Assembly (NCBI GenBank): GCA_964632795.1
Contig: CAZWEZ010000005.1
Location: 314-64,313, forward strand
DNA from: an uncultured Thalassospiraceae bacterium
GTDB lineage: Bacteria > Pseudomonadota > Alphaproteobacteria > Rhodospirillales > 2-02-FULL-58-16
DNA length: 64,000 nt
Reading direction: 5' to 3'
The notes under the pieces are model-generated. The model made no database searches, had not been told where the DNA came from, and saw only the letters and a program-made list of their open reading frames with translations. Both the position numbers and the translations under genes were made by a program. Below are positions 1 to 64,000 of the stretch, in pieces. Positions within the stretch are counted from its first letter, which is position 1, and each line of letters starts with the position of its first letter.

Positions 1-865
1 CGAGGCGCGCCGCGATGACCTCGCCGACACCGACCTCGATGCCCGCCTGATGGAGGAGGCGCTCGACGTCACCCTGCCGGTCCGCCCCGAAGGCAGCGGG
101 CGCGTCCACCCCATCAGCCAGACCATCGACGAGGTGGTCGCCATCTGCGGCGAGATGGGCTTCACCGTCGCCGAGGGCCCCGACATCGAGGACGACTGGT
201 ACAACTTCACCGCCCTCAATATCCCGCCCGAGCACCCGGCGCGCCAGGAACACGACACCTTTTATTTGCCCGGCGGCGAGGACGGGAACCGCAAGGTGCT
301 GCGCACCCATACCTCGCCGGTGCAGATCCGGACCATGCTCGAGGTCAAGCCGCCGATCCGCATCATCGTCCCCGGGCGCACCTTCCGCTGCGACTACGAC
401 GCCACCCATTCGCCGATGTTCCACCAGGTGGAAGGCCTGGTGGTCGACAAGACCACCCACATGGGCCACCTCAAGGGCTGCCTGATCGACTTCTGCCGCG
501 CCTTCTTCGGGGTCGACGACCTGCCGGTCCGCTTCCGGCCCAGCTACTTCCCGTTCACCGAGCCCTCGGCCGAGGTCGACATCGGCTGTACGCGCGAAGG
601 CGGCACGCTGCGCATCGGCCACGGCGAGGATTGGCTGGAGATCCTCGGCAGCGGCATGGTCAACCCCCGGGTGCTGGACAACTGCGGCATCGATTCCACC
701 GTTTATCAGGGCTTCGCCTTCGGCATGGGGGTCGAGCGCATGGCGATGCTCAAGTACGGCATCCCTGACCTGCGCACCTTCTTCGAGTCCGATCTGCGTT
801 GGCTGCGCCACTACGGCTTCGCGGCGCTCGACGTGCCGAGCATGGTCGGGGGGCTGAACCCGTGA
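1..865 (+). CDS. pheS: Phenylalanine--tRNA ligase alpha subunit (C-terminal part; 5' end lies upstream of the window)
   Basis: The reading frame is open from nt 2 with no upstream stop. Class II aaRS core motifs are present ([32 protein letters not shown]). The stop overlaps the pheT start (GTGA at 862-865). Confidence 0.95.
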
Positions 866-3264
866 AGTTCACCTTCGCCTGGCTCAAGGAGCACCTGGAG
901 ACCGAGGCCCCGCTGGCCGAGATCGTCGAGCGGCTGACCATGATCGGCCTCGAGGTGGACTCGGTGAGCGACCGCGCCGAGGGGCTGGAGGAGTTCGTCG
1001 CCGCCCGGGTGCTCGAGGCCAAACCCCACCCCAACGCCGACCGGCTCAAGGTGTGCCGGGTCGATACCGGCTCGGGGACCTTCGAGATCGTCTGCGGGGC
1101 GCCCAACGCGCGGACCGGCATGATGGGGGTGTTCGCGGCCACCGGCGCCTACATCCCGGGCATCGGCCTCGAGCTCAAGAAGGCCAGCATCCGTGGGGTG
1201 GAGAGCAACGGCATGCTGCTTTCGGAACGCGAGATGGGGCTGTCCGACGAACACCAGGGAATCGTCGAATTGCCCGAGGACACGCCGCTCGGCGCCTCGG
1301 CGGTGGCGGTGATGGGGCTGGATGACGCCGTCATCGACGTCGAGGTGACCCCCAACCGGGGCGACTGCCTGGGGGTGCGCGGGATCGCCCGGGACCTGGC
1401 GGCGGCCGGCCTGGGGACGCTCAAGCCGGTCGACGCGACGCCGCTCGAGGGCACCTTCGACAGCCCGCTCGCCGTCCATCTCGACTTCACGCCGGAGACC
1501 GCCGACGCCTGCCCCTACTTCGTCGGCCGCTACATCCGCGGGGTGCGCAACGTCGAAAGCCCCGGCTGGCTCAAGGACAGGCTGCTGGCCGTCGGCTTGC
1601 GGCCGATCACCGCCCTGGTCGATATCACCAACCTGCTGACCATCGGGCTGTGTCGTCCGCTGCACGTGTTCGACGCCGACAAGGTCAACGGCGACATCCA
1701 CGTCCGCCTGGCAAGGTCCGGCGAGATGTTGCCGGCGCTCAACGGCAAGGTCTACGAGCTCGACGCCGAGATGACGGTGATCGCCGACGACCACGAGGCC
1801 GAGGCGCTGGGCGGGGTGATGGGCGGCGAGCGCACCGGATGCACCGAGAACACCGTCAACGTGTTCCTCGAATCGGCGCTGTTCGACCCGCTCCGCACGG
1901 CGGCCACCGGACGGCGGCTCAACCTGCAGTCGGACGCCCGCTTCCGCTTCGAGCGCGGCATCGACCCGGCGTTCCTGGTCGACGGCATGGAGATCGGCTC
2001 GCGCCTGATCGTCGAGATGTGCGGCGGCGAGCCGTCCCGTCCGGTGATCGCCGGCGTCGAGCCCGACTGGAAGCGCGAGGTCGCGTTGCGTCCCGACCGG
2101 GTCCGCGCCCTGGGCGGCGTCGAGGTGTCGGCCGAGGAGACCGGACGCATCCTTTCGACCCTCGGTTTCGAGGCTGTCGGCGGAAAGCGGTATCGGTATT
2201 GCGTCCCGTCGTGGCGCAACGACATCGTCGGCGAGGCCGACCTGGTCGAGGAGGTCACCCGCATCCACGGCTTCGACCGCATCGAACCGGTGTCGCTCGA
2301 GCGCGACGCGGCGTTGCCCCATCCGGCCCTGAACGCGCTTCAGCGGCGCCGCGCCGACGCCCGCCGGGCGCTGGCCGGACGCGGCATGGTCGAGGCGGTG
2401 ACCCTGTCGTTCCTGGCCGCCGACCACGCCGCGCTGTTCGGCGGGGTGGCCGACGCCGTGCGCCTGGTCAACCCGATCAGCAGCGACCTCGACGTCATGC
2501 GCCCCTCGCCGCTTCCCAACCTGATCGCGGCGTGTGGGCGCAACGCCGACCGCGGGATTGCGGACGGCGCCTTGTTCGAGATCGGCCCCCGCTACGCCGG
2601 CGACGCGCCCGAGGACCAGGACACGGTGGCCGCCGGCGTGCGCTCGGGGAGCGCCGGCGAACGCAACTGGGCGCAGCCGCCGCGCCCGGTGGACGTCTTC
2701 GACGCCAAGGCCGACGCGATCGCCGTTCTGGCCCGCCTCGGCCTGCCCGCCGACAGCCTGCAGGTCGCCCCCGAGGCTCCCTCCTGGTACCACCCGGGGC
2801 GCTCGGGCAGCCTGCGGCTCGGCCCCAAGACGGTGCTCGCCGAGTTCGGCGAGATCCACCCCCGGGTGCTGCGGCGGATGGGCGTCAAGGGGCCGGTCGC
2901 CGGCTTCGAGGTGCTCCTCGACCGGCTGCCCAAGCCCAAGCCGAGAAAGAACGCCGCCAAGCCGCACCTCGATCTGTCCTCCCTGCAACCGGTGGAGCGC
3001 GACTTCGCCTTCGTGCTCGACGACGCGGTGCCGGCGGCGGCGGTCCTGCGCGCCGCCCGGGGGGCGGACAGGAAGCTGATCGCCGGGGTCGGCGTGTTCG
3101 ACGTCTTCGGCGGCGGCTCCCTGGGCGCCGGCAAGAAGTCGCTGGCCATCAGCGTCACCCTGCAACCGACCGGCAAGACCCTGACCGACGCCGAGATCGA
3201 GGCGGTCGCCGAACGGGTGGTGGCCGCCGTCGAAAAAGCGACGGGCGGCGTCCTCAGGACGTAG
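862..3264 (+). CDS. pheT: Phenylalanine--tRNA ligase beta subunit
   Basis: GTG at 862 gives [16 protein letters not shown], the canonical PheT N-terminus. The product is ~800 aa and sits immediately after pheS with a 4-nt overlap. The upstream part of ORF 799..3264 overlaps the pheS coding frame. Confidence 0.95.
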
Positions 3265-3265
3265 A

Positions 3266-3325
3266 GTCGATAGTCGGGATCGGGCCCACCACCGCCAGGG
3301 GCCGATTCTGCTCGACGTTTTTTTT
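3266..3325 (+). terminator. Putative intrinsic terminator after pheT
   Basis: An imperfect long hairpin has a base pairing of gtcga (3266-3270) with tcgac (3312-3316) and inner ggccc/gggcc pairing. It is followed by g plus a run of eight T (3318-3325). Confidence 0.4.
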
Positions 3326-3350
3326 CCGGCGGGACGAGGAGATGGAGACC

Positions 3351-5183
3351 ATGGGATGGCAAGGTAGGGTTCTGCGCGTCAACCTGAGCGAGGGCACCTG
3401 CGAGGGCGAGGACCTGAACCGCGAATGGGCCGAACAGTACCTGGGCCAGCGCGGCCTGGGCAGCCGCTACTTCACCGCCGAGGTCGAGCCCAAGGTCGAT
3501 CCCCTGTCGCCGGACAACAAGCTGGTCTACGCCACCGGCCCGCTGACCGGCACCATGGCGCCGACCGGAGCCCGTTTCTCGGTGGTCACCAAGGGGGCGC
3601 TGACCAACATCATCGCCGCCTCCAACTCGGGCGGCCACTTCGGGGCCGAGCTCAAGGCTGCCGGCTGGGACGTGCTGATCGTCGAGGGCAAGGCCAAGAG
3701 CCCGCTCTACCTGTACGTCCGCGACGACCACGCCGAGCTGTTGGCGGCCGACGACCTGTGGGGACGCTCGGTGTGGGAATGCGAACCGGCGCTCAAGGCC
3801 CGCCACATGGACCCCCTGATCAAGGTCTCCTCGATCGGCCGGGCCGGCGAGATCGGGGTCAGGTTCGCCGGCATCGTCAACGACCTCGACCGGGCCGCCG
3901 GGCGCTCCGGGGTCGGCGCCGTGATGGGGTCGAAGAACCTCAAGGCGATCGCCGTGCGCGGCACCACCGGGATCGCGGTCAACGACCCCGAGGCCTTCCG
4001 GGCGGCGGTCGACAACGCCCGGCGAATCCTCGACCCGAGTGCGCCCAGGGCCCGCTACGAGAACATCGGCACCCACGGCATGATGGACGTCACCCAGAAC
4101 TTCGGCGCCCTGCCGGCGTACAACTGCCACGACGTCCAGTTCGACGGCACGCCCAGGATCAACGCCGCGGCGATGCAGAAGAGGCGCCTCACCGACGGCC
4201 GCTCAACCTTGCAGACCAACAAGGCCTGCTTCGGCTGCACCATCGGCTGCGGCCGGGTCTCCAAGCTCGACCCGACCCACTTCTCGGTGGCCGGCAAGCA
4301 GGGCCGCGAGGTCTATCTCGAATCCCAGGGCGGGCTGGAATACGAATCCGCCTTCTCACTGGGCGCCATGACCGGCATCGACGACCGCGAGGCGATGACC
4401 TACGCCAACTACATCTGCAACCAACAGGGGATGGACCCGATCTCCTTCGGAGTCACCGTGGCGGCGGCGATGGAACTCTACGAGGTCGGGGCGATCACCG
4501 ACGCCGACACCGGCGGGATCGCGCTCGACTTCGGCTCCGCCGAGGGCCTGGTGGCGATGGCCGAACTGACCGCCCTCGGCGAGGGCCTGGGCAAGGACAT
4601 CGGGATGGGCTCCAAGGGGCTGTGCGAGAAGTACGGCCACCCCGAGTTCGCGATGCAGGTCAAGGGCCAGGAGATCGCCGGCTACGACCCCCGCGCCATG
4701 CAGGGGATGGGGCTGGCCTATGCGACCAGCAACCGCGGCGCCTGCCACATCCGCTCGCGGCCCTTCGTCGACGACTTCTCGCGCGTCGAGACCGAGGGCA
4801 AGGCGAAGATCGTCAAGGACACCCAGGACGAGGTGGCGGCGATCGATTCGACGGGCCTGTGCGTCTTCGCCTACAACGCCTGGAGCATGGACGACATCGC
4901 GGCCATGGTCGAGGGCGCCTGCGGCGGCGGCTGGACCGCCGAACGGATGTGCCTGACCGGCGAGCGGGTGTGGAACCTGGAGCGCAAGTTCAACCTCGAG
5001 GCCGGCCTGACGGCGGCCGACGACACCCTGCCCCGGCGCCTGCTCGAGGAGGCCGCCAAGCGGGGCACCGCCAGGGGCCATGTCTGCGGGCTGGATGCGA
5101 TGCTGCCCGAATACTACCGGCTGCGCGGTTGGGACGCCGGCGGCGTGCCCACCGCCGAGACGGTCAAACGTCTGAGGATTTGA
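3351..5183 (+). CDS. Aldehyde:ferredoxin oxidoreductase (tungstopterin AOR family)
   Basis: The translation MGWQGRVLRVNLSEGT...VYATGPLTGTMAPTGARFSVVTKGALTN...KACFGCTIGCGR...ATSNRGACHIRS is typical of the AOR family. ATG 3351 lies ~10 nt after GAGGAG (3335-3340); ATG 3342 is an alternative. The upstream 567 codons of ORF 1650..5183 are an Arg/Pro-rich artefact antisense or out of frame to pheT. Confidence 0.85.
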   Translation: MGWQGRVLRVNLSEGTCEGEDLNREWAEQYLGQRGLGSRYFTAEVEPKVDPLSPDNKLVYATGPLTGTMAPTGARFSVVTKGALTNIIAASNSGGHFGAELKAAGWDVLIVEGKAKSPLYLYVRDDHAELLAADDLWGRSVWECEPALKARHMDPLIKVSSIGRAGEIGVRFAGIVNDLDRAAGRSGVGAVMGSKNLKAIAVRGTTGIAVNDPEAFRAAVDNARRILDPSAPRARYENIGTHGMMDVTQNFGALPAYNCHDVQFDGTPRINAAAMQKRRLTDGRSTLQTNKACFGCTIGCGRVSKLDPTHFSVAGKQGREVYLESQGGLEYESAFSLGAMTGIDDREAMTYANYICNQQGMDPISFGVTVAAAMELYEVGAITDADTGGIALDFGSAEGLVAMAELTALGEGLGKDIGMGSKGLCEKYGHPEFAMQVKGQEIAGYDPRAMQGMGLAYATSNRGACHIRSRPFVDDFSRVETEGKAKIVKDTQDEVAAIDSTGLCVFAYNAWSMDDIAAMVEGACGGGWTAERMCLTGERVWNLERKFNLEAGLTAADDTLPRRLLEEAAKRGTARGHVCGLDAMLPEYYRLRGWDAGGVPTAETVKRLRI

Positions 5184-6033
5184 GCCCCTTCAACACTTCC
5201 AACGTCCGCACGCGGTCCTTGACCTGGTGCCAGTGGCGTTCGCTGACGCCGGCGATCAGGGCCTCGACCAGGGTCAGGATCACGGCCGCCGAATCCCACC
5301 TCGAGGGAACGTCGATCCGCACCGGGAAGGTGTGCTTGGCGAGGCGCGAGATGGGCGACAGCCATTGGTCGGTGAACAGGACGACCGTGGCGCCGCGCCC
5401 GGCGGCCTGTTCGGCGAACCGAACCACCTCGCCCTGATAGCGGCGAATGTCGAAGACCGCGAGGACGTCGCGGCGGCCCATGTCCAGGATGTCTTCGCGC
5501 CAGGTGGCGCTGTGCCCCTCGACCAGATGGACGTTGGGCCGCAGCACGCGAAGATGGGCGTAGAGATAGGCGGCGATGGCGCCGGTGAAACGGCCGCCGA
5601 GGACATGGACCGTCCGCTTGCGGTCGGCCAATAGCCGGATCGCGGCTTCGAACTCCGAGCCCGGCAGCGACTTCAGCGATTCCTCGATATTGTCGCGCAC
5701 CGCGGCGGCGAAACGTCCCAGGAAGTCCTTGTTCCCCTTTCCCGCCGCCTCCTTGCCGTACGTCTTGGCGAGCGGGGATTGGAGCCGCACCTCCAGTTCC
5801 TCCCTCAGGGCACGCTGGAAATCGGCGTAGCCGGAGAACCCCAGCTTGCCGACCAGACGCAGGATCGTCGGCCCGCTGACCCCGGACTGGCTGGCGAATT
5901 TGGCCACCGTATCCAGCCCCGCCAGCGGGTAGTTGACGAGAAGGGCCTGGGCCGGCTTGCGCTCGGTGGGCGTCAGGCGGTCGAAGATCCGGCGGATCTC
6001 CTCGGCGATCGTCCTCGGGGGCTGACTGGTCAT
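5164..6033 (-). CDS. RpiR/MurR-family transcriptional regulator (HTH + SIS domain)
   Basis: There is an N-terminal HTH (TVAKFASQSGVSGPTILRLVGKLGFSGYADF) and a C-terminal SIS-like region (VHVLGGRFTGAIAAYLY). The 3' end overlaps the convergent AOR gene by 20 nt. Confidence 0.85.
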   Translation of the reverse strand: MTSQPPRTIAEEIRRIFDRLTPTERKPAQALLVNYPLAGLDTVAKFASQSGVSGPTILRLVGKLGFSGYADFQRALREELEVRLQSPLAKTYGKEAAGKGNKDFLGRFAAAVRDNIEESLKSLPGSEFEAAIRLLADRKRTVHVLGGRFTGAIAAYLYAHLRVLRPNVHLVEGHSATWREDILDMGRRDVLAVFDIRRYQGEVVRFAEQAAGRGATVVLFTDQWLSPISRLAKHTFPVRIDVPSRWDSAAVILTLVEALIAGVSERHWHQVKDRVRTLEVLKGLKSSDV

Positions 6034-6072
6034 GATCCCTCAGGATACAGCCGAATAACAAAAATTTCAAAT

Positions 6073-6100
6073 TTGACAGCCAATGGCAAAACTGTAATAT
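6073..6100 (+). promoter_or_regulatory. Putative sigma70-type promoter for the 6158 gene
   Basis: TTGACA (6073-6078), a 16-nt spacer, then TAATAT (6095-6100). It lies in a strikingly AT-rich divergent intergenic region, ~58 nt upstream of ATG 6158. Confidence 0.35.
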
Positions 6101-6157
6101 CTCGTTCAACAATACAAAACGAAAAAATGCGACGGCGCAGGGTTCGGCTTCTCAGGC

Positions 6158-6976
<819 letters not shown>

Positions 6977-7056
6977 TGCCCGACCGTCGGGGCTCTCTTG
7001 CCTAACCTGAGACGCCCACTGAACTAAGGACCATTGCTTCAATGAAAACCAGGTAA

Positions 7057-7611
7057 ATGCCGAAAGCAATAATACAATACGTGCGATATGTAGATGCCGT
7101 TAACCGGGTCGTCGGCCGGTTCGCGATGTATCTGGTCTTCGCCATGATAGGCGTGCTGCTCTATTCCTCCATCGCCAAGACATTCTTCCTGCCGCCCTTG
7201 TGGACGTTCGAAATGGCCCAGTTCCTGATGGCCGCCTACTACATTCTGGGCGGCGGCTATTCCATGCAACTGGACGCTCACGTGCGGATGGACCTTCTCT
7301 ATAGCCGTTGGTCGCCACAGAGAATGGCCTTCGTCGATACCCTGACTTCGGTGGCGCTGATTACCTATCTGGTGCTCCTGCTTTACGGCAGCGTCTCCAG
7401 CACCGAGTACGCGTTGAAGTACGGCGAGACGAGCTACTCGTCCTGGTCGCCCTACATGGCGCCGATCAAGCTCATCATGACCTTCGGGATCGTTCTCATG
7501 CTTCTGCAGGCCATCGCCTTCTTCTTCAAGGATCTGGCCACGGCGCGGGGGCGGACCATCGACGGACGTCTCCTGGCGGACGTCGAACAGGCAGGGGGGT
7601 CGTCATCATGA
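7057..7611 (+). CDS. TRAP transporter small permease (DctQ-like)
   Basis: A 184-aa product with four predicted TM helices. Its stop overlaps the start of the large permease (ATGA at 7608-7611). Confidence 0.8.
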   Translation: MPKAIIQYVRYVDAVNRVVGRFAMYLVFAMIGVLLYSSIAKTFFLPPLWTFEMAQFLMAAYYILGGGYSMQLDAHVRMDLLYSRWSPQRMAFVDTLTSVALITYLVLLLYGSVSSTEYALKYGETSYSSWSPYMAPIKLIMTFGIVLMLLQAIAFFFKDLATARGRTIDGRLLADVEQAGGSSS

Positions 7612-8930
7612 GCTACGAGATGATCGCCCTGCTGATGTTTTCGTCGATGATGATCATGCTGCTGACCGGACAGCGCGTGTACGGCGCCATTGGCTTCGTC
7701 GCCGCTTTCGCGGCCTTGATGTTGTGGGGCGACGGCGGCTCCGAGATGGCGTTCACCGCCGCCATGAAGTTGATGAAGTGGTATCCGCTGCTGACCCTGC
7801 CGCTGTTCATCTACATGGGCTACATGCTCTCGGAATCGAAAATCGCCGATGATCTTTACAAGATGTTCCATGTCTGGATGGGCCCTCTCAACGGCGGCCT
7901 GGCGATCGGCACCATCGGCCTGATGGTGGTCATTTCGGCGATGAACGGCTTGAGCGTCGCGGGCATGGCCATCGGCGCCACCATCGCCCTGCCGGAATTG
8001 CTCAAGCGCGGCTACGACAAGGTCATGGTCACCGGCGTCATCCAGGCCGGCAGTTCGTTGGGCATCCTGGTGCCCCCCAGCGTGGTGCTGGTGCTCTACG
8101 GCATGATCGCCCGCCAACCGGTGGGCCAGCTGTGGCTCGCCGGGGTGTTTCCCGGTCTCATGATGGCCTCGCTGTTCGTGATCTACATCGTCGTGCGCTG
8201 CAAGATTCAGCCCCATTTAGGGCCGGCCCTGCCCAAGGAGGAACGCCAGGTCGGGTGGGGCGAGAAATTCCGCCTGCTCCGGGCCGGCATCCTGCCGTTG
8301 GCCATTTTCTTCTCGATGACGGGCCTGTTCCTGATGGGGTTCACCAGTCTGGTGGAAAGTTCCGCCGTCGGCGCGACGGCAGCCACGGTCGGGGCGTTGG
8401 TCAAGGGCCGCCTGAATCGCCACGTCATCGAAGAGACCATCCGCAAGACCCTGGCCGTGAGCTGCATGTTCATGTGGATCATTCTGGCGGCGATGTGTTT
8501 CGGCGCGGTTTTCGACGGCCTGGGCGCGGTCAAGGCGATCGAGTTCTTCTTTGTCGAAAAGATGGGATTGGGGCCCTGGCAAATCCTCATCATGATGCAG
8601 TTGTCCTACCTCCTGATGGGCATGTTCCTGGATGACACCGCCATGCTGGTGATCGTCGCGCCTCTTTATGTGCCGCTGGTCGGGTTATTGGGTTTCGACC
8701 TGGTATGGTACGGCGTGCTCTACACCATCACCTGTCAGATCGCCTACATGACACCGCCGTTTGGCTACAATCTGTTCCTGATGCGGGCGATGGCGCCCCC
8801 GGAAGTGACGCTGAGCGACATTTACCATTCGATCACCCCGTTCGTGCTGGTCATGATCTTCGGTCTCATCCTTGTCATGATATTCCCCGATATCGCCCTG
8901 TGGCTGCCCCATTGGCATTATGGAAAGTGA
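7608..8930 (+). CDS. TRAP transporter large permease (DctM-like)
   Basis: The start MSYEMIALLMFSSMMIMLLTGQRVYG at ATG 7608 is in frame with ORF 7308..8930. The product is a polytopic ~440-aa membrane protein typical of DctM. Confidence 0.9.
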   Translation: MSYEMIALLMFSSMMIMLLTGQRVYGAIGFVAAFAALMLWGDGGSEMAFTAAMKLMKWYPLLTLPLFIYMGYMLSESKIADDLYKMFHVWMGPLNGGLAIGTIGLMVVISAMNGLSVAGMAIGATIALPELLKRGYDKVMVTGVIQAGSSLGILVPPSVVLVLYGMIARQPVGQLWLAGVFPGLMMASLFVIYIVVRCKIQPHLGPALPKEERQVGWGEKFRLLRAGILPLAIFFSMTGLFLMGFTSLVESSAVGATAATVGALVKGRLNRHVIEETIRKTLAVSCMFMWIILAAMCFGAVFDGLGAVKAIEFFFVEKMGLGPWQILIMMQLSYLLMGMFLDDTAMLVIVAPLYVPLVGLLGFDLVWYGVLYTITCQIAYMTPPFGYNLFLMRAMAPPEVTLSDIYHSITPFVLVMIFGLILVMIFPDIALWLPHWHYGK

Positions 8931-9039
8931 GACCTGAAATATGGATTAAGTAATAATGAGTTCCCCCACACAGGGGGACACAGACATGGCAAAGAGTAAC
9001 GTTGGATTTACAGTAACCAAGGTAAAGGAGACAGGGAAG

Positions 9040-10092
9040 ATGAAAAGACGCAATTTCCTCAAGAAAGCAGGTGTCGCGACAGCAGGCGCGGTGGCAGCGA
9101 CAGCCCTCAGCGCGCCGTTTGTCAAGACGCAGGCGAAAACGACCATCAAGTGGCGGCTTCAAACCTATGCCGGCCCGGCCCTGGGCGCGCATGTCATCAA
9201 ACCGTCGATCGACGCCTTCAACAAAGTCGCCGGCAGCGACATGAACATCGAGCTGTATTTCTCCGACCAGTTGGTGCCTACCGGCGAGCTGTTCCGGGCG
9301 ATGCAGAAAGGGACCATCGACGCCGTCCAGAGCGACGACGACTCGATCGCGGCGCCGGTGGATGTTTCCGTGTTCGGCGGCTACTTCCCGTTCGCCACCC
9401 GCTACAGCCTGGACGTCCCGGTGCTGTTCAACCAGTACGGCCTGAAGGAAATCTGGGAGGAGGCCTACGGCGAGGTGGAAGGCGTCACCTGGCTCAGCGC
9501 CGGCGCCTGGGACCCCTGCCACTTCAACACCGTCGACCCCATCTACAGCCTTGCCGATCTCAAGGGCAAGCGGGTGTTCACCTTCCCCACCGCCGGAAAA
9601 TTCCTGACGCGCTTCGGCGTCGTTCCGGTGACGCTTCCCTGGGAGGACATCGAGGTCGCCGTTCAAACCGGCGAGTTGGACGGCATCGCCTGGTCCGGCA
9701 TCACAGAGGACTACACCGTCGGCTGGGCCGATGTGACCAACTACTTCCTGACCAACAACATCTCCGGCGCCTGGATCGGGTCGTATTTCGCCAATTCCAA
9801 CAGCTGGGACGCCCTGCCCGAAAACCTGCAGACCCTGTTCAGACTGTGCATGGACAGCTCGCACTACTACAGGCAGTACTGGTACTGGGGCGGCGAAGCC
9901 GAACTCCGCACCAAGGGCACCAAACTGAAACTGACCTCGATCCCCGACGAAGAGTGGGCGACCGTCGAGCAAGAGGCGTACAAGTTCTGGGATGAGATTG
10001 CCGCCAAGAGCCCGAGGAGCGCCAAGGTGGTGCAGATCATCAAGGACTACGCCAAAACCATGACGGACGCCGGTCCTCCGTACCGGTACTAA
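9040..10092 (+). CDS. TRAP transporter periplasmic solute-binding protein (Tat-signal, COG4663-like)
   Basis: AAGGAG (9025-9030) precedes ATG 9040. The twin-arginine signal is MKRRNFLKKAGVATAGAVAATALSAPF. The mature part resembles the mannitol/chloroaromatic-type DctP family. Confidence 0.85.
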   Translation: MKRRNFLKKAGVATAGAVAATALSAPFVKTQAKTTIKWRLQTYAGPALGAHVIKPSIDAFNKVAGSDMNIELYFSDQLVPTGELFRAMQKGTIDAVQSDDDSIAAPVDVSVFGGYFPFATRYSLDVPVLFNQYGLKEIWEEAYGEVEGVTWLSAGAWDPCHFNTVDPIYSLADLKGKRVFTFPTAGKFLTRFGVVPVTLPWEDIEVAVQTGELDGIAWSGITEDYTVGWADVTNYFLTNNISGAWIGSYFANSNSWDALPENLQTLFRLCMDSSHYYRQYWYWGGEAELRTKGTKLKLTSIPDEEWATVEQEAYKFWDEIAAKSPRSAKVVQIIKDYAKTMTDAGPPYRY

Positions 10093-10129
10093 GGCACAGC
10101 CCCCGAAACGATGGGGGGGAATGACTAGG

Positions 10130-10168
10130 GCTAGCCGGCGGCGGGAACGCCCCGGCTAGCTTTATTTT
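10130..10168 (+). terminator. Rho-independent terminator after the TRAP operon
   Basis: A perfect 9-bp stem pairs gctagccgg (10130-10138) with ccggctagc (10152-10160). It is followed by tttatttt (10161-10168). Confidence 0.6.
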
Positions 10169-10182
10169 GAAAAGGTATTTCG

Positions 10183-10590
10183 ATGAACCCGTGAAGCGTC
10201 GAGACCGCCGCCGACGCCCGCAAGATCGTCGAGGAACGCAAGCTCGACCACGTCAAGGTAGGCGTCATCGACATCGACGGGGTGCTGCGCGGCAAGTACA
10301 TGTCGCGGGATGACAACGCGACCTACACCGGATGGCACACGGGCTATCCCGACGCCCCGGTAAGGATCCTCCCCGGAAGCTGCCGGGACATCCCGTGGGA
10401 GGACGGCATACCGTTGTTCCTCGGCGAGTTCACCGAGGCGGCCGAGAATATCTGCCCCCACGGCATCCTGCGCCGGGTGCTGGACAAGGCCCGCACCATG
10501 GGCTTTGAGGTCCTGGCCGGGTTCGAGTACGAGTTCTTCATCTTCGAGGACCCCCCCCATACGGCGCGCCAGAAGCACTACCGCGACCTT
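10183..10590 (+). pseudogene. Glutamine synthetase-like (GlnA/PuuA-type) gene remnant: N-terminal ~135 codons only, with an in-frame TGA at codon 4
   Basis: ATG AAC CCG TGA occupies 10183-10194. The same frame then reads SVETAADARKIVEERKLDHVKVGVIDIDGVLRGKYM...GFEVLAGFEYEFFIFED...HYRDL, a GS N-terminal beta-grasp plus the start of the catalytic domain. Similarity stops at ~10590, exactly at the stop codon of the convergent gene. Confidence 0.7.
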
Positions 10591-11638
10591 ATACCAAGGG
10601 GTTGTTGCCCCGCATCCCGGGGCCCCAGATGTCGCTCAGGGTGAAGCCCTCGGGGAAGGGGTCCTCAGGGTCGAGGCCGAACTCGTGGGTCGCGAAGATC
10701 CAGGCGCTCCCGGTGATCCGCGGCACGATGGCCGGGCGCCCGGCGACCTCGGCGGTCCGCGCCACCCGGGCCGCGAAGCGGGTGCCGATCACCGATTCGA
10801 AGGTCAGGGTTTGGCCCGCCGCCACCTCGCCCCGGACGCTCATCGCCGCCAGCCGGGCGCTGATCCCGGTGCCGCAGGGGCAGCGGTCGAGGCGTCCCGG
10901 CGAGATCACCACGGCGTTGCGCCGCGCGCCGTCGGTCGCCGACGGCGGGCCGGCGAACTGGGCGAAGGTGACGTCGCGGATGTCCGGGTTGTCGGGGTGG
11001 CGGACGTCGTAGCGCTGGCCCGCCGCGGCCTTGATCCGCTCGCCCATGTCGACCATGTCGCGGGCCTCGTCGGGAGTCATCGCGAAGCCCAGCGACGGCC
11101 CGTCGACGGTGGCGAAGAAGGCCCCGCCGTAGGCGATGTTGATCGCCATCGTGGGCTGGTCGGCGACCTCGAGGGGGGCCTCCAGGCGGTCGACGAACGA
11201 CGGCACGTTGTCGAGCGTCACGCTCTCGCAGCGGCCGTCGCGGCAGGCGGCGAGGACCGACACCAGGCCGGCCGGGGTGTCGAGCACGAGACGGGTCTCG
11301 GGCTCCTCCATGGGCAGGATGCCGGTCTCCAGCAGGACCGTGGTCACGCACATGACGTTGGAGCCCGACATCGCCGGATAGTCGGTCGATTCCATGACGA
11401 TCATCCCGGCGTCGGCCTCGGGCACACTCGGCGGCAGGATCAGGTTGACCGACACCCCGGGGCCGCCCCGGGGCTCGAACAGGATGAAGCGGCGCAGCGA
11501 ATCGTCGTTGTTCTGGAGGTGCTGGCGCTTGTCGAACATGGTGCGCCCGGGGACCTCGAGCACGCCCCCGGTGATGACCCGGCCGTTCTCGCCCTCGGCG
11601 TGGGCGTCGACCACGGTTATCCTGCGTTTCCAGCGCAT
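10589..11638 (-). CDS. Proline racemase superfamily protein (4-hydroxyproline epimerase / hydroxyproline dehydratase-like)
   Basis: The start MRWKRRITVVDAHAEGENGRVITGG is at CAT 11636-11638. The family motif DRCPCGTGISARLA is present. The position of the first catalytic Cys reads AMSGSN, which is Ser. Confidence 0.85.
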   Translation of the reverse strand: MRWKRRITVVDAHAEGENGRVITGGVLEVPGRTMFDKRQHLQNNDDSLRRFILFEPRGGPGVSVNLILPPSVPEADAGMIVMESTDYPAMSGSNVMCVTTVLLETGILPMEEPETRLVLDTPAGLVSVLAACRDGRCESVTLDNVPSFVDRLEAPLEVADQPTMAINIAYGGAFFATVDGPSLGFAMTPDEARDMVDMGERIKAAAGQRYDVRHPDNPDIRDVTFAQFAGPPSATDGARRNAVVISPGRLDRCPCGTGISARLAAMSVRGEVAAGQTLTFESVIGTRFAARVARTAEVAGRPAIVPRITGSAWIFATHEFGLDPEDPFPEGFTLSDIWGPGMRGNNPLV

Positions 11639-11989
11639 CGCCCCTCCCCTTCCCGGCGCTCCCGGAGGGCCCCGGAAGGGACATCGCCATTGCCTCCCTG
11701 TACCATGGGCCGGAAACCTGTTGTACAGGGAAATGAGTTCAACCCACAATGAAACGGGACGGGATGAGGGACATCGGGAGCATTACGGGACTTTGCGGAG
11801 ATCGAGAGCCCCCGGGAATCGCTCCCAGACCCTCGAAAATTAGAATCATCTTGATTTACCCTCGGGCCCATCGCTAGGCTACGACCGCTACGGAGTGGAA
11901 CAGGTGGGCGTCGAGACCGAACATAAGGCCTTGAAAACCCTTCCGAATATGATCAGGGACGGAACCAGGCAAGGGGCAGGGGCGAGAAA

Positions 11990-12094
11990 TCAAAAGACGT
12001 AGAATGACAGGATCAGAACGATCACGATCGCGTTGACGACCATTCCCGTGAAAATCACGATGTCGGCCGGGGAGATTTTCTTGGTGAACCTCAT
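11990..12094 (-). CDS. Possible 34-aa hydrophobic peptide (MRFTKKISPADIVIFTGMVVNAIVIVLILSFYVF)
   Basis: An ATG..TGA ORF below the 60-aa track cut-off with one clear TM segment. It has no convincing Shine-Dalgarno sequence and is divergent from the 12169 operon. Confidence 0.2.
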   Translation of the reverse strand: MRFTKKISPADIVIFTGMVVNAIVIVLILSFYVF

Positions 12095-12168
12095 GGGGTG
12101 GACGCTAGGTTATCCGGGTTGGCGTTGTCAATCCGCAGTGAGGGACTGAACAAGGGGAAACCGCGAAG

Positions 12169-12276
12169 ATGAACGGCGAAGGAAACGAAGACTCGAAATA
12201 TCCATGGGCGGGACCGGTTCTGTTCGGCGTCGTCCTGGTCGCCGTGATCGCCTTCTTCTGGTGGTTCCTCGGCTGA
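12169..12276 (+). CDS. Mini membrane protein, 35 aa (MNGEGNEDSKYPWAGPVLFGVVLVAVIAFFWWFLG)
   Basis: An ORF found by hand, below the track cut-off. It has a single TM helix and is first in a chain of closely spaced co-directional genes. Confidence 0.45.
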   Translation: MNGEGNEDSKYPWAGPVLFGVVLVAVIAFFWWFLG

Positions 12277-12296
12277 CGGAGAGGGAGGAGACCGAG

Positions 12297-12413
12297 ATGA
12301 AAGGGTACGCGGTGCCGTTCGCCATCGCCTTCGTGGTCTGCGGGGCGGCCTTCTTCGTCATGGACTACGCGGTGATGAACGTCCAGGGGCTGTCCCTGTT
12401 CTTTGAAAACTGA
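12297..12413 (+). CDS. Mini membrane protein, 38 aa (MKGYAVPFAIAFVVCGAAFFVMDYAVMNVQGLSLFFEN)
   Basis: GAGGGAGGAG (12281-12290) lies 6 nt upstream of ATG 12297. The product has a single TM helix and ends 28 nt before the CydA-like gene. Confidence 0.55.
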   Translation: MKGYAVPFAIAFVVCGAAFFVMDYAVMNVQGLSLFFEN

Positions 12414-12441
12414 CGCCATCTCGAGAGGAAGGCAAACTGAG

Positions 12442-14250
12442 ATGAGGGATCGTCTGGCGAAAACCGGCTGGCTGGCGTTGGCGTTGGTCCTGGCCGTGCT
12501 GGTGTTGGGCGGCGGCATCGAAGCCGTCGCCGCCGAGTCGGCCGCCGAGACGGTGGCCGAAGCCGAAGCGCCGCCCCTCTACGCCCCCGCGCCCCGGTTG
12601 AGCGTGGCCGACTACCCGACCATCGCCGGCGTCAATTCGCGGGTCGTGGTGTGGCTGGTCGCCCAGTTGCACCTGTGGTTCGCAGCCTTCGTGCTGGCGG
12701 TGCCGATCTTCGTCTTCATCATCGAGGCGATCGGCATGAAGACCCGGGACAAGCGCTTCGACGACATGGCCTACGAGTTCATCAAGGTCTCGATCACCGC
12801 CTATTCGCTGACCGCGATCTCGGGCGGTCTGCTGGTCTTCTCGCTGCTGATCTTCTATCCCCACCTGTTCCTCTACCTGTCGACGATCTTCAAGGAGACG
12901 ATGTTCTACTACGCGATCCTGTTCTTCGCCGAGAGCGCCTTCCTCTACATCTACTACTACGGTTGGCACTGGCTGCAGGGGGGATTCCGCAAGTGGGTGC
13001 ACCTGACCCTGGGGCTGCTGCTCAACGCCGTCGGCACGTTGCTGATGTTCCTGGCCAACGCCTGGCTGACCTTCATGATGAGCCCGGCCGGGGTCGATGC
13101 GGCCGGGGTCTTCGGCGGCGACACCATGGTTTCGATCCACAACTACCTGTGGAACCCCTTCAACCTTCACCGGTTCATCGCCAACATCGCCTACGGCGGC
13201 TCCATCGTCGGCGCCTACGCCGCCTTCAGGTTCCTGAGCGCGACGGCGCGCGACCAGAAGGCCCACTACGACTGGATGGGCTACAACGCCAACTTCATCG
13301 CCATCTCGGCGCTGTTGCCGCTGCCGTTCGCCGGTTATTACCTGTCGGCCGAGTTCTACGCCTACAGCCAGCAGATGGGGATCACCCTGATGGGCGGCAT
13401 CTTCGCCTGGATGTTCATCATCCAGGCGGTGCTGATCGGCGCCCTGTTCCTGTCGGCCAACTATTACCTGTGGTGCGGGATGGGGCGCAGCGACGGGGCG
13501 GTCCGCTACAACAAGTACATCAAGTACATCGCGGTGGTGATCGTGGCCTCGTTCCTGGTCTGGTTCACCCCCCACACCCTGGTCCTGACGAATGAGGAAC
13601 TGAAGGCGCTGGGCGGGCCGTATCACAAGTACATCGGCCCGCTGGGCATCATGCCGGCCAAGAACACGGCGGTGAACCTGATGATCCTGTTCACCTTCGT
13701 CAGCTTCGTGATCTACCGGCGCTGCAACAAGGTCGCCACGGTGTCGTGGGTCAAGGCCGGCAACGCCTTCCTTGTGGCGCTGTTCGCCACCGGCATCATC
13801 AACCTGTTCATCCTCGGCATCTACCACGGCTACTTCACCAACACCGTCTACAAGGTCGCGTCCTCCTGGCCACAGGTCGTCACCACCCTGATCATCATCG
13901 TCGTCACCGTCGTCGTCGACAACCTGATGTACAAGGGGGCCAGGGAGGTCGCTCCCCTCCAGTGGGGCCGGGTTCCCGCGCGCTCGCAGTACGCCCTGTT
14001 CCTGCTGGCGGTGGCCTTCACCTGGCTGATGGGGCTGATGGGGTATGTCCGCTCGGGCATCCGCCAGCACTGGCACGTGGTCGACATCATGCGCGACAAC
14101 TCGACCGAAGCCTTCACCCCGACCATAAGGTACGCGACCAACGTGGTTTCGGTGGGCACGGTCATCTTCATGGCCCTGGTCATCTTCGTGTTCTGGCTGA
14201 GCCAGGTCGGCGGCCGCAAGACGGTTCCCGCCGGCTACTGGAAGGAATAG
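12442..14250 (+). CDS. Cytochrome bd subunit I-like (CydA-like) polytopic membrane protein, orphan (no CydB partner)
   Basis: ATG 12442 follows GAGAGGAAGG. Helix-1 has a His motif (VAQLHLWFAAFVLAVPIF). An FFAESAFLYIYYYGW segment resembles the CydA FFLE..F..FGW segment. ANAWLTFMMSPAG resembles NSWMQ.P.G, and NPFNLHRFIANIAYGG is also present. The product is ~602 aa. The next ORF is a cytochrome c, not cydB. Confidence 0.75.
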   Translation: MRDRLAKTGWLALALVLAVLVLGGGIEAVAAESAAETVAEAEAPPLYAPAPRLSVADYPTIAGVNSRVVVWLVAQLHLWFAAFVLAVPIFVFIIEAIGMKTRDKRFDDMAYEFIKVSITAYSLTAISGGLLVFSLLIFYPHLFLYLSTIFKETMFYYAILFFAESAFLYIYYYGWHWLQGGFRKWVHLTLGLLLNAVGTLLMFLANAWLTFMMSPAGVDAAGVFGGDTMVSIHNYLWNPFNLHRFIANIAYGGSIVGAYAAFRFLSATARDQKAHYDWMGYNANFIAISALLPLPFAGYYLSAEFYAYSQQMGITLMGGIFAWMFIIQAVLIGALFLSANYYLWCGMGRSDGAVRYNKYIKYIAVVIVASFLVWFTPHTLVLTNEELKALGGPYHKYIGPLGIMPAKNTAVNLMILFTFVSFVIYRRCNKVATVSWVKAGNAFLVALFATGIINLFILGIYHGYFTNTVYKVASSWPQVVTTLIIIVVTVVVDNLMYKGAREVAPLQWGRVPARSQYALFLLAVAFTWLMGLMGYVRSGIRQHWHVVDIMRDNSTEAFTPTIRYATNVVSVGTVIFMALVIFVFWLSQVGGRKTVPAGYWKE

Positions 14251-14256
14251 GGGGCG

Positions 14257-15084
14257 ATGGGAAACTTCCTCAGGGTGGTCGTCTTCAGCCTCATCACCAT
14301 CGTCTTGTTCGCCGGCTATTCCGGGTGGGGGATCCCGCAGATCAAACCGGCGCCCCCGCCCAAGGAGGAAAAGCTGGACCTCGGCGCCATGACCATGGAC
14401 CGCTTCATCGCCCTGGGGGAGAAGATCTACAAGGGCAAGGGGACCTGCACGCTGTGCCACAACGAGCTGGGCCGGGCGCCGATGCTGGACAATGCCGCCG
14501 CGACCGCCGCCGAGCGGCTGGCCGATCCCGGATACCAGGGCACGGCCGAAACCGTCGAGGAATTCCTTTACGAGTCCATGGTCGATCCCACGGCCTACGT
14601 GGTCGCCGGCTTCGGCAAGAAGGGCACCAACGACACGGTCAGCCCGATGACAGACGTGTCGGCCGGCAGCACCCGGCTGTCGGAGGCCGAAATCAGCGCC
14701 CTCATCGCCTACCTCCAGGACCTGGCCGGGGCCGAGGTGACGGTGGAGATTCCGACCGGCGTCGCCGAAGACGACGGCGAGGAAGACGGCGAGGAGGGCG
14801 AGGCCAGGGCGCCCCTCGAGAGCGCCGAGGAGGTGATCGAGGAATTCGCCTGCGGCATTTGCCACGTCATCGCTGGCGAGGAAGGGGAGTTGGGTCCCGA
14901 CCTGTCGAAGATCGGCGCCGACAGGGACCGCGACTTCCTGCGCCGCTCCATCCTCGACCCCAACGCCGAGCTCACCGAGGGCTTCGAGGAGGATATGATG
15001 CCCCCCGACTACGGCGAACAGATGTACGCCAAGGAACTGGAAATGCTGCTGGATTACATGGCCGGGTTGAAAGAGGGGGAATGA
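14257..15084 (+). CDS. Membrane-anchored dihaem cytochrome c with acidic linker
   Basis: There is an N-terminal TM anchor, two CXXCH motifs (CTLCH, CGICH) and an EDDGEEDGEEGE linker. The stop overlaps the next start (ATGA at 15081-15084). Confidence 0.85.
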   Translation: MGNFLRVVVFSLITIVLFAGYSGWGIPQIKPAPPPKEEKLDLGAMTMDRFIALGEKIYKGKGTCTLCHNELGRAPMLDNAAATAAERLADPGYQGTAETVEEFLYESMVDPTAYVVAGFGKKGTNDTVSPMTDVSAGSTRLSEAEISALIAYLQDLAGAEVTVEIPTGVAEDDGEEDGEEGEARAPLESAEEVIEEFACGICHVIAGEEGELGPDLSKIGADRDRDFLRRSILDPNAELTEGFEEDMMPPDYGEQMYAKELEMLLDYMAGLKEGE

Positions 15085-15875
15085 GGACGATGTGGATTCT
15101 CAGCTTGTTCCGGGCCAGGTTGCTCCAGGCGATCCTGGTCCTGGTCGGGATTTACGTCGCCTTCATCGTCGTCTTCGATTATCTGCTCGGCGAGGTGATC
15201 CCCTCCAGCCTGCTGAACATGTACATGTTCTTCGCGGCGGCCGGGGTGTTCATGGTCTTCACCTTCACCGAGGAGGGGGCCCGCGAGATGGTGGCGCCGA
15301 TCAAGGCGCTGGTCGAGGATTCGTCCCGGAAGGTGATCCGCAACGTGGTTTTCGCGATCGTCCCCCTGGTGGCCGGGGCTTACGCCTACATGCAGATGCT
15401 GCCCGGCCTGGAGGCGCCGCTCGAGCTGCGCTCCATCCATCCGGCGCCGCCGACGACGGCCAAGATGTTCGGCAAGCGTTTCGACCTGCAGACCCTGGAG
15501 AACCCGTACCGCAAGTTCGAGAAGGAGGACCCGGAGAAGTTCCGCCAGCTGGTCGCCGCGGGGGCCGAGGTGTACATCGAGAACTGCCACTTCTGCCATG
15601 GCGACAAGCTCGACGGCAAGGGTCCCTACGCGGCGGGTCTGAACCCGATCCCTCTCAGTTTCCAGGACATCGGGACCATCGCCCAGTTGCAGGAATCCTA
15701 CCTCTTCTGGCGGATCACCACCGGCGGCCCCGGCCTGCCCGAGGAGGCGGCGCCGTGGATTTCGTCGATGCCGATCTGGGAGGACTTCCTGAGCGAGGAT
15801 GAGATCTGGAAGGTGATCCTGTTCCTCTACGACTACACCGGCCACCGGCCGCGGGCCTGGGGGGAGCACGAGTGA
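15081..15875 (+). CDS. Three-TM membrane protein with C-terminal monohaem cytochrome c domain
   Basis: The start is MRTMWILSLFRARLLQAILVLVGIYVAF. There is one CXXCH (CHFCH) followed by LFWRITTGGPG...MPIW. The upstream part of ORF 13746..15875 is an artefact. Confidence 0.8.
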   Translation: MRTMWILSLFRARLLQAILVLVGIYVAFIVVFDYLLGEVIPSSLLNMYMFFAAAGVFMVFTFTEEGAREMVAPIKALVEDSSRKVIRNVVFAIVPLVAGAYAYMQMLPGLEAPLELRSIHPAPPTTAKMFGKRFDLQTLENPYRKFEKEDPEKFRQLVAAGAEVYIENCHFCHGDKLDGKGPYAAGLNPIPLSFQDIGTIAQLQESYLFWRITTGGPGLPEEAAPWISSMPIWEDFLSEDEIWKVILFLYDYTGHRPRAWGEHE

Positions 15876-17398
15876 TGGTTGCCAGACGCTTTGCGTGGAT
15901 GATCACGGCGGCCCTGCTGGCGGGGGCGCCGGCTCATGGGGCGCCGGGCGACGCCGAGCGGGGAGAGGAGATCTACGTCAAGCGGTGCATGAACTGCCAC
16001 GGCGAGGAGGGCGACGGCCTGGGCCCGGGCGCCGAGCGGCTCAACCCGCCGCCCCGGGACTTCACGCTGGGCCTGTACAAGATCAAGACCACCGGCTTCG
16101 ACGATCCGGTGCCCAACGACGCCGACATCTACCGGATGATCGAGGTCGGCATGCCGGGGACCTCGATGCCCGGCTGGGGCGACGTGCTGTCCGAACAGGA
16201 GATATTGGACCTGGTCGCCTACCTCAAGGTATTCGCCGAACTGGAGGAGGAGGAACCCACCGAGCAGCTCGACTACGGCACCGCCGTAGCCTCTTCGGCC
16301 GACAGCATCGAGATCGGCCGCAAGCTGTTCCTGGACGGCGATCGGTGCTCCGAATGCCACGGCGTGGACGGCCGGGGAGACGCCATCAAGAAGCTCAAGG
16401 ACGACAACGGTGAGAGGACCTGGCCGCGCAACCTGACCAAGCCCTGGACCTTCATCGCCGGCAACGATCCCAAGGAGATCTTCGCCCGCATCTCGGTCGG
16501 CATCCCGGGCACCCAGATGCCGTCCTTCGCCGACCCCAAGAGCAAGAAGAAGCTGAGCGTCGAGGAGCGCTGGCACATCGCCAACTTCACCGCCTCGCTG
16601 GCCGACCCCGCCAAGACGGTACGGGCCGAGAAGACGGTGATCAAGGCGGCCAAGATCGACGGCGAGCTGCCCTCCGGACCCGAGGACCCCGCGTGGGCGG
16701 CGATCGAGGCGGTGAACTTCTTCATGGTCCCCCAGATGTTCCTCGAGGAACGGTTCTTCACCCCGTCCAACGACACCGTCTCGGCGCGCGCCCTCTACAA
16801 CGACCGGGCCATCGCCTTCCTGCTCGAATGGGACGACCGCACCCGGAGCACGCCCGGCGACGCGGCGGCGGAGAAGATCGCCGACCCCGGGATCGCCGAG
16901 GACGGGATCGCCATCCAACTGCCGGTGAGCATTCCCGAGGACATGGAGAAGCCCTATTTCGTGATGGGCGACGCCGCCGACCCGGTCAATTTCTGGCACT
17001 GGCGCGGGGGCACCGCCGAGGAGCCCGAGAGCGTCGCCCTGTACAACGCCAGAGGTCTCGCCGAGGTCGAGGAACGGGACGCCGCGGCGGCCGGCATCGC
17101 CGCCAAGGGAGCCTACAAGGCCGGCACCTGGCGGGTGATGATGACCAGGGAGCTGACCACCTCCGATGCCGAGAACGACCTCCAGTTCGAGGAGGGCCGG
17201 TTCATCCCCATCGCCTTTTCCGCCTGGGACGGCTCCAACAGCGAACGGGGCTCCAGGCGCACCGTGTCCACCTGGTACTGGCTGCTTCTCGAACCGTCGG
17301 TCGGCTCCAAGCCGATCGTCGCCGCGCTGATCGTCATCGTCCTGCTGCTCGGCGCCGAGCTGTGGTGGGCCCGCAGCGCGACGCGCAAAGGGACCTGA
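15875..17398 (+). CDS. Dihaem cytochrome c fused to an EB_dh (ethylbenzene-dehydrogenase gamma / DOMON-like haem-binding) domain, with C-terminal TM anchor
   Basis: A signal peptide is present. The haem motifs are CMNCH and CSECH. The C-terminal half (FFMVPQMFLEERFFTP...LLEWDD...IAIQLP...NFWHWRGG...GTWRVMMTREL...FSAWDGSNSERGSRRTVSTWYWL) matches my recollection of the EB_dh family. The start is GTG 15872 or ATG 15875, overlapping the upstream stop. Confidence 0.8.
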   Translation: MVARRFAWMITAALLAGAPAHGAPGDAERGEEIYVKRCMNCHGEEGDGLGPGAERLNPPPRDFTLGLYKIKTTGFDDPVPNDADIYRMIEVGMPGTSMPGWGDVLSEQEILDLVAYLKVFAELEEEEPTEQLDYGTAVASSADSIEIGRKLFLDGDRCSECHGVDGRGDAIKKLKDDNGERTWPRNLTKPWTFIAGNDPKEIFARISVGIPGTQMPSFADPKSKKKLSVEERWHIANFTASLADPAKTVRAEKTVIKAAKIDGELPSGPEDPAWAAIEAVNFFMVPQMFLEERFFTPSNDTVSARALYNDRAIAFLLEWDDRTRSTPGDAAAEKIADPGIAEDGIAIQLPVSIPEDMEKPYFVMGDAADPVNFWHWRGGTAEEPESVALYNARGLAEVEERDAAAAGIAAKGAYKAGTWRVMMTRELTTSDAENDLQFEEGRFIPIAFSAWDGSNSERGSRRTVSTWYWLLLEPSVGSKPIVAALIVIVLLLGAELWWARSATRKGT

Positions 17399-17446
17399 GC
17401 AGGAGACCGGACGATGGCCGAAGACCAACCCAGGAAAGGGGTCAAG

Positions 17447-17617
17447 ATGCGCATCTTCGGGGTCATCCTGATCTTCGTCGGGGTGCTCGACGGGATGCTG
17501 GCGTGGCGCGGCGGCTTCCAGCTCAGCGGCTTCTACGTGGTGCTGTTCGCCTCCGGGGTCCTGCTGTTCGCGCTGGGCGCCGTCAGGGGCCGGCGGCGGC
17601 CGGAGGAGTCCCGGTGA
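17447..17617 (+). CDS. Small two-TM membrane protein (56 aa from ATG 17447; 67 aa if ATG 17414)
   Basis: The product begins MRIFGVILIFVGVLDGMLAWRGG...VVLFASGVLLFALGAV. The stop overlaps the GTG start of the next gene (GTGA at 17614-17617). Confidence 0.5.
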   Translation: MRIFGVILIFVGVLDGMLAWRGGFQLSGFYVVLFASGVLLFALGAVRGRRRPEESR

Positions 17618-19266
17618 GCGAGGTCCCCCGGACCGAGGAGACCCCGGAGCGGTGGACGGCGCCCTGCCGGCGCATCCTGGTGGCACTCGACAATTCCGAC
17701 CACGCCGGGCGGGCGCTCGCCGAATCGATCCGCCTGGCCGGCTTCGCCGGGGGCACCGTGACCGGCATCCACGCCTACGCCGCCCGCCTCCACGACCGCC
17801 GTTTCCGGCAGATGGAGGGCGGGCTGCCGGCGCGCTACCTGGCCGAGGCCGAGATGTCGCACCAGCGCGAGGTCCACGACGACCTGATCACCCGCGGCCT
17901 CGACATCATCAGCGACAGCTACCACGACGTCGCCGAGAAGTCCTGCCGGCAGGCCGACGTCCCCTACCGCCGCCTCAGCCCGGAGGGCAAGAACTACCGG
18001 CGCATCGTCGAGGCCGTCGGGAGCGGCGACTTCGACCTTCTGGTCCTCGGCGCGCTGGGGGTCGGCGCGGTGCCCGGGGGCACCGTCGGCACCGTCTGCG
18101 AGCGGGTGGTCCGGCGCAGCCCGATCGACGTCCTGGTCGTCCGCGACCCCGCCCGGGCCCTCGACGCGGGGCCGATCGTGGTCGGCCTGGACGGCTCGCC
18201 GCGTTCCTTCGGCGCCCTGCTTGGCGCCCTCGACCTGGGGCGCCGGCTGGGCGCCGTGGTCCACGCCGTGGCCGCCTACGACCCCTACTACCACTACGTC
18301 GCCTTCAGGCGCATCTCCGGGGTGCTGAGCGAGGAGGCGGGCAAGGTGTTCCGCTTCAAGGAGCAGGAGCAGCTCCACGAGGAGCTGATCGACGAGGGCA
18401 TCGCCCGCATCTACCGCTCCCACCTCGAAGTGGCCGCCAGGATCGCCGGCGAGGACGGCGTCGAGCTGGTCACCGAGCTGCTGGACGGCAAGCCCTACCG
18501 GACCATCCTCGGCTACCTGGAGAAGGTCGGCGCCGGCCTGCTGATGGTGGGGCGGACCGGCATCCACGCCGATTCCGCCCTCGACATCGGCGGCAACGCC
18601 GAGAACCTGCTGCGCCTGGCGCCGTGCCACGTGTGGTTCGTCGCGGCGTCCTACGAGCCGCCCCTGGAGATGGTCGCCGCCGAAACCGTCGCCTGGAGCC
18701 CCGAGGCCGAGGAGTTGCTGTCCAGGGCCCCCGAGTTCGCCCGCGACATGGCCCGTCAGGCGGTGCTGCGCCACGCCCACGAACAGGGCCACACCTTCAT
18801 CACCACCGACATCGTCGGGGAGGTGGCCAACCGGCTGATGCCGGGGCGCGGCGAGGCCGCCTGCCCCCACGGCGCGGCGGAGCCGGCATGGAGCGCCGAG
18901 GCAAGCGCCCTGATCGAGGGCCTCGACAATCCCGCCCTGGCCGCCAACGTCCGCCTGCGGGCCGAGAAGCTGGCCCGCCGCGAAGGCGCGGAAACGGTCC
19001 TGGCGTCCCACCTCCGGCCCTTCATCGACGATCCCGGAGAAGGCGACTTAGCGCCGTGGTCGGCGGCGGCGCTGGCCTGCCTGGCCCGGGTCCCCGAGGC
19101 CGTGCGCGAGCGCGTCCGGGCCCGTGTCGAGACGGTGGCCCGCAACCGGGGGGCCGGCGAGGTGACGCCCGAGATCGTCGAGGCCGGGTTCGCCGAGGCG
19201 CGCCAGGCGATGCACCGGGCGATGCTGGACGGCGGCCACAAGCGGACCGTCGACGACGGGGAATAG
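17614..19266 (+). CDS. Tandem universal-stress-protein (USP) domains fused to three PCP_red-like (ChlB/BchB C-terminal type) repeats
   Basis: GGAGGAG (17602-17608) precedes GTG 17614. There are two USP-like halves (ILVALDNSDH...LLVLGALG; IVVGLDGSPRS...LLMVGRTG). Three repeats follow of the pattern W(S/T)xEAxxxLxxxPxxxRxxxR...G...(V/I)Txxxx, at roughly 18694-18816, 18889-19014 and 19057-19188. Confidence 0.75.
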   Translation: MSEVPRTEETPERWTAPCRRILVALDNSDHAGRALAESIRLAGFAGGTVTGIHAYAARLHDRRFRQMEGGLPARYLAEAEMSHQREVHDDLITRGLDIISDSYHDVAEKSCRQADVPYRRLSPEGKNYRRIVEAVGSGDFDLLVLGALGVGAVPGGTVGTVCERVVRRSPIDVLVVRDPARALDAGPIVVGLDGSPRSFGALLGALDLGRRLGAVVHAVAAYDPYYHYVAFRRISGVLSEEAGKVFRFKEQEQLHEELIDEGIARIYRSHLEVAARIAGEDGVELVTELLDGKPYRTILGYLEKVGAGLLMVGRTGIHADSALDIGGNAENLLRLAPCHVWFVAASYEPPLEMVAAETVAWSPEAEELLSRAPEFARDMARQAVLRHAHEQGHTFITTDIVGEVANRLMPGRGEAACPHGAAEPAWSAEASALIEGLDNPALAANVRLRAEKLARREGAETVLASHLRPFIDDPGEGDLAPWSAAALACLARVPEAVRERVRARVETVARNRGAGEVTPEIVEAGFAEARQAMHRAMLDGGHKRTVDDGE

Positions 19267-19269
19267 GCC

Positions 19270-20526
19270 ATGGCCTCCACCGTCCAGCCGCCGTACCTGG
19301 TCGCCCTCAACCTGACCCGACGCTGCAACCTCCGTTGCGCCCACTGCTACCTGGACGCCGGCACCCGGGCCGGGGGCGGAGCCGGCGCCGGAGAAGAACT
19401 ATCCACCGCCGAGGTCGAAACCCTGCTCGAGGGGATCGCCGCGCTGAACGGCGAGGCGATGGTGGTGCTGACCGGCGGCGAGCCGCTGCTGCGCCCCGAC
19501 CTCGAGGCGATCGCCCGCCACGGCTCCGGCCTCGGGCTGATGATGGTGCTCGGCACCAACGGCACCCTGCTCGACGCGCGGCGGGTCGCCGGCCTGATCG
19601 CCGCCGGGGTGCGGGGCGCCGGGATCAGCCTGGATTCCCTGGATGCGGACTATCACGACGGTTTCCGGGGCGTGGCCGGCTGCTGGGAGAAGACCATGGC
19701 GGCCATCGACGCCTGCCGGCGGGGCGGGCTCGGCTTCCAGATCCACTTCTCGGTGAGCGACGACAACGCCGACCAGTTGGACGACATGATCGCCTTCGCC
19801 CGCTCGGCCGGGGCGCTGGTGCTCAACGTCTTCTTCCTGGTCTGCACCGGGCGCGGCGAGCAGCTGTCCAACGTCTCCGCGGCGACTTTCGAAGACGTCC
19901 TGGGCCGCATCGCCCGGGCCGCCCACGCCGAGAGCGGATTGCTGATCAGGGCCAAGTGCGCCCCCCACTTCAAACGCCTGGCCATGGAGCTCGACCCGTC
20001 GTGGCCGATCACCCTGGCCCACGGCTACGAGGCCGGCGGCTGCCTGGCCGGCAGCCGCTACTGCCGGGTGACCCCGGAAGGCGAGGTCACGGCCTGTCCC
20101 TACATGGAGCCGTCCGCCGGTTCGATCCGCGAGCGCCCGTTGGCCGACATCTGGCGCGAGGCGCCGCAGTTCGCCCAACTCCGGGCGCCGGTTCTGGAGG
20201 GCCGCTGCGGGGAGTGCGAGTACCGCCGGATCTGCGGCGGCTGCCGGGCCCGTCCCCTGGCCAGGAGCGGCGACCTGATGGGCGAGGACTTCCTGTGCGG
20301 CTACCAGCCCCGGGGCGGGGCGGTGATCGAGCCCCTGAGGCCGGCGGCGGGGACCGTCTCGTGGACCCAGGAGGCCGAACAGCGGCTGCTCCGGGCGCCC
20401 GCCTTCCTGCGCCGGATGGTCCGCGGGCGGGCCGAGGAGTACGTCCGCGGCCGCGGCCGCAGCCGGGTCACCGCCGACGACATGCGAATCCTCGGCCAGC
20501 GGCGTTTCGGGGAGGACCGGCGATGA
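19270..20526 (+). CDS. Radical SAM/SPASM enzyme (AhbD/NirJ-like) with C-terminal PCP_red-like domain
   Basis: The CxxxCxxC motif is RRCNLRCAHCY (19324-19347). SPASM-type Cys clusters are present (CLAGSRYCRVTPEGEVTACPY; CGECEYRRICGGCRARP). The C-terminal WTQEAEQRLLRAPAFLRRMVRGRAEEYVRGRGRSRVTADDM lies at ~20362-20484. Confidence 0.85.
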   Translation: MASTVQPPYLVALNLTRRCNLRCAHCYLDAGTRAGGGAGAGEELSTAEVETLLEGIAALNGEAMVVLTGGEPLLRPDLEAIARHGSGLGLMMVLGTNGTLLDARRVAGLIAAGVRGAGISLDSLDADYHDGFRGVAGCWEKTMAAIDACRRGGLGFQIHFSVSDDNADQLDDMIAFARSAGALVLNVFFLVCTGRGEQLSNVSAATFEDVLGRIARAAHAESGLLIRAKCAPHFKRLAMELDPSWPITLAHGYEAGGCLAGSRYCRVTPEGEVTACPYMEPSAGSIRERPLADIWREAPQFAQLRAPVLEGRCGECEYRRICGGCRARPLARSGDLMGEDFLCGYQPRGGAVIEPLRPAAGTVSWTQEAEQRLLRAPAFLRRMVRGRAEEYVRGRGRSRVTADDMRILGQRRFGEDRR

Positions 20527-21935
20527 GGTTCGACGTGGCGATCGTCGGGGGCGGGATTTCGGGGCTGGCGACGGCCTACGAACTGGTCCGCCGGGGCCGC
20601 CGGGTGGTGGTCCTGGAGCGCCAGGTGCGGCCCGGCGGGACCGCCGTCTCCGAGCGCCTCGGCGGTTTCCTGATGGAGCACGGGCCGAGCACCCTCAACG
20701 GCGCTTCGGAGGCGGCGCTGGGCCTGTCCCGGGCGCTCGGCCTGGAGGGCGCGCGGTGCGAACTCGGCGACCGGGTGCGACGGCGCTACCTGGTCGACGG
20801 CGGAGGCCTGCACGGCATCTCGACCCATCCCCTGGGGTTCCTGGTCTCCGGCTACCTGTCGCCGGGGGCGCGGCTGCGGCTGCTGGCCGAGGCCGTGGTG
20901 CCGCGCCGCGCCGAAGACGGCGACGAGGAGACGATCGAGGACTTCTGCCGGCGCCGCTTCGGGGCCGAGTTCGCCGAGCGGGTGATCGACCCCCTGGTCG
21001 CCGGCATCTACGCCGCCCGGGCCGGCGAGGCGTCGGTGTCGGCGCTGTTCCCGACCCTGGTCGAGATGGAACGCCGCCACGGTTCGGTGTGCCGGGGGCT
21101 GGCCCGCCGCCGCCGGGGCGGGCGGATGCCGGGCAGCCGGCTGTTCTCGTTCGCCGGCGGCCTGGGCAGCCTGCCCCGGGCCCTGGCCGGGGCCCTCGGC
21201 GGGGTGGTGCGGAGCGGCATCGCGGTGCGCCGGGTGCGCCCGGCGGCCGGCGGTTATTCCATCGAGGCGGAGGCGGCAGGAAGCATCGAGGCGCGCTCGG
21301 TGGTGCTGGCCACCCAGCCCCACGTCACGGCGCGGCTGCTCGACGGCCTCGACGAGGCGGGCGCCGAGGCGGCCTCGGCCATCGCCGCGCCGCCGCTGGC
21401 GGTGGTCTTCCTCGGCTACCCCCGGCGCCGGGTCGCCCATCCCCTGGACGGCCTCGGCTTCCTCGGCGCCGAGGCCGAGGGGCGGGCGCTCAACGGCGCC
21501 CAGTTCTGCTCGACCATGTTCCCGGGCCGGGCGCCCGAGGGCCACGTGGCGGTGGCCGGCTACATCGGCGGGGCGCGGGCTCCGGAGCTGGCCCGGCTCG
21601 GCGAGGACGAGTTGATCTCCATCGCCCGCGAGGAGTTCGCCGACCTCATCGGGGCGCGGGGCGAACCGGTGGTGGCCCGGGTCCGCCACTGGCCGGTGGG
21701 GTTGCCCCAGTACCGGCTCGGCCACGCCTTACGCGCCGCCGCGCTGAGCGGCCTGGCCGAGCGCCGGCCCGGCCTCTATGCGACCGGCAACTATCTGCGC
21801 GGCCCCTCGGTGGCGGCCTGCCTGGCCCTGGCCCTGGAGACCGCCGCCGAAGCCGACGCCCACCTCGCCGCGAGCGCCGCCGAGGCGCCGCCCATCCGCC
21901 GTCACCGGCTTGCCCGGCCTGCCGCGGGAAGGTAG
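20523..21935 (+). CDS. FAD-dependent protoporphyrinogen/coproporphyrinogen oxidase (HemY/CgoX-type)
   Basis: ATG 20523 overlaps the upstream stop (ATGA). The dinucleotide-binding motif is MRFDVAIVGGGISGLATAYEL...LERQVRPGG. The family-typical tail is HWPVGLPQYRLGH...LYATGNYLRGPSV. The upstream 957 codons of ORF 17652..21935 are an artefact. Confidence 0.8.
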   Translation: MRFDVAIVGGGISGLATAYELVRRGRRVVVLERQVRPGGTAVSERLGGFLMEHGPSTLNGASEAALGLSRALGLEGARCELGDRVRRRYLVDGGGLHGISTHPLGFLVSGYLSPGARLRLLAEAVVPRRAEDGDEETIEDFCRRRFGAEFAERVIDPLVAGIYAARAGEASVSALFPTLVEMERRHGSVCRGLARRRRGGRMPGSRLFSFAGGLGSLPRALAGALGGVVRSGIAVRRVRPAAGGYSIEAEAAGSIEARSVVLATQPHVTARLLDGLDEAGAEAASAIAAPPLAVVFLGYPRRRVAHPLDGLGFLGAEAEGRALNGAQFCSTMFPGRAPEGHVAVAGYIGGARAPELARLGEDELISIAREEFADLIGARGEPVVARVRHWPVGLPQYRLGHALRAAALSGLAERRPGLYATGNYLRGPSVAACLALALETAAEADAHLAASAAEAPPIRRHRLARPAAGR

Positions 21936-22000
21936 CCTCGGGGAAGATCCCAAGAGGGGATGGCATGCGCCTTGGCGCCCGCGTCCTCGTCGGCTTGTTG

Positions 22001-22930
22001 CTAGCCGCGCAGCAGGTCGTGGGACGCCACCACGGCGCCGCCGGCGATCAGCAGGCAGGCGGCGGCCACCGCCCACGTCGCCTCGGCCTGGCCGAAGGCG
22101 ATCAGGAGCGCGGTCGAGAGCAGCGGGGCGCTGTAGGAGAAGGCGCCCAGCGCCCGGATGTCGCCGTGCTTGACGCCGTGGTCCCAGACGAAGAAGGCGG
22201 CCCCCACCGGCCCCAGCCCGAGGCCCAGCACGGCCAGCCACTGGCCGCTATTTTGAGGCCATGCGGTGGTCTCGAAGGCCAGGTGGAAGAGCACGGCGAG
22301 CACCGCCGTGGCCCCGCAGAAGCCGCCCACCGCGTCGCTGGGGACGTCGGCGAAGCGGCGGCTGAGCACCGAGTACACCGCCCACGTGACGGCGCCCAGG
22401 AGGGCCAGCGCGTAGCCCAGCCAGAACTCGGCCTTGAAACCCAGGGCGCCGCCGCCGGTGACCAGCAGGACGGTCCCGGCGAACCCGGCCAGGGTGCCCG
22501 CCAGGTGCCACCAGCGCAGCCGCTCGCCGGGCAGCAGCGCCGACAGGACGACGATCAGCAGCGGCCACAGGTAGGCGATCAGGCTGGCCTCGACGGGCGG
22601 CGCGTTGCGCAGCGCCATGAAGTAGAAGAAGTGGTAGCCGAACAGCCCGCCGATGCCGAGCAGCCACACCCTGGCCGGCCAGCGCAGGTGATCGAGGATG
22701 GTGTCGCCGCCGAGCAGCCACTTGCCAAGCGCCAGCACGAAGGCCACCGAGAAGGCCATGGCGATGAGCTGGAACGGCGGCACCGGCCCGCTCAGCGTGG
22801 TCAGCAGGGCCAGCGTCGACCACATCAGCACCGCCGTGCCGCCGATCGCCGTGGCGCGGAGCTTGCGGTGGTGGGGGGACTGGACGATGGGGTTCACGGG
22901 AAAAAACCGGATCTGGGATGTCCGTCCCAT
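22001..22930 (-). CDS. DMT-superfamily (EamA-like) transporter
   Basis: The product is ~10 TM helices in two EamA-like halves. The start is uncertain, and an internal Met further in is possible. Confidence 0.8.
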   Translation of the reverse strand: MGRTSQIRFFPVNPIVQSPHHRKLRATAIGGTAVLMWSTLALLTTLSGPVPPFQLIAMAFSVAFVLALGKWLLGGDTILDHLRWPARVWLLGIGGLFGYHFFYFMALRNAPPVEASLIAYLWPLLIVVLSALLPGERLRWWHLAGTLAGFAGTVLLVTGGGALGFKAEFWLGYALALLGAVTWAVYSVLSRRFADVPSDAVGGFCGATAVLAVLFHLAFETTAWPQNSGQWLAVLGLGLGPVGAAFFVWDHGVKHGDIRALGAFSYSAPLLSTALLIAFGQAEATWAVAAACLLIAGGAVVASHDLLRG

Positions 22931-22976
22931 AGCAGATTATCGAAACCCGTGCCAGGACATGGACTCGCCAACCGGC

Positions 22977-23160
22977 GGCAATAATACCAGCGGCCAGAGA
23001 CACTGACCTGCGGGTATCCTTCGACACGCGAGCTTCGCTCGCTGCTCAGGATGAGGCATCTCTTTATTTTTCAACAAAAACCTCATCCTGAGCAGCCGCG
23101 CAAGCGGCGTGTCGAAGGATGGTCGGGGGAGTCAGTGATTATGGCCGCTGGTATAATACC
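22977..23160. repeat. 184-bp imperfect palindromic element (long hairpin / MITE-like)
   Basis: The arms pair block-wise. ataccagcggcca, cactgac and atccttcgacacg pair with their complements. A perfect 16-bp inner stem pairs gctgctcaggatgagg (23041-23056) with cctcatcctgagcagc (23081-23096) around a 24-nt AT-rich loop. Confidence 0.7.
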
Positions 23161-23196
23161 ATTTCGTTTTCAATGGCCGAGCCGGGGGAAAACGGT

Positions 23197-23236
23197 GGCA
23201 AGGGGTCAAGACGGGGGGGTGTCTTGACCCCTTGCC
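23197..23236 (-). terminator. Putative terminator downstream of gdhA
   Basis: A perfect 16-bp stem pairs ggcaaggggtcaagac (23197-23212) with gtcttgaccccttgcc (23221-23236) around an 8-nt loop. On the minus strand it is followed by ACCGTTTTCC. It lies ~60 nt after the gdhA stop. Confidence 0.5.
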
Positions 23237-23297
23237 GACCCCCTCCCGCCCACGGGGGGCGGACGGTGGGGGGGGAAACCCGCGCCGTCCCGAGGCC

Positions 23298-24563
23298 TCA
23301 GGAGCGGCGGAAGAAGGCCCGCGAGCCGCGCGCCGTGATCGCCTCTCCGATACGTTGCAGGGCCAGCACGTAGGCCGCGGTCCGCATGTCGATCCCCTTC
23401 TCGTTCATCATGTTCCAGATCAGCGTCGCCTGGGGCTCGATGAACTTGTGCAACCTGGCATGAACTTCTTCCAGGGTCCAATTCCATCCGGCCCGGTTCT
23501 GGGCCCACTCGAAGTAGGAGACCGTGACCCCCCCGGCGTTGGCCAGGATGTCGGGAACGACCAGGATGCCCTTGGAATTGAGGATGTCGTCGGCCAGCGG
23601 GGTTATCGGGCCGTTGGCCAGTTCGAGAATCACCGGGGCCTTGATGTTGCCGGCGTTCTGGTCGGTGATCACGTTCTCCAGGGCGCCGGGGACCAGCAAC
23701 TCGCACTCCAGTTCCAACAGCTCGGCGTTGGAAATCTCCTTGGCCTTGCCCTTGGTCGGGGCGCCGGCGACCGTCTTTTTCTTTTTCTTGTATTCGAGGA
23801 CCTCGTAGGGGTTCATGCCGTCGGGATCGTAGATCCCCGACTTCGAATCCGAGACCGCGATGATCTTGAAGCCATCGTCATGCATCAGCCGGGCGCAATG
23901 GTACGAGGCGTTGCCGAACCCCTGGAGCACCACCCGGGTCTTCTCCGGAGGCAGCTTGAGCTCCTCCTCGAGATGGCGGCAGATGTAATAGCCGCCGCGC
24001 GCGGTGGCATCGTCGCGGCCCAGCGAACCGCCGAGCACGATCGGCTTGCCGGTGATCACCGCCGGCGAGGAGTGACCGACCATGTTGGCGTACTCGTTGG
24101 CCATCCAGCCCATCACCGTGGCGTCGGTGTAGACGTCGGGCGCCGGGATGTCGCGGTCGGGGCCGATGAAGTGGGGCAGGGCGCGGACGTAGGCCCGGCT
24201 CAGCCGCTCCAACTCGGCGTGGGACAGCTTGCGCGGATCGACGGCGACGCCGCCCTTGGCGCCGCCGTAGGGCAGGTTGACGACGGCGCACTTGAAGGTC
24301 ATCCAGAAGGCCAGCGAGATCACCTCGTCAAGGTTGACCTTGGGATGGAACCGGATGCCGCCCTTGGTCGGCCCCCGGGTGTCGTCGTAGCGGCAGCGAA
24401 AGGCGCTAAACGCGCGCAGCGACCCGTCATCCATGCGAACCATCAGGCTGGCGAGCAGGGTTTCCTGGGGGTTCTTGAGTTTCTCCATGACGTCGGGGTC
24501 GACGGGGATGTGCTTGGCGGCTTCGCGCAACCGCTTCCGGGCCTTTGAAAACAGTGTTGACAC
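23298..24563 (-). CDS. gdhA: Glutamate dehydrogenase (Glu/Leu/Phe/Val dehydrogenase family)
   Basis: The 421-aa product carries KGGIRFHP, NLPYGGAKGGV and the GFGNASYH NAD(P)-binding region. Confidence 0.95.
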   Translation of the reverse strand: MSTLFSKARKRLREAAKHIPVDPDVMEKLKNPQETLLASLMVRMDDGSLRAFSAFRCRYDDTRGPTKGGIRFHPKVNLDEVISLAFWMTFKCAVVNLPYGGAKGGVAVDPRKLSHAELERLSRAYVRALPHFIGPDRDIPAPDVYTDATVMGWMANEYANMVGHSSPAVITGKPIVLGGSLGRDDATARGGYYICRHLEEELKLPPEKTRVVLQGFGNASYHCARLMHDDGFKIIAVSDSKSGIYDPDGMNPYEVLEYKKKKKTVAGAPTKGKAKEISNAELLELECELLVPGALENVITDQNAGNIKAPVILELANGPITPLADDILNSKGILVVPDILANAGGVTVSYFEWAQNRAGWNWTLEEVHARLHKFIEPQATLIWNMMNEKGIDMRTAAYVLALQRIGEAITARGSRAFFRRS

Positions 24564-24808
24564 TTAGAAGACTCCTGCGTTGGGGGGCTTGATGTCGACG
24601 GTCGAGTGTTTAGGCGAATGCAAAATAATTTCACGTGAGTAAAAATTATCCCGACCGGTGTGGGAAATCAACCGTTCAATTCGATCCGGCGCCCGGCGGA
24701 GAGCAAGAAATGATGATATCATGAAATCGGGAGGTTCCAACGGATGACCCGATCATGAGCCCGAAGACCTTCGTGGGGACGCCGATGAAGGTCGGCGAGC
24801 GGATTTTA

Positions 24809-24819
24809 TTGCAATGCAA
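24809..24819. promoter_or_regulatory. Palindrome TTGCA-A-TGCAA upstream of phaR (possible PhaR operator)
   Basis: A perfect 5+1+5 palindrome lies 67 nt upstream of ATG 24886. As I recall, PhaR-type repressors bind TGC-rich dyads in their own promoters. This is a weak, sequence-only call. Confidence 0.2.
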
Positions 24820-24885
24820 CATTTTCCGGCCGGCGGTTTTGTGCTATCACTCGACGGAGACATCAAGCTCTCAGAGTCACCGACC

Positions 24886-25470
24886 ATGAGCGACGATCCG
24901 GACTCCGCAAAAAAGCCCCCGGTCACGATCAAGAAGTACGCCAACCGCCGCCTCTACAACACGGCGACCAGCAGCTACGTGACCCTCGACCACCTGGCGC
25001 GGATGGTCAAGGAGGGCACCGACTTCGTGGTCCACGACGCCAAGAGCAGCGAGGACATCACCCGCCAGGTGCTGACCCACATCATCGTCGAGGAGGAATC
25101 GAAGGGCCACAACCTGCTGCCGATCGGTTTCCTCAGGCAACTGATCGGCCTCTACGGCGACAGCCTGCAGACCATCGTCCCCGGCTTCCTCGAACACAGC
25201 ATGCGGACCTTCGCCACCAACCAGGAGCGGATGCGCCACGCCATGAACGACTCTCAGGGTGGGTTGTCGCCCTTGGCCCAGCTCGAGGAGATGGGCAAGC
25301 AGAACCTGGCCATGTTCGAGAGCGCGATGCACATGTTCTCGCCCTTCCCCGAGCCCGATCCCGAGCCCGAGCCCGCCGCCGCCGATGAACAGCTCGCGGA
25401 CCTGCGCCACAAGCTCGAGCGGATGCAGCGACAACTGGACCGGCTGACCGGAAACGGCGGCCGATCCTGA
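24886..25470 (+). CDS. phaR: Polyhydroxyalkanoate synthesis repressor PhaR
   Basis: MSDDPDSAKKPPVTIKKYANRRLYNTATSSYVTLDHLARMVKEG is the characteristic PhaR N-terminus. Confidence 0.9.
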   Translation: MSDDPDSAKKPPVTIKKYANRRLYNTATSSYVTLDHLARMVKEGTDFVVHDAKSSEDITRQVLTHIIVEEESKGHNLLPIGFLRQLIGLYGDSLQTIVPGFLEHSMRTFATNQERMRHAMNDSQGGLSPLAQLEEMGKQNLAMFESAMHMFSPFPEPDPEPEPAAADEQLADLRHKLERMQRQLDRLTGNGGRS

Positions 25471-25777
25471 TTTCGGGACAACTCGAACGCCAAGTCGCGC
25501 ATCTCGCGGCGTCGCCGGGGCTGCATCTCATGGGCCGAGTATGCTACGTCCACTGTCGGAGGAAGGCCGAACTTGGGGCGCTGGCAGCGACAACGACCGG
25601 GATCGACCCGAGGCAGTCTTTTGGGGCCATCAATGGGTTTCGGCTACTTTCGGCCACGTCCTGCCATTCTTACTGCCGGTTCCATTCGCCGGGAACCGGA
25701 CACTGATCCGTGGTAGACTGATCCGCAATAGCCCTTCTGGTAACAGAAGCCGCATTCTTGCTGGCGAGGGAGAAACG

Positions 25778-27208
25778 ATGGCGGCGGATGAACTCGCATA
25801 TCTCGATGCTACATCATTGGCCGAACTCGTAAGACGTCGAGAAGTCAAGCCGATTGAACTGGTGGAGTCGGCCATTGAACGTGTAGAGCGTCTTAATGGG
25901 GTGCTGAACGCGGTGATAACACCCATGTTCGAGCTTGCGCGTGAAGCGGCGGCAGACCGAGACAACGATGGGCCATTCAATGGTGTTCCATTTCTGCTGA
26001 AGGATTTAGTAGCCGAATACGCCGGTGTTCGATTCTCGGAAGGCTCCGCCTATTTGGCGGATTTCACACCCAAGCAAGATAGTGAGTTAGTCATTCGGCT
26101 CAAGAATTCCGGTTTGATCATAATCGGCAAATCCAACACATGTGAGTTTGGTCTCCTGAATACGACGGAGCCGAGTTTCTTCGGCCCGACGAGAAATCCT
26201 TGGGACGTGGAGCGAACGCCTGGAGGGTCGAGCGGTGGCTCGGCTGCTGCCGTGGCTGCCGGTCTGGTACCCATGGCCCATGGCAATGACGGAGGCGGGT
26301 CGATTCGGATACCCGCGTCTTGCTGTGGCGTTTTCGGTCTGAAACCCTCACGAGGGCGAAATCCACTCGGGCCATTGTTCGGAGACGCCTTGAGCGGGCT
26401 GGTTGCAGAACACGCTTTAACTCGGTCTGTACGGGACAGCGCAGCACTTCTAGATGCGACAAGTGGACCAGATTTGGGTGATCCATACTGGGCACCGACA
26501 CCCTCGCGTCCTTTTCTTCACGAGGTCAACACCGCTCCAGGGAACTTGCTGATCGCCTACACGACAAAAGCTCCGGGGGGAGCGAAGGTTGCGCCGGAAT
26601 GCATCGAAGCTGCCACTGACGCGGCAAAATTGTGCGAGGAGCTAGGCCACACCGTTGAAATCTCAGACACGGCCCTGAATCATGACATCCCGAATGATGC
26701 GCTCGATGTCCTCTGGTGCGGTTATGCAGCGTGGGTCGCCGAGCATTGGAATAGGAGAACGGGCCGACCACCAACATCAGAGAATGTAGAACCACTTACG
26801 TGGACGCTTATGGAGAAGGGGCGCCAATACAGCGCGGGCGACTACTTGCAGGCCGTCGAGGATCTTCAGAGATTTGCCCGTGAGGCGGCACAACGGTTCG
26901 ATCCCTACGACATGGTGCTCCGTCCGACATTGGCCGAACCGCCCATCCCCCTGGGAAGCATGGAGTGCACGCCCGATGAACCGCTACGCGGTTGGATTCG
27001 CGCGGACGATTTTGCCCCCTTTTCGAGTATCGAGAACATCACGGGCCAACCGGCAATGTCCGTACCTCTTTATTGGAGCAATGAAGGCTTGCCCATCGGA
27101 AGTCAGTTCAGTGCGAAATATGGCGATGAGGCTACGCTGTTTCGCCTCGCTGGTCAGCTCGAAGAAGCAAGACCGTGGATACATCGACGTCCTCCAGTAA
27201 CTGCGTAA
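25778..27208 (+). CDS. Amidase (amidase-signature family)
   Basis: GAGGGAGAA precedes ATG 25778. The amidase signature is [45 protein letters not shown]. The gene looks clearly less GC-rich than its neighbours. Confidence 0.9.
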
Positions 27209-27385
27209 AAGGCCGCCTCTGGCTAATCCCGGTCCTGACACTCCCTCTGGCCAAACGTCGGTTCCCGAGGGGTATGCTGACATTACACGTTGGTGGCCCG
27301 TTATGTCCGCTTCGCTCACGCGCGGACATCCCCAAGCAAAGCCATGACCCGACCGGAAGGCTTCGGTTGAGACCTCGCCCCCCTT

Positions 27386-28192
27386 TCAGGGCAGGTCGCG
27401 GAGCACGCGCAGGCCGATGCCGTAGCTTCTGACCCGGGCGTCGATCTTGAAGCGCCAGGCGGAGCGGACGTTCTTGGAGAAATAGTACCACGAGCCGCTG
27501 CGCGTGAGGCGCAGCGCGCAGTCGCCCTCCAGCCGCGCCGAGCCGTCGGTCGGGGCGTCGACGTGGTTGGGGTTCCAGCAGTCCTCGGTCCATTCCCAGA
27601 TGTTGCCGTGCATGTCGTAGAGGCCGAACGGGTTGGCCTCGAACGAGCCCACCGGGGCCGAGCCCTTCTTGCTCCATTTGCTGCCGCAGTCGCGGCAGTT
27701 GGCGCGGTTCACCCCCACCTCGTCGCCCCACCAGTAGGCGGTGGTGGTGCCGGCCCGCGCCGCGTACTCCCATTCGGCCTCGCTGGGCAGGCGGTAGGGC
27801 TGGCCGGTCTCGGCGCCGAGCCAGGCGGCGTAGTCCCTGGCTTCCCGCCAGTCGATGTTGATCACCGGCCGCCGCCCGCGGCCCCAGGTGTGATCGTCGG
27901 GCATCCGGGCGCAGCCCCCGCCATCGACGCAGGCCTGCCATTCGTCGAAGGTGACCTCGTACCTGCCGATGGCGAAGGGCTTGGCGATGGCCACCCGGTG
28001 GGCCGGGCGTTCGTACTTGTGGCGGCCGTCGCTGCCCATGACGTAGCTCCCGGCGGGCACCACCACCATTTCCGGGCACCGGGGACAGTCCCGGAACGCC
28101 TCTCCGGGCCGCGGCTCGCCGCCCCGGGCGGGGGCGGCGGAAAGGACGAGGAGGAACCCCAGGGCGAAACCGCGTATCCATCGAGCGTTCAT
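27386..28192 (-). CDS. Secreted formylglycine-generating-enzyme (FGE/SUMF1, DUF323) family protein, NirV-like
   Basis: The start at CAT 28190-28192 gives the signal peptide MNARWIRGFALGFLLVLSAAPARG. Motifs are RLPSEAEWEYAARAG, HGNIWEWTEDCW and RSGSWY. The upstream 640 codons of ORF 27386..30112 are an artefact. Confidence 0.85.
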   Translation of the reverse strand: MNARWIRGFALGFLLVLSAAPARGGEPRPGEAFRDCPRCPEMVVVPAGSYVMGSDGRHKYERPAHRVAIAKPFAIGRYEVTFDEWQACVDGGGCARMPDDHTWGRGRRPVINIDWREARDYAAWLGAETGQPYRLPSEAEWEYAARAGTTTAYWWGDEVGVNRANCRDCGSKWSKKGSAPVGSFEANPFGLYDMHGNIWEWTEDCWNPNHVDAPTDGSARLEGDCALRLTRSGSWYYFSKNVRSAWRFKIDARVRSYGIGLRVLRDLP

Positions 28193-28252
28193 GGTCCAAA
28201 GACAGGTAGCTACCACGGCCCGATCCGTCAAGCGTCCCGGATAGCCTGGGGA

Positions 28253-28266
28253 TTGACCCCCATCAA
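28253..28266. promoter_or_regulatory. FNR/Dnr/NnrR-type box TTGAC-CCCC-ATCAA
   Basis: The site matches TTGAT-N4-ATCAA at 9 of 10 positions. Its centre lies ~31-36 nt upstream of a TAATAT hexamer (28290-28295) and 80 nt upstream of the nnrS ATG. It is also 67 nt upstream of the divergent FGE-like gene. Confidence 0.5.
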
Positions 28267-28339
28267 GACACGGCGCCCGGACAACTGCTAATATCCCGTT
28301 CCGAACTTTCCGCCGACTCCTGCCGGAGCGCCGATTCGG

Positions 28340-29515
28340 ATGCCCCAACCGATCACCATCCTGGCCTATGGTTTCCGCCCCTTCTTCCTCCTCGCGGGCC
28401 TCTACGGGGTGTTGTCCATGGCCTTCTGGCTGTTGGTCCTCGCGGGCGGGCCGGACGTTTCGCCGACCATCGCGCCGCAGCTCTGGCACGGCCACGAGAT
28501 GCTGTTCGGCTTCGCCGCCGCGGCGGTCAGCGGTTTTCTGTTGACGTCGGTCCCCAGTTGGACCAACTCGCCCCCGGCAACCGGCCCCTGGCTGGCCCTG
28601 CCGGTGGTCCTGTGGATTGCCGGGCGGGCCGCCATGTGGCTGGCCGGTGTGCTTCCCCCGGTGGTGACGGCTGTCGCCGATTTGTCCCTGATCCCGGTCC
28701 TGTTCCTGATGGTGGGGCCCCGGATCCTGGGCTGCGGACAGCGCCGGAACTACATCTTCCTGGTCCTTCTGGGGGTGCTGTTCGCGGCCAACCTGCTGTT
28801 CCACCTGGAGGCCCTGGGGGTGAGCGGGGATACGGCGCGCGGCGGTCTCAAGCTGGCGGTCTACGGCTACATCCTGATGCTGTCGGTGGTCGCCGGACGG
28901 ATCATACCCTTCTTCACCGCCAACGCCCTCAAGGGACAGGGCGAGGACGTCGAGATCCGCCCCAACCCGGTCCTCGAAATCCTGGCCCTGGTGGTGATGG
29001 CCGCCTACATGGCCAGCGACCTGGCCGAGGTCGCCGAATCGATCCGTGGCGGGCTGGCCTTCGCCACCCTGCCGATCCTGCTGCTGCGGATGGCCAATTG
29101 GCGAACCGCGAAGACGCTGGGCATCCCGATCCTGTGGATCATCCACCTCGGCTACCTGTGGCTGCCGGTGGGGTTCGCCAGCCTCGGGGCGGCCCACCTG
29201 GGCGCCGCCGTGCCCATCACCATGGGACTTCACGCGCTGACCACCGGCGCCGTCGGGACCATCGTCATGGCGGTGATGACGCGCGCCGGGCTGGGCCATA
29301 CCGGGCGCCCGCTGGTGGTCCCGTGGCCGATCGTCGCGGCCTATCTGCTGGTCACCCTGGCCGCCCTGTTCCGCACCGCAGCACCGTTGAGCGATGCCGG
29401 CTACGACATCCTGATCATCGCCGCCGGCGGCGCGTGGTCGGCGGCCTATGGGGTGTTCACGGTGGTCTACTGGCCGCTCCTGACCCGTCCGCGCATCGAC
29501 GGCAAGCCCGGTTGA
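28340..29515 (+). CDS. nnrS: NnrS family haem/copper membrane protein (NO-response)
   Basis: The product begins MPQPITILAYGFRPFFLLAGLYGVLSMAFWL...LWHGHEMLFGFAAAAVSGFLLTSVPSWT. It is a 391-aa polytopic protein. Confidence 0.9.
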   Translation: MPQPITILAYGFRPFFLLAGLYGVLSMAFWLLVLAGGPDVSPTIAPQLWHGHEMLFGFAAAAVSGFLLTSVPSWTNSPPATGPWLALPVVLWIAGRAAMWLAGVLPPVVTAVADLSLIPVLFLMVGPRILGCGQRRNYIFLVLLGVLFAANLLFHLEALGVSGDTARGGLKLAVYGYILMLSVVAGRIIPFFTANALKGQGEDVEIRPNPVLEILALVVMAAYMASDLAEVAESIRGGLAFATLPILLLRMANWRTAKTLGIPILWIIHLGYLWLPVGFASLGAAHLGAAVPITMGLHALTTGAVGTIVMAVMTRAGLGHTGRPLVVPWPIVAAYLLVTLAALFRTAAPLSDAGYDILIIAAGGAWSAAYGVFTVVYWPLLTRPRIDGKPG

Positions 29516-29526
29516 TACCAAGGGCG

Positions 29527-30222
29527 CTAACCGGCGTCGTTGCCCAGGCAGTAGCGTTGCAGGTCGGCGATGTCGTGGAGTTCGACCTGGTGGCCGTGGG
29601 TGGAGACGCCGTATTTCCTGAGCTTGGCCAGGGCCCGCGAAAGGCTTTCCGGTTTCATCCCCAGGCGGGCGGCGACCAGGGTCTTGTCGTAGGGGAGCCG
29701 GACCACCGCCTTGCCGTCCTTGGCGCCGCTGAGCTCGAGCAGGAACTCGCCCAGGCGCTGGGGCGTCGAGCGGGCCTGCAACTGTTCGATATGCAGGACC
29801 AGCCCCCGGAGCCTGAGCGACAGCGAGCCTATCATCTTGAGGCACAGATCGCCGTCCCGGCGCAGCAGGGAGAGGAACGCCGCCGCCGGGATCTCCAGCA
29901 ACCGGGCGTCTTCCACCACCTCGGCGCTGGCCGGGAAGTCCTTGCCCAGGAAGATCGCCGCCTCGGCCACGGTCTCCCCGGGCTTGAGGATGGCGATCAC
30001 CGTCTGCTCGCCCTCGGCGGTGTCGCGGAATATCTTCAGCCAGCCCGCGAGCAGCAGGTAGAAGCGGTCGGCGGGCTCGCCGCGCACGAACAGCAGCTTG
30101 CCCCGGGGGCATTCGATGACCCGCGCCTCGGCGAACAGGCTGCCCAGGACGTCCTCGGCCAGACCCGCGAACATCGGCGCGTTGCGGACGACCTTCAAGT
30201 CCTTGGCGTCGAACGACTTCAT
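29527..30222 (-). CDS. Crp/Fnr-family regulator, Dnr/NnrR-type (no N-terminal Cys cluster)
   Basis: There is a cNMP-binding-like fold (RGEPADRFYLLLAGWLKIF) and an HTH with the E--SR recognition motif (MKPESLSRALAKL). The FNR-type N-terminal Cys cluster is absent. The start is CAT 30220-30222. Confidence 0.9.
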   Translation of the reverse strand: MKSFDAKDLKVVRNAPMFAGLAEDVLGSLFAEARVIECPRGKLLFVRGEPADRFYLLLAGWLKIFRDTAEGEQTVIAILKPGETVAEAAIFLGKDFPASAEVVEDARLLEIPAAAFLSLLRRDGDLCLKMIGSLSLRLRGLVLHIEQLQARSTPQRLGEFLLELSGAKDGKAVVRLPYDKTLVAARLGMKPESLSRALAKLRKYGVSTHGHQVELHDIADLQRYCLGNDAG

Positions 30223-30287
30223 GGAACCGCGTACCGCCGGGGCATTTCCAGTTGGGCTTCGCGGGACATCATAGACCCTCGAGCGTC

Positions 30288-31127
30288 CTACAAGGAGAAT
30301 TGCATCTCGATGTCGGCCAGGCCGGCCTTGGCTCCCTGGGGCACGTGGTAGGGCGGACGCTGGCCCAGATAGAGGATGCCCAGGTTGAACCCGTCGTCGC
30401 CCATCAGGCGCTTGCCGGCCCGCTCCGGGTCGCTGGTCGGTTCGACCGGCGCCTTGCGGACGGCGTTCTTCCAATCGCGCTGTTCGGGGCGGTAGGTCAC
30501 GCACGGGGTCAGAATCTGGATGAACGAGAAACCGGGATGGCGGACCGCATCGACGATCAGCTTGGCGACGCCGTTGGGATCGCCGGAGAAGCCGCGGGCG
30601 ATGAAGTTGGCGCCCGCCGCCAGGGCCACGCCCAGGGGCTGGAACGGATTGATCCCGGTGCCGTGCGGGGTCAGCTTGCTGCCTTCCCACTCGGGCGCGG
30701 TGGTCGGCGAGGCCTGGCCCTTGGTCATCCCGTAGACCTGGTTGTCCATGACGATGTAGGTCAGGTCGACGTTGCGCCGGCAGGCGTGGAGGAAGTGGTT
30801 GCCGCCGATCGAGAAGCCGTCGCCGTCGCCCCCCGTGACCAGCACCGTCAGTTCGGGCCGGGCCAGCTTGAGGCCGGCGGCCAGGGCCAGCGAACGGCCG
30901 TGGACGCCGTGGAACCCGTAGACGTTGGTGTAGGCGGGGATGCGCGACGAACAGCCGATCCCCGAGATCACCGCCGCCTCCTCGCGGCCGATACCCAGCA
31001 CCGACAACGCCTTGGTGATCGAGGACAGGACCGAGAAATCGCCGCATCCGGGACACCAGATGGGCTTGTATTCGGACTTGAAGTCCTTGGCGGTGAGGGA
31101 TTGGGTTTGCGGTGAGGCTTTTTCCAT
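30288..31127 (-). CDS. korB: 2-oxoacid:ferredoxin oxidoreductase beta (TPP-binding) subunit
   Basis: Motifs are WCPGCGDFSVL, GGDGDGFSIGGNHF and MDNQVYGMTKGQ. The 2-oxoglutarate specificity implied by the symbol is not proven. Confidence 0.9.
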   Translation of the reverse strand: MEKASPQTQSLTAKDFKSEYKPIWCPGCGDFSVLSSITKALSVLGIGREEAAVISGIGCSSRIPAYTNVYGFHGVHGRSLALAAGLKLARPELTVLVTGGDGDGFSIGGNHFLHACRRNVDLTYIVMDNQVYGMTKGQASPTTAPEWEGSKLTPHGTGINPFQPLGVALAAGANFIARGFSGDPNGVAKLIVDAVRHPGFSFIQILTPCVTYRPEQRDWKNAVRKAPVEPTSDPERAGKRLMGDDGFNLGILYLGQRPPYHVPQGAKAGLADIEMQFSL

Positions 31128-31132
31128 CCGAT

Positions 31133-32866
31133 TCAGCTCCAGTTGACCAGCGCCTCGAGGACCTGCCCCGGGCGGATCGGCAGGGGTCCCGGCTGGTTGA
31201 AGACCTTGACCTCGGCGGGCAGGTCGTAGTGGGCCCGCAGGTAGCGGAAAAACTGCCGGGAGTGGCTCTGCTCGACCACCAGCACCCGCTCGACGCCCTC
31301 GATCGCCGCCTGGAAGCGCTCGACCTGGGCCGGAGCCAACAGGCGCATCGAGACCAGCCGGGCGTCGAGGCCCTGGTCGCGGGCCCGGTCCCGGGCCTCC
31401 CGTGACGGCCCGGTGGAGGACCCCCAGGTGACGATGGCCACCTCGCCGTCCCCCGAAACGTCGGCCCAGTGGTCGCCGTAGTCGTGGTTGTCCAGCTTGC
31501 GCTGGCGCTTCTCAAGCTGCTCCAGGTGATCCTCGGACTGGCTGGACGGCCTGCCGTTGGGGGTGTGCTCGAGGCCGTCGGCGACGTATTCGCCGCCCGG
31601 CGTCCCGGGGATCGCCATCGGCGAGACTCCCGAATCGGTCACCGCGTAGCGGCGGTAGCCGGTGACCCCGGCGGCGGCGATTTCGCGCTTGCCCGCGAAG
31701 GCGAGGTCCGCCGGACGCTCGAAGACCGTCCGCGTCTGGCCCAGCGACTGGTCGGTGAGGAAGATGGCCGGGGTCTGCAGGACCTCTGCCAGATGCACCG
31801 ACCAGTGGGCGGTGAACAGGCAGTCCTCGACCGAATTCGCCGCCGTCACCAGGTGCGGGGCGTCGCCGTGCAGGCCGTACAGGGCGATGTTGAGGTCGCT
31901 CTGTTCCGACTTGGTCGGAATCCCGGTCGACGGGCCGCCGCGCATCACGTTGACGATGACCACCGGAACCTCCGAGGCCACCGCCAGGCCGATGCTCTCC
32001 ATCATCAGGGCCAGTCCCGGGCCCGAGGTGGCGGTCAGCGACGGCACGCCGCCGAAGGAACCGCCGATGATCATGTTGATCGAGGCCAGCTCGTCCTCGG
32101 CCTGGACCAGGACGCCGCCCAGCTTCTCGAGGTTGGGGGCCAGCCATTCCAGGACTTCGGTGGCCGGGGTGATGGGATAGGCGGCGACGAACCGCAGGCC
32201 GCCCCTGATGGCGCCGAGACCGGTGGCTTCGTTGCCGCTGATGTTCCAGCGTTCTCCATCGAGGGTCGAGGCGGGTACCTTGAACGAACACCGGACCCCC
32301 GATTCCCCGAGCGCCGCGCTGCCGGCGCGGATACAGACGATACCGGACTCGACGGCCTCCCTGCCCTTCCTCCCGAGCGCCTTGTCCAGGGTCGCGGCCA
32401 TGGTTTCCAGCGGCAACCCGATCAACGCCGCGACGGCGCCCAGGCCGATCATGTTGGGCCTTCCCCCGGGGATCTCCTTGGCCATCTTCTTGAGCGGTAT
32501 TTCGACGATCCTGGCCCCGGTCGAGGTGATCACCTCGGGCACCTCGCCGGCCGCCGGGTCGCAGATCACCAGGCTGCCGCCATCCAGGGGAAGCTCGGCG
32601 GCGAAGCGTTCGATGTTGGCCCAGTCGAAGGCGACGTGGATCTCGTAGGTGTCGTCCTGGGACATCACCGGGCGGGTGCCGAGGCGGATGTAGGCCGCCG
32701 ATTCGCCGCCCCGGATCTGGGGACCGGCGGCGCGCGCCATCTGGCCGAAGAGGCCGGCCGCGGCGGCGGTCTCGAGAAGGATCTGGCCGGCCGTCACGAC
32801 GCCGGCCCCGCCGGCGCCGGTCATGGCGATGGTTACCGTCTCGGGCGGCGTTCGCTCAACAGCCAT
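31133..32866 (-). CDS. korA: 2-oxoacid:ferredoxin oxidoreductase alpha subunit (fused gamma-alpha type)
   Basis: The start MAVERTPPETVTIAMTGAGGAGVVTAG is at CAT 32864-32866, with an alternative 10 codons upstream. The gene sits 5 nt upstream of korB. Confidence 0.9.
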   Translation of the reverse strand: MAVERTPPETVTIAMTGAGGAGVVTAGQILLETAAAAGLFGQMARAAGPQIRGGESAAYIRLGTRPVMSQDDTYEIHVAFDWANIERFAAELPLDGGSLVICDPAAGEVPEVITSTGARIVEIPLKKMAKEIPGGRPNMIGLGAVAALIGLPLETMAATLDKALGRKGREAVESGIVCIRAGSAALGESGVRCSFKVPASTLDGERWNISGNEATGLGAIRGGLRFVAAYPITPATEVLEWLAPNLEKLGGVLVQAEDELASINMIIGGSFGGVPSLTATSGPGLALMMESIGLAVASEVPVVIVNVMRGGPSTGIPTKSEQSDLNIALYGLHGDAPHLVTAANSVEDCLFTAHWSVHLAEVLQTPAIFLTDQSLGQTRTVFERPADLAFAGKREIAAAGVTGYRRYAVTDSGVSPMAIPGTPGGEYVADGLEHTPNGRPSSQSEDHLEQLEKRQRKLDNHDYGDHWADVSGDGEVAIVTWGSSTGPSREARDRARDQGLDARLVSMRLLAPAQVERFQAAIEGVERVLVVEQSHSRQFFRYLRAHYDLPAEVKVFNQPGPLPIRPGQVLEALVNWS

Positions 32867-32970
32867 CCCTTCGCATTCTCCTCTCGACGCATACATGTTC
32901 GACCCCGGCGTGTCCGTGGACCGGGATATCCCGGTCCATGGGCACGCTGGTCACACCATCTATGAAGTTA

Positions 32971-33297
32971 ATACCAAGGTTCCTATGTATTGACCCTCTG
33001 TGATCGCTTTTCCCGTCCTCCCGGCAGGAGGCGGTGCGCCGGCGATGCGGTGCCATCGTCAAGCGCCGCCGACGCCCCGGGAGGGCGGGAAAAGCGACCC
33101 TCCGGGCGGCTTTCCGAGGCCCCTGGGGGCCGCGCGGGGGCGTCCCCCACATTTGGAATCGGGGGGACACCCCCCGGGGGCCCCCCGGGCTGCGTTGCGG
33201 GCCGCTTGTGATGCGCCGGCATCACGGCGCGACCCGCGCCTGGCCGGATGACCTCGCGACGCCGTCACAGAGGGTCAATACATAGGAACCTTGGTAT
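32971..33297. repeat. 327-bp element bounded by perfect 33-bp terminal inverted repeats (MITE-like / highly structured)
   Basis: ataccaaggttcctatgtattgaccctctgtga (32971-33003) is the exact reverse complement of 33265-33297. A nested 21-bp stem pairs 33004-33024 with 33077-33097 (20/21). The interior is very GC-rich with G/C homopolymer runs and shows no credible coding frame. Confidence 0.85.
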
Positions 33298-33427
33298 GAG
33301 CGCATGATCGGCCGTGTCCGGCACTCGCAGTCTGCCTGTGGCCCTAAAGCTCCGATGTCCCTAACTTAATCGTCCGGGACGATTTGGCAACAGTAAAAAA
33401 GGCTTTTTCCTACCCGAAAGGGGGGGG

Positions 33428-37024
<3,597 letters not shown>

Positions 37025-37316
37025 TGCCGGAGTTCCTTTTCTGCTTGCCGGGAAAGACTTCCGCCGGCCCCGCGAAACGGGCCGGCGAGGTTTTCGCATG
37101 ATATCATATCGCGGCGCGGAATTGAGCGCGAAAATAAGAGAAGGACGCCCGTGCGGCAAGCCCAAAAGGAACGACTCCATGGCTGAACAATTGAAACGCG
37201 TCTCATAAGTCAAAGAAAACTCAAGTCACCAGCTGAACGAACTTCAGGCAATGAAATCAGTGCTAACCACACTGGTCTAACACGTGGCCATCGCTATGGC
37301 ATGGCAGGATCAGGCA

Positions 37317-40300
37317 TTATTTTTTATTAGGCGGCTTGCTGGAACGAGTCTTCTTGCGGGTAGGCCGTTTCGTTTTACTGGTTAAATGGCCATCCACCAT
37401 CGTCAGTCCAAGGCGGGAAGCCTCTTTTTCTCTGAACCGCGAAATCAGACCAAAGTCGGCCATCGTTAACTCTGTCACTGGAGCTTTTAAAGCGTTTGGT
37501 AGATCAGGGATTTCGTTCCAGCCATGCTGATAATTATTAAAAGAGTCAAGGGAAGTTAAGGTGTGACAGATGGCATCTCTCACAAAACTAGTCAAGTTCT
37601 CTATCCTTGAAGCCAAAATTGGGATATCGCCATCATTGAAAGCGGTGATGACTTTAACGATCCATCCACCGACTGGATGTTCGAGGGAAATGATGGCGAC
37701 ATGTTCTAACAAACCGACTCTGGAATATTTGAATGCAAATGTCGTAGAACGAGGTAATTTCTCAGCAATATATATCGGTTTATTGTTCTTAGTTCGTATT
37801 ATTGAAGATGTGTGATCTTGCTTTTGCCAGTAAATTGCCAGATAAATCTCGTCGATCCATTCGATTTTTTGAATCTGTCGATCAGAAAATAGTTTTTTCG
37901 TGAATTTTTCACACATTCTGAGACGGTCATCTGGATTTATCGCCGCCTCGATAGCTTTGAACAATCTATCATCGGTCTTGCCAAGATTTTTTGGAGATTC
38001 GAAAAATATTAAGTCATGAAGCCCTTCTTGCCTTGAGTCTAATATCTCCACAACCACCGAAATTTCACAAGCCTGTTGCAGAGAAATCAGTTTTCTTTTA
38101 CCGCGCCTTACAATCGGTACAGTCTTCGGTTGGGCAACCCAAAAGTCTTCGATATCAAAAATCTCCGAAAGACGCTGTTTATAAGCCCAACCATCCTGGC
38201 CCTTAGCTATTGCCGTCACAGATAAATGGTTTGAAAGTATATCCACCCACCGATCAGTCACAACACTGGGATCGAATTGCACTCGTGGTGTATAGTGCAT
38301 GTAGTCAATCGAACGACGCGACAATGGTGGTCTAAACGTGTCATCACGGATGTCAATTCTATGAATCTTATTGCCTTTGTAACCTACAAAACCTCCCAAA
38401 TGCATGACAACTCCATGGAAATACAGCATAGCTTTCGGTATTTCTGGGCTTTCTACCTGCGGAAAATCTATTTTATAATAGTAAATATAGTTGTTAATTT
38501 TGCTCCAATCTTCATTACCAGACGCATCTACGTGACAAAGAACATATAAATCACCCTCTATACCGCACCATTCTTGATTTTTTTTAACTACGGGAAAGGA
38601 CTTAAGAACAAACCGACAGTCTTTCGTGCGAATATCTTCGACATCGAAGGTAAACTCTTCGCCTCTTTCCGCTGTGATCTCACAGACCTGCCCAAAATCG
38701 TCGACTTCGATCGTGAATTCGACACGCCGGCACAATTCGCGGACATAGGCCGTCAATTGTCCGGAATTGAGGGCGCTGTCGGGTCTTAGCAGAACCTCGA
38801 TCCGGGTTCCTGGCTCCGTGCGGTCGCCATCTTCGACCACTAAATAACCACGGGGACCGTTGAGAGTAAGTTTAACCGGGTTATCACCCGATTCGGAGGA
38901 CGGTTTGAAGGTCTCAACGGTAACATGGTTCGATACGCCGAATACGGACAGAAAACCGACCCCAAATCGACTAGTCGGGGTAAAGGCGTAACGTTGGCGG
39001 AAGTCTTCCGTCGTGTAATATGATAGGCCGATCTGAAGCAGATGGTGCGATATCACCTGCTCGTCCATGCCGATCCCACAGTCATCAATCACAAGGACTC
39101 GCTGTTCCTCACCATTTCCATTTCCGTCGGTTTCACCGGAACCGCCCGTAATCGAAAGGCGAAGGCGATATCTTTCTCTGACTTCAGCGGGAACCAGTGT
39201 CGGAGACCGTGGCGTTGGTTTACCGGCTTCCTTCAAGTCCTCGTACATCCGGCATCGCATGGCATCCAAGGCGTTCTGAATGAGTTCGCGCACAAAATCC
39301 TTCTCATCTTCGTAGGCATCGAAGATAAGCCGGTTCATCACTTCGGTTTCATCCAGTTGAAATCGCCAATCTTTGATTTGGTATGTTGCGTCAGGCGCTG
39401 AAACGATCTTGATGGTTGGATCGCTACCAGCCATCCGCGCTACCGGAGGTTCCCACACTTTTCGCTCGCTTGGATCGGCAAGCAAATTCGGGATGGCTTC
39501 CACTTCGTTCACGATCCATTGACACCAATCCCGAAGAACCCGGTGTTCCTCCGGATTGCCACATTCCGCATTAACTTCGATTTTCTCCGGCGTCACGGCT
39601 CGATGGCTTATGCTCCGATATTTGGTCCAATGTGCATAACTGTCGTCCGGCAAGGGACAGGCGGCATTCAATAGAAGCGGGCAGGCCCGGTCGGTCCCCA
39701 TGTCGAGCAGGTCGCCCAACCGAAGCAAAATCGCCATAAGCCTGGTATTGACGTTCTCGCCACGTATCTGGGTAAGGATGGGAAACCGAGTCCGGTCATC
39801 GAGTCCATCCGGTGGGAGCCCATGCGCGATGCATACGTTCGCGATGGTCCTTTCCAATTGCGGATCATCGTAGGCGAAACGACCAAGGGCGGATTGATGT
39901 TGGGAAATGACGTCTCCGGCACGCTCATGATGACGCCGACGAACGAAGTCCGCGATCATGAAACGGACTTCCCTATCGGCGATGAAATTTCTTATGACTT
40001 GATTGTCAGGCTCATCACTGTCTCGCATTTCCTTGATTTCGCGCCAGCGCTGTGTACCGCCACCGTCCTGTCCGGTCCATTTTTTCCAGCCGTCAGATTC
40101 CAGGATTTTCTGTTTTTCCTCGTCGGAAGCAACCATACCGCTGTCGTGAAGGTAGGCAGCGACAATAAGAATATAGACTTCGACGGAAGAGAGATTGACG
40201 GTAGGAGTTAGCGAATCGGGAGGGAAAAGCAGATGTGATAGCTGCGTAATTATTGCTTCGCTATGGCCTATTGTGTGTCGGGTGTAATGCGGAAAGGTCT

Positions 40301-40421
40301 CGGGAATATATTCAAGCCATCCTTTAATCACTTCCCGTTGTTCGTCAATCTTTCCGTAGTAGGCTTTATCTTTCTCTACGAGAAAGCGAAATAAGGCCGT
40401 GTCAGTGATCTCGCTAACCAT
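37317..40421 (-). CDS. 1034-aa HD-domain + GHKL (Hsp90/MORC/sacsin-like) ATPase protein with unassigned C-terminal half
   Basis: The HD signature is HTIGH (aa 49-53) plus LHD (aa 91-93, nt ~40143-40151). The Bergerat-fold boxes are ELIQNALD (nt 39264-39287), DDCGIGM (39066-39086) and SRFGVGF (38952-38972). There is a Lys/Arg-rich tail. GC is low: a hand count of line 38401-38460 gives 27/60, against 47/60 in nifJ line 36001-36060. Confidence 0.8.
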   Translation of the reverse strand: MVSEITDTALFRFLVEKDKAYYGKIDEQREVIKGWLEYIPETFPHYTRHTIGHSEAIITQLSHLLFPPDSLTPTVNLSSVEVYILIVAAYLHDSGMVASDEEKQKILESDGWKKWTGQDGGGTQRWREIKEMRDSDEPDNQVIRNFIADREVRFMIADFVRRRHHERAGDVISQHQSALGRFAYDDPQLERTIANVCIAHGLPPDGLDDRTRFPILTQIRGENVNTRLMAILLRLGDLLDMGTDRACPLLLNAACPLPDDSYAHWTKYRSISHRAVTPEKIEVNAECGNPEEHRVLRDWCQWIVNEVEAIPNLLADPSERKVWEPPVARMAGSDPTIKIVSAPDATYQIKDWRFQLDETEVMNRLIFDAYEDEKDFVRELIQNALDAMRCRMYEDLKEAGKPTPRSPTLVPAEVRERYRLRLSITGGSGETDGNGNGEEQRVLVIDDCGIGMDEQVISHHLLQIGLSYYTTEDFRQRYAFTPTSRFGVGFLSVFGVSNHVTVETFKPSSESGDNPVKLTLNGPRGYLVVEDGDRTEPGTRIEVLLRPDSALNSGQLTAYVRELCRRVEFTIEVDDFGQVCEITAERGEEFTFDVEDIRTKDCRFVLKSFPVVKKNQEWCGIEGDLYVLCHVDASGNEDWSKINNYIYYYKIDFPQVESPEIPKAMLYFHGVVMHLGGFVGYKGNKIHRIDIRDDTFRPPLSRRSIDYMHYTPRVQFDPSVVTDRWVDILSNHLSVTAIAKGQDGWAYKQRLSEIFDIEDFWVAQPKTVPIVRRGKRKLISLQQACEISVVVEILDSRQEGLHDLIFFESPKNLGKTDDRLFKAIEAAINPDDRLRMCEKFTKKLFSDRQIQKIEWIDEIYLAIYWQKQDHTSSIIRTKNNKPIYIAEKLPRSTTFAFKYSRVGLLEHVAIISLEHPVGGWIVKVITAFNDGDIPILASRIENLTSFVRDAICHTLTSLDSFNNYQHGWNEIPDLPNALKAPVTELTMADFGLISRFREKEASRLGLTMVDGHLTSKTKRPTRKKTRSSKPPNKK

Positions 40422-40609
40422 GGTTGGAACTCACGGAGCAATGATCGGGTTTAACATCCGCTGAGTAAGGTAGCCGATTGGTTGATAGTGTGACAAGCCC
40501 AACAGGCAGCGGAGCTAATTGAGCCGTTTGCCCGGGCCGCCGACCGTGTTGCCAGGCCCCGTCGATCCGGCCTACGCTGGATGCGGACTCAGCCGCGGGA
40601 GCCGACGAC

Positions 40610-42019
40610 ATGTCCGATCTCGAACTCGCCTACACGCCGGCCGCCGAGGTGGCCCGCATGATCCGCGATCGTGAGGTGTCGCCGGTCGAGGTGGTGAACA
40701 ACGCGCTTGAGCGCATAGACGAGGTAAACCCCGTCCTCAACTGCTTCTGCTTCACCTACCCCGAAGAGGCGCTGGAGAAGGCGCGGGTGGCGGAACGCGC
40801 GGTTAGCGCCGGGGGCGACCTCGGAGCGCTGCACGGGGTGCCGGTGGCGATCAAGGACTTCACGCCGACCAAGGGCAAGACCACGACCCTGGGCTCGCGT
40901 CTGTACCGGGACTGGGTGCCGGACTGGGACCCGGTCATCGTGCGGCGCCTGGAGGCGGCGGGGGCGATCATGCTCGGCAAGACGACGACCCCCGAATTCG
41001 CCCACTCCAGCTTCACCGAGAGCCCGCTGTGGGGGGTGACCCGCAACCCCTGGAACCGCGAGCGCACGCCGGGCGGCTCCTCGGGCGGCTCGGCGGGCGC
41101 CGTCGCCACCGGCTGCGTGGCGCTGGCCGAGGGCACCGACATGGGCGGCTCGGTGCGCATCCCGGCGGCGCTGAGCGGGATCGTCGGGCTCAAGCCCTCT
41201 CTCGGCCGCATCCCCATGGACATCGTCAAGACGGTTTATGATTCCATATCCCACTTCGGACCGCTGGCGCGCACCGTCGAAGACGCGGCACTGTTCCTCG
41301 ACGTGGTCCAGGGGCCGGACAACCGCGACATCCAGTCCCTGCCCCGCTGCGACATCCCCCGTCCGCTGTCGGGCGACGTCGCGAACCTGAGGTTGGCGCT
41401 GTCCATCGACCTCGGCTTCTACGCCGTCGATCCGGAAGTCGAGGCCAACACCAGGGCCGCGGCCGGGGCCCTGGTCGGGGCCGGGGCGACGCTCGAGGAG
41501 ATCGACCTCGGCTGGCGGCGCCAGATCAACGACGCCTGGTACGCCTACTGGGGGGTGTTCCTGGCCGCCTGCTTCGGCGACCACTTCGAGGCCCAGCGCG
41601 CCGAGATGGACGACGAGGTGGTCAGGTTGATCGAGGCCGGCCTGGCCATGGACGCCGTCGCCTTCAAGAAGCTGGAGTTCGTGCGCACCGAACACTGGCT
41701 CAAGCTGGCCGCGGTGCTCGACGACTTCGATGCCCTGCTGTGCCCGACCATGGCCCTACCGGCCCCGGAGATCGGCGGCGCCGACAGCCTCTACGAAGGG
41801 GAGGACGAGGAGGGCCGCTACCACGGGCTGGACATGACCTGCGGGTTCAACTTCACCGCCCAGTGCCCGGCCTTCTCGGTGCCTTCGGGGTTCACCGCCG
41901 CCGGCCTGCCGACGGGGTTGCAGATCGTCGGCCGGCGGTTCGACGACCCGGGGGTGCTCAACATCGGCGCGGCGCTGCAGAAAGCCCGCCCGTGGACCGC
42001 CAGGCGGCCCGAAATCTAG
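40610..42019 (+). CDS. Amidase (amidase-signature family), second copy
   Basis: The motif is [45 protein letters not shown]. The product is 469 aa with GC typical of the host. Confidence 0.9.
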   Translation: MSDLELAYTPAAEVARMIRDREVSPVEVVNNALERIDEVNPVLNCFCFTYPEEALEKARVAERAVSAGGDLGALHGVPVAIKDFTPTKGKTTTLGSRLYRDWVPDWDPVIVRRLEAAGAIMLGKTTTPEFAHSSFTESPLWGVTRNPWNRERTPGGSSGGSAGAVATGCVALAEGTDMGGSVRIPAALSGIVGLKPSLGRIPMDIVKTVYDSISHFGPLARTVEDAALFLDVVQGPDNRDIQSLPRCDIPRPLSGDVANLRLALSIDLGFYAVDPEVEANTRAAAGALVGAGATLEEIDLGWRRQINDAWYAYWGVFLAACFGDHFEAQRAEMDDEVVRLIEAGLAMDAVAFKKLEFVRTEHWLKLAAVLDDFDALLCPTMALPAPEIGGADSLYEGEDEEGRYHGLDMTCGFNFTAQCPAFSVPSGFTAAGLPTGLQIVGRRFDDPGVLNIGAALQKARPWTARRPEI

Positions 42020-42044
42020 TAGCCGGCGTCGAGATAAATCCTCC

Positions 42045-43238
42045 TTGAACGGGACTCGCCGATTCGCCACTATCGATTCGGCGCACGCCAACGGTTATCG
42101 ACAACATGTGCGTCACGCCAGGGTGGTGGGGAACGTGAGCGGAGATAATCGGGCGATCGATATCGTTGGGATTACCAAGGTCTTCGGTGAAGGGACCGCC
42201 CACGCCGTCACCGCGCTCGACGACGTAAGCCTGCAAATCCGCGACAACGAGTTCTTCACCCTGCTCGGCCCCTCGGGGTGCGGCAAGACCACGCTGTTGC
42301 GCCTGATCGCCGGTTTCGAGCAACCGAGCCGGGGCAAGGTGATGCTGTTCGGCGAACACCTGGAGGGCCTGCCGCCCAACAAGCGTCCGGTCAACACGGT
42401 GTTCCAGCACTACTCGCTGTTCCCCCACATGACGGTGGCCCAGAACGTCGCCTTCGGGCTCAAGATGCTAAGGCTGGACAAGACCGAGATCGAGCGCGTC
42501 GTCGCCGACATGCTGGACCTCGTCCGGATGAGCCACCTCGGCGGACGTAAGCCGGACCAGCTCTCCGGCGGTCAGCAGCAGCGGGTCGCCCTGGCCCGGG
42601 CGCTGGCCACCCAGCCCAAGGTGCTGTTGCTGGACGAGCCGCTGTCGGCGCTCGACCGCAAGCTGCGCCAGGACATGCGCATCGAGCTCAAGAACCTCCA
42701 GCGCGAGACCGGGATCACCTTCATCTTCGTCACCCACGACCAGGAAGAGGCGCTGACCATGTCCGACCGCATCGCGGTGATCTCCGAGGGTGCGGTTCAG
42801 CAGGTCGGCGATCCCCACGAGGTCTACGAGCGCCCGGCCAAGCATTTCGTCGCCGGCTTCATCGGCGAGATCAACTTCCTCGAGGCGACGGTGGCCGCGA
42901 TCGAGGGCGGGGAGGCCCTGTGCCGGCTCGACTTCGGGGCCGAAATCCGGGTCGCCCGGGTCGGCGAGGTGGCGGAAGGCGACCGGGCCAGCCTGGCGCT
43001 GAGGCCCGAGAAGATCATCCTCGAAAGACCCGGCGCCGACGGCTCGGGAACGGTGCCGGGACGAATCGAGACCTGCGTCTACCTGGGTACCGACACCACT
43101 TACCACGTGGCCGTCGACAACGACTCCCGGCTCATGGTCCGCGGCCAGAACGACCTCGCCGGGCGAGCCCAGTTCGCGGCCGGTGACGAGGTGACATTGA
43201 GGATCGTCCCCGGGGCGGCACGGATGTTGGTGGACTGA
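42045..43238 (+). CDS. potA: Polyamine ABC transporter ATP-binding protein
   Basis: It has Walker A GPSGCGKTT, the signature LSGGQQQRVALARAL and Walker B LLLDEPLSALD. The true start may be GTG 42135. Confidence 0.9.
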   Translation: MNGTRRFATIDSAHANGYRQHVRHARVVGNVSGDNRAIDIVGITKVFGEGTAHAVTALDDVSLQIRDNEFFTLLGPSGCGKTTLLRLIAGFEQPSRGKVMLFGEHLEGLPPNKRPVNTVFQHYSLFPHMTVAQNVAFGLKMLRLDKTEIERVVADMLDLVRMSHLGGRKPDQLSGGQQQRVALARALATQPKVLLLDEPLSALDRKLRQDMRIELKNLQRETGITFIFVTHDQEEALTMSDRIAVISEGAVQQVGDPHEVYERPAKHFVAGFIGEINFLEATVAAIEGGEALCRLDFGAEIRVARVGEVAEGDRASLALRPEKIILERPGADGSGTVPGRIETCVYLGTDTTYHVAVDNDSRLMVRGQNDLAGRAQFAAGDEVTLRIVPGAARMLVD

Positions 43239-44137
43239 TGGACCGAACCGGATCCTCGACCGTTCTTCGCAAGGGACTGCTGCTGAGCCCGGCGGTGCTG
43301 ACCATCGGCGGTTTCCTGATCGCGCCGCTGTTCATCATCCTGGTCTATTCGTTCCTGACCCCGGGGACCTACGGCGGTGTGATATGGGAAGGCACCTTCG
43401 ACGCCTACATCCAGTTCCTGTTCGAGCGCGACCTCTTCGACGAGTCGCTGGTCTTCTCGACCGCCTACCTGGAGATTTACAGCCGCTCGTTCGTCCAGGC
43501 CCTGGTGGCGACGGTGGTCTGTTTCCTGATCGGCTTCCCGACCGCCTATTTCATCGCCACCCGGCCCGCGGCCCAGAGGAACATGTGGATTCTGCTGATC
43601 ACCGTGCCCTACTGGGTCAACCTGCTGATCCGGACCATCGCCATGCTGTTCCTGATCCGCGACAAGGGGCCGCTCAACCACGCCCTGATCTCCATGGGCC
43701 TCATCGAGACGCCGATCCATATCGCCTACACCAACTTCGGGGTTGGCATCGGGCTGGTCTACAGTTACCTGCCGTTCATGGTGCTGCCGTTGTACGCCAC
43801 CATCGAACGCTTCGATTTCCGCCTCGTCGAGGCGGCCTACGATCTCTACGCCGACCGCTGGACGGTGCTGGGCCGGATCATCCTCCCGGTGTGCCTGCCC
43901 GGCGTCGTCGCCGGATCGCTGTTGGTGTTCATCCCCAGCCTCGGCGCCTTCATCGCGCCCGACCTCCTGGGGGGCGGGCGGAACCTGATGATCGGCAACC
44001 TGATAGCACTCCAGTTCCAGGGCTCGCGCAACTGGCCGTTCGGCTCGGCGGCGGCGATGATCCTGATGAGCGTCGTCATGGTGGCGCTGATCGTCTACAC
44101 CCGCCAGCAGTTGAAGTCCAAGGTCCGGGCCCACTGA
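43238..44137 (+). CDS. potB: Polyamine ABC transporter permease
   Basis: ATG overlaps the potA stop (TGATG at 43236-43240). It is a six-TM BPD-type permease. Confidence 0.85.
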   Translation: MDRTGSSTVLRKGLLLSPAVLTIGGFLIAPLFIILVYSFLTPGTYGGVIWEGTFDAYIQFLFERDLFDESLVFSTAYLEIYSRSFVQALVATVVCFLIGFPTAYFIATRPAAQRNMWILLITVPYWVNLLIRTIAMLFLIRDKGPLNHALISMGLIETPIHIAYTNFGVGIGLVYSYLPFMVLPLYATIERFDFRLVEAAYDLYADRWTVLGRIILPVCLPGVVAGSLLVFIPSLGAFIAPDLLGGGRNLMIGNLIALQFQGSRNWPFGSAAAMILMSVVMVALIVYTRQQLKSKVRAH

Positions 44138-44145
44138 GGGAAACC

Positions 44146-44952
44146 ATGAGCAAGACGGCGTCGGAGAAACACGACCTGAGGCGCTATCCCGGTTTCCGGG
44201 GGATCACCTGGGCGTGCATGGTCTTCCTCTACGGGCCGATCATCGTCATCGCCGTTTACTCGTTCAACGAGATCCGCTCGATCACGGTGTGGGGCGGGTT
44301 CAGCCTGGACTGGTACATCAAGGCGTTCAACAACGCCCTCATCCAGCGCGCCACCATGAACTCGCTGATCATCGCCGTCTCGGCGGCGACCATCGCCACC
44401 TTGTTCGCGACCTCCGCCGCGCTGGCCCTGCGGGGCCGCAGGTTCCGGGGCAAGGAGGCCGCCTTCGGGGTCATCAACCTGCCGCTGATCGTGCCCGAGA
44501 TCGTCTCGGCGATCGCCTCGCTGGTGTTCTTCGTGCTGGTCGGGATTCCACTCGGGCTGGGCAGCATCATGCTCGCCCACACGGTGTTCTGCATCCCCTT
44601 CGCCTTCCTGCCGATCAACGCCCGCCTGGAAGGCATCGAGGCCCACTACGAGGAAGCCGCGCGCGACCTCTACGCCGACGGCTGGCAGGCCTTCCGTCAC
44701 GTCATATTGCCGATGATGATGCCCGGCATCCTGGCCGGGTTCATGCTCGCCTTCATCATCTCGCTGGACGACTTCATCATCACCAACTTCGTCGCCGGCC
44801 CCGGGTCGACGACGTTGCCGCTAGCCATCTACGGGTTGGTCCGCACCGGCCTCACTCCGGAGATCAACGCCATCTCGACGATGCTGTTGGGGATTTCGAT
44901 CTTCTTCGTTACACTGTCCTTCCTGATCGGGCGTAGACAATCCAGGGGTTGA
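44146..44952 (+). CDS. potC: Polyamine ABC transporter permease
   Basis: The start is MSKTASEKHDLRRYPGFRGITWACMVFLYGPIIV at ATG 44146. It is a BPD-type permease. Confidence 0.85.
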   Translation: MSKTASEKHDLRRYPGFRGITWACMVFLYGPIIVIAVYSFNEIRSITVWGGFSLDWYIKAFNNALIQRATMNSLIIAVSAATIATLFATSAALALRGRRFRGKEAAFGVINLPLIVPEIVSAIASLVFFVLVGIPLGLGSIMLAHTVFCIPFAFLPINARLEGIEAHYEEAARDLYADGWQAFRHVILPMMMPGILAGFMLAFIISLDDFIITNFVAGPGSTTLPLAIYGLVRTGLTPEINAISTMLLGISIFFVTLSFLIGRRQSRG

Positions 44953-44997
44953 TAATAGCAACCGATTTCAACAACTGGGAAAGACTAAGGAGGAGAC

Positions 44998-46035
44998 ATG
45001 AAATCCAGGATAACGGCCGTTTTAACGGCATTGATCTGGGGGGTGCTGGTGCTGTCGGCTCCCGCCCAGGCGGCGGGCAAGCTGAACATCTATAACTGGT
45101 TCGACTATCTGCCCCAGGAACTGATCGACAAGTTCACCGCCGAGTACGACGTCGAAGTCACCATGGACACCTACGACTCCAACGAATCCCTGCTGGCCCG
45201 CTTGAAGGCCGGCGTCACCGGTTACGACATCGGCGTGCCGGGCGACTACATGGTGGCGATTCTGATCAAGGAAGGGATGCTCGAGAAGATCCACGCCAAC
45301 AAGTTGGAGAACTTCAAGAACATGGTTCCCAAGTGGATCGATGTCTATTTCGATCCCGGCCGCGAGTATTCTGTGCCCTACCAGTGGGGAACGACCAGCT
45401 TCATGGTCGATACCGAGACCTACTCGGGCGACATCGACACCCTGGCCATCCTGTTCGATCCGCCGGCCAAGTTGCAGGGTAAGATCAACATGCTCAAGGA
45501 CGTCAACGACGTCCTCAACGCGGGCCTGCGCTATCTCGGCTTCCCGCGCTGCAACGACAACCCCGAGCAGTTGAAGAAGCTCAACGACCTGATGGTCAAC
45601 GCCAAGAAGCACTGGATCAGCTTCAACTCCGACGGCGCCAAGGAAGTGCTGGTGTCGGGTGACGCCGCGGCCGGCATGATCTGGAACGGCTTCGGGATGC
45701 GGGCGCGGATGGAGAAGGGCTCGCTCAAGTACGCCTACGCCAAGGAAGGGATCACCGCCTGGATGGACAACCTGGTGGTGTTCAAGGGGGCGCCGAACGT
45801 CGAAAACGCCAAGAAGTTCCTCAACTTCATGATGATCCCCGAGAACGCCGCGGCGCTGACCAACTTCGCGCGCTACACCGCCGGCGTGGAGGGAACCGGG
45901 CCATTTCTTGATTCAGAGCTCAAATCGGCTCCCGAAGTGAACCCGCCAGAGGGCGTGAACATGGAGTTCGTGCCGCCGTGCCCGGACAAGGTGATCCGGA
46001 AGTACGACCGGATCTGGACCAACCTTCTGAAGTAA
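44998..46035 (+). CDS. potD: Polyamine (spermidine/putrescine-type) periplasmic binding protein
   Basis: GGAGGAGAC precedes ATG 44998. A signal peptide is present. LNIYNWFDYLPQELIDKFTAEYDVEV is typical of PotD/PotF. Confidence 0.85.
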   Translation: MKSRITAVLTALIWGVLVLSAPAQAAGKLNIYNWFDYLPQELIDKFTAEYDVEVTMDTYDSNESLLARLKAGVTGYDIGVPGDYMVAILIKEGMLEKIHANKLENFKNMVPKWIDVYFDPGREYSVPYQWGTTSFMVDTETYSGDIDTLAILFDPPAKLQGKINMLKDVNDVLNAGLRYLGFPRCNDNPEQLKKLNDLMVNAKKHWISFNSDGAKEVLVSGDAAAGMIWNGFGMRARMEKGSLKYAYAKEGITAWMDNLVVFKGAPNVENAKKFLNFMMIPENAAALTNFARYTAGVEGTGPFLDSELKSAPEVNPPEGVNMEFVPPCPDKVIRKYDRIWTNLLK

Positions 46036-46048
46036 TCGTCGAAGGCGT

Positions 46049-46072
46049 GGGGGCGGCGGCTTAGCCGCCCCC
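46049..46072 (+). terminator. GC hairpin after potD (terminator-like, no U-tract)
   Basis: A perfect 9-bp stem pairs gggggcggc (46049-46057) with gccgccccc (46064-46072) around a 6-nt loop. Confidence 0.35.
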
Positions 46073-46111
46073 TACTCCGGCGAGAGAACGCGGTCTGAAC
46101 CGCGAAGGAAG

Positions 46112-47149
46112 ATGTGCGCCGTGTTGACCATCTATACCGACGACCATCGCCACCAGGACGGGACCTTCGAGTTGATCGACGGCAAGCTGGTCCCGCCCTT
46201 CGAATGCCCCAAGCGGGCCGACACGATCGTTGCCCGGGTCCGCGAGGTCGGTCTCGGCGAGGTCGAGGACCCGAAGGACTTCGGACTCGAACCGATCCTC
46301 GGCGTTCACAGCGCCCAGTTCGTCGAGTTCCTGAGCACCGCCCACGCCGATTGGCGCAAAGTCCACGGCGATTGCGACGCCCTGCCGCTCAACTGGCCGT
46401 GCCGGGGTTTTCGCCAGATCGAGCCGGAATCCATCGACGGCCGGCTGTCCTTCTACTCGTTCGACGCCGGCACGCCGATCACGTCCGGCACCTGGACGGC
46501 GATCACCGGGGCGGTCAACGTGGCGTTGACCGGGCTCGAACACCTCAACGGCGGGATGCGGACGGTGTTCGCGCTGTGCCGGCCGCCGGGCCACCACGCG
46601 GCGCGCGACCTTTATGCCGGTTACTGCTTCTTCAACAACGCGGCAATCGCCGCCCAGGCGGCGCGCGACGGGGGCGCGGGCAAGGTCGCCATTTTGGATG
46701 TGGACTACCACCACGGCAACGGCACCCAGATGATCTTCTACGACCGCGCTGACGTGTTCTATGCCTCGCTGCACGGCCACCCGGCCCAGGAGTACCCGTT
46801 CTTCCTCGGCTACCAGGACGAGACCGGCGAAGGTCCGGGCGAGAGCGCCAATGTCAACTACCCCATGCGCTGGGGGACCGACTGGTCGACCTATGGCAAC
46901 GCTCTCAACGACGCCATCGCCCGCATCCGCGACTACGCGCCCGATATCTTGGTGGTGTCGCTCGGCGTCGACACCTTCGAGAAGGACCCGATCTCCTGCT
47001 TCAAGCTCAAGAGCGACGAGTTCATCGAAATGGGCCGCCGCATCGCCACTCTGAACCTTCCGACCCTGTTCGTCATGGAGGGTGGCTACGCGGTCGAGGA
47101 AGTCGGCGTCAACGCGGTCAACGTGCTGACCGGGTTCGAGGGCGCCTAG
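46112..47149 (+). CDS. Histone-deacetylase-family enzyme (acetylpolyamine amidohydrolase-like)
   Basis: Motifs are RPPGHHA, DVDYHHGNGTQ and VSLGVDTFEKDP. GTG 46121 is an alternative start. Confidence 0.85.
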   Translation: MCAVLTIYTDDHRHQDGTFELIDGKLVPPFECPKRADTIVARVREVGLGEVEDPKDFGLEPILGVHSAQFVEFLSTAHADWRKVHGDCDALPLNWPCRGFRQIEPESIDGRLSFYSFDAGTPITSGTWTAITGAVNVALTGLEHLNGGMRTVFALCRPPGHHAARDLYAGYCFFNNAAIAAQAARDGGAGKVAILDVDYHHGNGTQMIFYDRADVFYASLHGHPAQEYPFFLGYQDETGEGPGESANVNYPMRWGTDWSTYGNALNDAIARIRDYAPDILVVSLGVDTFEKDPISCFKLKSDEFIEMGRRIATLNLPTLFVMEGGYAVEEVGVNAVNVLTGFEGA

Positions 47150-47194
47150 TACTGACTTTCATAATTCCTCGCCCCATGTGACCGCTGTTGATGC

Positions 47195-47277
47195 TGTGGA
47201 CGGCTCCCACCACCGGCATCGCGATGTGCCACACTGCGGGATCTGTTAAAGAACCGCTAGAATGGGAGCCGTCCACA
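47195..47277. repeat. Perfect 15-bp inverted repeat separated by 53 nt
   Basis: tgtggacggctccca (47195-47209) pairs with tgggagccgtccaca (47263-47277). It lies in the intergenic region between the deacetylase-like gene and a LysR remnant. Confidence 0.6.
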
Positions 47278-47341
47278 CATGGCTACAAGCATACCTCTCC
47301 GAGCCAAGCCCGATCCTCCTTGATGGGGGGACGTCCCGAAT

Positions 47342-47690
47342 TTACAGTCCGTCCTCGGCGATGCGGCGGATCAGGAAGTCGCGGAAGACGCCGATCCGCT
47401 CGGAATGGAGCAGTTCCTCGGGGTAGACGAAGAAGGCGTCGAAGCTGGGCCCGGGCAGCTCGGGCAGAACCTCCACCAGGTTGCCCGATTCGTGGCTCAT
47501 GTAGTCGGGCAGGCCGCCGATGCCGAGCCCGCTCTGGACCGCCCGGAAGATGCCATAGATGCTGTTGACCTTGAGCACCGCGCGGCGCCGGGCGCCCGAC
47601 TTGACGCCGGCCTCGAAAGTGAAATCGTGGATGCCGACCCGCCTGCTGCAGGAAAGCGGCCAGTGCGGGTGAGGACCTCTCAGCCGACCC
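47342..47690 (-). pseudogene. LysR-family regulator remnant (C-terminal ~115 codons only)
   Basis: The frame reads ...VGIHDFTFEAGVKSGARRRAVLKVNSIYGIFRAVQSGLGIGGLPDYM...LVEVLPELP...FFVYPEEL. This is the typical C-terminal effector-domain end of a LysR regulator. No HTH-encoding 5' part exists; the frame runs into the 3' end of the 47680..48396 gene. Confidence 0.6.
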
Positions 47691-48396
47691 TGCCGGGATA
47701 GAGGACGTACAGCATCGCGTAGGTGAGGCTTCCGGTCACGAACAAGGCACCGTAGATCCAGAGGGTGAGGCGGCCCAGAACCCTATGTCGCCGCGCGCCG
47801 CTCGGCCAGACGCGCTGGATCACGACCTCGAGCGCGAACACGAGGGCGATCACAAGCAGGAGGCCGAGGTAGACGGCAAGTTTCCGCAGGGAGAACTCCG
47901 AGCCGATCGTCCGGACCGCGAACAGCAGAACCACCGCGGCGGCGATCCACCCGAAACGCAGCGCTATCCGGGCCCACGACGCGACCAGGGGACCCTCCCG
48001 CAGAAAGCGCCGCCCCGCGGACAGGCCCTGCGCCCGAAATCCAAGAACGATCATGTACACCGCCATGACCAGCCCCAGGATCACCAGGCCGATGTGAACG
48101 CTCAAGAGCGGCACGAACAGGCGTTCGTACAGCTCTTGGGGTCCGCCGAAGCCCTCCTTGCCTTCGAGCGCCAGCACGCCCAACTGGCGGAACAAGTAAT
48201 AGCTGGTGAAAAACGCGATCATGGCCAGCATGCCGCCGAGCATCAGCCAGTGATGGCGGTGTCCCTGATGGCGCCGCGCCTGGAACCATCCGATGACGAA
48301 CAGCGCCGGGAACAGCGTCGCCATGATCTGACTGAGATCCGCCCCGATCATGGCGTGGGTCCCGAACAACCCCGGTTCCTTGAGCCACTCCGCCAT
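47680..48396 (-). CDS. Polytopic membrane protein (DUF420-like by recollection)
   Basis: A 238-aa product with ~6 TM helices and conserved-looking His residues (RRHQGHRHHWLMLGGM, LLSVHIGLV). The family assignment is tentative. Confidence 0.5.
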   Translation of the reverse strand: MAEWLKEPGLFGTHAMIGADLSQIMATLFPALFVIGWFQARRHQGHRHHWLMLGGMLAMIAFFTSYYLFRQLGVLALEGKEGFGGPQELYERLFVPLLSVHIGLVILGLVMAVYMIVLGFRAQGLSAGRRFLREGPLVASWARIALRFGWIAAAVVLLFAVRTIGSEFSLRKLAVYLGLLLVIALVFALEVVIQRVWPSGARRHRVLGRLTLWIYGALFVTGSLTYAMLYVLYPGRVG

Positions 48397-48554
48397 CTGC
48401 GCCTGCTCTATTCGCCGCGTTGCGTGTCTCGGGGCCTGGACCCGAAGGGATATCTACCGCCTCTCCCCATGGGATGACGCTACACCGCCTCGTCAGAAAG
48501 AAGAAGCCCCGCCGCTGGTTGGTCAGCTATGGTGCTGGCAGCGGACGTAACGGC

Positions 48555-48586
48555 GGGGTGGGCTGAACCGCCGCTGATAGCCAACA
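48555..48586 (+). repeat. Direct repeat copy 1 (ggggtgggctgaaccgccgctgatagccaaca)
   Basis: It matches 49491-49523 in 28 of 33 aligned columns. The core gaaccgccgctga[t/c]agccaa is 19/20 identical. Confidence 0.4.
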
Positions 48587-48760
48587 GGAGAAGTTTGCGA
48601 TGCCGGTGGAGGAAGCTGTCTGGAGCATGGTTGATACGTCACGTTTCAGCTGAGGCTCAAGGTTTCTGGCGTAGATCTCCGTCCACGCAACATATCCAGT
48701 TGTAAATTGGTCACATATCAGTTATTGTGGTTGAATAAGTGGACAATTGGGATGTTTGTC

Positions 48761-49165
48761 ATGAGTTCGAGTTGGTTGAAGGGACGTTTCTGTTACTCGC
48801 TGTCTGTCGCTCTTGCGGCGGTAGCTGCCCTGGTCATGGTTACAACTACGGAATTGGCTGCCGCTGAATGGCAAACTGCCGATGAAATCCGCGCTCAGCT
48901 TATCGGTAATGGCGCCAAGCTGAAGGGATACGAAGATGGAGTCTGGTGGATTGAAGAGTATATGGAGGACGGCGAAATCAAAGGGATGTGGGGCACCGAC
49001 CTTTACAAGGGTAAATGGTCGTTCGACGGCGATTTGATGTGCTTCGACTATAAAGGCACCGTAGATGACGAATGCTGGTACCTCGCCATCGATGGCAAAA
49101 AGGTGATGTGGTGGGATCCCGACGGTAAGTTCGCCCCCCCCGTCGACAAATACCTGGCGCCCTGA
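48761..49165 (+). CDS. Small secreted hypothetical protein
   Basis: The signal peptide is MSSSWLKGRFCYSLSVALAAVAALVMVTTTELAAAEW. The mature part is Trp/Asp/Gly-rich and the gene is low in GC. Alternative starts are 48707 and 48752. Confidence 0.5.
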   Translation: MSSSWLKGRFCYSLSVALAAVAALVMVTTTELAAAEWQTADEIRAQLIGNGAKLKGYEDGVWWIEEYMEDGEIKGMWGTDLYKGKWSFDGDLMCFDYKGTVDDECWYLAIDGKKVMWWDPDGKFAPPVDKYLAP

Positions 49166-49490
49166 TCACCCGCCAATCGCGCAGGAACCGATGCTTGAGG
49201 TGGTTGCGGTGTGAGCCATTATCTTTCTTCGGGATCATGACCGTGAAGGCGCAGTTATCGTCCTTCTGTGTTTTGCCACGCTCACGGTTGCACCAAGCCC
49301 TGTGAACCGGTGATATCTGGATAACTTGTTGCGGCGGATTGAAGTTGAATAATGGCCGCTTAGGGTCATCTGCGGCCCAAACCGTGCCCTCCAAATGAGG
49401 TCCGCAGCCAGAGGTCAAGCTGACGAAACTCGGTGGATAGCTGACCTTCGGGCTGAACGTCGGCTTGCTGTAGGAAAGCGGTCGTGGTCT

Positions 49491-49523
49491 GGGGTAGCCT
49501 GGAACCGCCGCTGACAGCCAAAA
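49491..49523 (+). repeat. Direct repeat copy 2 (ggggtagcctggaaccgccgctgacagccaaaa)
   Basis: See copy 1. Together the two copies bracket the 48761..49165 gene. Confidence 0.4.
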
Positions 49524-49588
49524 CTCGGACATCAGCCAGTCGCAACAAGTGCCGCGAACCGGCCTTCGCGCCAAACGGAAATGCTGTT

Positions 49589-51313
49589 TTATTGCTCGGT
49601 TAGTCCGGCTTTGTGGAGGCCGTCCAGCAACGAGTCCAGATAATCCTTGGGGACGCTTGGAATGTGACTGCGGATGAAGTCCAGGGTGATGCCAGGACGC
49701 TTCTTCTCCAAATCTTCGCGGGCGTGCCGCGCCTCTTCGGTACGCCCAAGATGGCCGAGCGCGGCGATCATGTAGGTGTACCCGGGCCAGGGGACGGTCT
49801 TTCGAATTCCGATCCGGCCCTTCTCCACCGTCTGGTCGTATTGCCCGAGATAGAAATGGGCAGCCGACAAGCGGGCATAGAACGGTCCGATCCCGGGGTC
49901 GGCGGGGCTCAATTGGATAGCCTCCTCCATATGGGGGATCGCTTCCTCCGCCCGTCCCGAGCGGGTGAGGGACATCCCCAGCAAACTGTGCGCAAGCGCG
50001 CAGCTTGGATTGATGCGGATCGCCTCGCGGTAGGCCGCAATGGCGTCGTCGTTCTGCCGTTCGGGCGGCAGCGTCTGGCCAATGGCGATATGCGCGAAAT
50101 GATCCCTGTCGTCCAGTGACACTGCGGTTTCCGCAGCCCGGAGCGCGGTCTCGCGGTCGGCATCGGTGAGGTCGAGGATCGAGTCCTGGGCATAGGTCCA
50201 AGCCTTGCCGGCGTGGGCGCTGGAGAAATTGGGATCCCGCTCGATTGCTTGTTCGAACAGCCTGCGCGCCTCAAGAACGTCCTCCTTGGTGCGCCGGAAG
50301 ATGTGGGCAATTCCCCGGTGAAAAAGCTCCCAGGCATCCAGATTCTCGGTCGGCTCGGTCTTCACACGTTCGTATTCCGCCCGCCCCAGTTCGGGTTCCA
50401 TCTGGGCGACGATCATTCCGGTGATTTCATCCTGCAGCGCGAACAGATCCTCGAACTTTCGGTCGTACCGTTCCGCCCAAACATGGTTACCGCTCGCCCC
50501 ATCGATCAATTGCGCGGTGATGCGGATGCGTTCGCCAGCCTTGCGCACGCTGCCTTCGAGCACGTAGCGCACGCCCAATTCGTTCGCCACCTGGCGAATG
50601 TCCGGCGAGGTTCCCTTGTAGTGGAAGGTGGAATTGCGGGCGATCACGAAGAAGGTGCGAATGCGCGACAGGGACGTGATGATGTCCTCGACCAGGCCGT
50701 CTCCAATGAAGTCCTGGTCCGTGTCACCCGAGAGATTGTCGAACGGCAAGACGGCAATGGAGGGCTTGTCGGGCGTGGGCGAGTGAATGTCGGGCTTCGT
50801 ACCCTTGGCCCCCGGGGAGATGGCATAGACCCGGACCGGATGGGTGACATGTTTGACCGATTGTTCGCCCAAATCCTGGAACGGCACGTCTATGCGGTTT
50901 CGCACCAGGGCGTGCGTCTCGCCGGAGATGCAGATGCCGCCAGGTTCGGCTAATCCTTCGAGCCGTGCCGCCACGTTGACACCCTCGCCGTGAATGTCCT
51001 CGCCGTCATCAACGATGTCGCCGAGATTAACTCCCATTCGAAATTCTAGGCTGTTCGAGGTCAGGCCTTCCTGCATGGCGATGGCGCAGTTGACCGCGTC
51101 CTGCACCGAAGGAAATTCTACAAGAAACCCATCTCCGGTGAGCTTGACGATTTTGCCGGAATGGGCTCCGACCTGAGGCTTGATCACGTCCTCGCGTGCG
51201 GCTTTCCACGCGGCGACCGTGCCGTCGGTGTCCTCTTCCATGAGGCGCGTGTAACCCGCCACATCAGCGGCCAGGATGGCTGCAAGCCTACGCTGGACCG
51301 GTTGTTCCCTCAC
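49589..51313 (-). CDS. Class III adenylate/guanylate cyclase with C-terminal TPR repeats
   Basis: Cyclase motifs are ILAADVAGYTRLM, KLTGDGFLVEF and GEGVNVAARLE. TPR-like repeats occupy the C-terminal half. Confidence 0.9.
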   Translation of the reverse strand: MREQPVQRRLAAILAADVAGYTRLMEEDTDGTVAAWKAAREDVIKPQVGAHSGKIVKLTGDGFLVEFPSVQDAVNCAIAMQEGLTSNSLEFRMGVNLGDIVDDGEDIHGEGVNVAARLEGLAEPGGICISGETHALVRNRIDVPFQDLGEQSVKHVTHPVRVYAISPGAKGTKPDIHSPTPDKPSIAVLPFDNLSGDTDQDFIGDGLVEDIITSLSRIRTFFVIARNSTFHYKGTSPDIRQVANELGVRYVLEGSVRKAGERIRITAQLIDGASGNHVWAERYDRKFEDLFALQDEITGMIVAQMEPELGRAEYERVKTEPTENLDAWELFHRGIAHIFRRTKEDVLEARRLFEQAIERDPNFSSAHAGKAWTYAQDSILDLTDADRETALRAAETAVSLDDRDHFAHIAIGQTLPPERQNDDAIAAYREAIRINPSCALAHSLLGMSLTRSGRAEEAIPHMEEAIQLSPADPGIGPFYARLSAAHFYLGQYDQTVEKGRIGIRKTVPWPGYTYMIAALGHLGRTEEARHAREDLEKKRPGITLDFIRSHIPSVPKDYLDSLLDGLHKAGLTEQ

Positions 51314-51490
51314 GGCTTTCCCATAGAGCGATTATTCGTCCGCATTCTATGGCAAAAAAGGGGGATTGCAATCAGCAATGAGGAACTGCTGAACTTCCCC
51401 TTTCGGGTCACAAGCGGTACTCCGCGACGGGGGCTCCAGTGGTCTTCCATGTGGCCGCAAGCGGACCCTCGGTTTTTATGAGCACGCACC

Positions 51491-52662
<1,172 letters not shown>

Positions 52663-52664
<2 letters not shown>

Positions 52665-53277
52665 AGGTCGTATCCAGACCCAATATCTTGATTATGGGTT
52701 TGAAGCTCCTCCGGTGGTGGGGCGTCACCCCGAGCCGTTCCAGGGCTTGGCGGTGCTCGGCGGTGCCGTAGCCGGCGTTGCGTTCCCAGCCGTAGCCGGG
52801 GCACTCGGCGGCCAGTCCGGCCATGATCGCATCGCGGGCCACCTTGGCGACCACCGAGGCGGCGGCGATCGACAGGCTGCGCCCGTCGCCCTTGACCACG
52901 CACCGGCACGGACACGGCAAGTCGGGAGCGTGGGTGCCGTCGATCAGCGCCAGGTCGGGGACCGCCCCCAGGTCGTCCACCGCGCGCTCCATCGCCAGCA
53001 GGGCCGCCCGGAGGACGTTCAGGGAGTCGATCTCGGCCACCTCGGCGCGGCCGACGCCGATCCTGGCATGGCCGGCCAGCATCGCCAACAGCGCCCGGCG
53101 GCGGGCGGGGCGAAGTTTCTTCGAATCGTCCAGCCCGTCGCGCAATTCCGCCGGCAGGGTTTGGGCATCGAGGATCACCGCCGCCGCCACCACCGGCCCG
53201 GCCCACGGCCCCCGCCCCGCCTCGTCGATCCCGGCGACGACGCCGCCCGCCTGCCGTTCGATGCTGAAATCCGGCAT
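52663..53277 (-). CDS. rnhB: Ribonuclease HII
   Basis: The [19 protein letters not shown] motif is present. The product is 204 aa. Confidence 0.95.
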
Positions 53278-53284
53278 GATCGAT

Positions 53285-54196
53285 TTATGCCTCCCCGGCC
53301 CGCGCCTCGGCCAGGATCCATTCGCGGAAGGCGGCGATCCTGGGCAGCTCGGCGGTGGCCTCGGGGCTGACCAGGTGATAGGCGAAGTTAGTCGGCAGGA
53401 CCAGGGCGAAGGGCCGGACCAGGCGTCCGGCGGCTAGGTCGTCGACGACCAGGCCGCTGTTGACCATGGCCACCCCGTGGCCCTCGATGGCCGCCTGGAC
53501 GGCCAGGCTCTCGATCGAGTACTCGATCCCCCGGCCGACATCGACCCCGGTCACGCCGGCGGTGCGCAGCCACATCTCCCAGTTGGAACCGGATTCGTTC
53601 TGGCGCTCCCAACTGACGTGGATCAGGGTGAAGCGGCGAAGGTCCTCGGGTTGGCGCAGCCCGTCCGCTCCCTCGATCAGGCGCGGAGCGCAGACCGGAA
53701 ACACCTCCTCGCTGAGCAGTTTGTCCGAGCGCAGGCCGGGATAGCTGCCGAGACCGAAACGGATTCCCACATCGACGTTGTCGCGCGCGAAGTCGGCCAA
53801 CTCCAGTGTGGCCTCGATCCTGACGTTGATCTCGGGGTGGGCGGCTTGAAAGCGGCCCAGGCGGCGGACCAGCCACTTGCCGGCGAAGGACGGGGAGGCG
53901 CTGATCGTCAGGGTGTCCGAATCGACGGCCGTGCGCATCGTCGCGGCGGCCTCGGCCAGGCGGTCGAAGCCCTCGCCCAGGGTCGGCAGGGCGGCCTGGC
54001 CGGCGTCGGTCAGCAGCAGGGCCCGGGTCAGGCGGCGGAACAGCGGCTGGCCGCAGTACTCCTCCAGCGCCTTGACCTGGTGGCTGACCGCGGCCGGGGT
54101 GACGTTGAGCTCCTCGGCCGCCTTGGTGAAGCTGAGGTGGCGGGCGGCGGCCTCGAAGGCGCGTAGCGCATTGAGCGGCGGCAGGCGACGAGGCAT
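53285..54196 (-). CDS. LysR-family transcriptional regulator (GcvA-like)
   Basis: [45 protein letters not shown] is present. An ATG three codons upstream (54205) is also possible. Confidence 0.9.
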
Positions 54197-54316
54197 GGCA
54201 TCCATACAATAGTTTTTCTAAAGCATTATATGAGGAATGATCGTTTGTACACAACGAAAAATTGGACTATTCCTCGTCGGCAGATGAATTATTCTTGGCC
54301 TTGAGAGGAGACCGAC

Positions 54317-54475
54317 ATGTTGAACCCCTATGTGATCCTGACCTCGGGCGGCCAGCCCCCCGTCGACGACCGGGATAACGCCGGCGACACCTTCGGCGAT
54401 CTGATCAGCACCTCCGTTTACCACGGCGTCGGCGCCATCGAACGCCTGATCCGCCGGCTGTCCTCGATCTCCTGA
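54317..54475 (+). CDS. Possible 52-aa protein (MLNPYVILTSGGQPPVDDRDNAGDTFGDLISTSVYHGVGAIERLIRRLSSIS)
   Basis: An ORF found by hand, below the track cut-off. GAGAGGAGA (54303-54311) lies 5 nt before ATG 54317. It is divergent from the LysR gene. Confidence 0.35.
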   Translation: MLNPYVILTSGGQPPVDDRDNAGDTFGDLISTSVYHGVGAIERLIRRLSSIS

Positions 54476-54524
54476 CGCGGTCCCCGGCGGCGAAACGGCG
54501 GCGGCCCGGTGTGGTCCGCCGCCG

Positions 54525-55241
54525 TTGGTGTATGATGGCTGCATCGCCTCGACCGTCGGGACATCCGCCGTGCTCAGCATCGTCATCCCCACCCTGCGGG
54601 CCGCCGCCACCCTCGAGCGGACGCTTGGCGCCGTCGCCGGCGCCGGCATCGTCCACGAGGTCGTCGTCGCCGACGCCGCCAGCACCGACGCCACCCGCCA
54701 GACGGCGGCGCGCGGCGGGGCGCGGGTCATCGAGGCGCCCCGCGGACGCGGCCTCCAGCTCGCCGCCGGGGCCGCCGCCACGGCCGGGGAGTGGCTGCTG
54801 TTCCTGCACGCCGACACCGTGCCCGGAACGGGATGGGCCGAGGCGGTGTCACGCTTCACCGCCGAGCCGGCCAACCGGCGCCGCGCCGCCGTGTTCCGCC
54901 TGGCGCTCGACGATCCGGACCCCCGGGCGCGCCGCCTGGAGCGCCTGGTCGCCTGGCGGACCACCGTCCTCGGCCTGCCTTACGGCGACCAGGGGCTGCT
55001 CATCGCGCGGGCCTTCTACGAGGAGCTCGGCGGCTTCAGGGCGATCGAGCTGATGGAGGACGTGGACATGGTCAGGCGCATCGGCCGGCGCTCCATCACC
55101 GTCCTCGACGCCGTGGCGACGACCTCGGCGGTGCGCTACCGCAAGGACGGCTACTTCGTCCGGGGGCTGCGCAACATCGCCTGCCTGGGCCTGTATTTCC
55201 TCGGCGTGCCGCCGCGTCTGATCGTCCGCCTCTACCGATGA
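54525..55241 (+). CDS. Family 2 glycosyltransferase (TIGR04283-like)
   Basis: LSIVIPTLRAAATLERTL...VVVADAASTDAT...LFLHADT is present. The gene is coupled to the next gene (ATGA at 55238-55241). Confidence 0.8.
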   Translation: MVYDGCIASTVGTSAVLSIVIPTLRAAATLERTLGAVAGAGIVHEVVVADAASTDATRQTAARGGARVIEAPRGRGLQLAAGAAATAGEWLLFLHADTVPGTGWAEAVSRFTAEPANRRRAAVFRLALDDPDPRARRLERLVAWRTTVLGLPYGDQGLLIARAFYEELGGFRAIELMEDVDMVRRIGRRSITVLDAVATTSAVRYRKDGYFVRGLRNIACLGLYFLGVPPRLIVRLYR

Positions 55242-55849
55242 GCCCCGACAACCACCTGGTGGTGTTCGCCAAGACGCCCCGCCTGGGCCGGGTCAAGAGC
55301 CGGCTGGCCGCCGACGTCGGGGCTCTCGCCGCCTGGGCCTTCTACCGCCGCACCGTCGCCGCCGTCCTCGCCCGCCTGGCCGGCGATGGCCGCTGGCGGT
55401 GCTGGCTGGCGGTGACCCCGGACCGCGACCGCCACGACGGCGCCCTGTGGCCGCCGGGGATCCGGCGCCTCGGCCAGGGGAGCGGCGATTTGGGCCGGCG
55501 CATGGCCCGCTGCCTGGCGGCGCTGCCCCCGGGGCCGGCGGTGATCGTCGGCACCGACCTTCCCGACCTCGGCGCCGGCCACGTCGCCCGGGCCTTCCGG
55601 GCGCTGGGGCGCTTTGATGCGGTGTTCGGGCCGGCCGCCGACGGCGGCTACTGGCTGGTCGGCTTGAGGCGGCGGCCGTGCACGCCGGCGCTCTTCGAGG
55701 GTGTGCGCTGGAGCGGCCCCGACGCCCTCGCCGACACCCTCGCCAACCTCGGGGGCGGGAGAAGCGCGGCGATGCTGGAAACCCTGGAGGACATCGACGA
55801 CGGCCCCGCCCTCGAGCGCTGGCGGGCCGGGCGGAGGACGGTCGGCTAG
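55238..55849 (+). CDS. DUF2064 / TIGR04282-family nucleotidyltransferase-like protein
   Basis: The sequence is MSPDNHLVVFAKTPRLGRVKSRLA...IVGTDLPDL...GPAADGGYWLVGL. By recollection this is the usual partner of the preceding GT2. Confidence 0.8.
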   Translation: MSPDNHLVVFAKTPRLGRVKSRLAADVGALAAWAFYRRTVAAVLARLAGDGRWRCWLAVTPDRDRHDGALWPPGIRRLGQGSGDLGRRMARCLAALPPGPAVIVGTDLPDLGAGHVARAFRALGRFDAVFGPAADGGYWLVGLRRRPCTPALFEGVRWSGPDALADTLANLGGGRSAAMLETLEDIDDGPALERWRAGRRTVG

Positions 55850-56035
55850 CGCCCGCTTCTTCCCGCCAAGCGGTCACCCGGCAACAGGCCGCCGAACTTC
55901 GCCTCGCAACCCTTTGCAGACAATCCGATTCGACCTCCGCTCGGTCCAACCCAAAAAGTGGTATAGTTCGTGGGCACGTGTCATTCGCGCTGGATAAACG
56001 ATTCCTGCAACACGCCCAGAGGAGAGGAGGGAAAA

Positions 56036-56296
56036 ATGAAAACGTTATCTCAAGTTTCGTTTTGGCTGGGAATTTTCTGTATCCCGCTTGCGTGGCTGTT
56101 TTGGTACTTCGGGACAGAAATCGAAATCATAAGACCGGTTCTTGGCGGTATTGACGATCCCGCGTTAAGAGCGGTCTTACAAGAAGCTCATGCAGAACGG
56201 TTGGGAACATGGGTAGGTATTTGGCCAGTAACTCTTCTGATATTGAGCCATATCTTTGAAATGAAAGTGCAGGAACACTCCAAGACGACGCCTTAG
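56036..56296 (+). CDS. Small membrane protein (86 aa)
   Basis: GGAGAGGAGGG precedes ATG 56036. The product has two TM helices and the gene is low in GC. Confidence 0.45.
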   Translation: MKTLSQVSFWLGIFCIPLAWLFWYFGTEIEIIRPVLGGIDDPALRAVLQEAHAERLGTWVGIWPVTLLILSHIFEMKVQEHSKTTP

Positions 56297-56518
56297 TGAC
56301 GGGGTTTCCGGACAGCCCATTCTTGGAGAATCTCGGACTTCCGGCACTCGTCCTTAGGCCCGGTTATGGCTAAACTCGGCTGTTCCAGGCTACCTCGGAG
56401 TACGACCGCTCTCCTGCACCAAGCCGGCGTTCGAGCTTGAATGTCGGCTTTCTCGCCGGTTTGGTCATCTTCAGGATGGTCGGCAGTCCTGGCGGTGGTG
56501 AGGCTGTCACCGCTGGCA

Positions 56519-57316
56519 TCAACCCTGTTTCCGGAACACGAGCGTGTAGCTCATCGGCAACCGGGGGCCCTGCTTTTCCACATTCCACCAGGCGTTGGAA
56601 ATGTGATCGGGCAGTTCTTCGAAGTACTCCACGGCCATCCCCGAGCGGATGCCGGCCATGATGATCTCCGACATCGGATGGAGAAAAGATGTGGCCGGCT
56701 TGGCGTCATAGGGTTCGCCGCCATAGTAATCCAACCCCTTCTTTTCCACATAAGGCTCCTTGTCGAAATAGGACAGCTCCCAATCCACGGGGTCGTCCGC
56801 TCCACCGGGCGACATCATCTCGAGAACGGGGTGCTGCTCGTAAATAAAAACAGCGCCGCCGGGGCGAACGAGACGGGTAGTGGAATCGAAGAATCCCTGC
56901 AGGTCCGGCATCCAGCCCAGAACACCGATGGTAATGGTTACCACATCGAAACAGCCGTGGTAGCGCGGGTCGATGCGATAAATGTCGGTGCGGATGAATT
57001 CGCAATCGGCATCCGCCGCCCGGGCCAGTTCACGGGCCTGTTCGACAAATCCCCGAGCCCCGTCGAAGCCGACGCAGCGGGCGGCCCCCATGCGTTTCAC
57101 GCAAATGAGTTCCCGCCCGTTATTGCAGCACACTTGCGCCACATCCTTATCGCGGATGCCGATTGCCTCGAGGCGGGCGGTTTCAATGTCATTGAGCAAC
57201 GAGAAACCCGGATCGCGGAAGGATGCGAGCAGGTTTTGCTGATTGTGCGCCCCATGACGCGGCGCCACTTCTTCCCAGGCTTCGCGGTTCGCTTCGGTAA
57301 TTTCCCTGGTCCCCAT
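56519..57316 (-). CDS. Class I SAM-dependent methyltransferase
   Basis: The start MGTREITEANREAWEEVAP is at CAT 57314-57316 after GGGAGAGGGAG. Motif I is like VAQVCCNNGRE, and LVRPGGAVFIYEQHP is present. Confidence 0.75.
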   Translation of the reverse strand: MGTREITEANREAWEEVAPRHGAHNQQNLLASFRDPGFSLLNDIETARLEAIGIRDKDVAQVCCNNGRELICVKRMGAARCVGFDGARGFVEQARELARAADADCEFIRTDIYRIDPRYHGCFDVVTITIGVLGWMPDLQGFFDSTTRLVRPGGAVFIYEQHPVLEMMSPGGADDPVDWELSYFDKEPYVEKKGLDYYGGEPYDAKPATSFLHPMSEIIMAGIRSGMAVEYFEELPDHISNAWWNVEKQGPRLPMSYTLVFRKQG

Positions 57317-57450
57317 CTCCCTCTCCCGACTTATACCAAGGGGCACTGATAATGACCCATAGAGACGGCAACATGCACTACAAGTGCCAGTGATAGGCCC
57401 CCGGCGGCGCCCTCTCGTAGCGTTTCGTGGAGAAAGTTTAGCGGCCGCTA

Positions 57451-57987
57451 TCAGCCCAGGTGCTCCCTGAGGCGGGGCATCAGTTCGACGAAGTTGCACG
57501 GCCTGTGGCGGCTGTCGAGCTGGTGGACCAGGATATCGTCCCAGGCGTCCTTGCAGGCCCCGGTGGAGCCGGGAATCCCGAACAGGTAGGTGCCCTCGGC
57601 GACCCCGGCGGTGGCCCGGGACTGGATCGCCGCGGTCTTGATCTTGTCGTAGCTGAGCATCCGGAACAGCTCGCCGAAACCTGGGATCTCCTTGTCGTAG
57701 ACCTCCTGGAAGGCTTCGGGCGTGATGTCGCGCCCGGTGATCCCGGTGCCCCCGGTGGCGATCACCGCATCGACCCCCGGATCGGCGATCCAGCCCTTCA
57801 AGGCGGCGACGATGAGGTCCTTGTCGTCGCTCACGATCCGCCGGTCGGCGACCTTGTGGCCGGCCCCCTCGATGCGATCGACCAGGGTCTGGCCCGAGGT
57901 GTCGGTCTCCAGCGTGCGGCTGTCGGAGACCGTCAGCACCGCGATGTTGACGGGAAGAAACGCGCGTTCACCTTCGATCTTGCTCAT
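57451..57987 (-). CDS. moaB: Molybdenum cofactor biosynthesis protein B
   Basis: It has the MoaB/Mog fold signature [15 protein letters not shown]. Confidence 0.9.
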
Positions 57988-59797
57988 CTTGCGCCACCAT
58001 CATCGGTTCGCGATCCAATGGTATATAGGTCGGCCAGTCGCCGGCGGCAATGGCGTCCAGTGACGGCGCCGGCTGACCCAGGCGGTTGCGGTAGATCCAA
58101 AGGTTGGTCAACACCCGCTCGATGAAGATGCGGGTCTCGCGCGTGGGCAGGCTCTCGATGAAGAACAGCGGATCGTCCATGTGCTTGATCTCGCGCCGCC
58201 ACTTGTTGAGGTTGCCGGGGCCGCCGTTCCAGGCCGCGGCGAGCAGGAACAAATCGCCCCTGATCTTTTTGTCGGCGAGCAGCATCGAGACGTACTTCTG
58301 GCCCAGGCCGAGGTTGACCACGGGTTCGAACAGGGTCCGCCGCTTGGTGGTCCTGAGCCGCTTGTCGCGGGCGACGAAGCTGGCGGTGCGCGGCATCAGC
58401 TGCATCAGGCCGCTGGCCCCGGCGTAGCTCTTGGCCTTGGGGTTGAAGCGGGATTCCTGACGGACCAGCGCGTAGATCAGCGCCCGGTCGATTCGGAACC
58501 CGCCGTCGGGGCGCCACCCCGGGACCGGGTAGGCGGCGCCGTCGTAACCGCCGCCGTCGGGGAACAGGCGCTCGTTGAGGCGCACCGCCAGGGCCGGCAT
58601 GTCGGCGCGGCTGGCCAGGGCCAGGACGCCGCGTATCAACGCCGGGCCGCCCGAGGCGGCCACGGCGCGCAGTTCCCGTTCGGCCCGCCGGTCGCGGCCG
58701 ACGCGGATCAGGGCCAGCGCGCGGCGCCCTTCCGGGACCGCCTCCAGAGCCTCCACCGCCGCCGTCGCCAGCTCGGGCGTCGCCCAGTCGAACCTGGTCG
58801 GCAAGGCCAGCAGGCGGCGCGCCAGCAGACCGTAGAAGGTGCGCGGATGGGCCGCCGCCTTGGCCAGCAGGGGGGTGACCCTGGCCGGCCGGCGGTCGAC
58901 CAGATGGCTGCGCGCCGCCCAGAAGGCGGCCGCCGAGATCAGCCACGGCGAGTTGGCCTCGCTCGCCACCGCCTCGAAGTGGCGCCCGGCATCGGCGAAG
59001 CGGCCCAGCCGCCAGGCCGCCAGGCCCGCCGTCCAGTTGGCCTCGGGGACAAAGGTTCCCGAACGCCCGGCCGCCCGCCCGGCCCATTGCAGCGCCCATT
59101 CGTCGCGCCCGGCGGCGAAGTAGCCGGCGCCGAGCCCGGCCTGGGCGCTGTCGTATTCGAAAGCGGTGAACAGGTGCTTGACCTTGTCCTCGCGCAACAG
59201 CTTCTTGACCGCCAGGGTCCAGCCTTTCCTCAGGTACCAGCGGATCTTCCGCTGGTAGGCGCGGACCTGCAGGCGTTCATCCTTGGAGCGGCGCTTGGTC
59301 GCCGGCATTGCCGGACCCCGCTTGGCGGCCTCGGCGACGACGGCGGCCGGGCGCCGGGAGAGCGGCGGTTGGGGGGCCTTCCAGTTCTCGGGCCGGCGGC
59401 GAAGGGCCAGCTTGTAGATGCGCCGGGCGTCGGGATGGTCGGCATACAGCGCCATCCAGTCCTTCAGCTCCTTGTAGCGGGAGCGGTACTTGGTCGGATG
59501 CAGGTAGCGCTGGGCCATCACGTGGCCCATAAGAAGGCGGTCGGCGAGTCGGGCGATGAGGCGGTCGGCGGCCTTCCAGTCGCCGTCTTCCTGGACCTCG
59601 AAAATCCGCCGGTAAAGGTCGGCGTCGTCATCGCCGAGGACCCGGGGCAGGACCGCCGCCGCCGCGGGGTCGTCGCCGCCGGGCTCCAGCAACGCCGTCT
59701 CGACGGCATCCGGCACCCGATCGTCGGCCGTCGCCGGCCACCAAACGAGGCCGGAAAAAGCCAACAAGCAAATAATGGAGCGGGAGAATGAGGTCAT
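57968..59797 (-). CDS. slt: Soluble lytic murein transglycosylase (Slt family)
   Basis: A signal peptide is present. The SLT catalytic motif is [25 protein letters not shown]. The 3' end overlaps moaB by 20 nt. Confidence 0.9.
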
Positions 59798-59967
59798 ATG
59801 AATAAACGAACTCTTGAGCCAACTAACGATCCGTAATCTCTATAAAGCACCTCCACGGGGAGGACAACCGTTTGGGCGGCTACAAATTCACACATTTTGT
59901 GGAATAGATCAATATCATATCTATATTTGGTGAATGCATGGAGTCGCCCGCCGTTTTCCGGTCTCCC

Positions 59968-60510
59968 TCAGGGAGCCGCGCGGCAGGCGATCAGGTTGAC
60001 CGCGGACATGCTCATCGCCACCACGCGGTCCTGGTTCAGGACCTCGATCAGGGAGCGCACCACGCCGCGGTCCGGCTTGGAGGCCGAACGCCTGGCCTCG
60101 AGGATCGTGACCCGCACCGACAGGGTGTCGCCGGGGCGCACCGGAGCCCGCCAGCGCAGCTCGTCGATCCCCGGCGAACCCAGGCTCGAGGCGTTCGACA
60201 GGTAGTGGCGGACGTACAGCCGCATGGTCATGGCGGCGGTATGCCAGCCGCTGGCGATGAGGCCGCCGAAGGCCCCGGCGCGGGCCTTTTCGGGGTCGGT
60301 GTGCATGTCCTGGGGGTCGTAGCGGCGCGCGAAGTCGAGGACCTCGGCCTCCTCGACGACGAGCGAGCCAAGCTCGTGGACGTCTCCCGTCACGTAGTCC
60401 TCGAAATAACGATCCGCATCGGGTGCGGTGAACGGCTGCCTGCTCAAGGTGCGCCTCGTCCCTTCGGTTTCACGGACAGCTCCCTTGCCACCGGCCCGAC
60501 CCGCTGTCAA
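59968..60510 (-). CDS. MaoC-like (hot-dog) dehydratase
   Basis: DFARRYDPQDMHTDPEKARAGAFGGLIASGWHT is present. The start is uncertain, and the listed ORF is probably N-terminally too long. Confidence 0.8.
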   Translation of the reverse strand: MTAGRAGGKGAVRETEGTRRTLSRQPFTAPDADRYFEDYVTGDVHELGSLVVEEAEVLDFARRYDPQDMHTDPEKARAGAFGGLIASGWHTAAMTMRLYVRHYLSNASSLGSPGIDELRWRAPVRPGDTLSVRVTILEARRSASKPDRGVVRSLIEVLNQDRVVAMSMSAVNLIACRAAP

Positions 60511-60516
60511 GCCCGG

Positions 60517-60525
60517 CGAAAATTA
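60517..60525. repeat. 9-bp direct repeat CGAAAATTA (left target-site duplication)
   Basis: It is identical to 63405-63413 and lies immediately outside the left inverted repeat. Confidence 0.6.
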
Positions 60526-60534
60526 GGCACTGTC

Positions 60535-61476
60535 TCACTTTGAAATTCTTTTGTAAGGCCCGCGTTTCCTGGGCTCCGGGGCATCATCATCGACCAGCTT
60601 CACGATGTCCTCCATTGACCACAACGTGCTCGTGATGCCAGCCGCCATCGCGGGGGAAGTCTTAACGGCGCTGTTGATCCTAGCAAAGTTGTACCAGACC
60701 GTATAGAGCGCCACCATGTGACAGTGGTTCTCAAATTTCTTGCTGTGGGCATTGGTCAGCCGCGTGAAGCGGCGCATGTGCATCCGCATTGAGAGGTTCT
60801 GGCGCTCGACGTAAGACGTTGAAACGTGCTTAGGGTCGGGCTTCCCCTCAAACCGTTCCTTGCGGGCTCCTACACACCTACCAGAGCTATAGCGGGCTTC
60901 CGGGGTGCTAGATTTATGGGCAACCCCATACAGCTTGATAAGCTGGGCAAAATCAACGTCGGCCCCAAATGCCCCTTCAACAGCGTCCAGGTAGGGGTTA
61001 TGGCCATCGGTCGTAAGCTGGACCCGGTTGGCAAGCCTTGAAGCCACGTCCTGCATGAACTCGTTTGCGTACTCGGCATCCCGACCGCCGACCAGCCAGC
61101 CGACGATCAGCTTGCTATCGGCATCTAAGGCCGTCCAGGTCCACACGTCGCCAGCGCCGTCAGGAGCCTTCTTTGCAGTCGGGACGTTCTTGGCCTTGGC
61201 GTAACAGAAGCTCCAAATTTCGTCGCACTGGACGCGCTGCGCTCTGACCCCGCGCACATTGTCGTCATGGAACCGCGCACAGACCAGCCCGGCATCCACC
61301 AGCAGCTTTGTCACGGTGTTGATCGACACGTCCACCACGCGGCTGATAGATCGCATAGAAGACCCCTCGCAGAGCATGGAGAGGATTTGGACGCGCTTCT
61401 CGGGGGGCAATTTGTTCATGCCCACATTATATGAACTTATATGCTTGGCGTCAAGTAGTTTTTTCAGTTCACGCAA
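60535..61476 (-). CDS. IS1-family-like DDE transposase (single ORF with N-terminal HTH)
   Basis: The sequence is MNKLPPEKRVQILSMLCEGSSMRSISRVVDVSINTVTKLL...VQCDEIWSFCYAKAKNV...WTWTALDADSKLIVGWLVGGRD...YVERQNLSMRMHMRRFTRLTNAHSKK. This resembles the IS1-type D..E.W / W.w.a.d / G.R pattern by recollection. The likely start is MNKL at 61419. The stop codon lies inside the left IR. Confidence 0.7.
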   Translation of the reverse strand: MRELKKLLDAKHISSYNVGMNKLPPEKRVQILSMLCEGSSMRSISRVVDVSINTVTKLLVDAGLVCARFHDDNVRGVRAQRVQCDEIWSFCYAKAKNVPTAKKAPDGAGDVWTWTALDADSKLIVGWLVGGRDAEYANEFMQDVASRLANRVQLTTDGHNPYLDAVEGAFGADVDFAQLIKLYGVAHKSSTPEARYSSGRCVGARKERFEGKPDPKHVSTSYVERQNLSMRMHMRRFTRLTNAHSKKFENHCHMVALYTVWYNFARINSAVKTSPAMAAGITSTLWSMEDIVKLVDDDAPEPRKRGPYKRISK

Positions 61477-61579
61477 GCGCCGGGCATGGGCCAGCCATCA
61501 TATTTTATAAAATGGCTTGCTATTTTGTGATTGTAGCGCGTATTTTGTGGATGTGATTAGGTGAAACACGGGCCATAAA

Positions 61580-62815
61580 ATGGCAAGACCGAAAGACGAT
61601 GAAGGTTGGTTGGCGCTTCGACATGAGGTTAACGAGGCGTTCAGCCCGGGTTCTCCTATTAGGGCACTCACGGAATTGGCGGGGCGCACAGAACAACGTC
61701 AGCGTCTCTGCGATATCATGCTCAGAGCGGGCGAGCATGCAATAATTTTCGGAGAGCGTGGCGTAGGCAAAACCTCACTTGCCCGAACATTTCACGCGAT
61801 CCTAAATACGGACACGCGTCAAGTTCAAGAATGTCCCATCAATTGCGTGGAAGCGGATACATATACAGCTCTTTGGCGGAGAGTTTTCAAGAGGCTTGGC
61901 TATAAAGGAGATAACGCCAGCATCGACCAGCATTACAATGAGGAAATTACACCAGATGACGTTCTTTTAGAACTTGACCGCTTTTCTTTGAATGACATGC
62001 CTATTATAATATTTGATGAATTTGATCGTCTTTCTGCTGAAGAAGCAAAGAACTTAATGACTGACACAGTTAAGTTGTTATCAGACGATCGATCCCACGC
62101 AAAACTCTTATTTGTTGGCATTGCCGATGATGTTAGTGAACTTATCAGCCGGCATAGATCTCTTTCGAGAAACCTGAAACAAGTTCATATGCCGCGACTA
62201 AGTCTTAACGAAGCGGAAGGAATAGTTAGAATAAGATTAAAAAAATGTGGGATGAGTATTGAAGATGACGCTTCTTTCCAGATTGCCTTTCTGTCACGCG
62301 GGCTTCCCTACTTTTCTCACTTAGTTGGGCAGTATGCTGCGTTGAGCGCGATCAACAATTTGCACATGAATGTTACCGAGGCCGATGTTTTTACTGGCTT
62401 GGAGACGGCATTACAAGATGTGGATCAAACAATTACAGAAGCCTATTTGAAGGCGGTTGTTAGTCAACGCCCGGATGAAACCCTCTATGAACCGGTTCTA
62501 ATAGCTTGTGCGCTCGCTGATCCAGACGAATTGGGCAGATTCCAGCAGACCGCAGTAACCGATCCATTGTCCGAAATAATCCCAAGGACCCCCCTCTACA
62601 CACCAAGCACGTTCGCATTTCACATGAACAAGTTTTGCGACAACAAGCGCGGCCAAATTCTTACAAAAACTGGGGAAGCGAGAAACTATAGATATTATTT
62701 TACTGATCCAATGATGCAGCCTTATATAATACTGCGCGCGCTGGAAGCGAAAAGAATAAGCAATGAGATGCTTGAGCGGTTTATTGCTCGGCGTCAACGG
62801 CGGCTTTCCATCTAG
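61580..62815 (+). CDS. AAA+ (ORC/Cdc6- or TniB-like) P-loop ATPase, 411 aa
   Basis: Walker A is GERGVGKTS and Walker B is IIIFDEFD. A sensor-like FVGIADD is present. The C-terminal ~150 aa are possibly winged-helix. Confidence 0.8.
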   Translation: MARPKDDEGWLALRHEVNEAFSPGSPIRALTELAGRTEQRQRLCDIMLRAGEHAIIFGERGVGKTSLARTFHAILNTDTRQVQECPINCVEADTYTALWRRVFKRLGYKGDNASIDQHYNEEITPDDVLLELDRFSLNDMPIIIFDEFDRLSAEEAKNLMTDTVKLLSDDRSHAKLLFVGIADDVSELISRHRSLSRNLKQVHMPRLSLNEAEGIVRIRLKKCGMSIEDDASFQIAFLSRGLPYFSHLVGQYAALSAINNLHMNVTEADVFTGLETALQDVDQTITEAYLKAVVSQRPDETLYEPVLIACALADPDELGRFQQTAVTDPLSEIIPRTPLYTPSTFAFHMNKFCDNKRGQILTKTGEARNYRYYFTDPMMQPYIILRALEAKRISNEMLERFIARRQRRLSI

Positions 62816-63029
62816 CTCTTGCCGCCTTTCTCGCAATTTCTCGCCGCCTCTGCGGGCTAAGTTTTTCGGCACGCGCCGCGCCTCCCTTCCGGCCAAGCGC
62901 CTGGGCGGCCTTGTTCTTGCCGTCGTCGGTGTATTCTTCCTCGGCCTCGCCCGTCGCGATCTTCATCACCTTGACGGCGGCGCCGATCACGTCAGCGGGG
63001 CGCTTCTCTCCTTTAGGGCCTCTAGGCAT
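62781..63029 (-). CDS. Small basic protein, 82 aa (MPRGPKGEKRPADVIGAAVKVMKIATGE...)
   Basis: The start is at CAT 63027-63029. The Lys/Arg-rich C-terminus is GRKGGAARAEKLSPQRRREIARKAARARW. The 3' end overlaps the convergent ATPase gene by 35 nt. Confidence 0.5.
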   Translation of the reverse strand: MPRGPKGEKRPADVIGAAVKVMKIATGEAEEEYTDDGKNKAAQALGRKGGAARAEKLSPQRRREIARKAARARWKAAVDAEQ

Positions 63030-63309
63030 CCTTGTTACCAGCCTTCCGTTCGTCATACTTCCCAATGTTGGAGAACACATAACCGACTAGTGCGCCTAAC
63101 AGAGCCCCAATCGCACTACTCTCCAACAGTCCTTCGAGACCCAAGATTAGCACCAGGGCCGGTATGGTCCCCATGGCCAAGAACTGGATAGACCTTACGC
63201 CTGGGCTCCTGTCCCGCACTATGCGGTGGATCATGATTAACAGGACTGTAAGAGGTATAGTCGCTACCGCAATGATCTCAATCCACAGTCGCGCTTCGAG
63301 CTGTTCCAT
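63022..63309 (-). CDS. Small membrane protein, 95 aa
   Basis: The start MEQLEARLWIEIIAVATIPLTVLLIMI is at CAT 63307-63309. The product has ~3 TM helices. It overlaps the downstream small basic gene by 8 nt. Confidence 0.45.
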   Translation of the reverse strand: MEQLEARLWIEIIAVATIPLTVLLIMIHRIVRDRSPGVRSIQFLAMGTIPALVLILGLEGLLESSAIGALLGALVGYVFSNIGKYDERKAGNKDA

Positions 63310-63404
63310 GTCTCGGATTCCTGTGCTTTCCGCTAAGCATACAGGATGTAGAGAGGTTCCGCCACCATCTGTCAAGGGGCTGAGATTTCAAACTGAGACA
63401 CTAC

Positions 63405-63413
63405 CGAAAATTA
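63405..63413. repeat. 9-bp direct repeat CGAAAATTA (right target-site duplication)
   Basis: It is identical to 60517-60525 and lies immediately outside the right inverted repeat. Confidence 0.6.
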
Positions 63414-63464
63414 CAGCGCAAGAAGCGGAGTGCGCGGGCCGCGAGACTGTTCTAGATTCGATTC

Positions 63465-64000
63465 ATGAAAACGGACCACCCCCCCTACGCCACCGACGCC
63501 AGCCGCTGGGCCGCGATCGCCGGGCGCGACCAGAAGGCCGACGGCGCCTTCCTCGTCGCCGTCCGGACGACCGGCGTCTACTGCCGCCCGGACTGTCCGT
63601 CGCGGATGCCCAAGCGCCGGAATGTGGTGTTCTTCGACACCCGGGCGGCTGCCGAGGCGGCCGGCTACCGGCCCTGCAAGCGCTGCCGGCCGGACGCCGA
63701 GTCGCCGCGCCGGGCCCGGGCCCGGCTGATCGCCGGCGCCTGCCGGAGCATCGAGGAGGCCGAGCAACCGCCGCCGCTGAAGGAACTGGCCGCCGCCGCT
63801 GAAGGAACTGGCCGCCGCCGCCGGCTTGAGCCCCTGGTACTTCCAGCGGCAGTTCAAGGAGATCGTCGGCGTCAGTCCGAAACGCTACGCCGCCGCGCAG
63901 CGCGACCGCCGCTTCCGGGACCGGCTGGGCGCCGCAGGGTCGGTGACCGAGGCGATCTACGACGCCGGCTTCGGCTCCGCCAGCCGGGCCTACGACGGCG
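63465..64000 (+). pseudogene. ada: Ada-type methylphosphotriester-DNA methyltransferase / AraC-family regulator, frameshifted by a 22-bp duplication (3' end outside window)
   Basis: The Ada Zn-finger is [22 protein letters not shown]...[10 protein letters not shown]. After the duplication at 63776-63819 the frame becomes Arg-rich nonsense. Removing one copy restores [30 protein letters not shown], an AraC-type HTH. Confidence 0.75.
63776..63819 (+). repeat. Perfect 22-bp tandem duplication (gctgaaggaactggccgccgcc x2)
   Basis: Copy 1 is 63776-63797 and copy 2 is 63798-63819. Both junctions sit in ccgccgcc microhomology. The unit length is not a multiple of three. Confidence 0.95.

Follow-up and report, generated by a model that had tools for sequence, protein, structure and literature searches.

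A conserved three-gene unit with a PCP_red-bearing radical SAM enzyme, a candidate late-haem cassette beside respiratory modules

Three tightly packed genes, here called F, G and H, form a conserved unit that adjoins haem-rich respiratory modules. We tentatively propose that the unit is an accessory cassette for late haem (protoporphyrin) synthesis, inherited and probably co-transcribed with these modules. It was found in a 64,000-nucleotide stretch of DNA from an uncultured Thalassospiraceae bacterium; this whole stretch is called the window below.

Results

Gene order, conservation and distribution of F-G-H

The three genes are arranged as follows (positions in the window).

F, 17614..19266, + strand: predicted tandem Usp protein with three PCP_red domains; opens the conserved trio.
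G, 19270..20526, + strand: 418 aa; predicted radical SAM enzyme with full SPASM and a C-terminal PCP_red domain.
H, 20523..21935, + strand: 470 aa; predicted HemY-family FAD oxidase with a PgoX-type residue signature.

A preliminary description had presented G and H as a pair, with G a radical SAM/SPASM protein, H an FAD oxidase and the two genes joined by an ATGA overlap. Motifs, Pfam matches and coordinates confirmed these points. The start codon of H (ATG, 20523-20525) overlaps the stop codon of G (TGA, 20524-20526), and in relatives the two genes again overlap or nearly abut. The coupling of G and H stands, but the conserved unit has three genes and includes the upstream gene F. Among related loci with enough flanking sequence, F was kept in 79 of 82 and H in 75 of 84. 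That G carries a C-terminal PCP_red domain, and that F shares this domain, had been overlooked.

At most 373 of 185,579 species genomes carried the trio, and these were scattered over several alphaproteobacterial orders. The 80 best genome matches were all MAGs, labelled nearly all alphaproteobacterial or just proteobacterial, which makes the alphaproteobacterial background suggested earlier plausible. The window also contains a CcrM-type methylase (N6_N4_Mtase and RAMA domains), an enzyme typical of Alphaproteobacteria. Exact look-ups of F, G and H yielded neither names nor accessions, and no description of the cassette was found in the literature on bd-like oxidases, on PCP_red/PF08369 or on AhbD in Alphaproteobacteria, OMZ or anammox bacteria.

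Respiratory modules next to the trio

Upstream sequence of 8 kb or more was available for 51 alphaproteobacterial loci, and in 49 of these a haem-rich respiratory module directly adjoined the trio. Four kinds of module were seen ahead of the trio in total.

Kind 1: bd-like oxidase with c-type and EB_dh cytochromes (here and in one Nitrospirota MAG).
Kind 2: AioA/IdrA-like enzymes with peroxidases.
Kind 3: NarG-like type II enzymes.
Kind 4: clade III NosZ (L-NosZ) with cytochrome c (one other MAG).

The earlier suggestion that G and H serve the upstream cytochromes holds insofar as the trio accompanies respiratory cytochrome genes as an accessory unit, but the trio is not specific to the bd-like cytochromes and also lies behind AioA/IdrA-like, NarG-like and L-NosZ modules. 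In the window, the adjoining operon is of the first kind.

s1, 12169..12276, + strand: 35 aa, one predicted TM helix; likely small bd-like oxidase subunit.
s2, 12297..12413, + strand: 38 aa, one predicted TM helix; likely small bd-like oxidase subunit.
A, 12442..14250, + strand: CydA-like membrane protein, 602 aa from ATG.
B, 14257..15084, + strand: membrane-anchored dihaem cytochrome c, 2 CxxCH.
C, 15090..15875, + strand: cytochrome c, 1 CxxCH, three hydrophobic segments (crude hydropathy scan).
D, 15875..17398, + strand: dihaem cytochrome c fused to an EB_dh domain, C-terminal anchor.
E, 17414..17617, + strand: 67 aa, two TM helices; conserved in most type-1 loci.

Genes s1, s2 and A-D are context and lie outside the trio. 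By tblastn, s1 was matched in 26 related loci at the corresponding site ahead of the cydA-like gene, with counterparts called as genes of 37-38 aa in relatives, and s2 was conserved in 30 related loci. A has about 10 or more predicted TM segments and no CxxCH motif. It matched Pfam Cyt_bd_oxida_I at 48.7 bits (cut-off 26.2) and no NCBIfam family, and is a putative bd-like oxidase subunit of the OR-N kind (Murali et al.). D matched EB_dh (95.2 bits) and Cytochrom_C (73 bits) in Pfam as well as TIGR03477 (119 bits); its EB_dh domain is a haem b domain like the gamma subunit of type II DMSO reductases. The haem demand of the operon amounts to at least five haem c in addition to haem b and the CydA haems.

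In the Nitrospirota MAG, the genes run cydA-like, cytochrome c, EB_dh, F, G, H, in the same order as here. The HemY-like genes of the Nitrospirota and NosZ loci share 32-35% identity with H, less than Myxococcus xanthus PgoX (40%). This suggests that a porphyrinogen oxidase was repeatedly needed next to F-G. Nitrospinota carry the F-G pair without H and Brocadia carries G on its own, suggesting that the ancestral role of G needs no HemY partner.

Genes for PFOR, OFOR and NnrS, consistent with life at low oxygen, also lie in the window. A scan for FNR/Anr boxes (TTGAT-N4-ATCAA, one mismatch allowed) produced two matches, neither near the operon, and FNR control of the operon found no support. 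A promoter and terminator scan of 11700-22100 gave nothing above chance, and Rfam and tRNA scans of the window gave no hits. Recent horizontal transfer of F-G-H was considered because their GC content is 73-77%, against 62-65% in A-C, and was rejected: GC3 is equal (0.89-0.94) and the gap reflects amino-acid composition.

G belongs to a PCP_red clade related to AhbD and NirJ2

G contains the motif CNLRCAHC (CX3CX2C; C19/C23/C26) and matched Pfam Radical_SAM (E=8.7e-23), SPASM (E=1e-8, 35.7 bits) and, at residues 365-406, PCP_red (PF08369, 49.3 bits). All radical SAM and SPASM cysteines (C19, C23, C26, C230, C258, C265, C276, C313, C316, C322, C325 and C343) were invariant in 45 homologues. The SPASM auxiliary-cluster motif of AhbD, CX2CX5CX2C...C (PMC10114771), is matched in G by the invariant C313, C316, C322, C325 and C343. 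The AF2 model of G (pLDDT 78) has a SPASM fold like that of PqqE, SkfB, SuiB and anSME.

Aligned over its full length, G scored 290.9 bits against NirJ2 (TIGR04055, cut-off 500) and 287.4 bits against AhbD (TIGR04545, equivalog cut-off 500). AhbD is the haem b synthase, a radical SAM coprohaem decarboxylase, and NirJ2 is its Firmicute counterpart. The score against NirJ (TIGR04051) was 164.6 bits, below the cut-off of 515, and none of nirS, nirF, nirD, nirL, nirG and nirH was present among the window ORFs scanned; nor were ahb genes (ahbA/B/C) found in the window. Peptide-maturase profiles gave at most 136 bits. Other members of the PCP_red clade scored 278-344 bits against AhbD (cut-off 500), and G shared 37-45% identity with AhbD-AhbA/B fusion proteins. 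A distance-based NJ tree of 103 core sequences, which carries no support values, placed the PCP_red-bearing sequences in a separate clade, apart from the AhbA/B fusions and a NirJ2 equivalog. By these comparisons, G is assigned to a clade of its own, related to AhbD/NirJ2 and defined by the C-terminal PCP_red domain. Clade members are annotated merely as "radical SAM protein" or "nirJ 3". A tetrapyrrole methylase fusion considered for relative P0392 was discarded (Pfam 26.3, below the threshold of 27.8), the ~800-aa proteins being double radical SAM proteins.

The AhbD/NirJ-like label given to G earlier was therefore right as to its nearest characterised families (287-291 bits), but G stays under their cut-offs and does not group with the AhbA/B-fused AhbDs in the tree. 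Like AhbD and NirJ2, G has the CX3CX2C motif and the full auxiliary-cluster motif. Unlike AhbD, it is partnered with a Usp/PCP_red protein (in 79 of the 82 testable loci) and has no ahbA/B/C nearby.

F combines tandem Usp domains with three PCP_red modules

F is a cytoplasmic protein whose Usp part (residues ~20-345) is followed by three PCP_red three-helix modules, placed at 361-404, 426-468 and 481-525 by a local HMM. Pfam gave 106 bits for Usp in two stretches and 88.2 bits for PCP_red. The best Foldseek matches of the AF2 model (pLDDT 79) were the tandem Usp proteins Rv2623 (E=2.6e-14) and TTHA0350 with ATP (5.4e-14). These matches identify F as a predicted tandem-type universal stress protein with two Usp alpha/beta domains. 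Conservation of F is high, and its invariant positions include many His, Asp and Tyr residues.

PF08369 is the C-terminal domain of BchB/ChlB in dark-operative protochlorophyllide reductase. G has one copy of it and F has three, scoring above the Pfam thresholds. Unlike in BchB/ChlB, it is here detached from a nitrogenase-like reductase and reused as a repeated module, carried by the Usp protein, by the radical SAM enzyme and, in relatives, by small stand-alone proteins.

H has a largely PgoX-type residue signature

H contains a GGGISG FAD dinucleotide-binding motif at residues 9-14 and matched Pfam Amino_oxidase (E=2.2e-54) and the NCBIfam protoporphyrinogen oxidase family TIGR00562 (241.5 bits, cut-off 97.85). 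It scored 251 bits against M. xanthus PgoX (PDB 2IVD; ~40% identity over the full length) and 157 bits against Bacillus subtilis CgoX. The strictly conserved residues of PgoX are R95, F329 and L332 in the M. xanthus (Mx) enzyme (Zamocky et al. 2023). R95 corresponds to R88 of H (39/39 orthologues) and L332 to L314 (36/39), whereas the F329 position is held by Leu, bulky but not Phe (36/39 orthologues). H also differs from M. xanthus PgoX in having Ser at the N63 position and in that its gene starts in an ATGA overlap with a preceding radical SAM gene. For CgoX, the signature sought combines Phe at B. subtilis (Bs) position 227 and Arg at Bs 364 with small residues where the Mx enzyme has R95 and L332. 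The equivalent of Bs F227 is L207 in H (39/39 orthologues), and that of Bs R364 is A345 (A, S or T in orthologues). Together, these scores and residues mark H as a predicted HemY-family oxidase with a largely PgoX-type, not a CgoX, signature.

H had been described as HemY/CgoX-type and, with G, as part of a transitional coproporphyrin route. The HemY part was upheld, the CgoX part was not, and the proposed route is weakened by R88, L314, L207 and A345: the PgoX discriminators and the greater similarity to PgoX make a coproporphyrin-type route the less likely reading. As stated earlier for ferrochelatase and HemQ, neither these nor other hem genes were found by Pfam among the ~45 main window ORFs (a few short stretches were unscanned).

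Discussion

A late-haem cassette for respiratory modules

The modules served by the proposed late-haem cassette would be cytochrome-rich ones used at low or zero oxygen. From its family relationships, G would perform an oxygen-independent oxidative decarboxylation of the AhbD/HemN type, converting the propionates of rings A and B to vinyl groups, and H the six-electron oxidation of the porphyrinogen ring. Coproporphyrinogen III would be converted by G to protoporphyrinogen IX and by H to protoporphyrin IX, which would pass to a housekeeping ferrochelatase. This coproporphyrinogen-first order is the most economical because H is PgoX-like rather than CgoX-like. Chemistry and step order would be those of HemN/CgdH followed by PgoX in the protoporphyrin-dependent pathway, and G would be an AhbD-derived functional analogue of HemN/CgdH, although its relatedness to HemN ends at the radical SAM core and its action on porphyrinogen is putative. 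CgdH and AhbD carry out the identical conversion on different substrates, that of AhbD being iron-coproporphyrin, not porphyrinogen (PMC10114771). A switch of G to a porphyrinogen substrate is something we purely infer.

The PCP_red modules of F and G may bind the two proteins together, shield the tetrapyrrole, or both, and the putatively nucleotide-binding tandem Usp part of F would tie activity to the energy or hypoxia state. In several proteobacteria, hemN adjoins cco/fnr genes. HemY-type enzymes use O2 as acceptor, which fits a microoxic rather than a strictly anoxic setting. Redundancy with hemN, hemF or hemJ elsewhere in the genome is assumed from the patchy distribution of the trio. Counted against the cassette were the lack of a ferrochelatase in the cluster, the absence of H in Nitrospinota and the lack of an FNR box.

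Alternative readings of the trio

H might instead oxidise coproporphyrinogen III to coproporphyrin III, with a ferrochelatase encoded elsewhere and G converting coprohaem to haem b. We consider such a hybrid coproporphyrin branch unlikely, as we do the part it gives to G, that of a true AhbD-type enzyme replacing HemQ/ChdC. The branch would resemble the CgoX - CpfC - AhbD pathway, which likewise joins a HemY-family oxidase to an AhbD-like radical SAM enzyme. AhbD taking the place of ChdC in CPD organisms provides a precedent (PMC13564367; PMC10114771), the best characterised relatives of G, AhbD and NirJ2, act on coprohaem, and for the lineages without H (Nitrospinota, anammox) it is simplest to assume a plain AhbD-type role. 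However, H has the equivalents of R95 and L332, lacks those of F227 and R364 and is nearer to PgoX than to CgoX; a coproporphyrin ferrochelatase (CpfC) is absent from the cluster and the scanned window; and G lies under the AhbD cut-off and outside the clade of AhbA/B-fused AhbDs. That H is a plain housekeeping protoporphyrinogen oxidase, its adjacency to G being incidental or merely regulatory, would agree with its PgoX signature, its score above the NCBIfam cut-off and the lack of a second hem gene among the window ORFs scanned. It is nevertheless highly improbable for a trio that is so rare and scattered across alphaproteobacterial orders, that travels with accessory respiratory modules and in which the G/H translational coupling is kept in relatives.

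Another reading concerns haem handling or cofactor maturation, with G and F as a HemW-like chaperone or haem remodeller and H as a local porphyrin supply. Neither this role nor delivery of the product to subunits of the adjoining respiratory complexes seems probable to us. A precedent is HemW, the radical SAM paralogue by which haem b is inserted into NarI (PMC10114771); it is related to a haem-synthesis enzyme and functionally tied to a respiratory reductase, as G would be, but it belongs to the HemN-like radical SAM family and lacks SPASM, and haem binding by G is hypothetical. The gene order shared by Alphaproteobacteria and the Nitrospirota MAG (G ~43% identity), the strong conservation of F and its invariant residues, and the prominence of the PCP_red-bearing clade in anammox bacteria, Nitrospinota and Nitrospirota also speak for handling. 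In these three groups, NXR is periplasmic and its haem b subunits are of the EB_dh type. Distant relatives encode an extra Mrp/ParA-type ATPase and small PCP_red-only proteins, which resemble an assembly system, and Murali et al. place the bd-like (OR-N) oxidases mainly in Nitrospirota. Against this, some of the modules ahead of the trio lack any b- or d-type haem protein (AioA-like enzymes with peroxidases; L-NosZ with cytochrome c), so that a cofactor specific to bd-like oxidases or EB_dh proteins cannot explain all cases; haem d, for example, was down-weighted as such a bd-like-oxidase-specific cofactor. The retention of all catalytic radical SAM/SPASM cysteines in G is neutral with respect to handling. 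Finally, the nearest solved folds (PqqE, SkfB, SuiB, anSME) would allow G to be a peptide- or protein-modifying SPASM maturase unconnected to tetrapyrroles, there being no AhbD or NirJ structure to compare. This is scarcely credible given ~290 bits to AhbD/NirJ2 against at most 136 bits to any peptide maturase, the identity to AhbD-AhbA/B fusions, a porphyrinogen oxidase as partner, a fused domain otherwise from a tetrapyrrole reductase and no evident precursor-peptide gene.

Implications for terminal haem synthesis

Terminal haem synthesis is considered largely mapped, with the PPD, CPD and siroheme routes. The sequences described here comprise a large AhbD-like clade with a protochlorophyllide-reductase domain, paired with a Usp protein that has the same domain, and several lineages add a PgoX-type oxidase to F-G. 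The carriers include anammox bacteria, Nitrospinota and Nitrospirota of the nitrogen cycle as well as abundant low-oxygen marine Alphaproteobacteria, and the adjoining enzymes, bd-like OR-N oxidases, AioA/IdrA-like enzymes and clade III NosZ, are poorly understood. It is possible, though doubtful, that F-G, joined by H in some lineages, is an unrecognised tetrapyrrole maturation system common to anammox bacteria, Nitrospinota, Nitrospirota and oxygen-minimum-zone Alphaproteobacteria. Such a system might be a coproporphyrinogen dehydrogenase route, which would be new, AhbD-derived and oxygen-independent, or might provide bd-like (OR-N) oxidases and other periplasmic reductases with a special haem that it makes or inserts, PCP_red then serving as a tetrapyrrole-holding or docking module. 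If G acts on coproporphyrinogen, it would be a new anaerobic solution for the coproporphyrinogen step; if G is a chaperone or remodeller, it would bear on the haem supply to the adjoining respiratory complexes. Either way, the trio offers a concrete, clonable three-gene target for experiments.

Operon organisation

The genes from s1 to H formed a closely spaced operon, tabulated here from gene calls publicly available for this contig and from our own checks.

Genes of the operon (gene, coordinates, strand, product)
s1, 12169-12276, plus, 35-aa single-TM peptide
s2, 12297-12413, plus, 38-aa single-TM peptide
A, 12442-14250, plus, CydA-like membrane protein without CxxCH
B, 14257-15084, plus, dihaem cytochrome c
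C, 15090-15875, plus, membrane monohaem cytochrome c
D, 15875-17398, plus, dihaem cytochrome c with EB_dh haem b domain
E, 17414-17617, plus, 67-aa protein
F, 17614-19266, plus, tandem Usp with PCP_red modules
G, 19270-20526, plus, radical SAM/SPASM protein with PCP_red
H, 20523-21935, plus, HemY-family oxidase

The peptides s1 and s2 are encoded directly 5' of the cydA-like gene, were kept in 26 and 30 related loci, respectively, and probably serve as small subunits for the bd-like oxidase, in a position like that of CydX-type peptides. The cluster at 12442-17617 combines the CydA-like protein with three c-type cytochromes (five CxxCH in total), the EB_dh domain being fused to a dihaem c. Most relatives have three extra genes upstream of this cluster (a second EB_dh-cytochrome c and two cytochromes c, one of 219 aa and one of 122 aa), which are absent from the window. 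The GC content of F, G and H is 73-77% (window 18000-22000) compared to 62-65% for A-C, with GC3 alike (0.89-0.94); the gap reflects an Ala/Gly/Arg-rich composition, not codon usage.

The operon sits among unremarkable chromosomal genes: pheT, a TRAP transporter, proline racemase, a convergent EamA gene, GDH and phaR. The main ORFs of the window included no hem gene, ferrochelatase or HemQ, the latter two absences having been noted in the preliminary description. The window also encodes the oxygen-sensitive enzymes NnrS (28340-29515), a 2-oxoacid:ferredoxin oxidoreductase of two subunits (30288-32896) and a PFOR of 1261 aa (33428-37213), which fit a microaerobic or anaerobic lifestyle. A CcrM-type methylase gene is present, a family in keeping with an alphaproteobacterial host. 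The region of a 1034-aa minus-strand gene with HD-CE and HATPase_c_3 domains (37317-40421) has ~50% GC against ~65% around it and is probably foreign DNA, the gene possibly being of a defence type. Close to the window end, an ORF (60535-61476) with weak matches to IS1 transposase and integrase core domains adjoins AAA ATPase genes and may be a mobile-element remnant.

G is a PCP_red-bearing relative of AhbD

G (418 aa) contains the radical SAM motif CNLRCAHC and the full set of SPASM cysteines, all invariant in 45 homologues, which bears out its earlier description as a radical SAM protein with SPASM clusters. Overlooked at that stage was a PCP_red domain (PF08369; Pfam, 49.3 bits) at the C-terminus, residues 365-406. 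The AF2 model of G (pLDDT 78) has a SPASM radical SAM fold; for comparison there was no solved AhbD or NirJ structure. Of the NCBIfam models, NirJ2 (290.9 bits) and AhbD (287.4 bits) gave the highest scores, with G aligned end to end to each, but neither came near its equivalog cut-off of 500 bits; NirJ, AhbC and NirJ1 followed at 143-165 bits and peptide maturases at 136 bits or less.

When 1.84 billion cluster representatives were searched, 635 clusters were recovered at E<=1e-30. Between one and four PCP_red modules were present in ~44 of the best 150 clusters, and these were the top scorers. A neighbour-joining tree built from 103 core regions, which is distance-based and carries no support values, placed the PCP_red bearers in one clade; its few members without a detected domain were mostly truncated sequences or had a different C-terminus. 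This clade lay apart from AhbD-AhbA/B fusions, from P0165 (a NirJ2 equivalog at 533 bits) and from P0204 (TIGR04053), and scores against the AhbD and NirJ2 models ranged across it from 278 to 344 bits. The proposed AhbD/NirJ likeness is upheld in that AhbD and NirJ2 are the best-matching models; on the sub-cut-off scores and the separate clade, G is a relative of AhbD, yet not demonstrably an AhbD. Relatives of ~800 aa (P0391-P0395) and ~720 aa (P0281/P0286) were architectural variants: some are double radical SAM/SPASM proteins whose two halves are separated by a single PCP_red, and others are F proteins exceeding that of the window by ~150 aa.

H resembles a protoporphyrinogen oxidase

The start codon of H overlaps the stop codon of G (ATGA), as previously read. 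H (470 aa) matched Pfam Amino_oxidase (E=2.2e-54) and NCBIfam TIGR00562 (241.5 bits, cut-off 97.85), in agreement with its assignment as an FAD oxidase of the porphyrinogen oxidase family. Its nearest solved relative was M. xanthus PgoX (251 bits, ~40% identity), compared to 157 bits for B. subtilis CgoX and 150 bits for tobacco PPO2. According to Zamocky et al. 2023 (PMC10740692), R95, F329 and L332 (M. xanthus numbering, Mx) show strict conservation in PgoX, all CgoX have small residues at these positions, and F227 and R364 (B. subtilis numbering, Bs) are typical of CgoX. These positions were counted in H and 38 orthologues.

Discriminator residues (reference position, residue in H, count; n=39)
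Mx R95, R88, 39/39
Mx F329, L311, 36/39
Mx L332, L314, 36/39
Bs F227, L207, 39/39
Bs R364, A/S/T345, never Arg

Judged by these residues, H looks like a protoporphyrinogen oxidase rather than a coproporphyrinogen oxidase. With R88, L314, L207 and no Arg at 345, H makes the coproporphyrin-dependent route raised earlier the less likely reading.

The F-G-H trio accompanies several respiratory modules

F combines two Usp domains with three PCP_red modules, and its model (pLDDT 79) matched tandem Usp proteins, among them Rv2623 and TTHA0350 in its ATP-bound form. Conservation of F is strong and includes many invariant His, Asp and Tyr positions, yet its annotation is everywhere simply "universal stress protein". 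With one genome scanned per species, 373 loci with a G relative were found. All of the best 80 were in MAGs, which in nearly every case had an alphaproteobacterial or simply a proteobacterial label, and many came from oxygen-minimum zones or groundwater. Where the contig permitted, 79 of 82 loci carried F and 75 of 84 carried H, in the order F-G-H. The coupling of G and H claimed earlier stands, but the unit is F-G-H rather than a two-gene pair.

Neighbours were counted in the 54 loci (51 of them alphaproteobacterial) whose upstream sequence extended for 8 kb or more; some of these loci had more than one module type.

Respiratory neighbours of the trio (neighbour, loci)
cydA-like/cytochrome c/EB_dh cluster, as in the window, 35
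Two dihaem cytochrome c peroxidases, Rieske, AioA-family molybdoenzyme, 730-aa HEAT-repeat protein and 250-aa beta-sandwich protein, 15
NarG-like type II DMSO-reductase alpha/beta/EB_dh-gamma set, 2
Neither module, alphaproteobacterial, 2
Neither module, more distant relatives, 3

The AioA-family molybdoenzyme matched TIGR02693 (413 bits vs 359). Its module was found at L020 (1-8142), L024, L030, L033, L044, L045, L048 and others, L048 having the cydA-like module as well; the 730-aa protein is a HEAT/PBS-lyase-like repeat protein. The first four components (peroxidases, Rieske and AioA-family enzyme) may resemble iodate reductase idrABP1P2 clusters. A NarG-like alpha subunit (1192 aa), FeS beta and EB_dh gamma lie directly 5' of F-G-H at L058 (1409-8337), L062, L063 and L031, in Xanthobacteraceae and Hyphomicrobiaceae MAGs. 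At L083 (906-9284), from a more distant relative, a clade III lactonase-type NosZ (NF052460, 742 bits vs 700) and a cytochrome c directly precede a trio whose G is 52% identical to that of the window and has four PCP_red modules.

A Nitrospirota MAG (G ~43% identical) has cydA-like, cytochrome c, cytochrome c-EB_dh, F, G and HemY-like genes, ordered as in the window. In Nitrospinota the F-G pair lacks an H neighbour and is sometimes joined by an Mrp/ParA-type ATPase, a small PCP_red-only protein and a Crp regulator, and Brocadia has G alone, named "nirJ 3" by one source. The HemY-like proteins of the Nitrospirota and NosZ loci were 32-35% identical to H, lower than M. xanthus PgoX, which suggests possible repeated recruitment of a porphyrinogen oxidase to F-G.

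Discussion

The AhbD-like radical SAM and HemY enzyme families are both already known; the novelty lies in the fused PCP_red domain, the partnership with a Usp protein, the PgoX pairing and the genomic associations. A literature search found no paper on the cassette, on the PCP_red-bearing AhbD-like clade or on a tie to these respiratory modules.

Since H is PgoX-like, the simplest pathway would run from G to H via protoporphyrinogen IX. G would convert coproporphyrinogen III to protoporphyrinogen IX, as an AhbD-derived functional analogue of HemN, and H would oxidise the protoporphyrinogen IX made by G. The only known substrate of AhbD is coprohaem (PMC10114771). A coproporphyrin-dependent reading of G and H is also possible, at a lower probability given the residues of H. 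A HemW-like chaperone or remodelling role for the trio is possible too, and is in keeping with the cross-phylum synteny with bd-like clusters and the assembly-like partners in distant relatives.

The trio is probably accessory; its distribution is patchy and it travels with respiratory modules. The originally proposed tie to the upstream cytochromes is upheld to that extent, but with four module types the association is not specific to the bd-like oxidase. Common to all four are c-type cytochromes and low-oxygen or anaerobic respiration; no b- or d-type haem protein in particular is shared. A general role of the trio in haem supply for respiratory modules is thus favoured over a cofactor for the bd-like oxidase only.

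Follow-up and report, generated by a model that had tools for sequence, protein, structure and literature searches.

What kind of sequence is the 327-bp element that lies between nifJ and the korAB genes of an uncultured Rhodospirillales-like bacterium, and how did it come to lie there? It begins and ends with the same 33 nucleotides in opposite orientation and separates two transcription units of central metabolism. We analysed the element within a 64-kb stretch of DNA, hereafter called the window, and compared it with assemblies, genomes, plasmids, metagenomes and curated families. Our results indicate that the element is a genuine sequence feature. Most plausibly it is a MITE-like foldback insertion, an orphan within a class of elements that is already known.

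The preliminary description had placed the element between the KOR and PFOR units, with nifJ upstream and korAB downstream, and analysis of the gene families confirmed this arrangement. On the minus strand, nifJ (33428-37024) encodes pyruvate:ferredoxin oxidoreductase (PFOR; TIGR02176, 1789 bits), with a start at 37024 that agrees with the protein on record. The alpha subunit of a 2-oxoacid:acceptor oxidoreductase is encoded by korA (31133-32866, minus strand; TIGR03710, 562 bits), and the beta subunit by korB, downstream on the same strand (30288-31127). For korA an alternative ATG exists at 32896, and the gene call of a relative strain begins at the second Met. Read along the coding strand, the order is thus the nifJ stop codon, a flank of 130 nt, the 327-bp element, a flank of 104 nt and korA; without the element, the nifJ-korA spacer measures 234 bp. 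Downstream of korB follow a gene for an FtrB/FixK-like regulator of the Crp family (29527-30222) and an NnrS gene.

Two other genes of the window deserve mention. Directly upstream of nifJ lies a gene for a protein of 1034 aa (37317-40421, minus strand), with a GC3 of 0.49 versus about 0.9 in its neighbours. It matches Pfam HD-CE and, weakly, HATPase_c_3, and PADLOC weakly assigns it to part of a DRT model (RT_UG24). The gene gives the impression of having been acquired horizontally and is possibly related to defence. At 51491-52573 (minus strand) an N6/N4 DNA methyltransferase with a C-terminal RAMA domain is encoded. Its best PADLOC match is the 'orphan methyltransferase' model (590 bits), and it presumably resembles the CcrM-type cell-cycle methylase of alphaproteobacteria.

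The terminal repeat itself is exact. The sequence ATACCAAGGTTCCTATGTATTGACCCTCTGTGA on the plus strand at 32971-33003, the korA-proximal arm, recurs as its reverse complement at 33265-33297, the nifJ-proximal arm, with 33 of 33 positions matching and no mismatch. That these repeats are perfect and beyond chance had been proposed before and was borne out: not one of 100 dinucleotide shuffles of the window contained a match, even when as many as three mismatches were tolerated. It is also the longest and strongest inverted repeat in the window. Its outer edge is abrupt, the adjoining bases outside being unpaired, and its inner edge is sharp as well. Complementarity drops to about 52% in the 36 nt that follow on the inside, the level expected by chance at such GC content, and arms of 69 nt taken whole reach 75%. 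By arithmetic, the centre-to-centre spacing of 294 bp corresponds to about 28 helical turns, and the arms enclose a core of 261 bp. The composition agrees with the earlier observation of AT-richer ends and a very GC-rich core: arms and flanks together have about 56% GC and the core 73-80%, while the 33-bp arm alone has 42% compared with about 70% for the host genome. In the korA-proximal arm the outer 20 nt form a weak dyad, ATACCAAGG-TT-CCTATGTAT. With four flank bases counted, this 13-2-13 dyad pairs at 10 of 13 positions, a value that 9 of 500 shuffles reach; the nifJ-proximal arm and its own flank are without a comparable dyad.

Hairpins or inverted repeats are present in other spacers of the window, namely at 23041-23096 (16 bp, perfect), at 47195-47277 (15 bp, perfect, with a loop of 53 nt) and at 37032-37172 upstream of nifJ (19 bp with two mismatches). 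None of these three shows sequence kinship with the element.

Between the arms, three separate hairpin domains can be distinguished. Domain A (33004-33097) folds into a 21-bp stem with a second GC-rich stem-loop inside it. Pairing of 33004-33024 with 33077-33097 at 20 of 21 positions was found exactly as first described, and the sole non-Watson-Crick position reads as G-U on the plus strand and as A-C on the minus strand. Domain B (33121-33189) is a long imperfect hairpin with arms of 33 nt (33121-33153 and 33157-33189) that are 79% complementary. Its runs of G5-6 and C5-6 surround the only AT-rich patch of the core (ACATTTGGAAT). The earlier account had entered this domain only as G/C runs; these are indeed present at 33161-33189, in the right arm of the hairpin. 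Domain C (33191-33262) includes the 7-bp stem of the small hairpin GTGATGC-GCCG-GCATCAC, likewise reported before, at 33209-33226. Folded as single-stranded nucleic acid, the complete element reaches -252 kcal/mol (plus strand) or -242 kcal/mol (minus strand), at z = -10.9 to -12.2. With the outer stem removed, the 261-nt core still yields z = -6.2 on the plus and z = -4.7 on the minus strand relative to shuffles. Its predicted energies are -180.5 kcal/mol on the plus strand, which is antisense to both genes, versus -172.4 kcal/mol on the minus strand.

A perfect inverted repeat may also be made by an assembler, and a local mis-assembly or fold-back had been named in the preliminary description as the finding that would refute the element. 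We consider this unlikely, as independent assemblies break where a real repeat boundary predicts. The exact KorA protein is also encoded by L001, a Logan contig of run SRR8799001, and a KorA with 96% protein and 98.2% DNA identity by three further Logan contigs (L082, L083 and L084; runs ERR10503215, ERR10503212 and ERR10503104). L001, L082 and L083 all start at one base, 30 nt inside the outer end of the korA-proximal arm, and the outermost 30 nt of this arm (32971-33000) are identical in these three contigs and the window. Logan assemblies are de Bruijn graphs with k=31. A contig of this kind is expected to start k-1 bases before the end of a repeat when a reverse complement or other copy of at least 31 nt in the same sample diverges after ...GGTAT. 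The shared break therefore shows that the repeat and its outer boundary are real in at least three independent data sets and two strains. With its 33 nt the repeat is longer than k=31, and Logan graphs are the same for both orientations of the core and blind to copy number.

What speaks for a fold-back or a chimeric inverted join is that the inner junctions and the core were seen only in the window's own contig. Against such an artefact stand the position of the element in the middle of a contig of 69,570 bp, the conserved nifJ-korAB synteny around it, and the common start of Logan contigs from three runs 30 nt short of the repeat's outer end, the signature of a real repeat at k=31. We therefore regard an artefact as exceedingly improbable. 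Residues 899-1198 of NifJ, its last 300 aa, yielded no near-identical fragment in Logan when used as a query for the nifJ-side junction; the nifJ contig in Logan ends within the conserved TPP motif.

The fourth Logan contig, L084 (ERR10503104), starts 4 nt inside the repeat (GTAT/TAAC), unlike the 30 nt of the other three. This start fits neither of the empty sites predicted below for TA and AT, and it may result from low coverage or from a SNP in the repeat. Comparison of korA (31133-32866) with the homologous gene of the relative strain (L082:135-1868) revealed differences at 31 of 1734 nt that lead to 22 amino-acid changes (codon positions 14/6/11), an unusually high non-synonymous share for a core metabolic enzyme.

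We then considered which signals surround the element. The nifJ-side flank (33298-33427, minus strand, 130 nt) is without a canonical intrinsic terminator. It contains a perfect 8-1-8 palindrome at 33368-33384, AATCGTCC-G-GGACGATT, which may be a protein-binding site. In the korA-side flank (32867-32970, minus strand, 104 nt) a TATTAA box straddles the junction between repeat and flank, and a GGAG Shine-Dalgarno sequence is present. The korA leader also bears a near-perfect palindrome of 46 bp (32905-32950) that is centred on GATATC and lies 40-85 nt before the start codon. No U-tract stands behind it, and the GGAG sequence comes after it; the palindrome may act as an operator or as a hairpin that stabilises the 5' end. 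Relative to strain L082 this flank shows two substitutions in 104 nt, one of which (A to G in the 98%-identical strain) improves the palindrome.

A simple scan of the minus strand of the nifJ-korA spacer detected neither a sigma-70-like promoter nor a terminator made of a hairpin plus T-run, and the core lacked a sigma-70-like promoter and a hairpin followed by a T-run on both strands. None of the hairpins of the element is followed by a U-tract. Neither the scanner nor inspection by eye revealed a convincing sigma-70 or sigma-54 promoter in the repeat and flanks, and by eye no FixK/FNR box (TTGA-N6-TCAA) or CRP box (TGTGA-N6-TCACA) was found in the arms.

Loci retrieved from genomes and metagenomes by means of KorA all encoded proteins of at most 69% amino-acid identity, and their spacers could not be aligned with the one studied here. 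Three of these loci (L009, L011 and L014) share the nifJ-korA order, with spacers of 350-430 bp. Right after nifJ they carry a textbook intrinsic terminator (L009:9520-9600, L011:3680-3740, L014:9606-9670), followed by an AT-rich promoter region, and no long inverted repeat was found in these three spacers. L009 belongs to a Rhodospirillales MAG with 63% KorA identity. At L009:9521-9533 its nifJ stop codon is followed by ATACCAAGGT, which is the same as the outer 10 nt of the repeat; this identity is probably due to chance.

The search for further copies and homologues that had been suggested to identify the element gave none in the window, GTDB genomes, JGI metagenomes, IMG/VR, PLSDB or the loci of relatives. 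Within the 64-kb window the repeat has no second copy, and the arms of the hairpins are likewise unrepeated there. The 22-mer CCAAGGTTCCTATGTATTGACC from the middle of the arm had no exact match in 185,579 GTDB species genomes (one genome each), JGI metagenomes and IMG/VR. Against the 72,556 plasmids of PLSDB, blastn with the element and with the arm alone returned no match even at E<=10. When repeat and spacer were compared with 165 loci (2.1 Mb) by blastn and fuzzy search, only chance-level matches appeared, and 160 loci that encode KorA relatives showed no similarity to the spacer or arm. Neither the GTDB representatives nor the JGI metagenomes contain the host species, and among about 5.8 billion protein clusters the next KorA after the 96% strain is only 69% identical. 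Judged by these protein comparisons, the host apparently is an isolated Rhodospirillales-like lineage without sampled genus-level relatives. Our literature search found no papers on the run accessions or the terminal repeat sequence.

The element does not appear to code for protein, as had been stated before. Open reading frames of 69-104 aa overlap it, but their translations are off-frame junk rich in P, G, R and A without any match among 5.8 billion protein clusters. A six-frame chimeric protein query of the spacer, meant to reveal spurious ORF calls over other copies or a flipped version, also had no match in about 5.8 billion clusters, and the protein cluster search revealed no remnant of a known transposase in the core. 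The Rfam search, proposed as a check on the RNA candidates, matched the element to no curated family. At permissive settings (Rfam 15, E<=10, positions 32000-34500) the only match was to a mammalian lncRNA model with 16 bits and E=5.3, and in the whole window nothing reached a gathering score.

The preliminary description had offered a MITE, a structured non-coding RNA and a protein-binding cruciform as candidates. From this menu the anatomy fits a MITE-like foldback best, although the single copy and the lack of a parent transposase and of any homologue in the collections searched tell against it. Our preferred reading, held tentatively, is that the element may be a non-autonomous, transposon-derived insertion that possibly targeted TA. 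In favour of it, the element is non-coding, its terminal inverted repeats are sharp, perfect and richer in AT than the host with its 70% GC, and their outermost bases leave room for a hidden duplication of TA or AT. None of the relatives with the nifJ-korA order carries it in the corresponding spacer, and the same outer boundary is found in three independent assemblies and two strains. Both the whole element and its core fold strongly, and the spacer holds no canonical terminator or sigma-70 promoter. With 327 bp it is below the approximate limit of 600 bp for MITEs, and it contains no transposase ORF between its 33/33 terminal repeats. Against a MITE-like origin, only one copy is visible within 64 kb and no transposase with matching ends was seen; terminal repeats shared with an autonomous IS were found neither in PLSDB, IMG/VR, GTDB genomes and JGI metagenomes nor at the IS-like gene of the window. 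The core bears no trace of a known transposase, and its GC content exceeds that of the host, an unusual property for DNA derived from an IS.

This IS-like gene was tried as a possible parent and rejected, as the flanks of 60535-61476 share nothing with the repeat. It is a degenerate IS1-like transposase ORF on the minus strand, for which every family match is below the curated cut-off. A gene for an AAA/STAND-type ATPase (61580-62815, plus strand) adjoins it, and no clear terminal repeats were found around the two.

Target-site duplications require a closer look. No direct repeat of at least 3 bp flanks the element, and the earlier statement that none is obvious holds for such lengths, yet a hidden 2-bp duplication of TA or AT is conceivable. 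The outermost bases of the repeat are ATA...TAT, and because of this a palindromic 2-bp duplication is indistinguishable from an extension of the repeat. The candidate TA duplication would be 32972-32973 with its partner at 33295-33296, leaving an element proper of 32974-33294 (CCAAGG...CCTTGG); alternatively, AT at 32971-72 and 33296-97 could be the duplicated pair. Elements of the IS630/Tc1-mariner type and their MITEs characteristically duplicate TA.

A possible course of events can be drawn from these features. An ancestral element would have inserted into the nifJ-korAB spacer of one uncultured Rhodospirillales-like lineage, where it would now be fixed. Insertion at TA (or AT) with duplication would give the element proper of 32974-33294 terminal repeats of 30 bp that begin with CCAAGGTT, as in IS630/Tc1-mariner elements; this sequence may loosely resemble mariner-type ends. 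On the minus strand the rebuilt empty site would read CTCA-TA-TTAAC, or ...GCGCTCA-TA-TTAACTTC... on a fuller reading. It would hold a -10-like TATTAA box 18 nt downstream of CGGACA. The pair TATTAA / CGGACA-N18 could have been a korAB promoter, at a place where the scanner calls none, and the insertion may have split or rebuilt this old promoter, so that the -10 box now lies directly beside the element.

Any transcript across the element, whether read-through from nifJ or a korAB leader, would form a perfect helix of 33 bp that caps three GC-rich hairpins. Long perfect helices are typical substrates of RNase III and block 3'-exonucleases. The likely present-day effect would be that the nifJ and korAB messages are separated or differently stabilised. 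The element would have an obvious job to do, as no canonical terminator was found between nifJ and korAB, unlike in the relatives, and it is a reasonable inference that it may insulate or co-regulate the two units, as the preliminary description had suggested.

Could the same features have arisen on the spot? In this alternative a cis-acting structure, an RNA super-hairpin or a DNA cruciform, would have evolved in place by inverted duplication or template switching and been kept for ending or processing nifJ read-through and for setting korAB mRNA stability. The core folds more strongly than expected from its composition (z = -6.2 and -4.7), and nifJ lacks the canonical terminator that is present in relatives. 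Long perfect hairpins in other spacers of the window show that the genome uses such structures, and the element is single-copy as far as visible. Yet 33 of 33 Watson-Crick pairs without any G-U and with a knife-sharp edge point to an origin at the DNA level and not to selection at the RNA level, and the AT-rich arms look foreign. The fold is also somewhat better on the antisense plus strand than on the mRNA strand, no U-tract stands behind the hairpins, and no Rfam family matches. We judge local evolution to be rather unlikely. A plain intrinsic terminator, a hairpin followed by a U-tract, was not found on the minus strand between nifJ and korA, where relatives have one, and for a palindromic REP/REPIN unit of 20-25 nt repeated many times in extragenic DNA neither the hairpin arms nor the repeat recur within 64 kb.

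An inverton would explain the sharp edges differently: the 33-bp repeats would be crossover sites of a recombinase encoded elsewhere, and flipping of the 261-bp core would switch the expression of korAB or of nifJ read-through. Inverted repeats do flank a short segment beside a gene here, directly upstream of an operon; the size and repeat length are typical, perfect repeats with sharp edges are what recombination would maintain, and a long target-site duplication is missing. The 13-2-13 dyad at the korA-proximal arm and flank (10/13; 9/500 shuffles) is loosely like a recombinase core, but it is missing at the other arm. Moreover, no tyrosine or serine recombinase domain was detected among the 36 predicted proteins scanned in the 64-kb window, and the core contains no promoter- or terminator-like signal in either orientation and hence no payload to switch. 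Such a switch is improbable in our view. Paired operators, two identical 33-bp sites 294 bp apart that one regulator binds to loop the DNA, would account for the AT-richer, operator-like arms and for the spacing by an integral number of turns, and a Crp/Fnr-family gene is near at hand just downstream of korB (29527-30222). However, the arms carry no FixK/FNR or CRP box, an exact identity of 33 bp is far beyond what operators need, and the arrangement is absent in relatives, which makes this explanation highly improbable. A broader proposal is that the element is a working device, be it an inverton or an 'insulator' hairpin processed by RNase III, which switches or uncouples PFOR and KOR and is the founder of an undescribed repeat family that lacks sequence relatives in current databases; we give it little credence.

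A likeness of ACCAAGGTT to the centre of the Hin hix site was also considered and rejected, the dyad symmetry there being only 5/12. The best dyad near this sequence is centred 5 bp further in, and in one arm only.

If the element is indeed a MITE-like insertion, it is another small mobile element between two transcription units of central metabolism, and it may have rewired the promoter, the terminator and the mRNA processing of its neighbours. It is of local interest, as it belongs to an uncultured lineage with a nearest KorA relative of 69% identity. To a specialist the element as known is not surprising, and its location is the main interest. More weight would fall on it if reads showed inversion, which would amount to phase-variable control of KOR in an alphaproteobacterium, or if the 33-bp helix were a processing site that sets the ratio of PFOR to KOR. 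Neither outcome is likely enough for a high rank.

Among known systems, the MITE-like reading places the element closest to the IS630/Tc1-mariner-type MITEs, such as the Correia elements of Neisseria, cyanobacterial Nezha and pneumococcal RUP, which are small, non-coding and intergenic as well. Elements of this type have terminal inverted repeats of 25-35 bp, with a TA insertion that looks like part of the repeat. When transcribed, these MITEs form long hairpins that RNase III cuts, and promoters can arise from their ends or be destroyed by them. Families of this type comprise tens to hundreds of copies and have a recognisable parent IS. In contrast, the element described here has one copy and no parent in the data searched, carries a GC-rich core of three separate hairpins, and is without sequence similarity to anything in the collections searched.

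Invertons such as fimS, hin, the Bacteroides PSA promoters and C. difficile cwpV and flgB share with it a length of 150-350 bp, perfect or near-perfect inverted repeats of about 10-35 bp, a position upstream of an operon and the lack of a long target duplication, whereas here no recombinase is found within 64 kb and no promoter or terminator in the core. REP/REPIN/BIME- and RIME-type palindromes of proteobacteria resemble it in that imperfect, GC-rich hairpins lie between co-oriented genes, and hairpin A, with arms of 21 nt and a spacer of 52 nt, has REPIN-like dimensions. These palindromes, however, occur in many copies per genome, in contrast to the lack of recurrence within 64 kb, and the AT-rich outer repeat of 33 bp has no counterpart in the REP/REPIN/BIME/RIME families. 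Like the intercistronic stabilising hairpins, for example that of the Rhodobacter puf operon, and like the processing stems of RNase III, the element is a long GC-rich structure between co-oriented genes, and a perfect duplex of at least 20 bp is a typical RNase III substrate. Yet known structures of these kinds are tens of nt long, contain G-U pairs and mismatches and are shared by related organisms, whereas the element between nifJ and korAB is lineage-specific, spans 327 nt and is closed by a perfect stem of 33 bp.

Follow-up and report, generated by a model that had tools for sequence, protein, structure and literature searches.

A single-gene island between nifJ and an amidase gene

Within the window analysed here (a contiguous stretch of 64,000 nucleotides from an uncultured Thalassospiraceae bacterium), we identified an inserted island with a single gene, whose product joins an HD-CE phosphoesterase to an Hsp90-like ATPase. 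The features of the locus are the following.

33428..37024, minus strand: nifJ/PFOR, flanking host gene, 1198 aa (Pfam POR_N, POR, EKR, Fer4 and TPP_enzyme_C)
37151..37169, plus strand: left copy of an imperfect 19-bp direct repeat, GTGCGGCAAGCCCAAAAGG, coinciding with the homology breakpoint
37161..40519, no strand: inserted island, 3,359 bp, from the empty site in L083
37258..37274, minus strand: terminator-like hairpin, 43 nt after the stop codon
37317..40421, minus strand: coding sequence for the HD-CE + Hsp90-like protein, 1034 aa, with an ATG start and a TAA stop at 37317-37319
40422..40519, minus strand: 5' non-coding region, 98 bp, island-borne, presumed promoter region
40488..40506, plus strand: right copy of the repeat, GTGTGACAAGCCCAACAGG, identical to the left copy at 16/19 positions
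40610..42019, plus strand: amidase, flanking host gene, 469 aa (Pfam Amidase, E=2e-105)

The low-GC block between the two host genes is the lowest-GC segment in the entire 64-kb window and, as the original prediction stated, carries one open reading frame, which is intact. A survey of open reading frames and neighbours likewise bore out that it contains no partner gene or transposase, and we found no integrase inside it. GC falls to 0.39-0.55 across the block against 0.67-0.72 in the flanks, and a recount at 38401-38460 gives the same 27/60 as the earlier hand count. The island as a whole has a GC of 0.477, compared with 0.682 and 0.635 in its two flanks, with a GC step inside it. Third-position GC is 0.40-0.56 in the island gene and 0.93 in the adjoining amidase, a drop of ~0.4-0.5, and the codon usage of the gene is foreign and unameliorated.

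The borders can be read from a close relative, L083, in which nifJ and the amidase are separated by only ~22 bp, an empty site that delimits a 3,359-bp insertion. Window positions 36799-37160 align with L083 positions 131-487 (85.6%), and positions 40520-41711 align with 510-1698 (93.5%). The borders first proposed, 37214-40609, are thus replaced by 37161-40519, placing the island 136 bp upstream of the nifJ ATG (its start agreeing with that of the public protein P0124) and its other end 90 bp upstream of the amidase ATG. A flanking repeat, which had been thought absent, is found at both junctions. A match of 16/19 was reached in 0/2000 shuffles and in 5/3000 pairs of random real 60-nt windows, so that the 19-bp repeat is beyond chance, and it is att-like. 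The empty site, the GC3 contrast and the junction repeats identify a foreign single-gene island, and the gene was acquired horizontally when a 3.36-kb segment inserted between the divergent nifJ and amidase genes. The 98-bp 5' region contains no sigma-70 consensus and no Rfam family match. The hairpin carries little weight, since it is one consensus match and such matches are fewer than shuffles predict.

An HD-CE phosphoesterase fused to an Hsp90-like module

Public collections contain a protein identical to the island product (P0001), and its nearest non-self homologue shares only 47% identity. The N-terminus is kept among homologues, with M1 and L10 invariant. The parts of the protein, all encoded on the minus strand, are as follows.

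39498..40295, minus strand: HD-CE phosphoesterase, aa 43-308 (Pfam PF24391, E=2e-50)
38697..39374, minus strand: Hsp90/HtpG-type GHKL N-domain, aa 350-575 (NCBIfam, PDB and hhalign)
37395..38696, minus strand: Hsp90 middle and C-terminal (M+C)-like region, aa 576-1009 (assigned at the level of fold only)
38313..38330, minus strand: PPLSRR, aa 698-703, candidate equivalent of the Hsp90 catalytic loop PLN(L/V)SRE
37320..37394, minus strand: Lys/Arg-rich, low-confidence C-terminal tail, aa 1010-1034 (pLDDT below 50)

Profile searches support both the HD and the GHKL domains originally assigned, and all of the motifs quoted for them are present where described. The HD-CE match reaches 172 bits (cutoff 27), and the protein has no match to Pfam HD (PF01966) or dGTPase. 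The metal-binding and catalytic residues H49, H53, H92-D93, H164, D237 and D240 are invariant in all HD-CE architectures tested, as are H49, H53, H92, D93, H164, H165 and D237 among 30 homologues of the island protein. The H-x3-H...HD segment has a marginal PDE-like similarity (E=0.009), which is compatible with phosphodiesters generally, nucleic acids included.

The architecture was initially described as unrecognised; HD-CE is, in fact, a curated Pfam family, in which CE stands for conflict effector. Nicastro, Burroughs, Iyer and Aravind are said to have named the HD-CE phosphoesterases in 2023, and reportedly described immune systems in which HSP90- and HSP70-related modules are coupled to such effectors. 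The domain behaves like a modular effector, being found by itself, in fusions with an IU nucleoside hydrolase, a methyltransferase or other long C-terminal regions, and as the C-terminal part of UG24 reverse transcriptases. Its fusion to a nucleoside hydrolase points to nucleotide substrates.

The ATPase domain has box I (RELIQNALD, with E379, N383 and D386), box II (DDCGIGM, with D447, G449 and G451) and box III (SRFGVGF, with G487 and G489), and each of these residues is invariant in the 30 homologues; the box II aspartate, previously given as D446, is D447. With all catalytic residues invariant across these homologues, both the HD and the Bergerat ATPase domains look active. The GHKL domain matches the NCBIfam HtpG and HSP90 models, at a score far below the HtpG equivalog cutoff (62.5 vs 371 bits), as well as N-domains of HtpG/Hsp90 in the PDB (with a profile, E as low as 5e-16), and hhalign aligns it with an HtpG/Hsp82 profile (Prob 98.85, E=4e-17, 31% identity). 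The original prediction of an Hsp90/MORC/sacsin flavour rather than a histidine kinase therefore holds for Hsp90, whereas MORC and sacsin are not the best comparison. The best 50 structural matches are all genuine Hsp90 family chaperones, with no MutL, MORC or topoisomerase among these 50 PDB matches, and matches to the SACS/sacsin domain are weak and far under cutoff (16.4 vs 32.8 bits).

Beyond this domain, the ~530 residues once thought to lack a recognisable motif amount to a region of about 455 aa (576-1034) with an Hsp90 M+C-like fold. Because Foldseek aligns this region to the middle and C-terminal domains of Hsp90, it is most likely the remainder of an Hsp90. Structural alignments to full-length Hsp90, TRAP1 and Hsc82 chains extend over 720-750 columns (E about 1e-13), and TMt reaches 0.54 for N+M constructs. 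A predicted model of the C-terminal part alone (pLDDT 78.5) best matches Hsp90 M+C, GRP94 M+C and the Hsp90-beta M domain, albeit weakly (E 0.01-0.4), and sequence profile searches of the M+C-like region found nothing. The PPLSRR segment has a strand-loop-helix pattern in the predicted model like that of the Hsp90 catalytic loop, whose sequence we confirmed in 2CG9 and three HtpG sequences. Within the family S701 and R702 reach at least 90% conservation, and R702 would match yeast R380 and HtpG R336, a candidate correspondence rather than one returned by an alignment tool.

A rare and patchy family

Full-length relatives number ~40 in 185,579 species genomes and occur in Chloroflexota, Acidobacteriota, Deltaproteobacteria, Bacillota, Planctomycetota and archaea; the family comprises only 353 clusters of 1.84 billion representatives. 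The HD-CE + Hsp90-like architecture is constant throughout. The Hsp90-like C-terminal module is never joined to another effector, so the "swappable effector" hallmark holds for HD-CE and not for the Hsp90-like module. Across 35 loci there is no conserved neighbour or partner gene, and gene neighbours change from one genome to the next, even between two Paenibacillus species. This lack of a conserved neighbour, together with the patchy distribution, excludes the scenario that the original prediction had set against itself, a core gene passed on vertically among conserved housekeeping neighbours.

The suggestion of a conflict or defence gene fared less evenly. The HD head falls in a Pfam family named after conflict effectors, and all three plasmid-borne distant relatives examined adjoin type I restriction-modification (R-M), Shedu or Gabija-like genes along with integrases. 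Some chromosomal loci have toxin-antitoxin modules, a TIR protein, transposases, or PDC-M41/M30/S01, MADS or Mokosh genes nearby. However, many chromosomal homologues, including the present one, lie amid housekeeping genes outside recognisable defence islands, and PADLOC recognised no defence system, its only match being the HD-CE part common to its RT_UG24 model. Searches of PHROGs and IMG/VR were empty, and we found no experiment on any family member in the literature. The gene is a member of a rare, patchy family that has already been catalogued as a predicted anti-virus immune protein. What is new is the evidence from the empty site, the att-like repeat and the census of the family; the architecture itself is known.

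A putative self-contained conflict system

On balance, we favour the view that the island gene is a horizontally acquired, self-contained single-protein conflict system, probably directed against phages or mobile elements. We infer a defence function, and the protein is best read as a nucleotide-targeting effector governed by an Hsp90-like ATP switch. The Hsp90-like part would dimerise through its C-terminus, and the dimer may serve as an ATP-driven conformational switch and sensor, comparable to the STAND NTPases of Avs/NLR-type systems. Since the M+C assignment is made at the level of fold only, support for this dimeric clamp is likewise at that level. Infection might be signalled by a phage protein that binds as a "client", for example, or by disturbed proteostasis; such a cue would trigger ATP-dependent N-terminal closure, which would join or unmask the two N-terminal HD-CE domains. 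These could then cleave phosphoester or phosphodiester bonds of free nucleotides, whether dNTP/NTP, NAD+ or cyclic/oligonucleotide signals, and the loss of nucleotides would keep the invader, and probably the cell too, from replicating (abortive infection).

Alternatively, the conflict system could be aimed at nucleic acid, an idea that we consider unlikely. HD-CE would then be a metal-dependent nuclease like the HD domains of Cas3 and Cas10, the GHKL domain a DNA/RNA clamp of MORC/paraMORC/MutL type, and the basic tail an aid to nucleic-acid binding. VcSduA/paraMORC3 offers a precedent for pairing a GHKL domain with a nuclease, chemistry at a PDE-like site cleaves phosphodiesters, and phage topoisomerase ATPase subunits and RIIA GHKL proteins are among the viral structural matches. 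The GHKL domain also weakly matches a BbrUII/HgiDII restriction-enzyme model and HATPase_c_3, a family including MORC, yet the latter stays below its gathering cutoff (23.2 vs 25) and the best 50 PDB matches point to Hsp90 chaperones. The Lys/Arg tail, present in the island protein as predicted, is found in 5/30 homologues by a strict count and ~9/30 by a looser one, and is therefore a variable appendage that most homologues lack. The nucleoside hydrolase fusion, moreover, favours small nucleotide substrates.

A similarly low probability attaches to a non-immune role, in which a specialised paralogue of Hsp90, spread horizontally as a stress or proteostasis factor, hydrolyses a messenger such as (p)ppGpp or a cyclic (di)nucleotide and tunes physiology. 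Homologues are labelled "molecular chaperone HtpG" in their sources, many loci have housekeeping or regulatory neighbours (MerR, two-component systems, transporters), and the metal-site motif is like that of cyclic-nucleotide PDEs. Nevertheless, the protein falls well under the HtpG equivalog cutoff and matches no SpoT/RelA-type HD or HD-GYP Pfam family even at E<=1. The family is also small and extremely patchy, varies in presence among close relatives, has no conserved regulatory partner and has plasmid relatives housed in defence islands, and the foreign codon usage of the island gene is unameliorated.

There is a slimmer chance that the gene is a selfish or decaying passenger, either a mobile-element remnant or a toxin-like addiction gene, of no present benefit to the host. 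This would fit a single gene between att-like repeats with neither integrase nor transposase, its unameliorated composition, the internal GC step, which suggests a mosaic history, and an Aliarcobacter relative split into two ORFs. Against it, the island ORF is intact and keeps every family-invariant residue, and the full-length architecture is kept across phyla at ~40% identity, which indicates purifying selection. A vertically inherited housekeeping HtpG paralogue with low GC as a local compositional quirk, for which the Hsp90-type N-domain might speak, is refuted by the phyletic pattern and by the empty site in L083, where the amidase is 93% identical, and fits neither the low GC3, the 47% identity of the closest homologue nor the unreached HtpG equivalog threshold.

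Comparison with known systems

As a putative single-protein conflict system, the island gene recalls the HD-CE conflict effectors, with a full-length, high-scoring HD-CE domain that has all metal ligands and is fused to an Hsp90-like ATPase. With Hsp90, HtpG and TRAP1 it shares the F-x-RELI-x-NA-x-DA, D-x-GIGM and FGVGF motifs of the GHKL N-domain, a whole-length structural alignment and a collinear motif that resembles the SR catalytic loop. Unlike these chaperones, it has an M+C region unrecognisable by sequence and an extra 340-aa N-terminal enzyme, and it is encoded by a rare, patchy, horizontally transferred gene rather than a core gene.

Nucleotide depletion is a known form of defence, as in the SAMHD1-like dGTPase and dCTP deaminase systems, and destruction of nucleotides to abort infection is the output that we propose here. 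The same output links the protein to PUA-Calcineurin-CE-HAD, in which a sister Calcineurin-CE effector experimentally depletes dNTPs (PMC12871103), although the island effector has an HD/PDEase rather than a calcineurin-like fold, its proposed sensor is Hsp90-like rather than PUA, and one gene replaces two. A role in defence is also predicted for the UG24 (Class 3 UG/Abi) reverse transcriptases, which carry a phosphohydrolase at the C-terminus (Mestre et al. 2022, PMC9226505). That domain is of the HD-CE type shared with the island protein, whose aa 46-286 align with positions 699-913 in PADLOC's RT_UG24 model (E=4e-14). The island protein differs in its Hsp90-like regulatory module, in having no reverse-transcriptase domain, and in having no partner genes such as the primase of UG24. 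Eukaryotic sacsin, in which a C-terminal HEPN domain comes after repeats of an Hsp90-like ATPase (PMC3710099), likewise combines an Hsp90-like ATPase and a nucleic-acid- or nucleotide-directed effector-type domain in a single protein, but with a different effector, domain order and organismal range.

VcSduA/paraMORC3 (type I-D Shedu), which joins a GHKL ATPase to a DUF4263 nuclease, is a validated single-gene anti-phage system whose defence needs both ATPase and effector activities (PMC12137116). Its domain order is reversed relative to the island protein, in which the effector is N-terminal and is an HD-CE phosphoesterase rather than a PD-(D/E)xK nuclease, DUF4263 is absent, and the ATPase is of Hsp90 rather than MORC type. 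Both nonetheless place a GHKL ATPase and a hydrolytic effector in one polypeptide, predicted to form a dimeric clamp with the effector under ATPase control.

Insertion between nifJ and an amidase gene

The island lies among genes of ordinary metabolism (a 1198-aa nifJ/PFOR, a second 2-oxoacid:ferredoxin oxidoreductase, an amidase, an ABC transporter, and a deacetylase), and GC content falls from 0.67-0.72 in these flanks to 0.39-0.55 within the block, the GC minimum of the entire 64-kb window at 2-kb resolution. The hand count in the original prediction, 27/60 at 38401-38460, was exact on recount. A six-frame ORF list gives a single long ORF in the block, with the remaining ORFs short and all overlapping it, and agrees with the claim that no transposase is present, as it holds neither an integrase nor a transposase. 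Moderately lowered GC is also seen at 8001-10000, 48001-50000, 56001-58000, and 60001-64000 (0.56-0.60 vs. a window mean of 0.647).

The borders could be set from L083, a public contig of a close relative (GCA_030623495.1) with an empty site. Positions 131-487 of this contig match 36799-37160 of the window, covering the 5' end of nifJ and the DNA upstream of it, at 85.6% identity, and positions 510-1698 match 40520-41711, the amidase upstream region and gene, at 93.5%. Because these two blocks are ~22 bp apart in L083 and 3,359 bp apart in the window, we place the island at 37161-40519, which corrects the borders first proposed (37214-40609). The amidase has two public protein matches of 90% identity or more, both on short contigs with upstream DNA. 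The original prediction had also reported no flanking repeat, which proved wrong: an imperfect 19-bp direct repeat is found at both junctions. In a junction-restricted test, its 16/19 match was reached by 0 of 2000 shuffles and by 5 of 3000 random pairs of real 60-nt windows, and the repeat looks like an att core or a target duplication. The observation itself stands, with its borders moved and the missed repeat added, and its interpretation is supported in part.

Features of the island and its junctions
37317-40421, minus strand: single long ORF, 1034 aa, ATG start
37151-37169: left direct-repeat copy, GTGCGGCAAGCCCAAAAGG, at the left island junction
40488-40506: right direct-repeat copy, GTGTGACAAGCCCAACAGG, 16/19 identical to the left copy, at the right junction
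37032-37050, minus strand: third, inverted copy of the repeat motif (CGGCAAGC..AAAAGGAAC), 8 nt upstream of the nifJ ATG

The third copy is 89% complementary to the left junction copy over 19 nt, allowing the two to pair around a 103-nt loop, and might form a stem in the nifJ 5'-UTR or belong to the recombination site. No tRNA genes that might act as integration targets were found within the window, no Rfam families match in the island, and promoter and terminator scans of the island were uninformative. An integron cassette was considered and rejected, with no convincing attC-like structure and no Rfam match.

Since GC3 is 0.55 for aa 1-575 and 0.40 for aa 576-1034, versus 0.93 in the amidase, the island DNA is foreign and has not been ameliorated. 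Composition argues for an insertion in the window over a deletion in the L083 lineage; whichever took place, one close relative has the gene and another lacks it. Given an empty-site pair with precise borders and an att-like repeat, we conclude that the gene moves as a one-gene cassette. Overall GC also steps down inside the gene, from 0.52 (aa 1-575) to 0.415 (aa 576-1034), for which a mosaic origin, or weaker constraint exposing an AT-rich donor bias, could account.

In a third relative, represented by the public contig L082 (1-370), a PLP-decarboxylase-like gene abuts the amidase and ends 4 nt before its ATG. Upstream of the amidase, the three relatives show three arrangements: the island in the window (40520-40610), adjacent nifJ in L083 (488-597), and the PLP-decarboxylase-like gene in L082. 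Because three close relatives differ here, we regard the nifJ-amidase junction as a rearrangement hot spot. The insertion split a ~245-bp divergent nifJ-amidase promoter region (37025-37160 and 40520-40609), so that nifJ keeps 136 bp of upstream DNA and the amidase 90 bp; the island gene is oriented towards nifJ, and read-through into nifJ or altered nifJ regulation is possible.

Domain architecture of the encoded protein

The window protein begins with an HD-CE domain, "CE" meaning "conflict effector" in the nomenclature of Nicastro, Burroughs, Iyer & Aravind 2023, as explained in PMC12871103. Pfam PF24391 matches aa 43-308 over profile positions 1-262 of 263 (E=2e-50, 172.4 bits vs. a cutoff of 27), far above the gathering score, in agreement with the HD phosphohydrolase-like N-terminal domain first proposed; every peptide motif quoted there was found in the protein. 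H49, H53, H92-D93, H164, D237, and D240 never vary among 30 family members, nor do they in 18 HD-CE proteins spanning five architectures. The inactive form, iHD-CE, has no Pfam match in the window protein. Similarity to solved structures is only marginal, with an H-x3-H...HD segment shared with class I cyclic-nucleotide phosphodiesterases (PDE6, E=0.009; also PDEB1 and PDE9A), and suggests that the domain works as a two-metal phosphoesterase, much as PDEs do.

HD-CE is used as a modular effector. More distant HD-CE proteins, scanned with Pfam to draw up our architecture list, have it paired with an Hsp90-like part also in Methanosarcina, Chryseobacterium, and Sphaerochaetaceae, with an inosine-uridine nucleoside hydrolase in an Oscillospiraceae MAG (L064, 8344-10173), with a SAM methyltransferase in Blautia (L067, 5284-7011), with other long unassigned regions, and as a stand-alone protein of ~290 aa. 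Judged by its domains, the nucleoside-hydrolase fusion would be a two-step nucleotide-degrading enzyme, converting nucleotide to nucleoside to base, and this points to free nucleotides as the predicted HD-CE substrates.

The second part, aa 350-575, is an Hsp90-type GHKL N-domain. It matches the NCBIfam HtpG (E~1e-17) and HSP90 (E~1e-15) models, HtpG and Hsp90 N-domains in the PDB (profile search down to E=5e-16), and, in hhalign, a profile built from three annotated HtpG genes and yeast Hsp82 (Prob 98.85, E=4e-17, 31% identity; aa 350-572 onto HtpG 9-217). E379, N383, D386, D447, G449, G451, G487, and G489 are invariant among 30 homologues. The hhalign match and these residues bear out a Bergerat-fold ATPase with boxes I-III and an Hsp90 flavor; the box II Asp proposed for mutation, D446, should read D447, the invariant residue, and the suggested MORC-like flavor is not upheld, since the top 50 structural neighbors in the PDB are all Hsp90-family chains. 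MORC, paraMORC, and MutL were rejected on these structural matches and on a HATPase_c_3 score of 23.2 bits, below the cutoff of 25, and a histidine kinase was rejected because there is no HisKA domain and the motifs are Hsp90-type. HtpG orthology cutoffs in NCBIfam are missed (PRK05218, 62.5 bits vs. 371; PRK14083, 57.3 vs. 455), and on sequence grounds the ATPase is Hsp90-like without being an HtpG orthologue.

Searched by sequence, the C-terminal half gave no match for the A2 family alignment profile against the PDB, no support for A2 against the middle and C-terminal domains (M+C) of yeast Hsp82, and none for either family alignment, A1 or A2, against the HtpG/Hsp82 profile. With the full-length AlphaFold2 model (mean pLDDT 79.3), the top 50 Foldseek matches are Hsp90-family chaperones only (E~1e-13 to 1e-14), in alignments of 720-750 columns on targets of 600-640 residues that reach the C-terminus, with TM-scores of 0.51-0.54 against Hsp90 N+M constructs; an N-domain by itself could not account for so much. 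A separate model of aa 575-1034 (pLDDT 78.5) best matched human Hsp90 M+C (7rxz, E=0.01, 442 columns), GRP94 M+C, and the Hsp90-beta M domain, all weakly (E 0.01-0.4, none reaching E=0.001). The near-invariant family motif P-x-L-S-R (698-PPLSRR-703, with R702) falls after a beta-strand and before a helix in the model, the same placing as the Hsp90 catalytic loop "DLPLN(L/V)SRE", whose sequence was checked in 2CG9 and three HtpG proteins, and the model puts a helical bundle at aa 916-1003. Most probably, to judge from the models, aa 576-1009 are divergent Hsp90 middle and C-terminal domains, an assignment kept at the fold level only because the sequence-profile tests were all negative. The region once called unassigned stays so for sequence profiles, while its fold in Foldseek resembles Hsp90 M+C. 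The Lys/Arg-rich tail noted in the window protein (aa 1010-1034) is indeed there, disordered in the model, but is carried by only 5-9 of 30 homologues. Ahead of this variable tail, a GW..IP.LP.EL.PP.IE.T..MF motif is conserved in the A1/A2 alignments ~20-50 residues from the C-terminus (window aa ~965-995) and might be a docking or dimerization peptide.

Distribution and genomic context of the family

A first protein search returned 559 matches, the best 120 of which are nearly all 960-1030 aa long, with ~40% identity and ~95% coverage; the closest non-self relative is 47% identical, and homologues are named "ATP-binding protein", "molecular chaperone HtpG", or hypothetical at source. Exhaustive HMMER searching with a C-terminal profile found 353 clusters (50% identity) among 1.84 billion representatives. 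The C-terminal module begins at residue ~570-590 in every full-length match, and matches of odd offset or length are truncated HD-CE forms plus one ABC-ATPase fusion, so the family architecture is fixed; effector swapping on the Hsp90-like C-terminal module was not seen among the 353 clusters. One family member, P0247 (1272 aa), has an additional N-terminal ABC-type ATPase domain before its HD-CE and Hsp90-like part.

Full-length relatives occur in ~40 of 185,579 species genomes in a pattern-limited scan, scattered across Chloroflexota, Acidobacteriota, Deltaproteobacteria, Paenibacillus, Heliomicrobium, Pirellulales, a Bathyarchaeota MAG, and Methanosarcina. The family is thus patchily spread and horizontally transferred, and it differs in presence between close relatives, as one part of our operational definition of a defense or conflict gene requires. 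A vertically inherited HtpG paralogue, which the N-domain matches might bring to mind, is refuted.

As originally stated, there is no partner gene: all-against-all clustering of 512 neighboring ORFs at 35 loci found none conserved, and every Pfam family among the 114 nearest neighbors at 30 loci has at most 2-3 occurrences. About 5 of these 30 loci have defense candidates (PDC-M41A/B, PDC-M30B, PDC-S01, MADS mad3/mad6, and MkoA), and two integrases and two PIN genes are among the neighbors; the same set includes RNA polymerase, AcrB, and chorismate-binding enzymes, and many loci have housekeeping surroundings. One locus lies amid ribosomal and purine genes next to an antitoxin remnant, a Chloroflexota islet locus has toxin-antitoxin modules, a TIR protein, transposases, and a primase-polymerase, and in Paenibacillus the neighbors are unrelated between two species. 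Distant relatives, 23-26% identical across HD-CE and GHKL, are carried on plasmids of cultured bacteria, and the three inspected all have defense-type neighborhoods: the Pantoea relative adjoins an AAA-ATPase and UvrD-helicase pair and a tyrosine recombinase, the Aliarcobacter relative has a Shedu nuclease, an R-M S subunit, and IS21 nearby, and the Priestia relative has a type I R-M system 2.4 kb away. Overall, the gene has the profile of an accessory gene that is mobile and conflict-associated.

On Aliarcobacter butzleri plasmid p83 (L088, 8004-10825), the relative is annotated as two consecutive ORFs of 404 and 520 aa, either a natural split or a frameshifted gene. In Candidatus Nitronereus thalassa, the homologue is preceded, 288 bp away and on the same strand, by a 110-aa gene (L079, 9381-9713) that has a weak HNH match and was seen at no other locus. 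Three Chloroflexota loci have an unannotated ORF of ~176-179 aa directly downstream of the homologue, reversed in orientation in one of them, which could be a lineage-specific neighbor or an accessory factor.

Downstream ~176-179-aa ORF at three Chloroflexota loci
L002/L086, 13004-13534, minus strand
L012, 3279-3815, plus strand
L019, 7545-8081, plus strand

Carriage by phages gave no match in IMG/VR or PHROGs, and the lone phage-labeled match is an unannotated 7-kb faecal "Bacteriophage sp." contig. In a viral structure search (BFVD, model m851a8a9a5d4e), giant-virus Hsp90 came first, followed by phage RIIA proteins ("protector from prophage-induced early lysis") as the best viral matches, the latter aligned over their whole length (~780-840 columns, E 1e-7 to 1e-6); genes for HtpG-domain proteins occur in haloarchaeal tailed viruses as well. 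Sharing the same overall fold in the model, RIIA-type GHKL proteins might be viral counterparts or decoys of the family.

Proposed function

The defense role suggested in the original prediction gains from a patchy, mobile gene with plasmid relatives beside defense genes, but many loci have housekeeping surroundings and no PADLOC system is matched. Building on the established domain identities, active-site conservation, horizontal acquisition, and modular use of HD-CE, our best explanation, towards which we lean, is an Hsp90-type ATP clamp that switches nucleotide hydrolysis by HD-CE and aborts replication upon infection. We infer a dimeric clamp that would serve as an ATP-driven sensor and switch, with an infection cue promoting N-terminal closure; closure would activate both N-terminal HD-CE domains, which would then hydrolyze nucleotides or nucleotide signals, and replication would be aborted. 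VcSduA/paraMORC3, a single-gene system in which a GHKL ATPase controls a fused effector (PMC12137116), is a precedent for such control. Dimerization, trigger, substrate, and abortive outcome are putative parts of this scheme.

A more tentative possibility is that the protein acts on its own as a prokaryotic immune receptor, with a chaperone fold as its scaffold, in which phage "clients" or proteostasis stress would drive ATP closure and HD-CE would destroy nucleotides or signals. If so, this would be the first experimentally tractable Hsp90 acting as a pattern-recognition and switch module and not as an NLR helper. A conflict system with nucleic acid as its target we think unlikely, given the free nucleotides to which the nucleoside-hydrolase fusion points. 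A non-immune role in stress or second-messenger turnover, with the marginal PDE similarity and housekeeping neighbors on its side and the defense-type plasmid neighborhoods against it, seems equally improbable. Least credible of these is a selfish or decaying passenger: the ORF is intact, and its active-site residues are invariant. Even if the gene is not defensive, it would still be a clear, well-bounded, recent single-gene transfer into a promoter region common to two metabolic genes.

The preferred scheme of a clamp-switched HD-CE is directly testable: Paenibacillus strains in culture carry full-length homologues, and plasmids of Pantoea, Priestia, and Bacillus carry distant relatives. If true, it would join nucleotide-depletion defense with chaperone-mediated infection sensing, so far separate themes. 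An example of the latter is bNACHT25, which senses through DnaJ.

Comparison with known systems

Against PADLOC-DB v2.0.0, the window protein matched no named anti-phage system, giving only a partial RT_UG24 match and a negligible one to TmtA (E=0.0036). It differs from Shedu type I-D (VcSduA-like) in having no DUF4263 or Shedu match in Pfam or PADLOC. From DRT/UG24 it differs in matching the RT_UG24 model at 699-913 only, the phosphohydrolase part, with no RT family found by Pfam. It belongs to neither MORC/paraMORC nor Shedu, DRT, or any other system in PADLOC, and by its head it is a bona fide member of the HD-CE family. UG24 reverse transcriptases themselves carry a C-terminal phosphohydrolase and are predicted to be defensive (Mestre et al. 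2022, PMC9226505), and for Calcineurin-CE, a sister effector, dNTP depletion has been shown experimentally (PMC12871103).

Our literature search found no paper linking HD-CE to Hsp90 or testing such a protein. Nicastro et al. in 2023 reportedly described systems in which modules related to HSP90 and HSP70 play the part of STAND and GTPase domains and are coupled to such effectors. Because that work is reported to cover systems with HSP90 modules, we file the window protein under an already known, computationally predicted class, with a predicted function. The architecture is recognizable to a conflict-system specialist, and the feature is real, clean, and experimentally attractive. The window contributes an empty-site pair, an att-like repeat, an Hsp90 architecture completed at the fold level, a family census, and culturable carriers; a natural knock-in/empty-site pair of close relatives with exact borders and an att-like repeat had been missing from the catalogue. 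If the function is right, an Hsp90-type clamp would stand beside STAND NTPases and GTPases as a third NTP-driven immune switch in prokaryotes.
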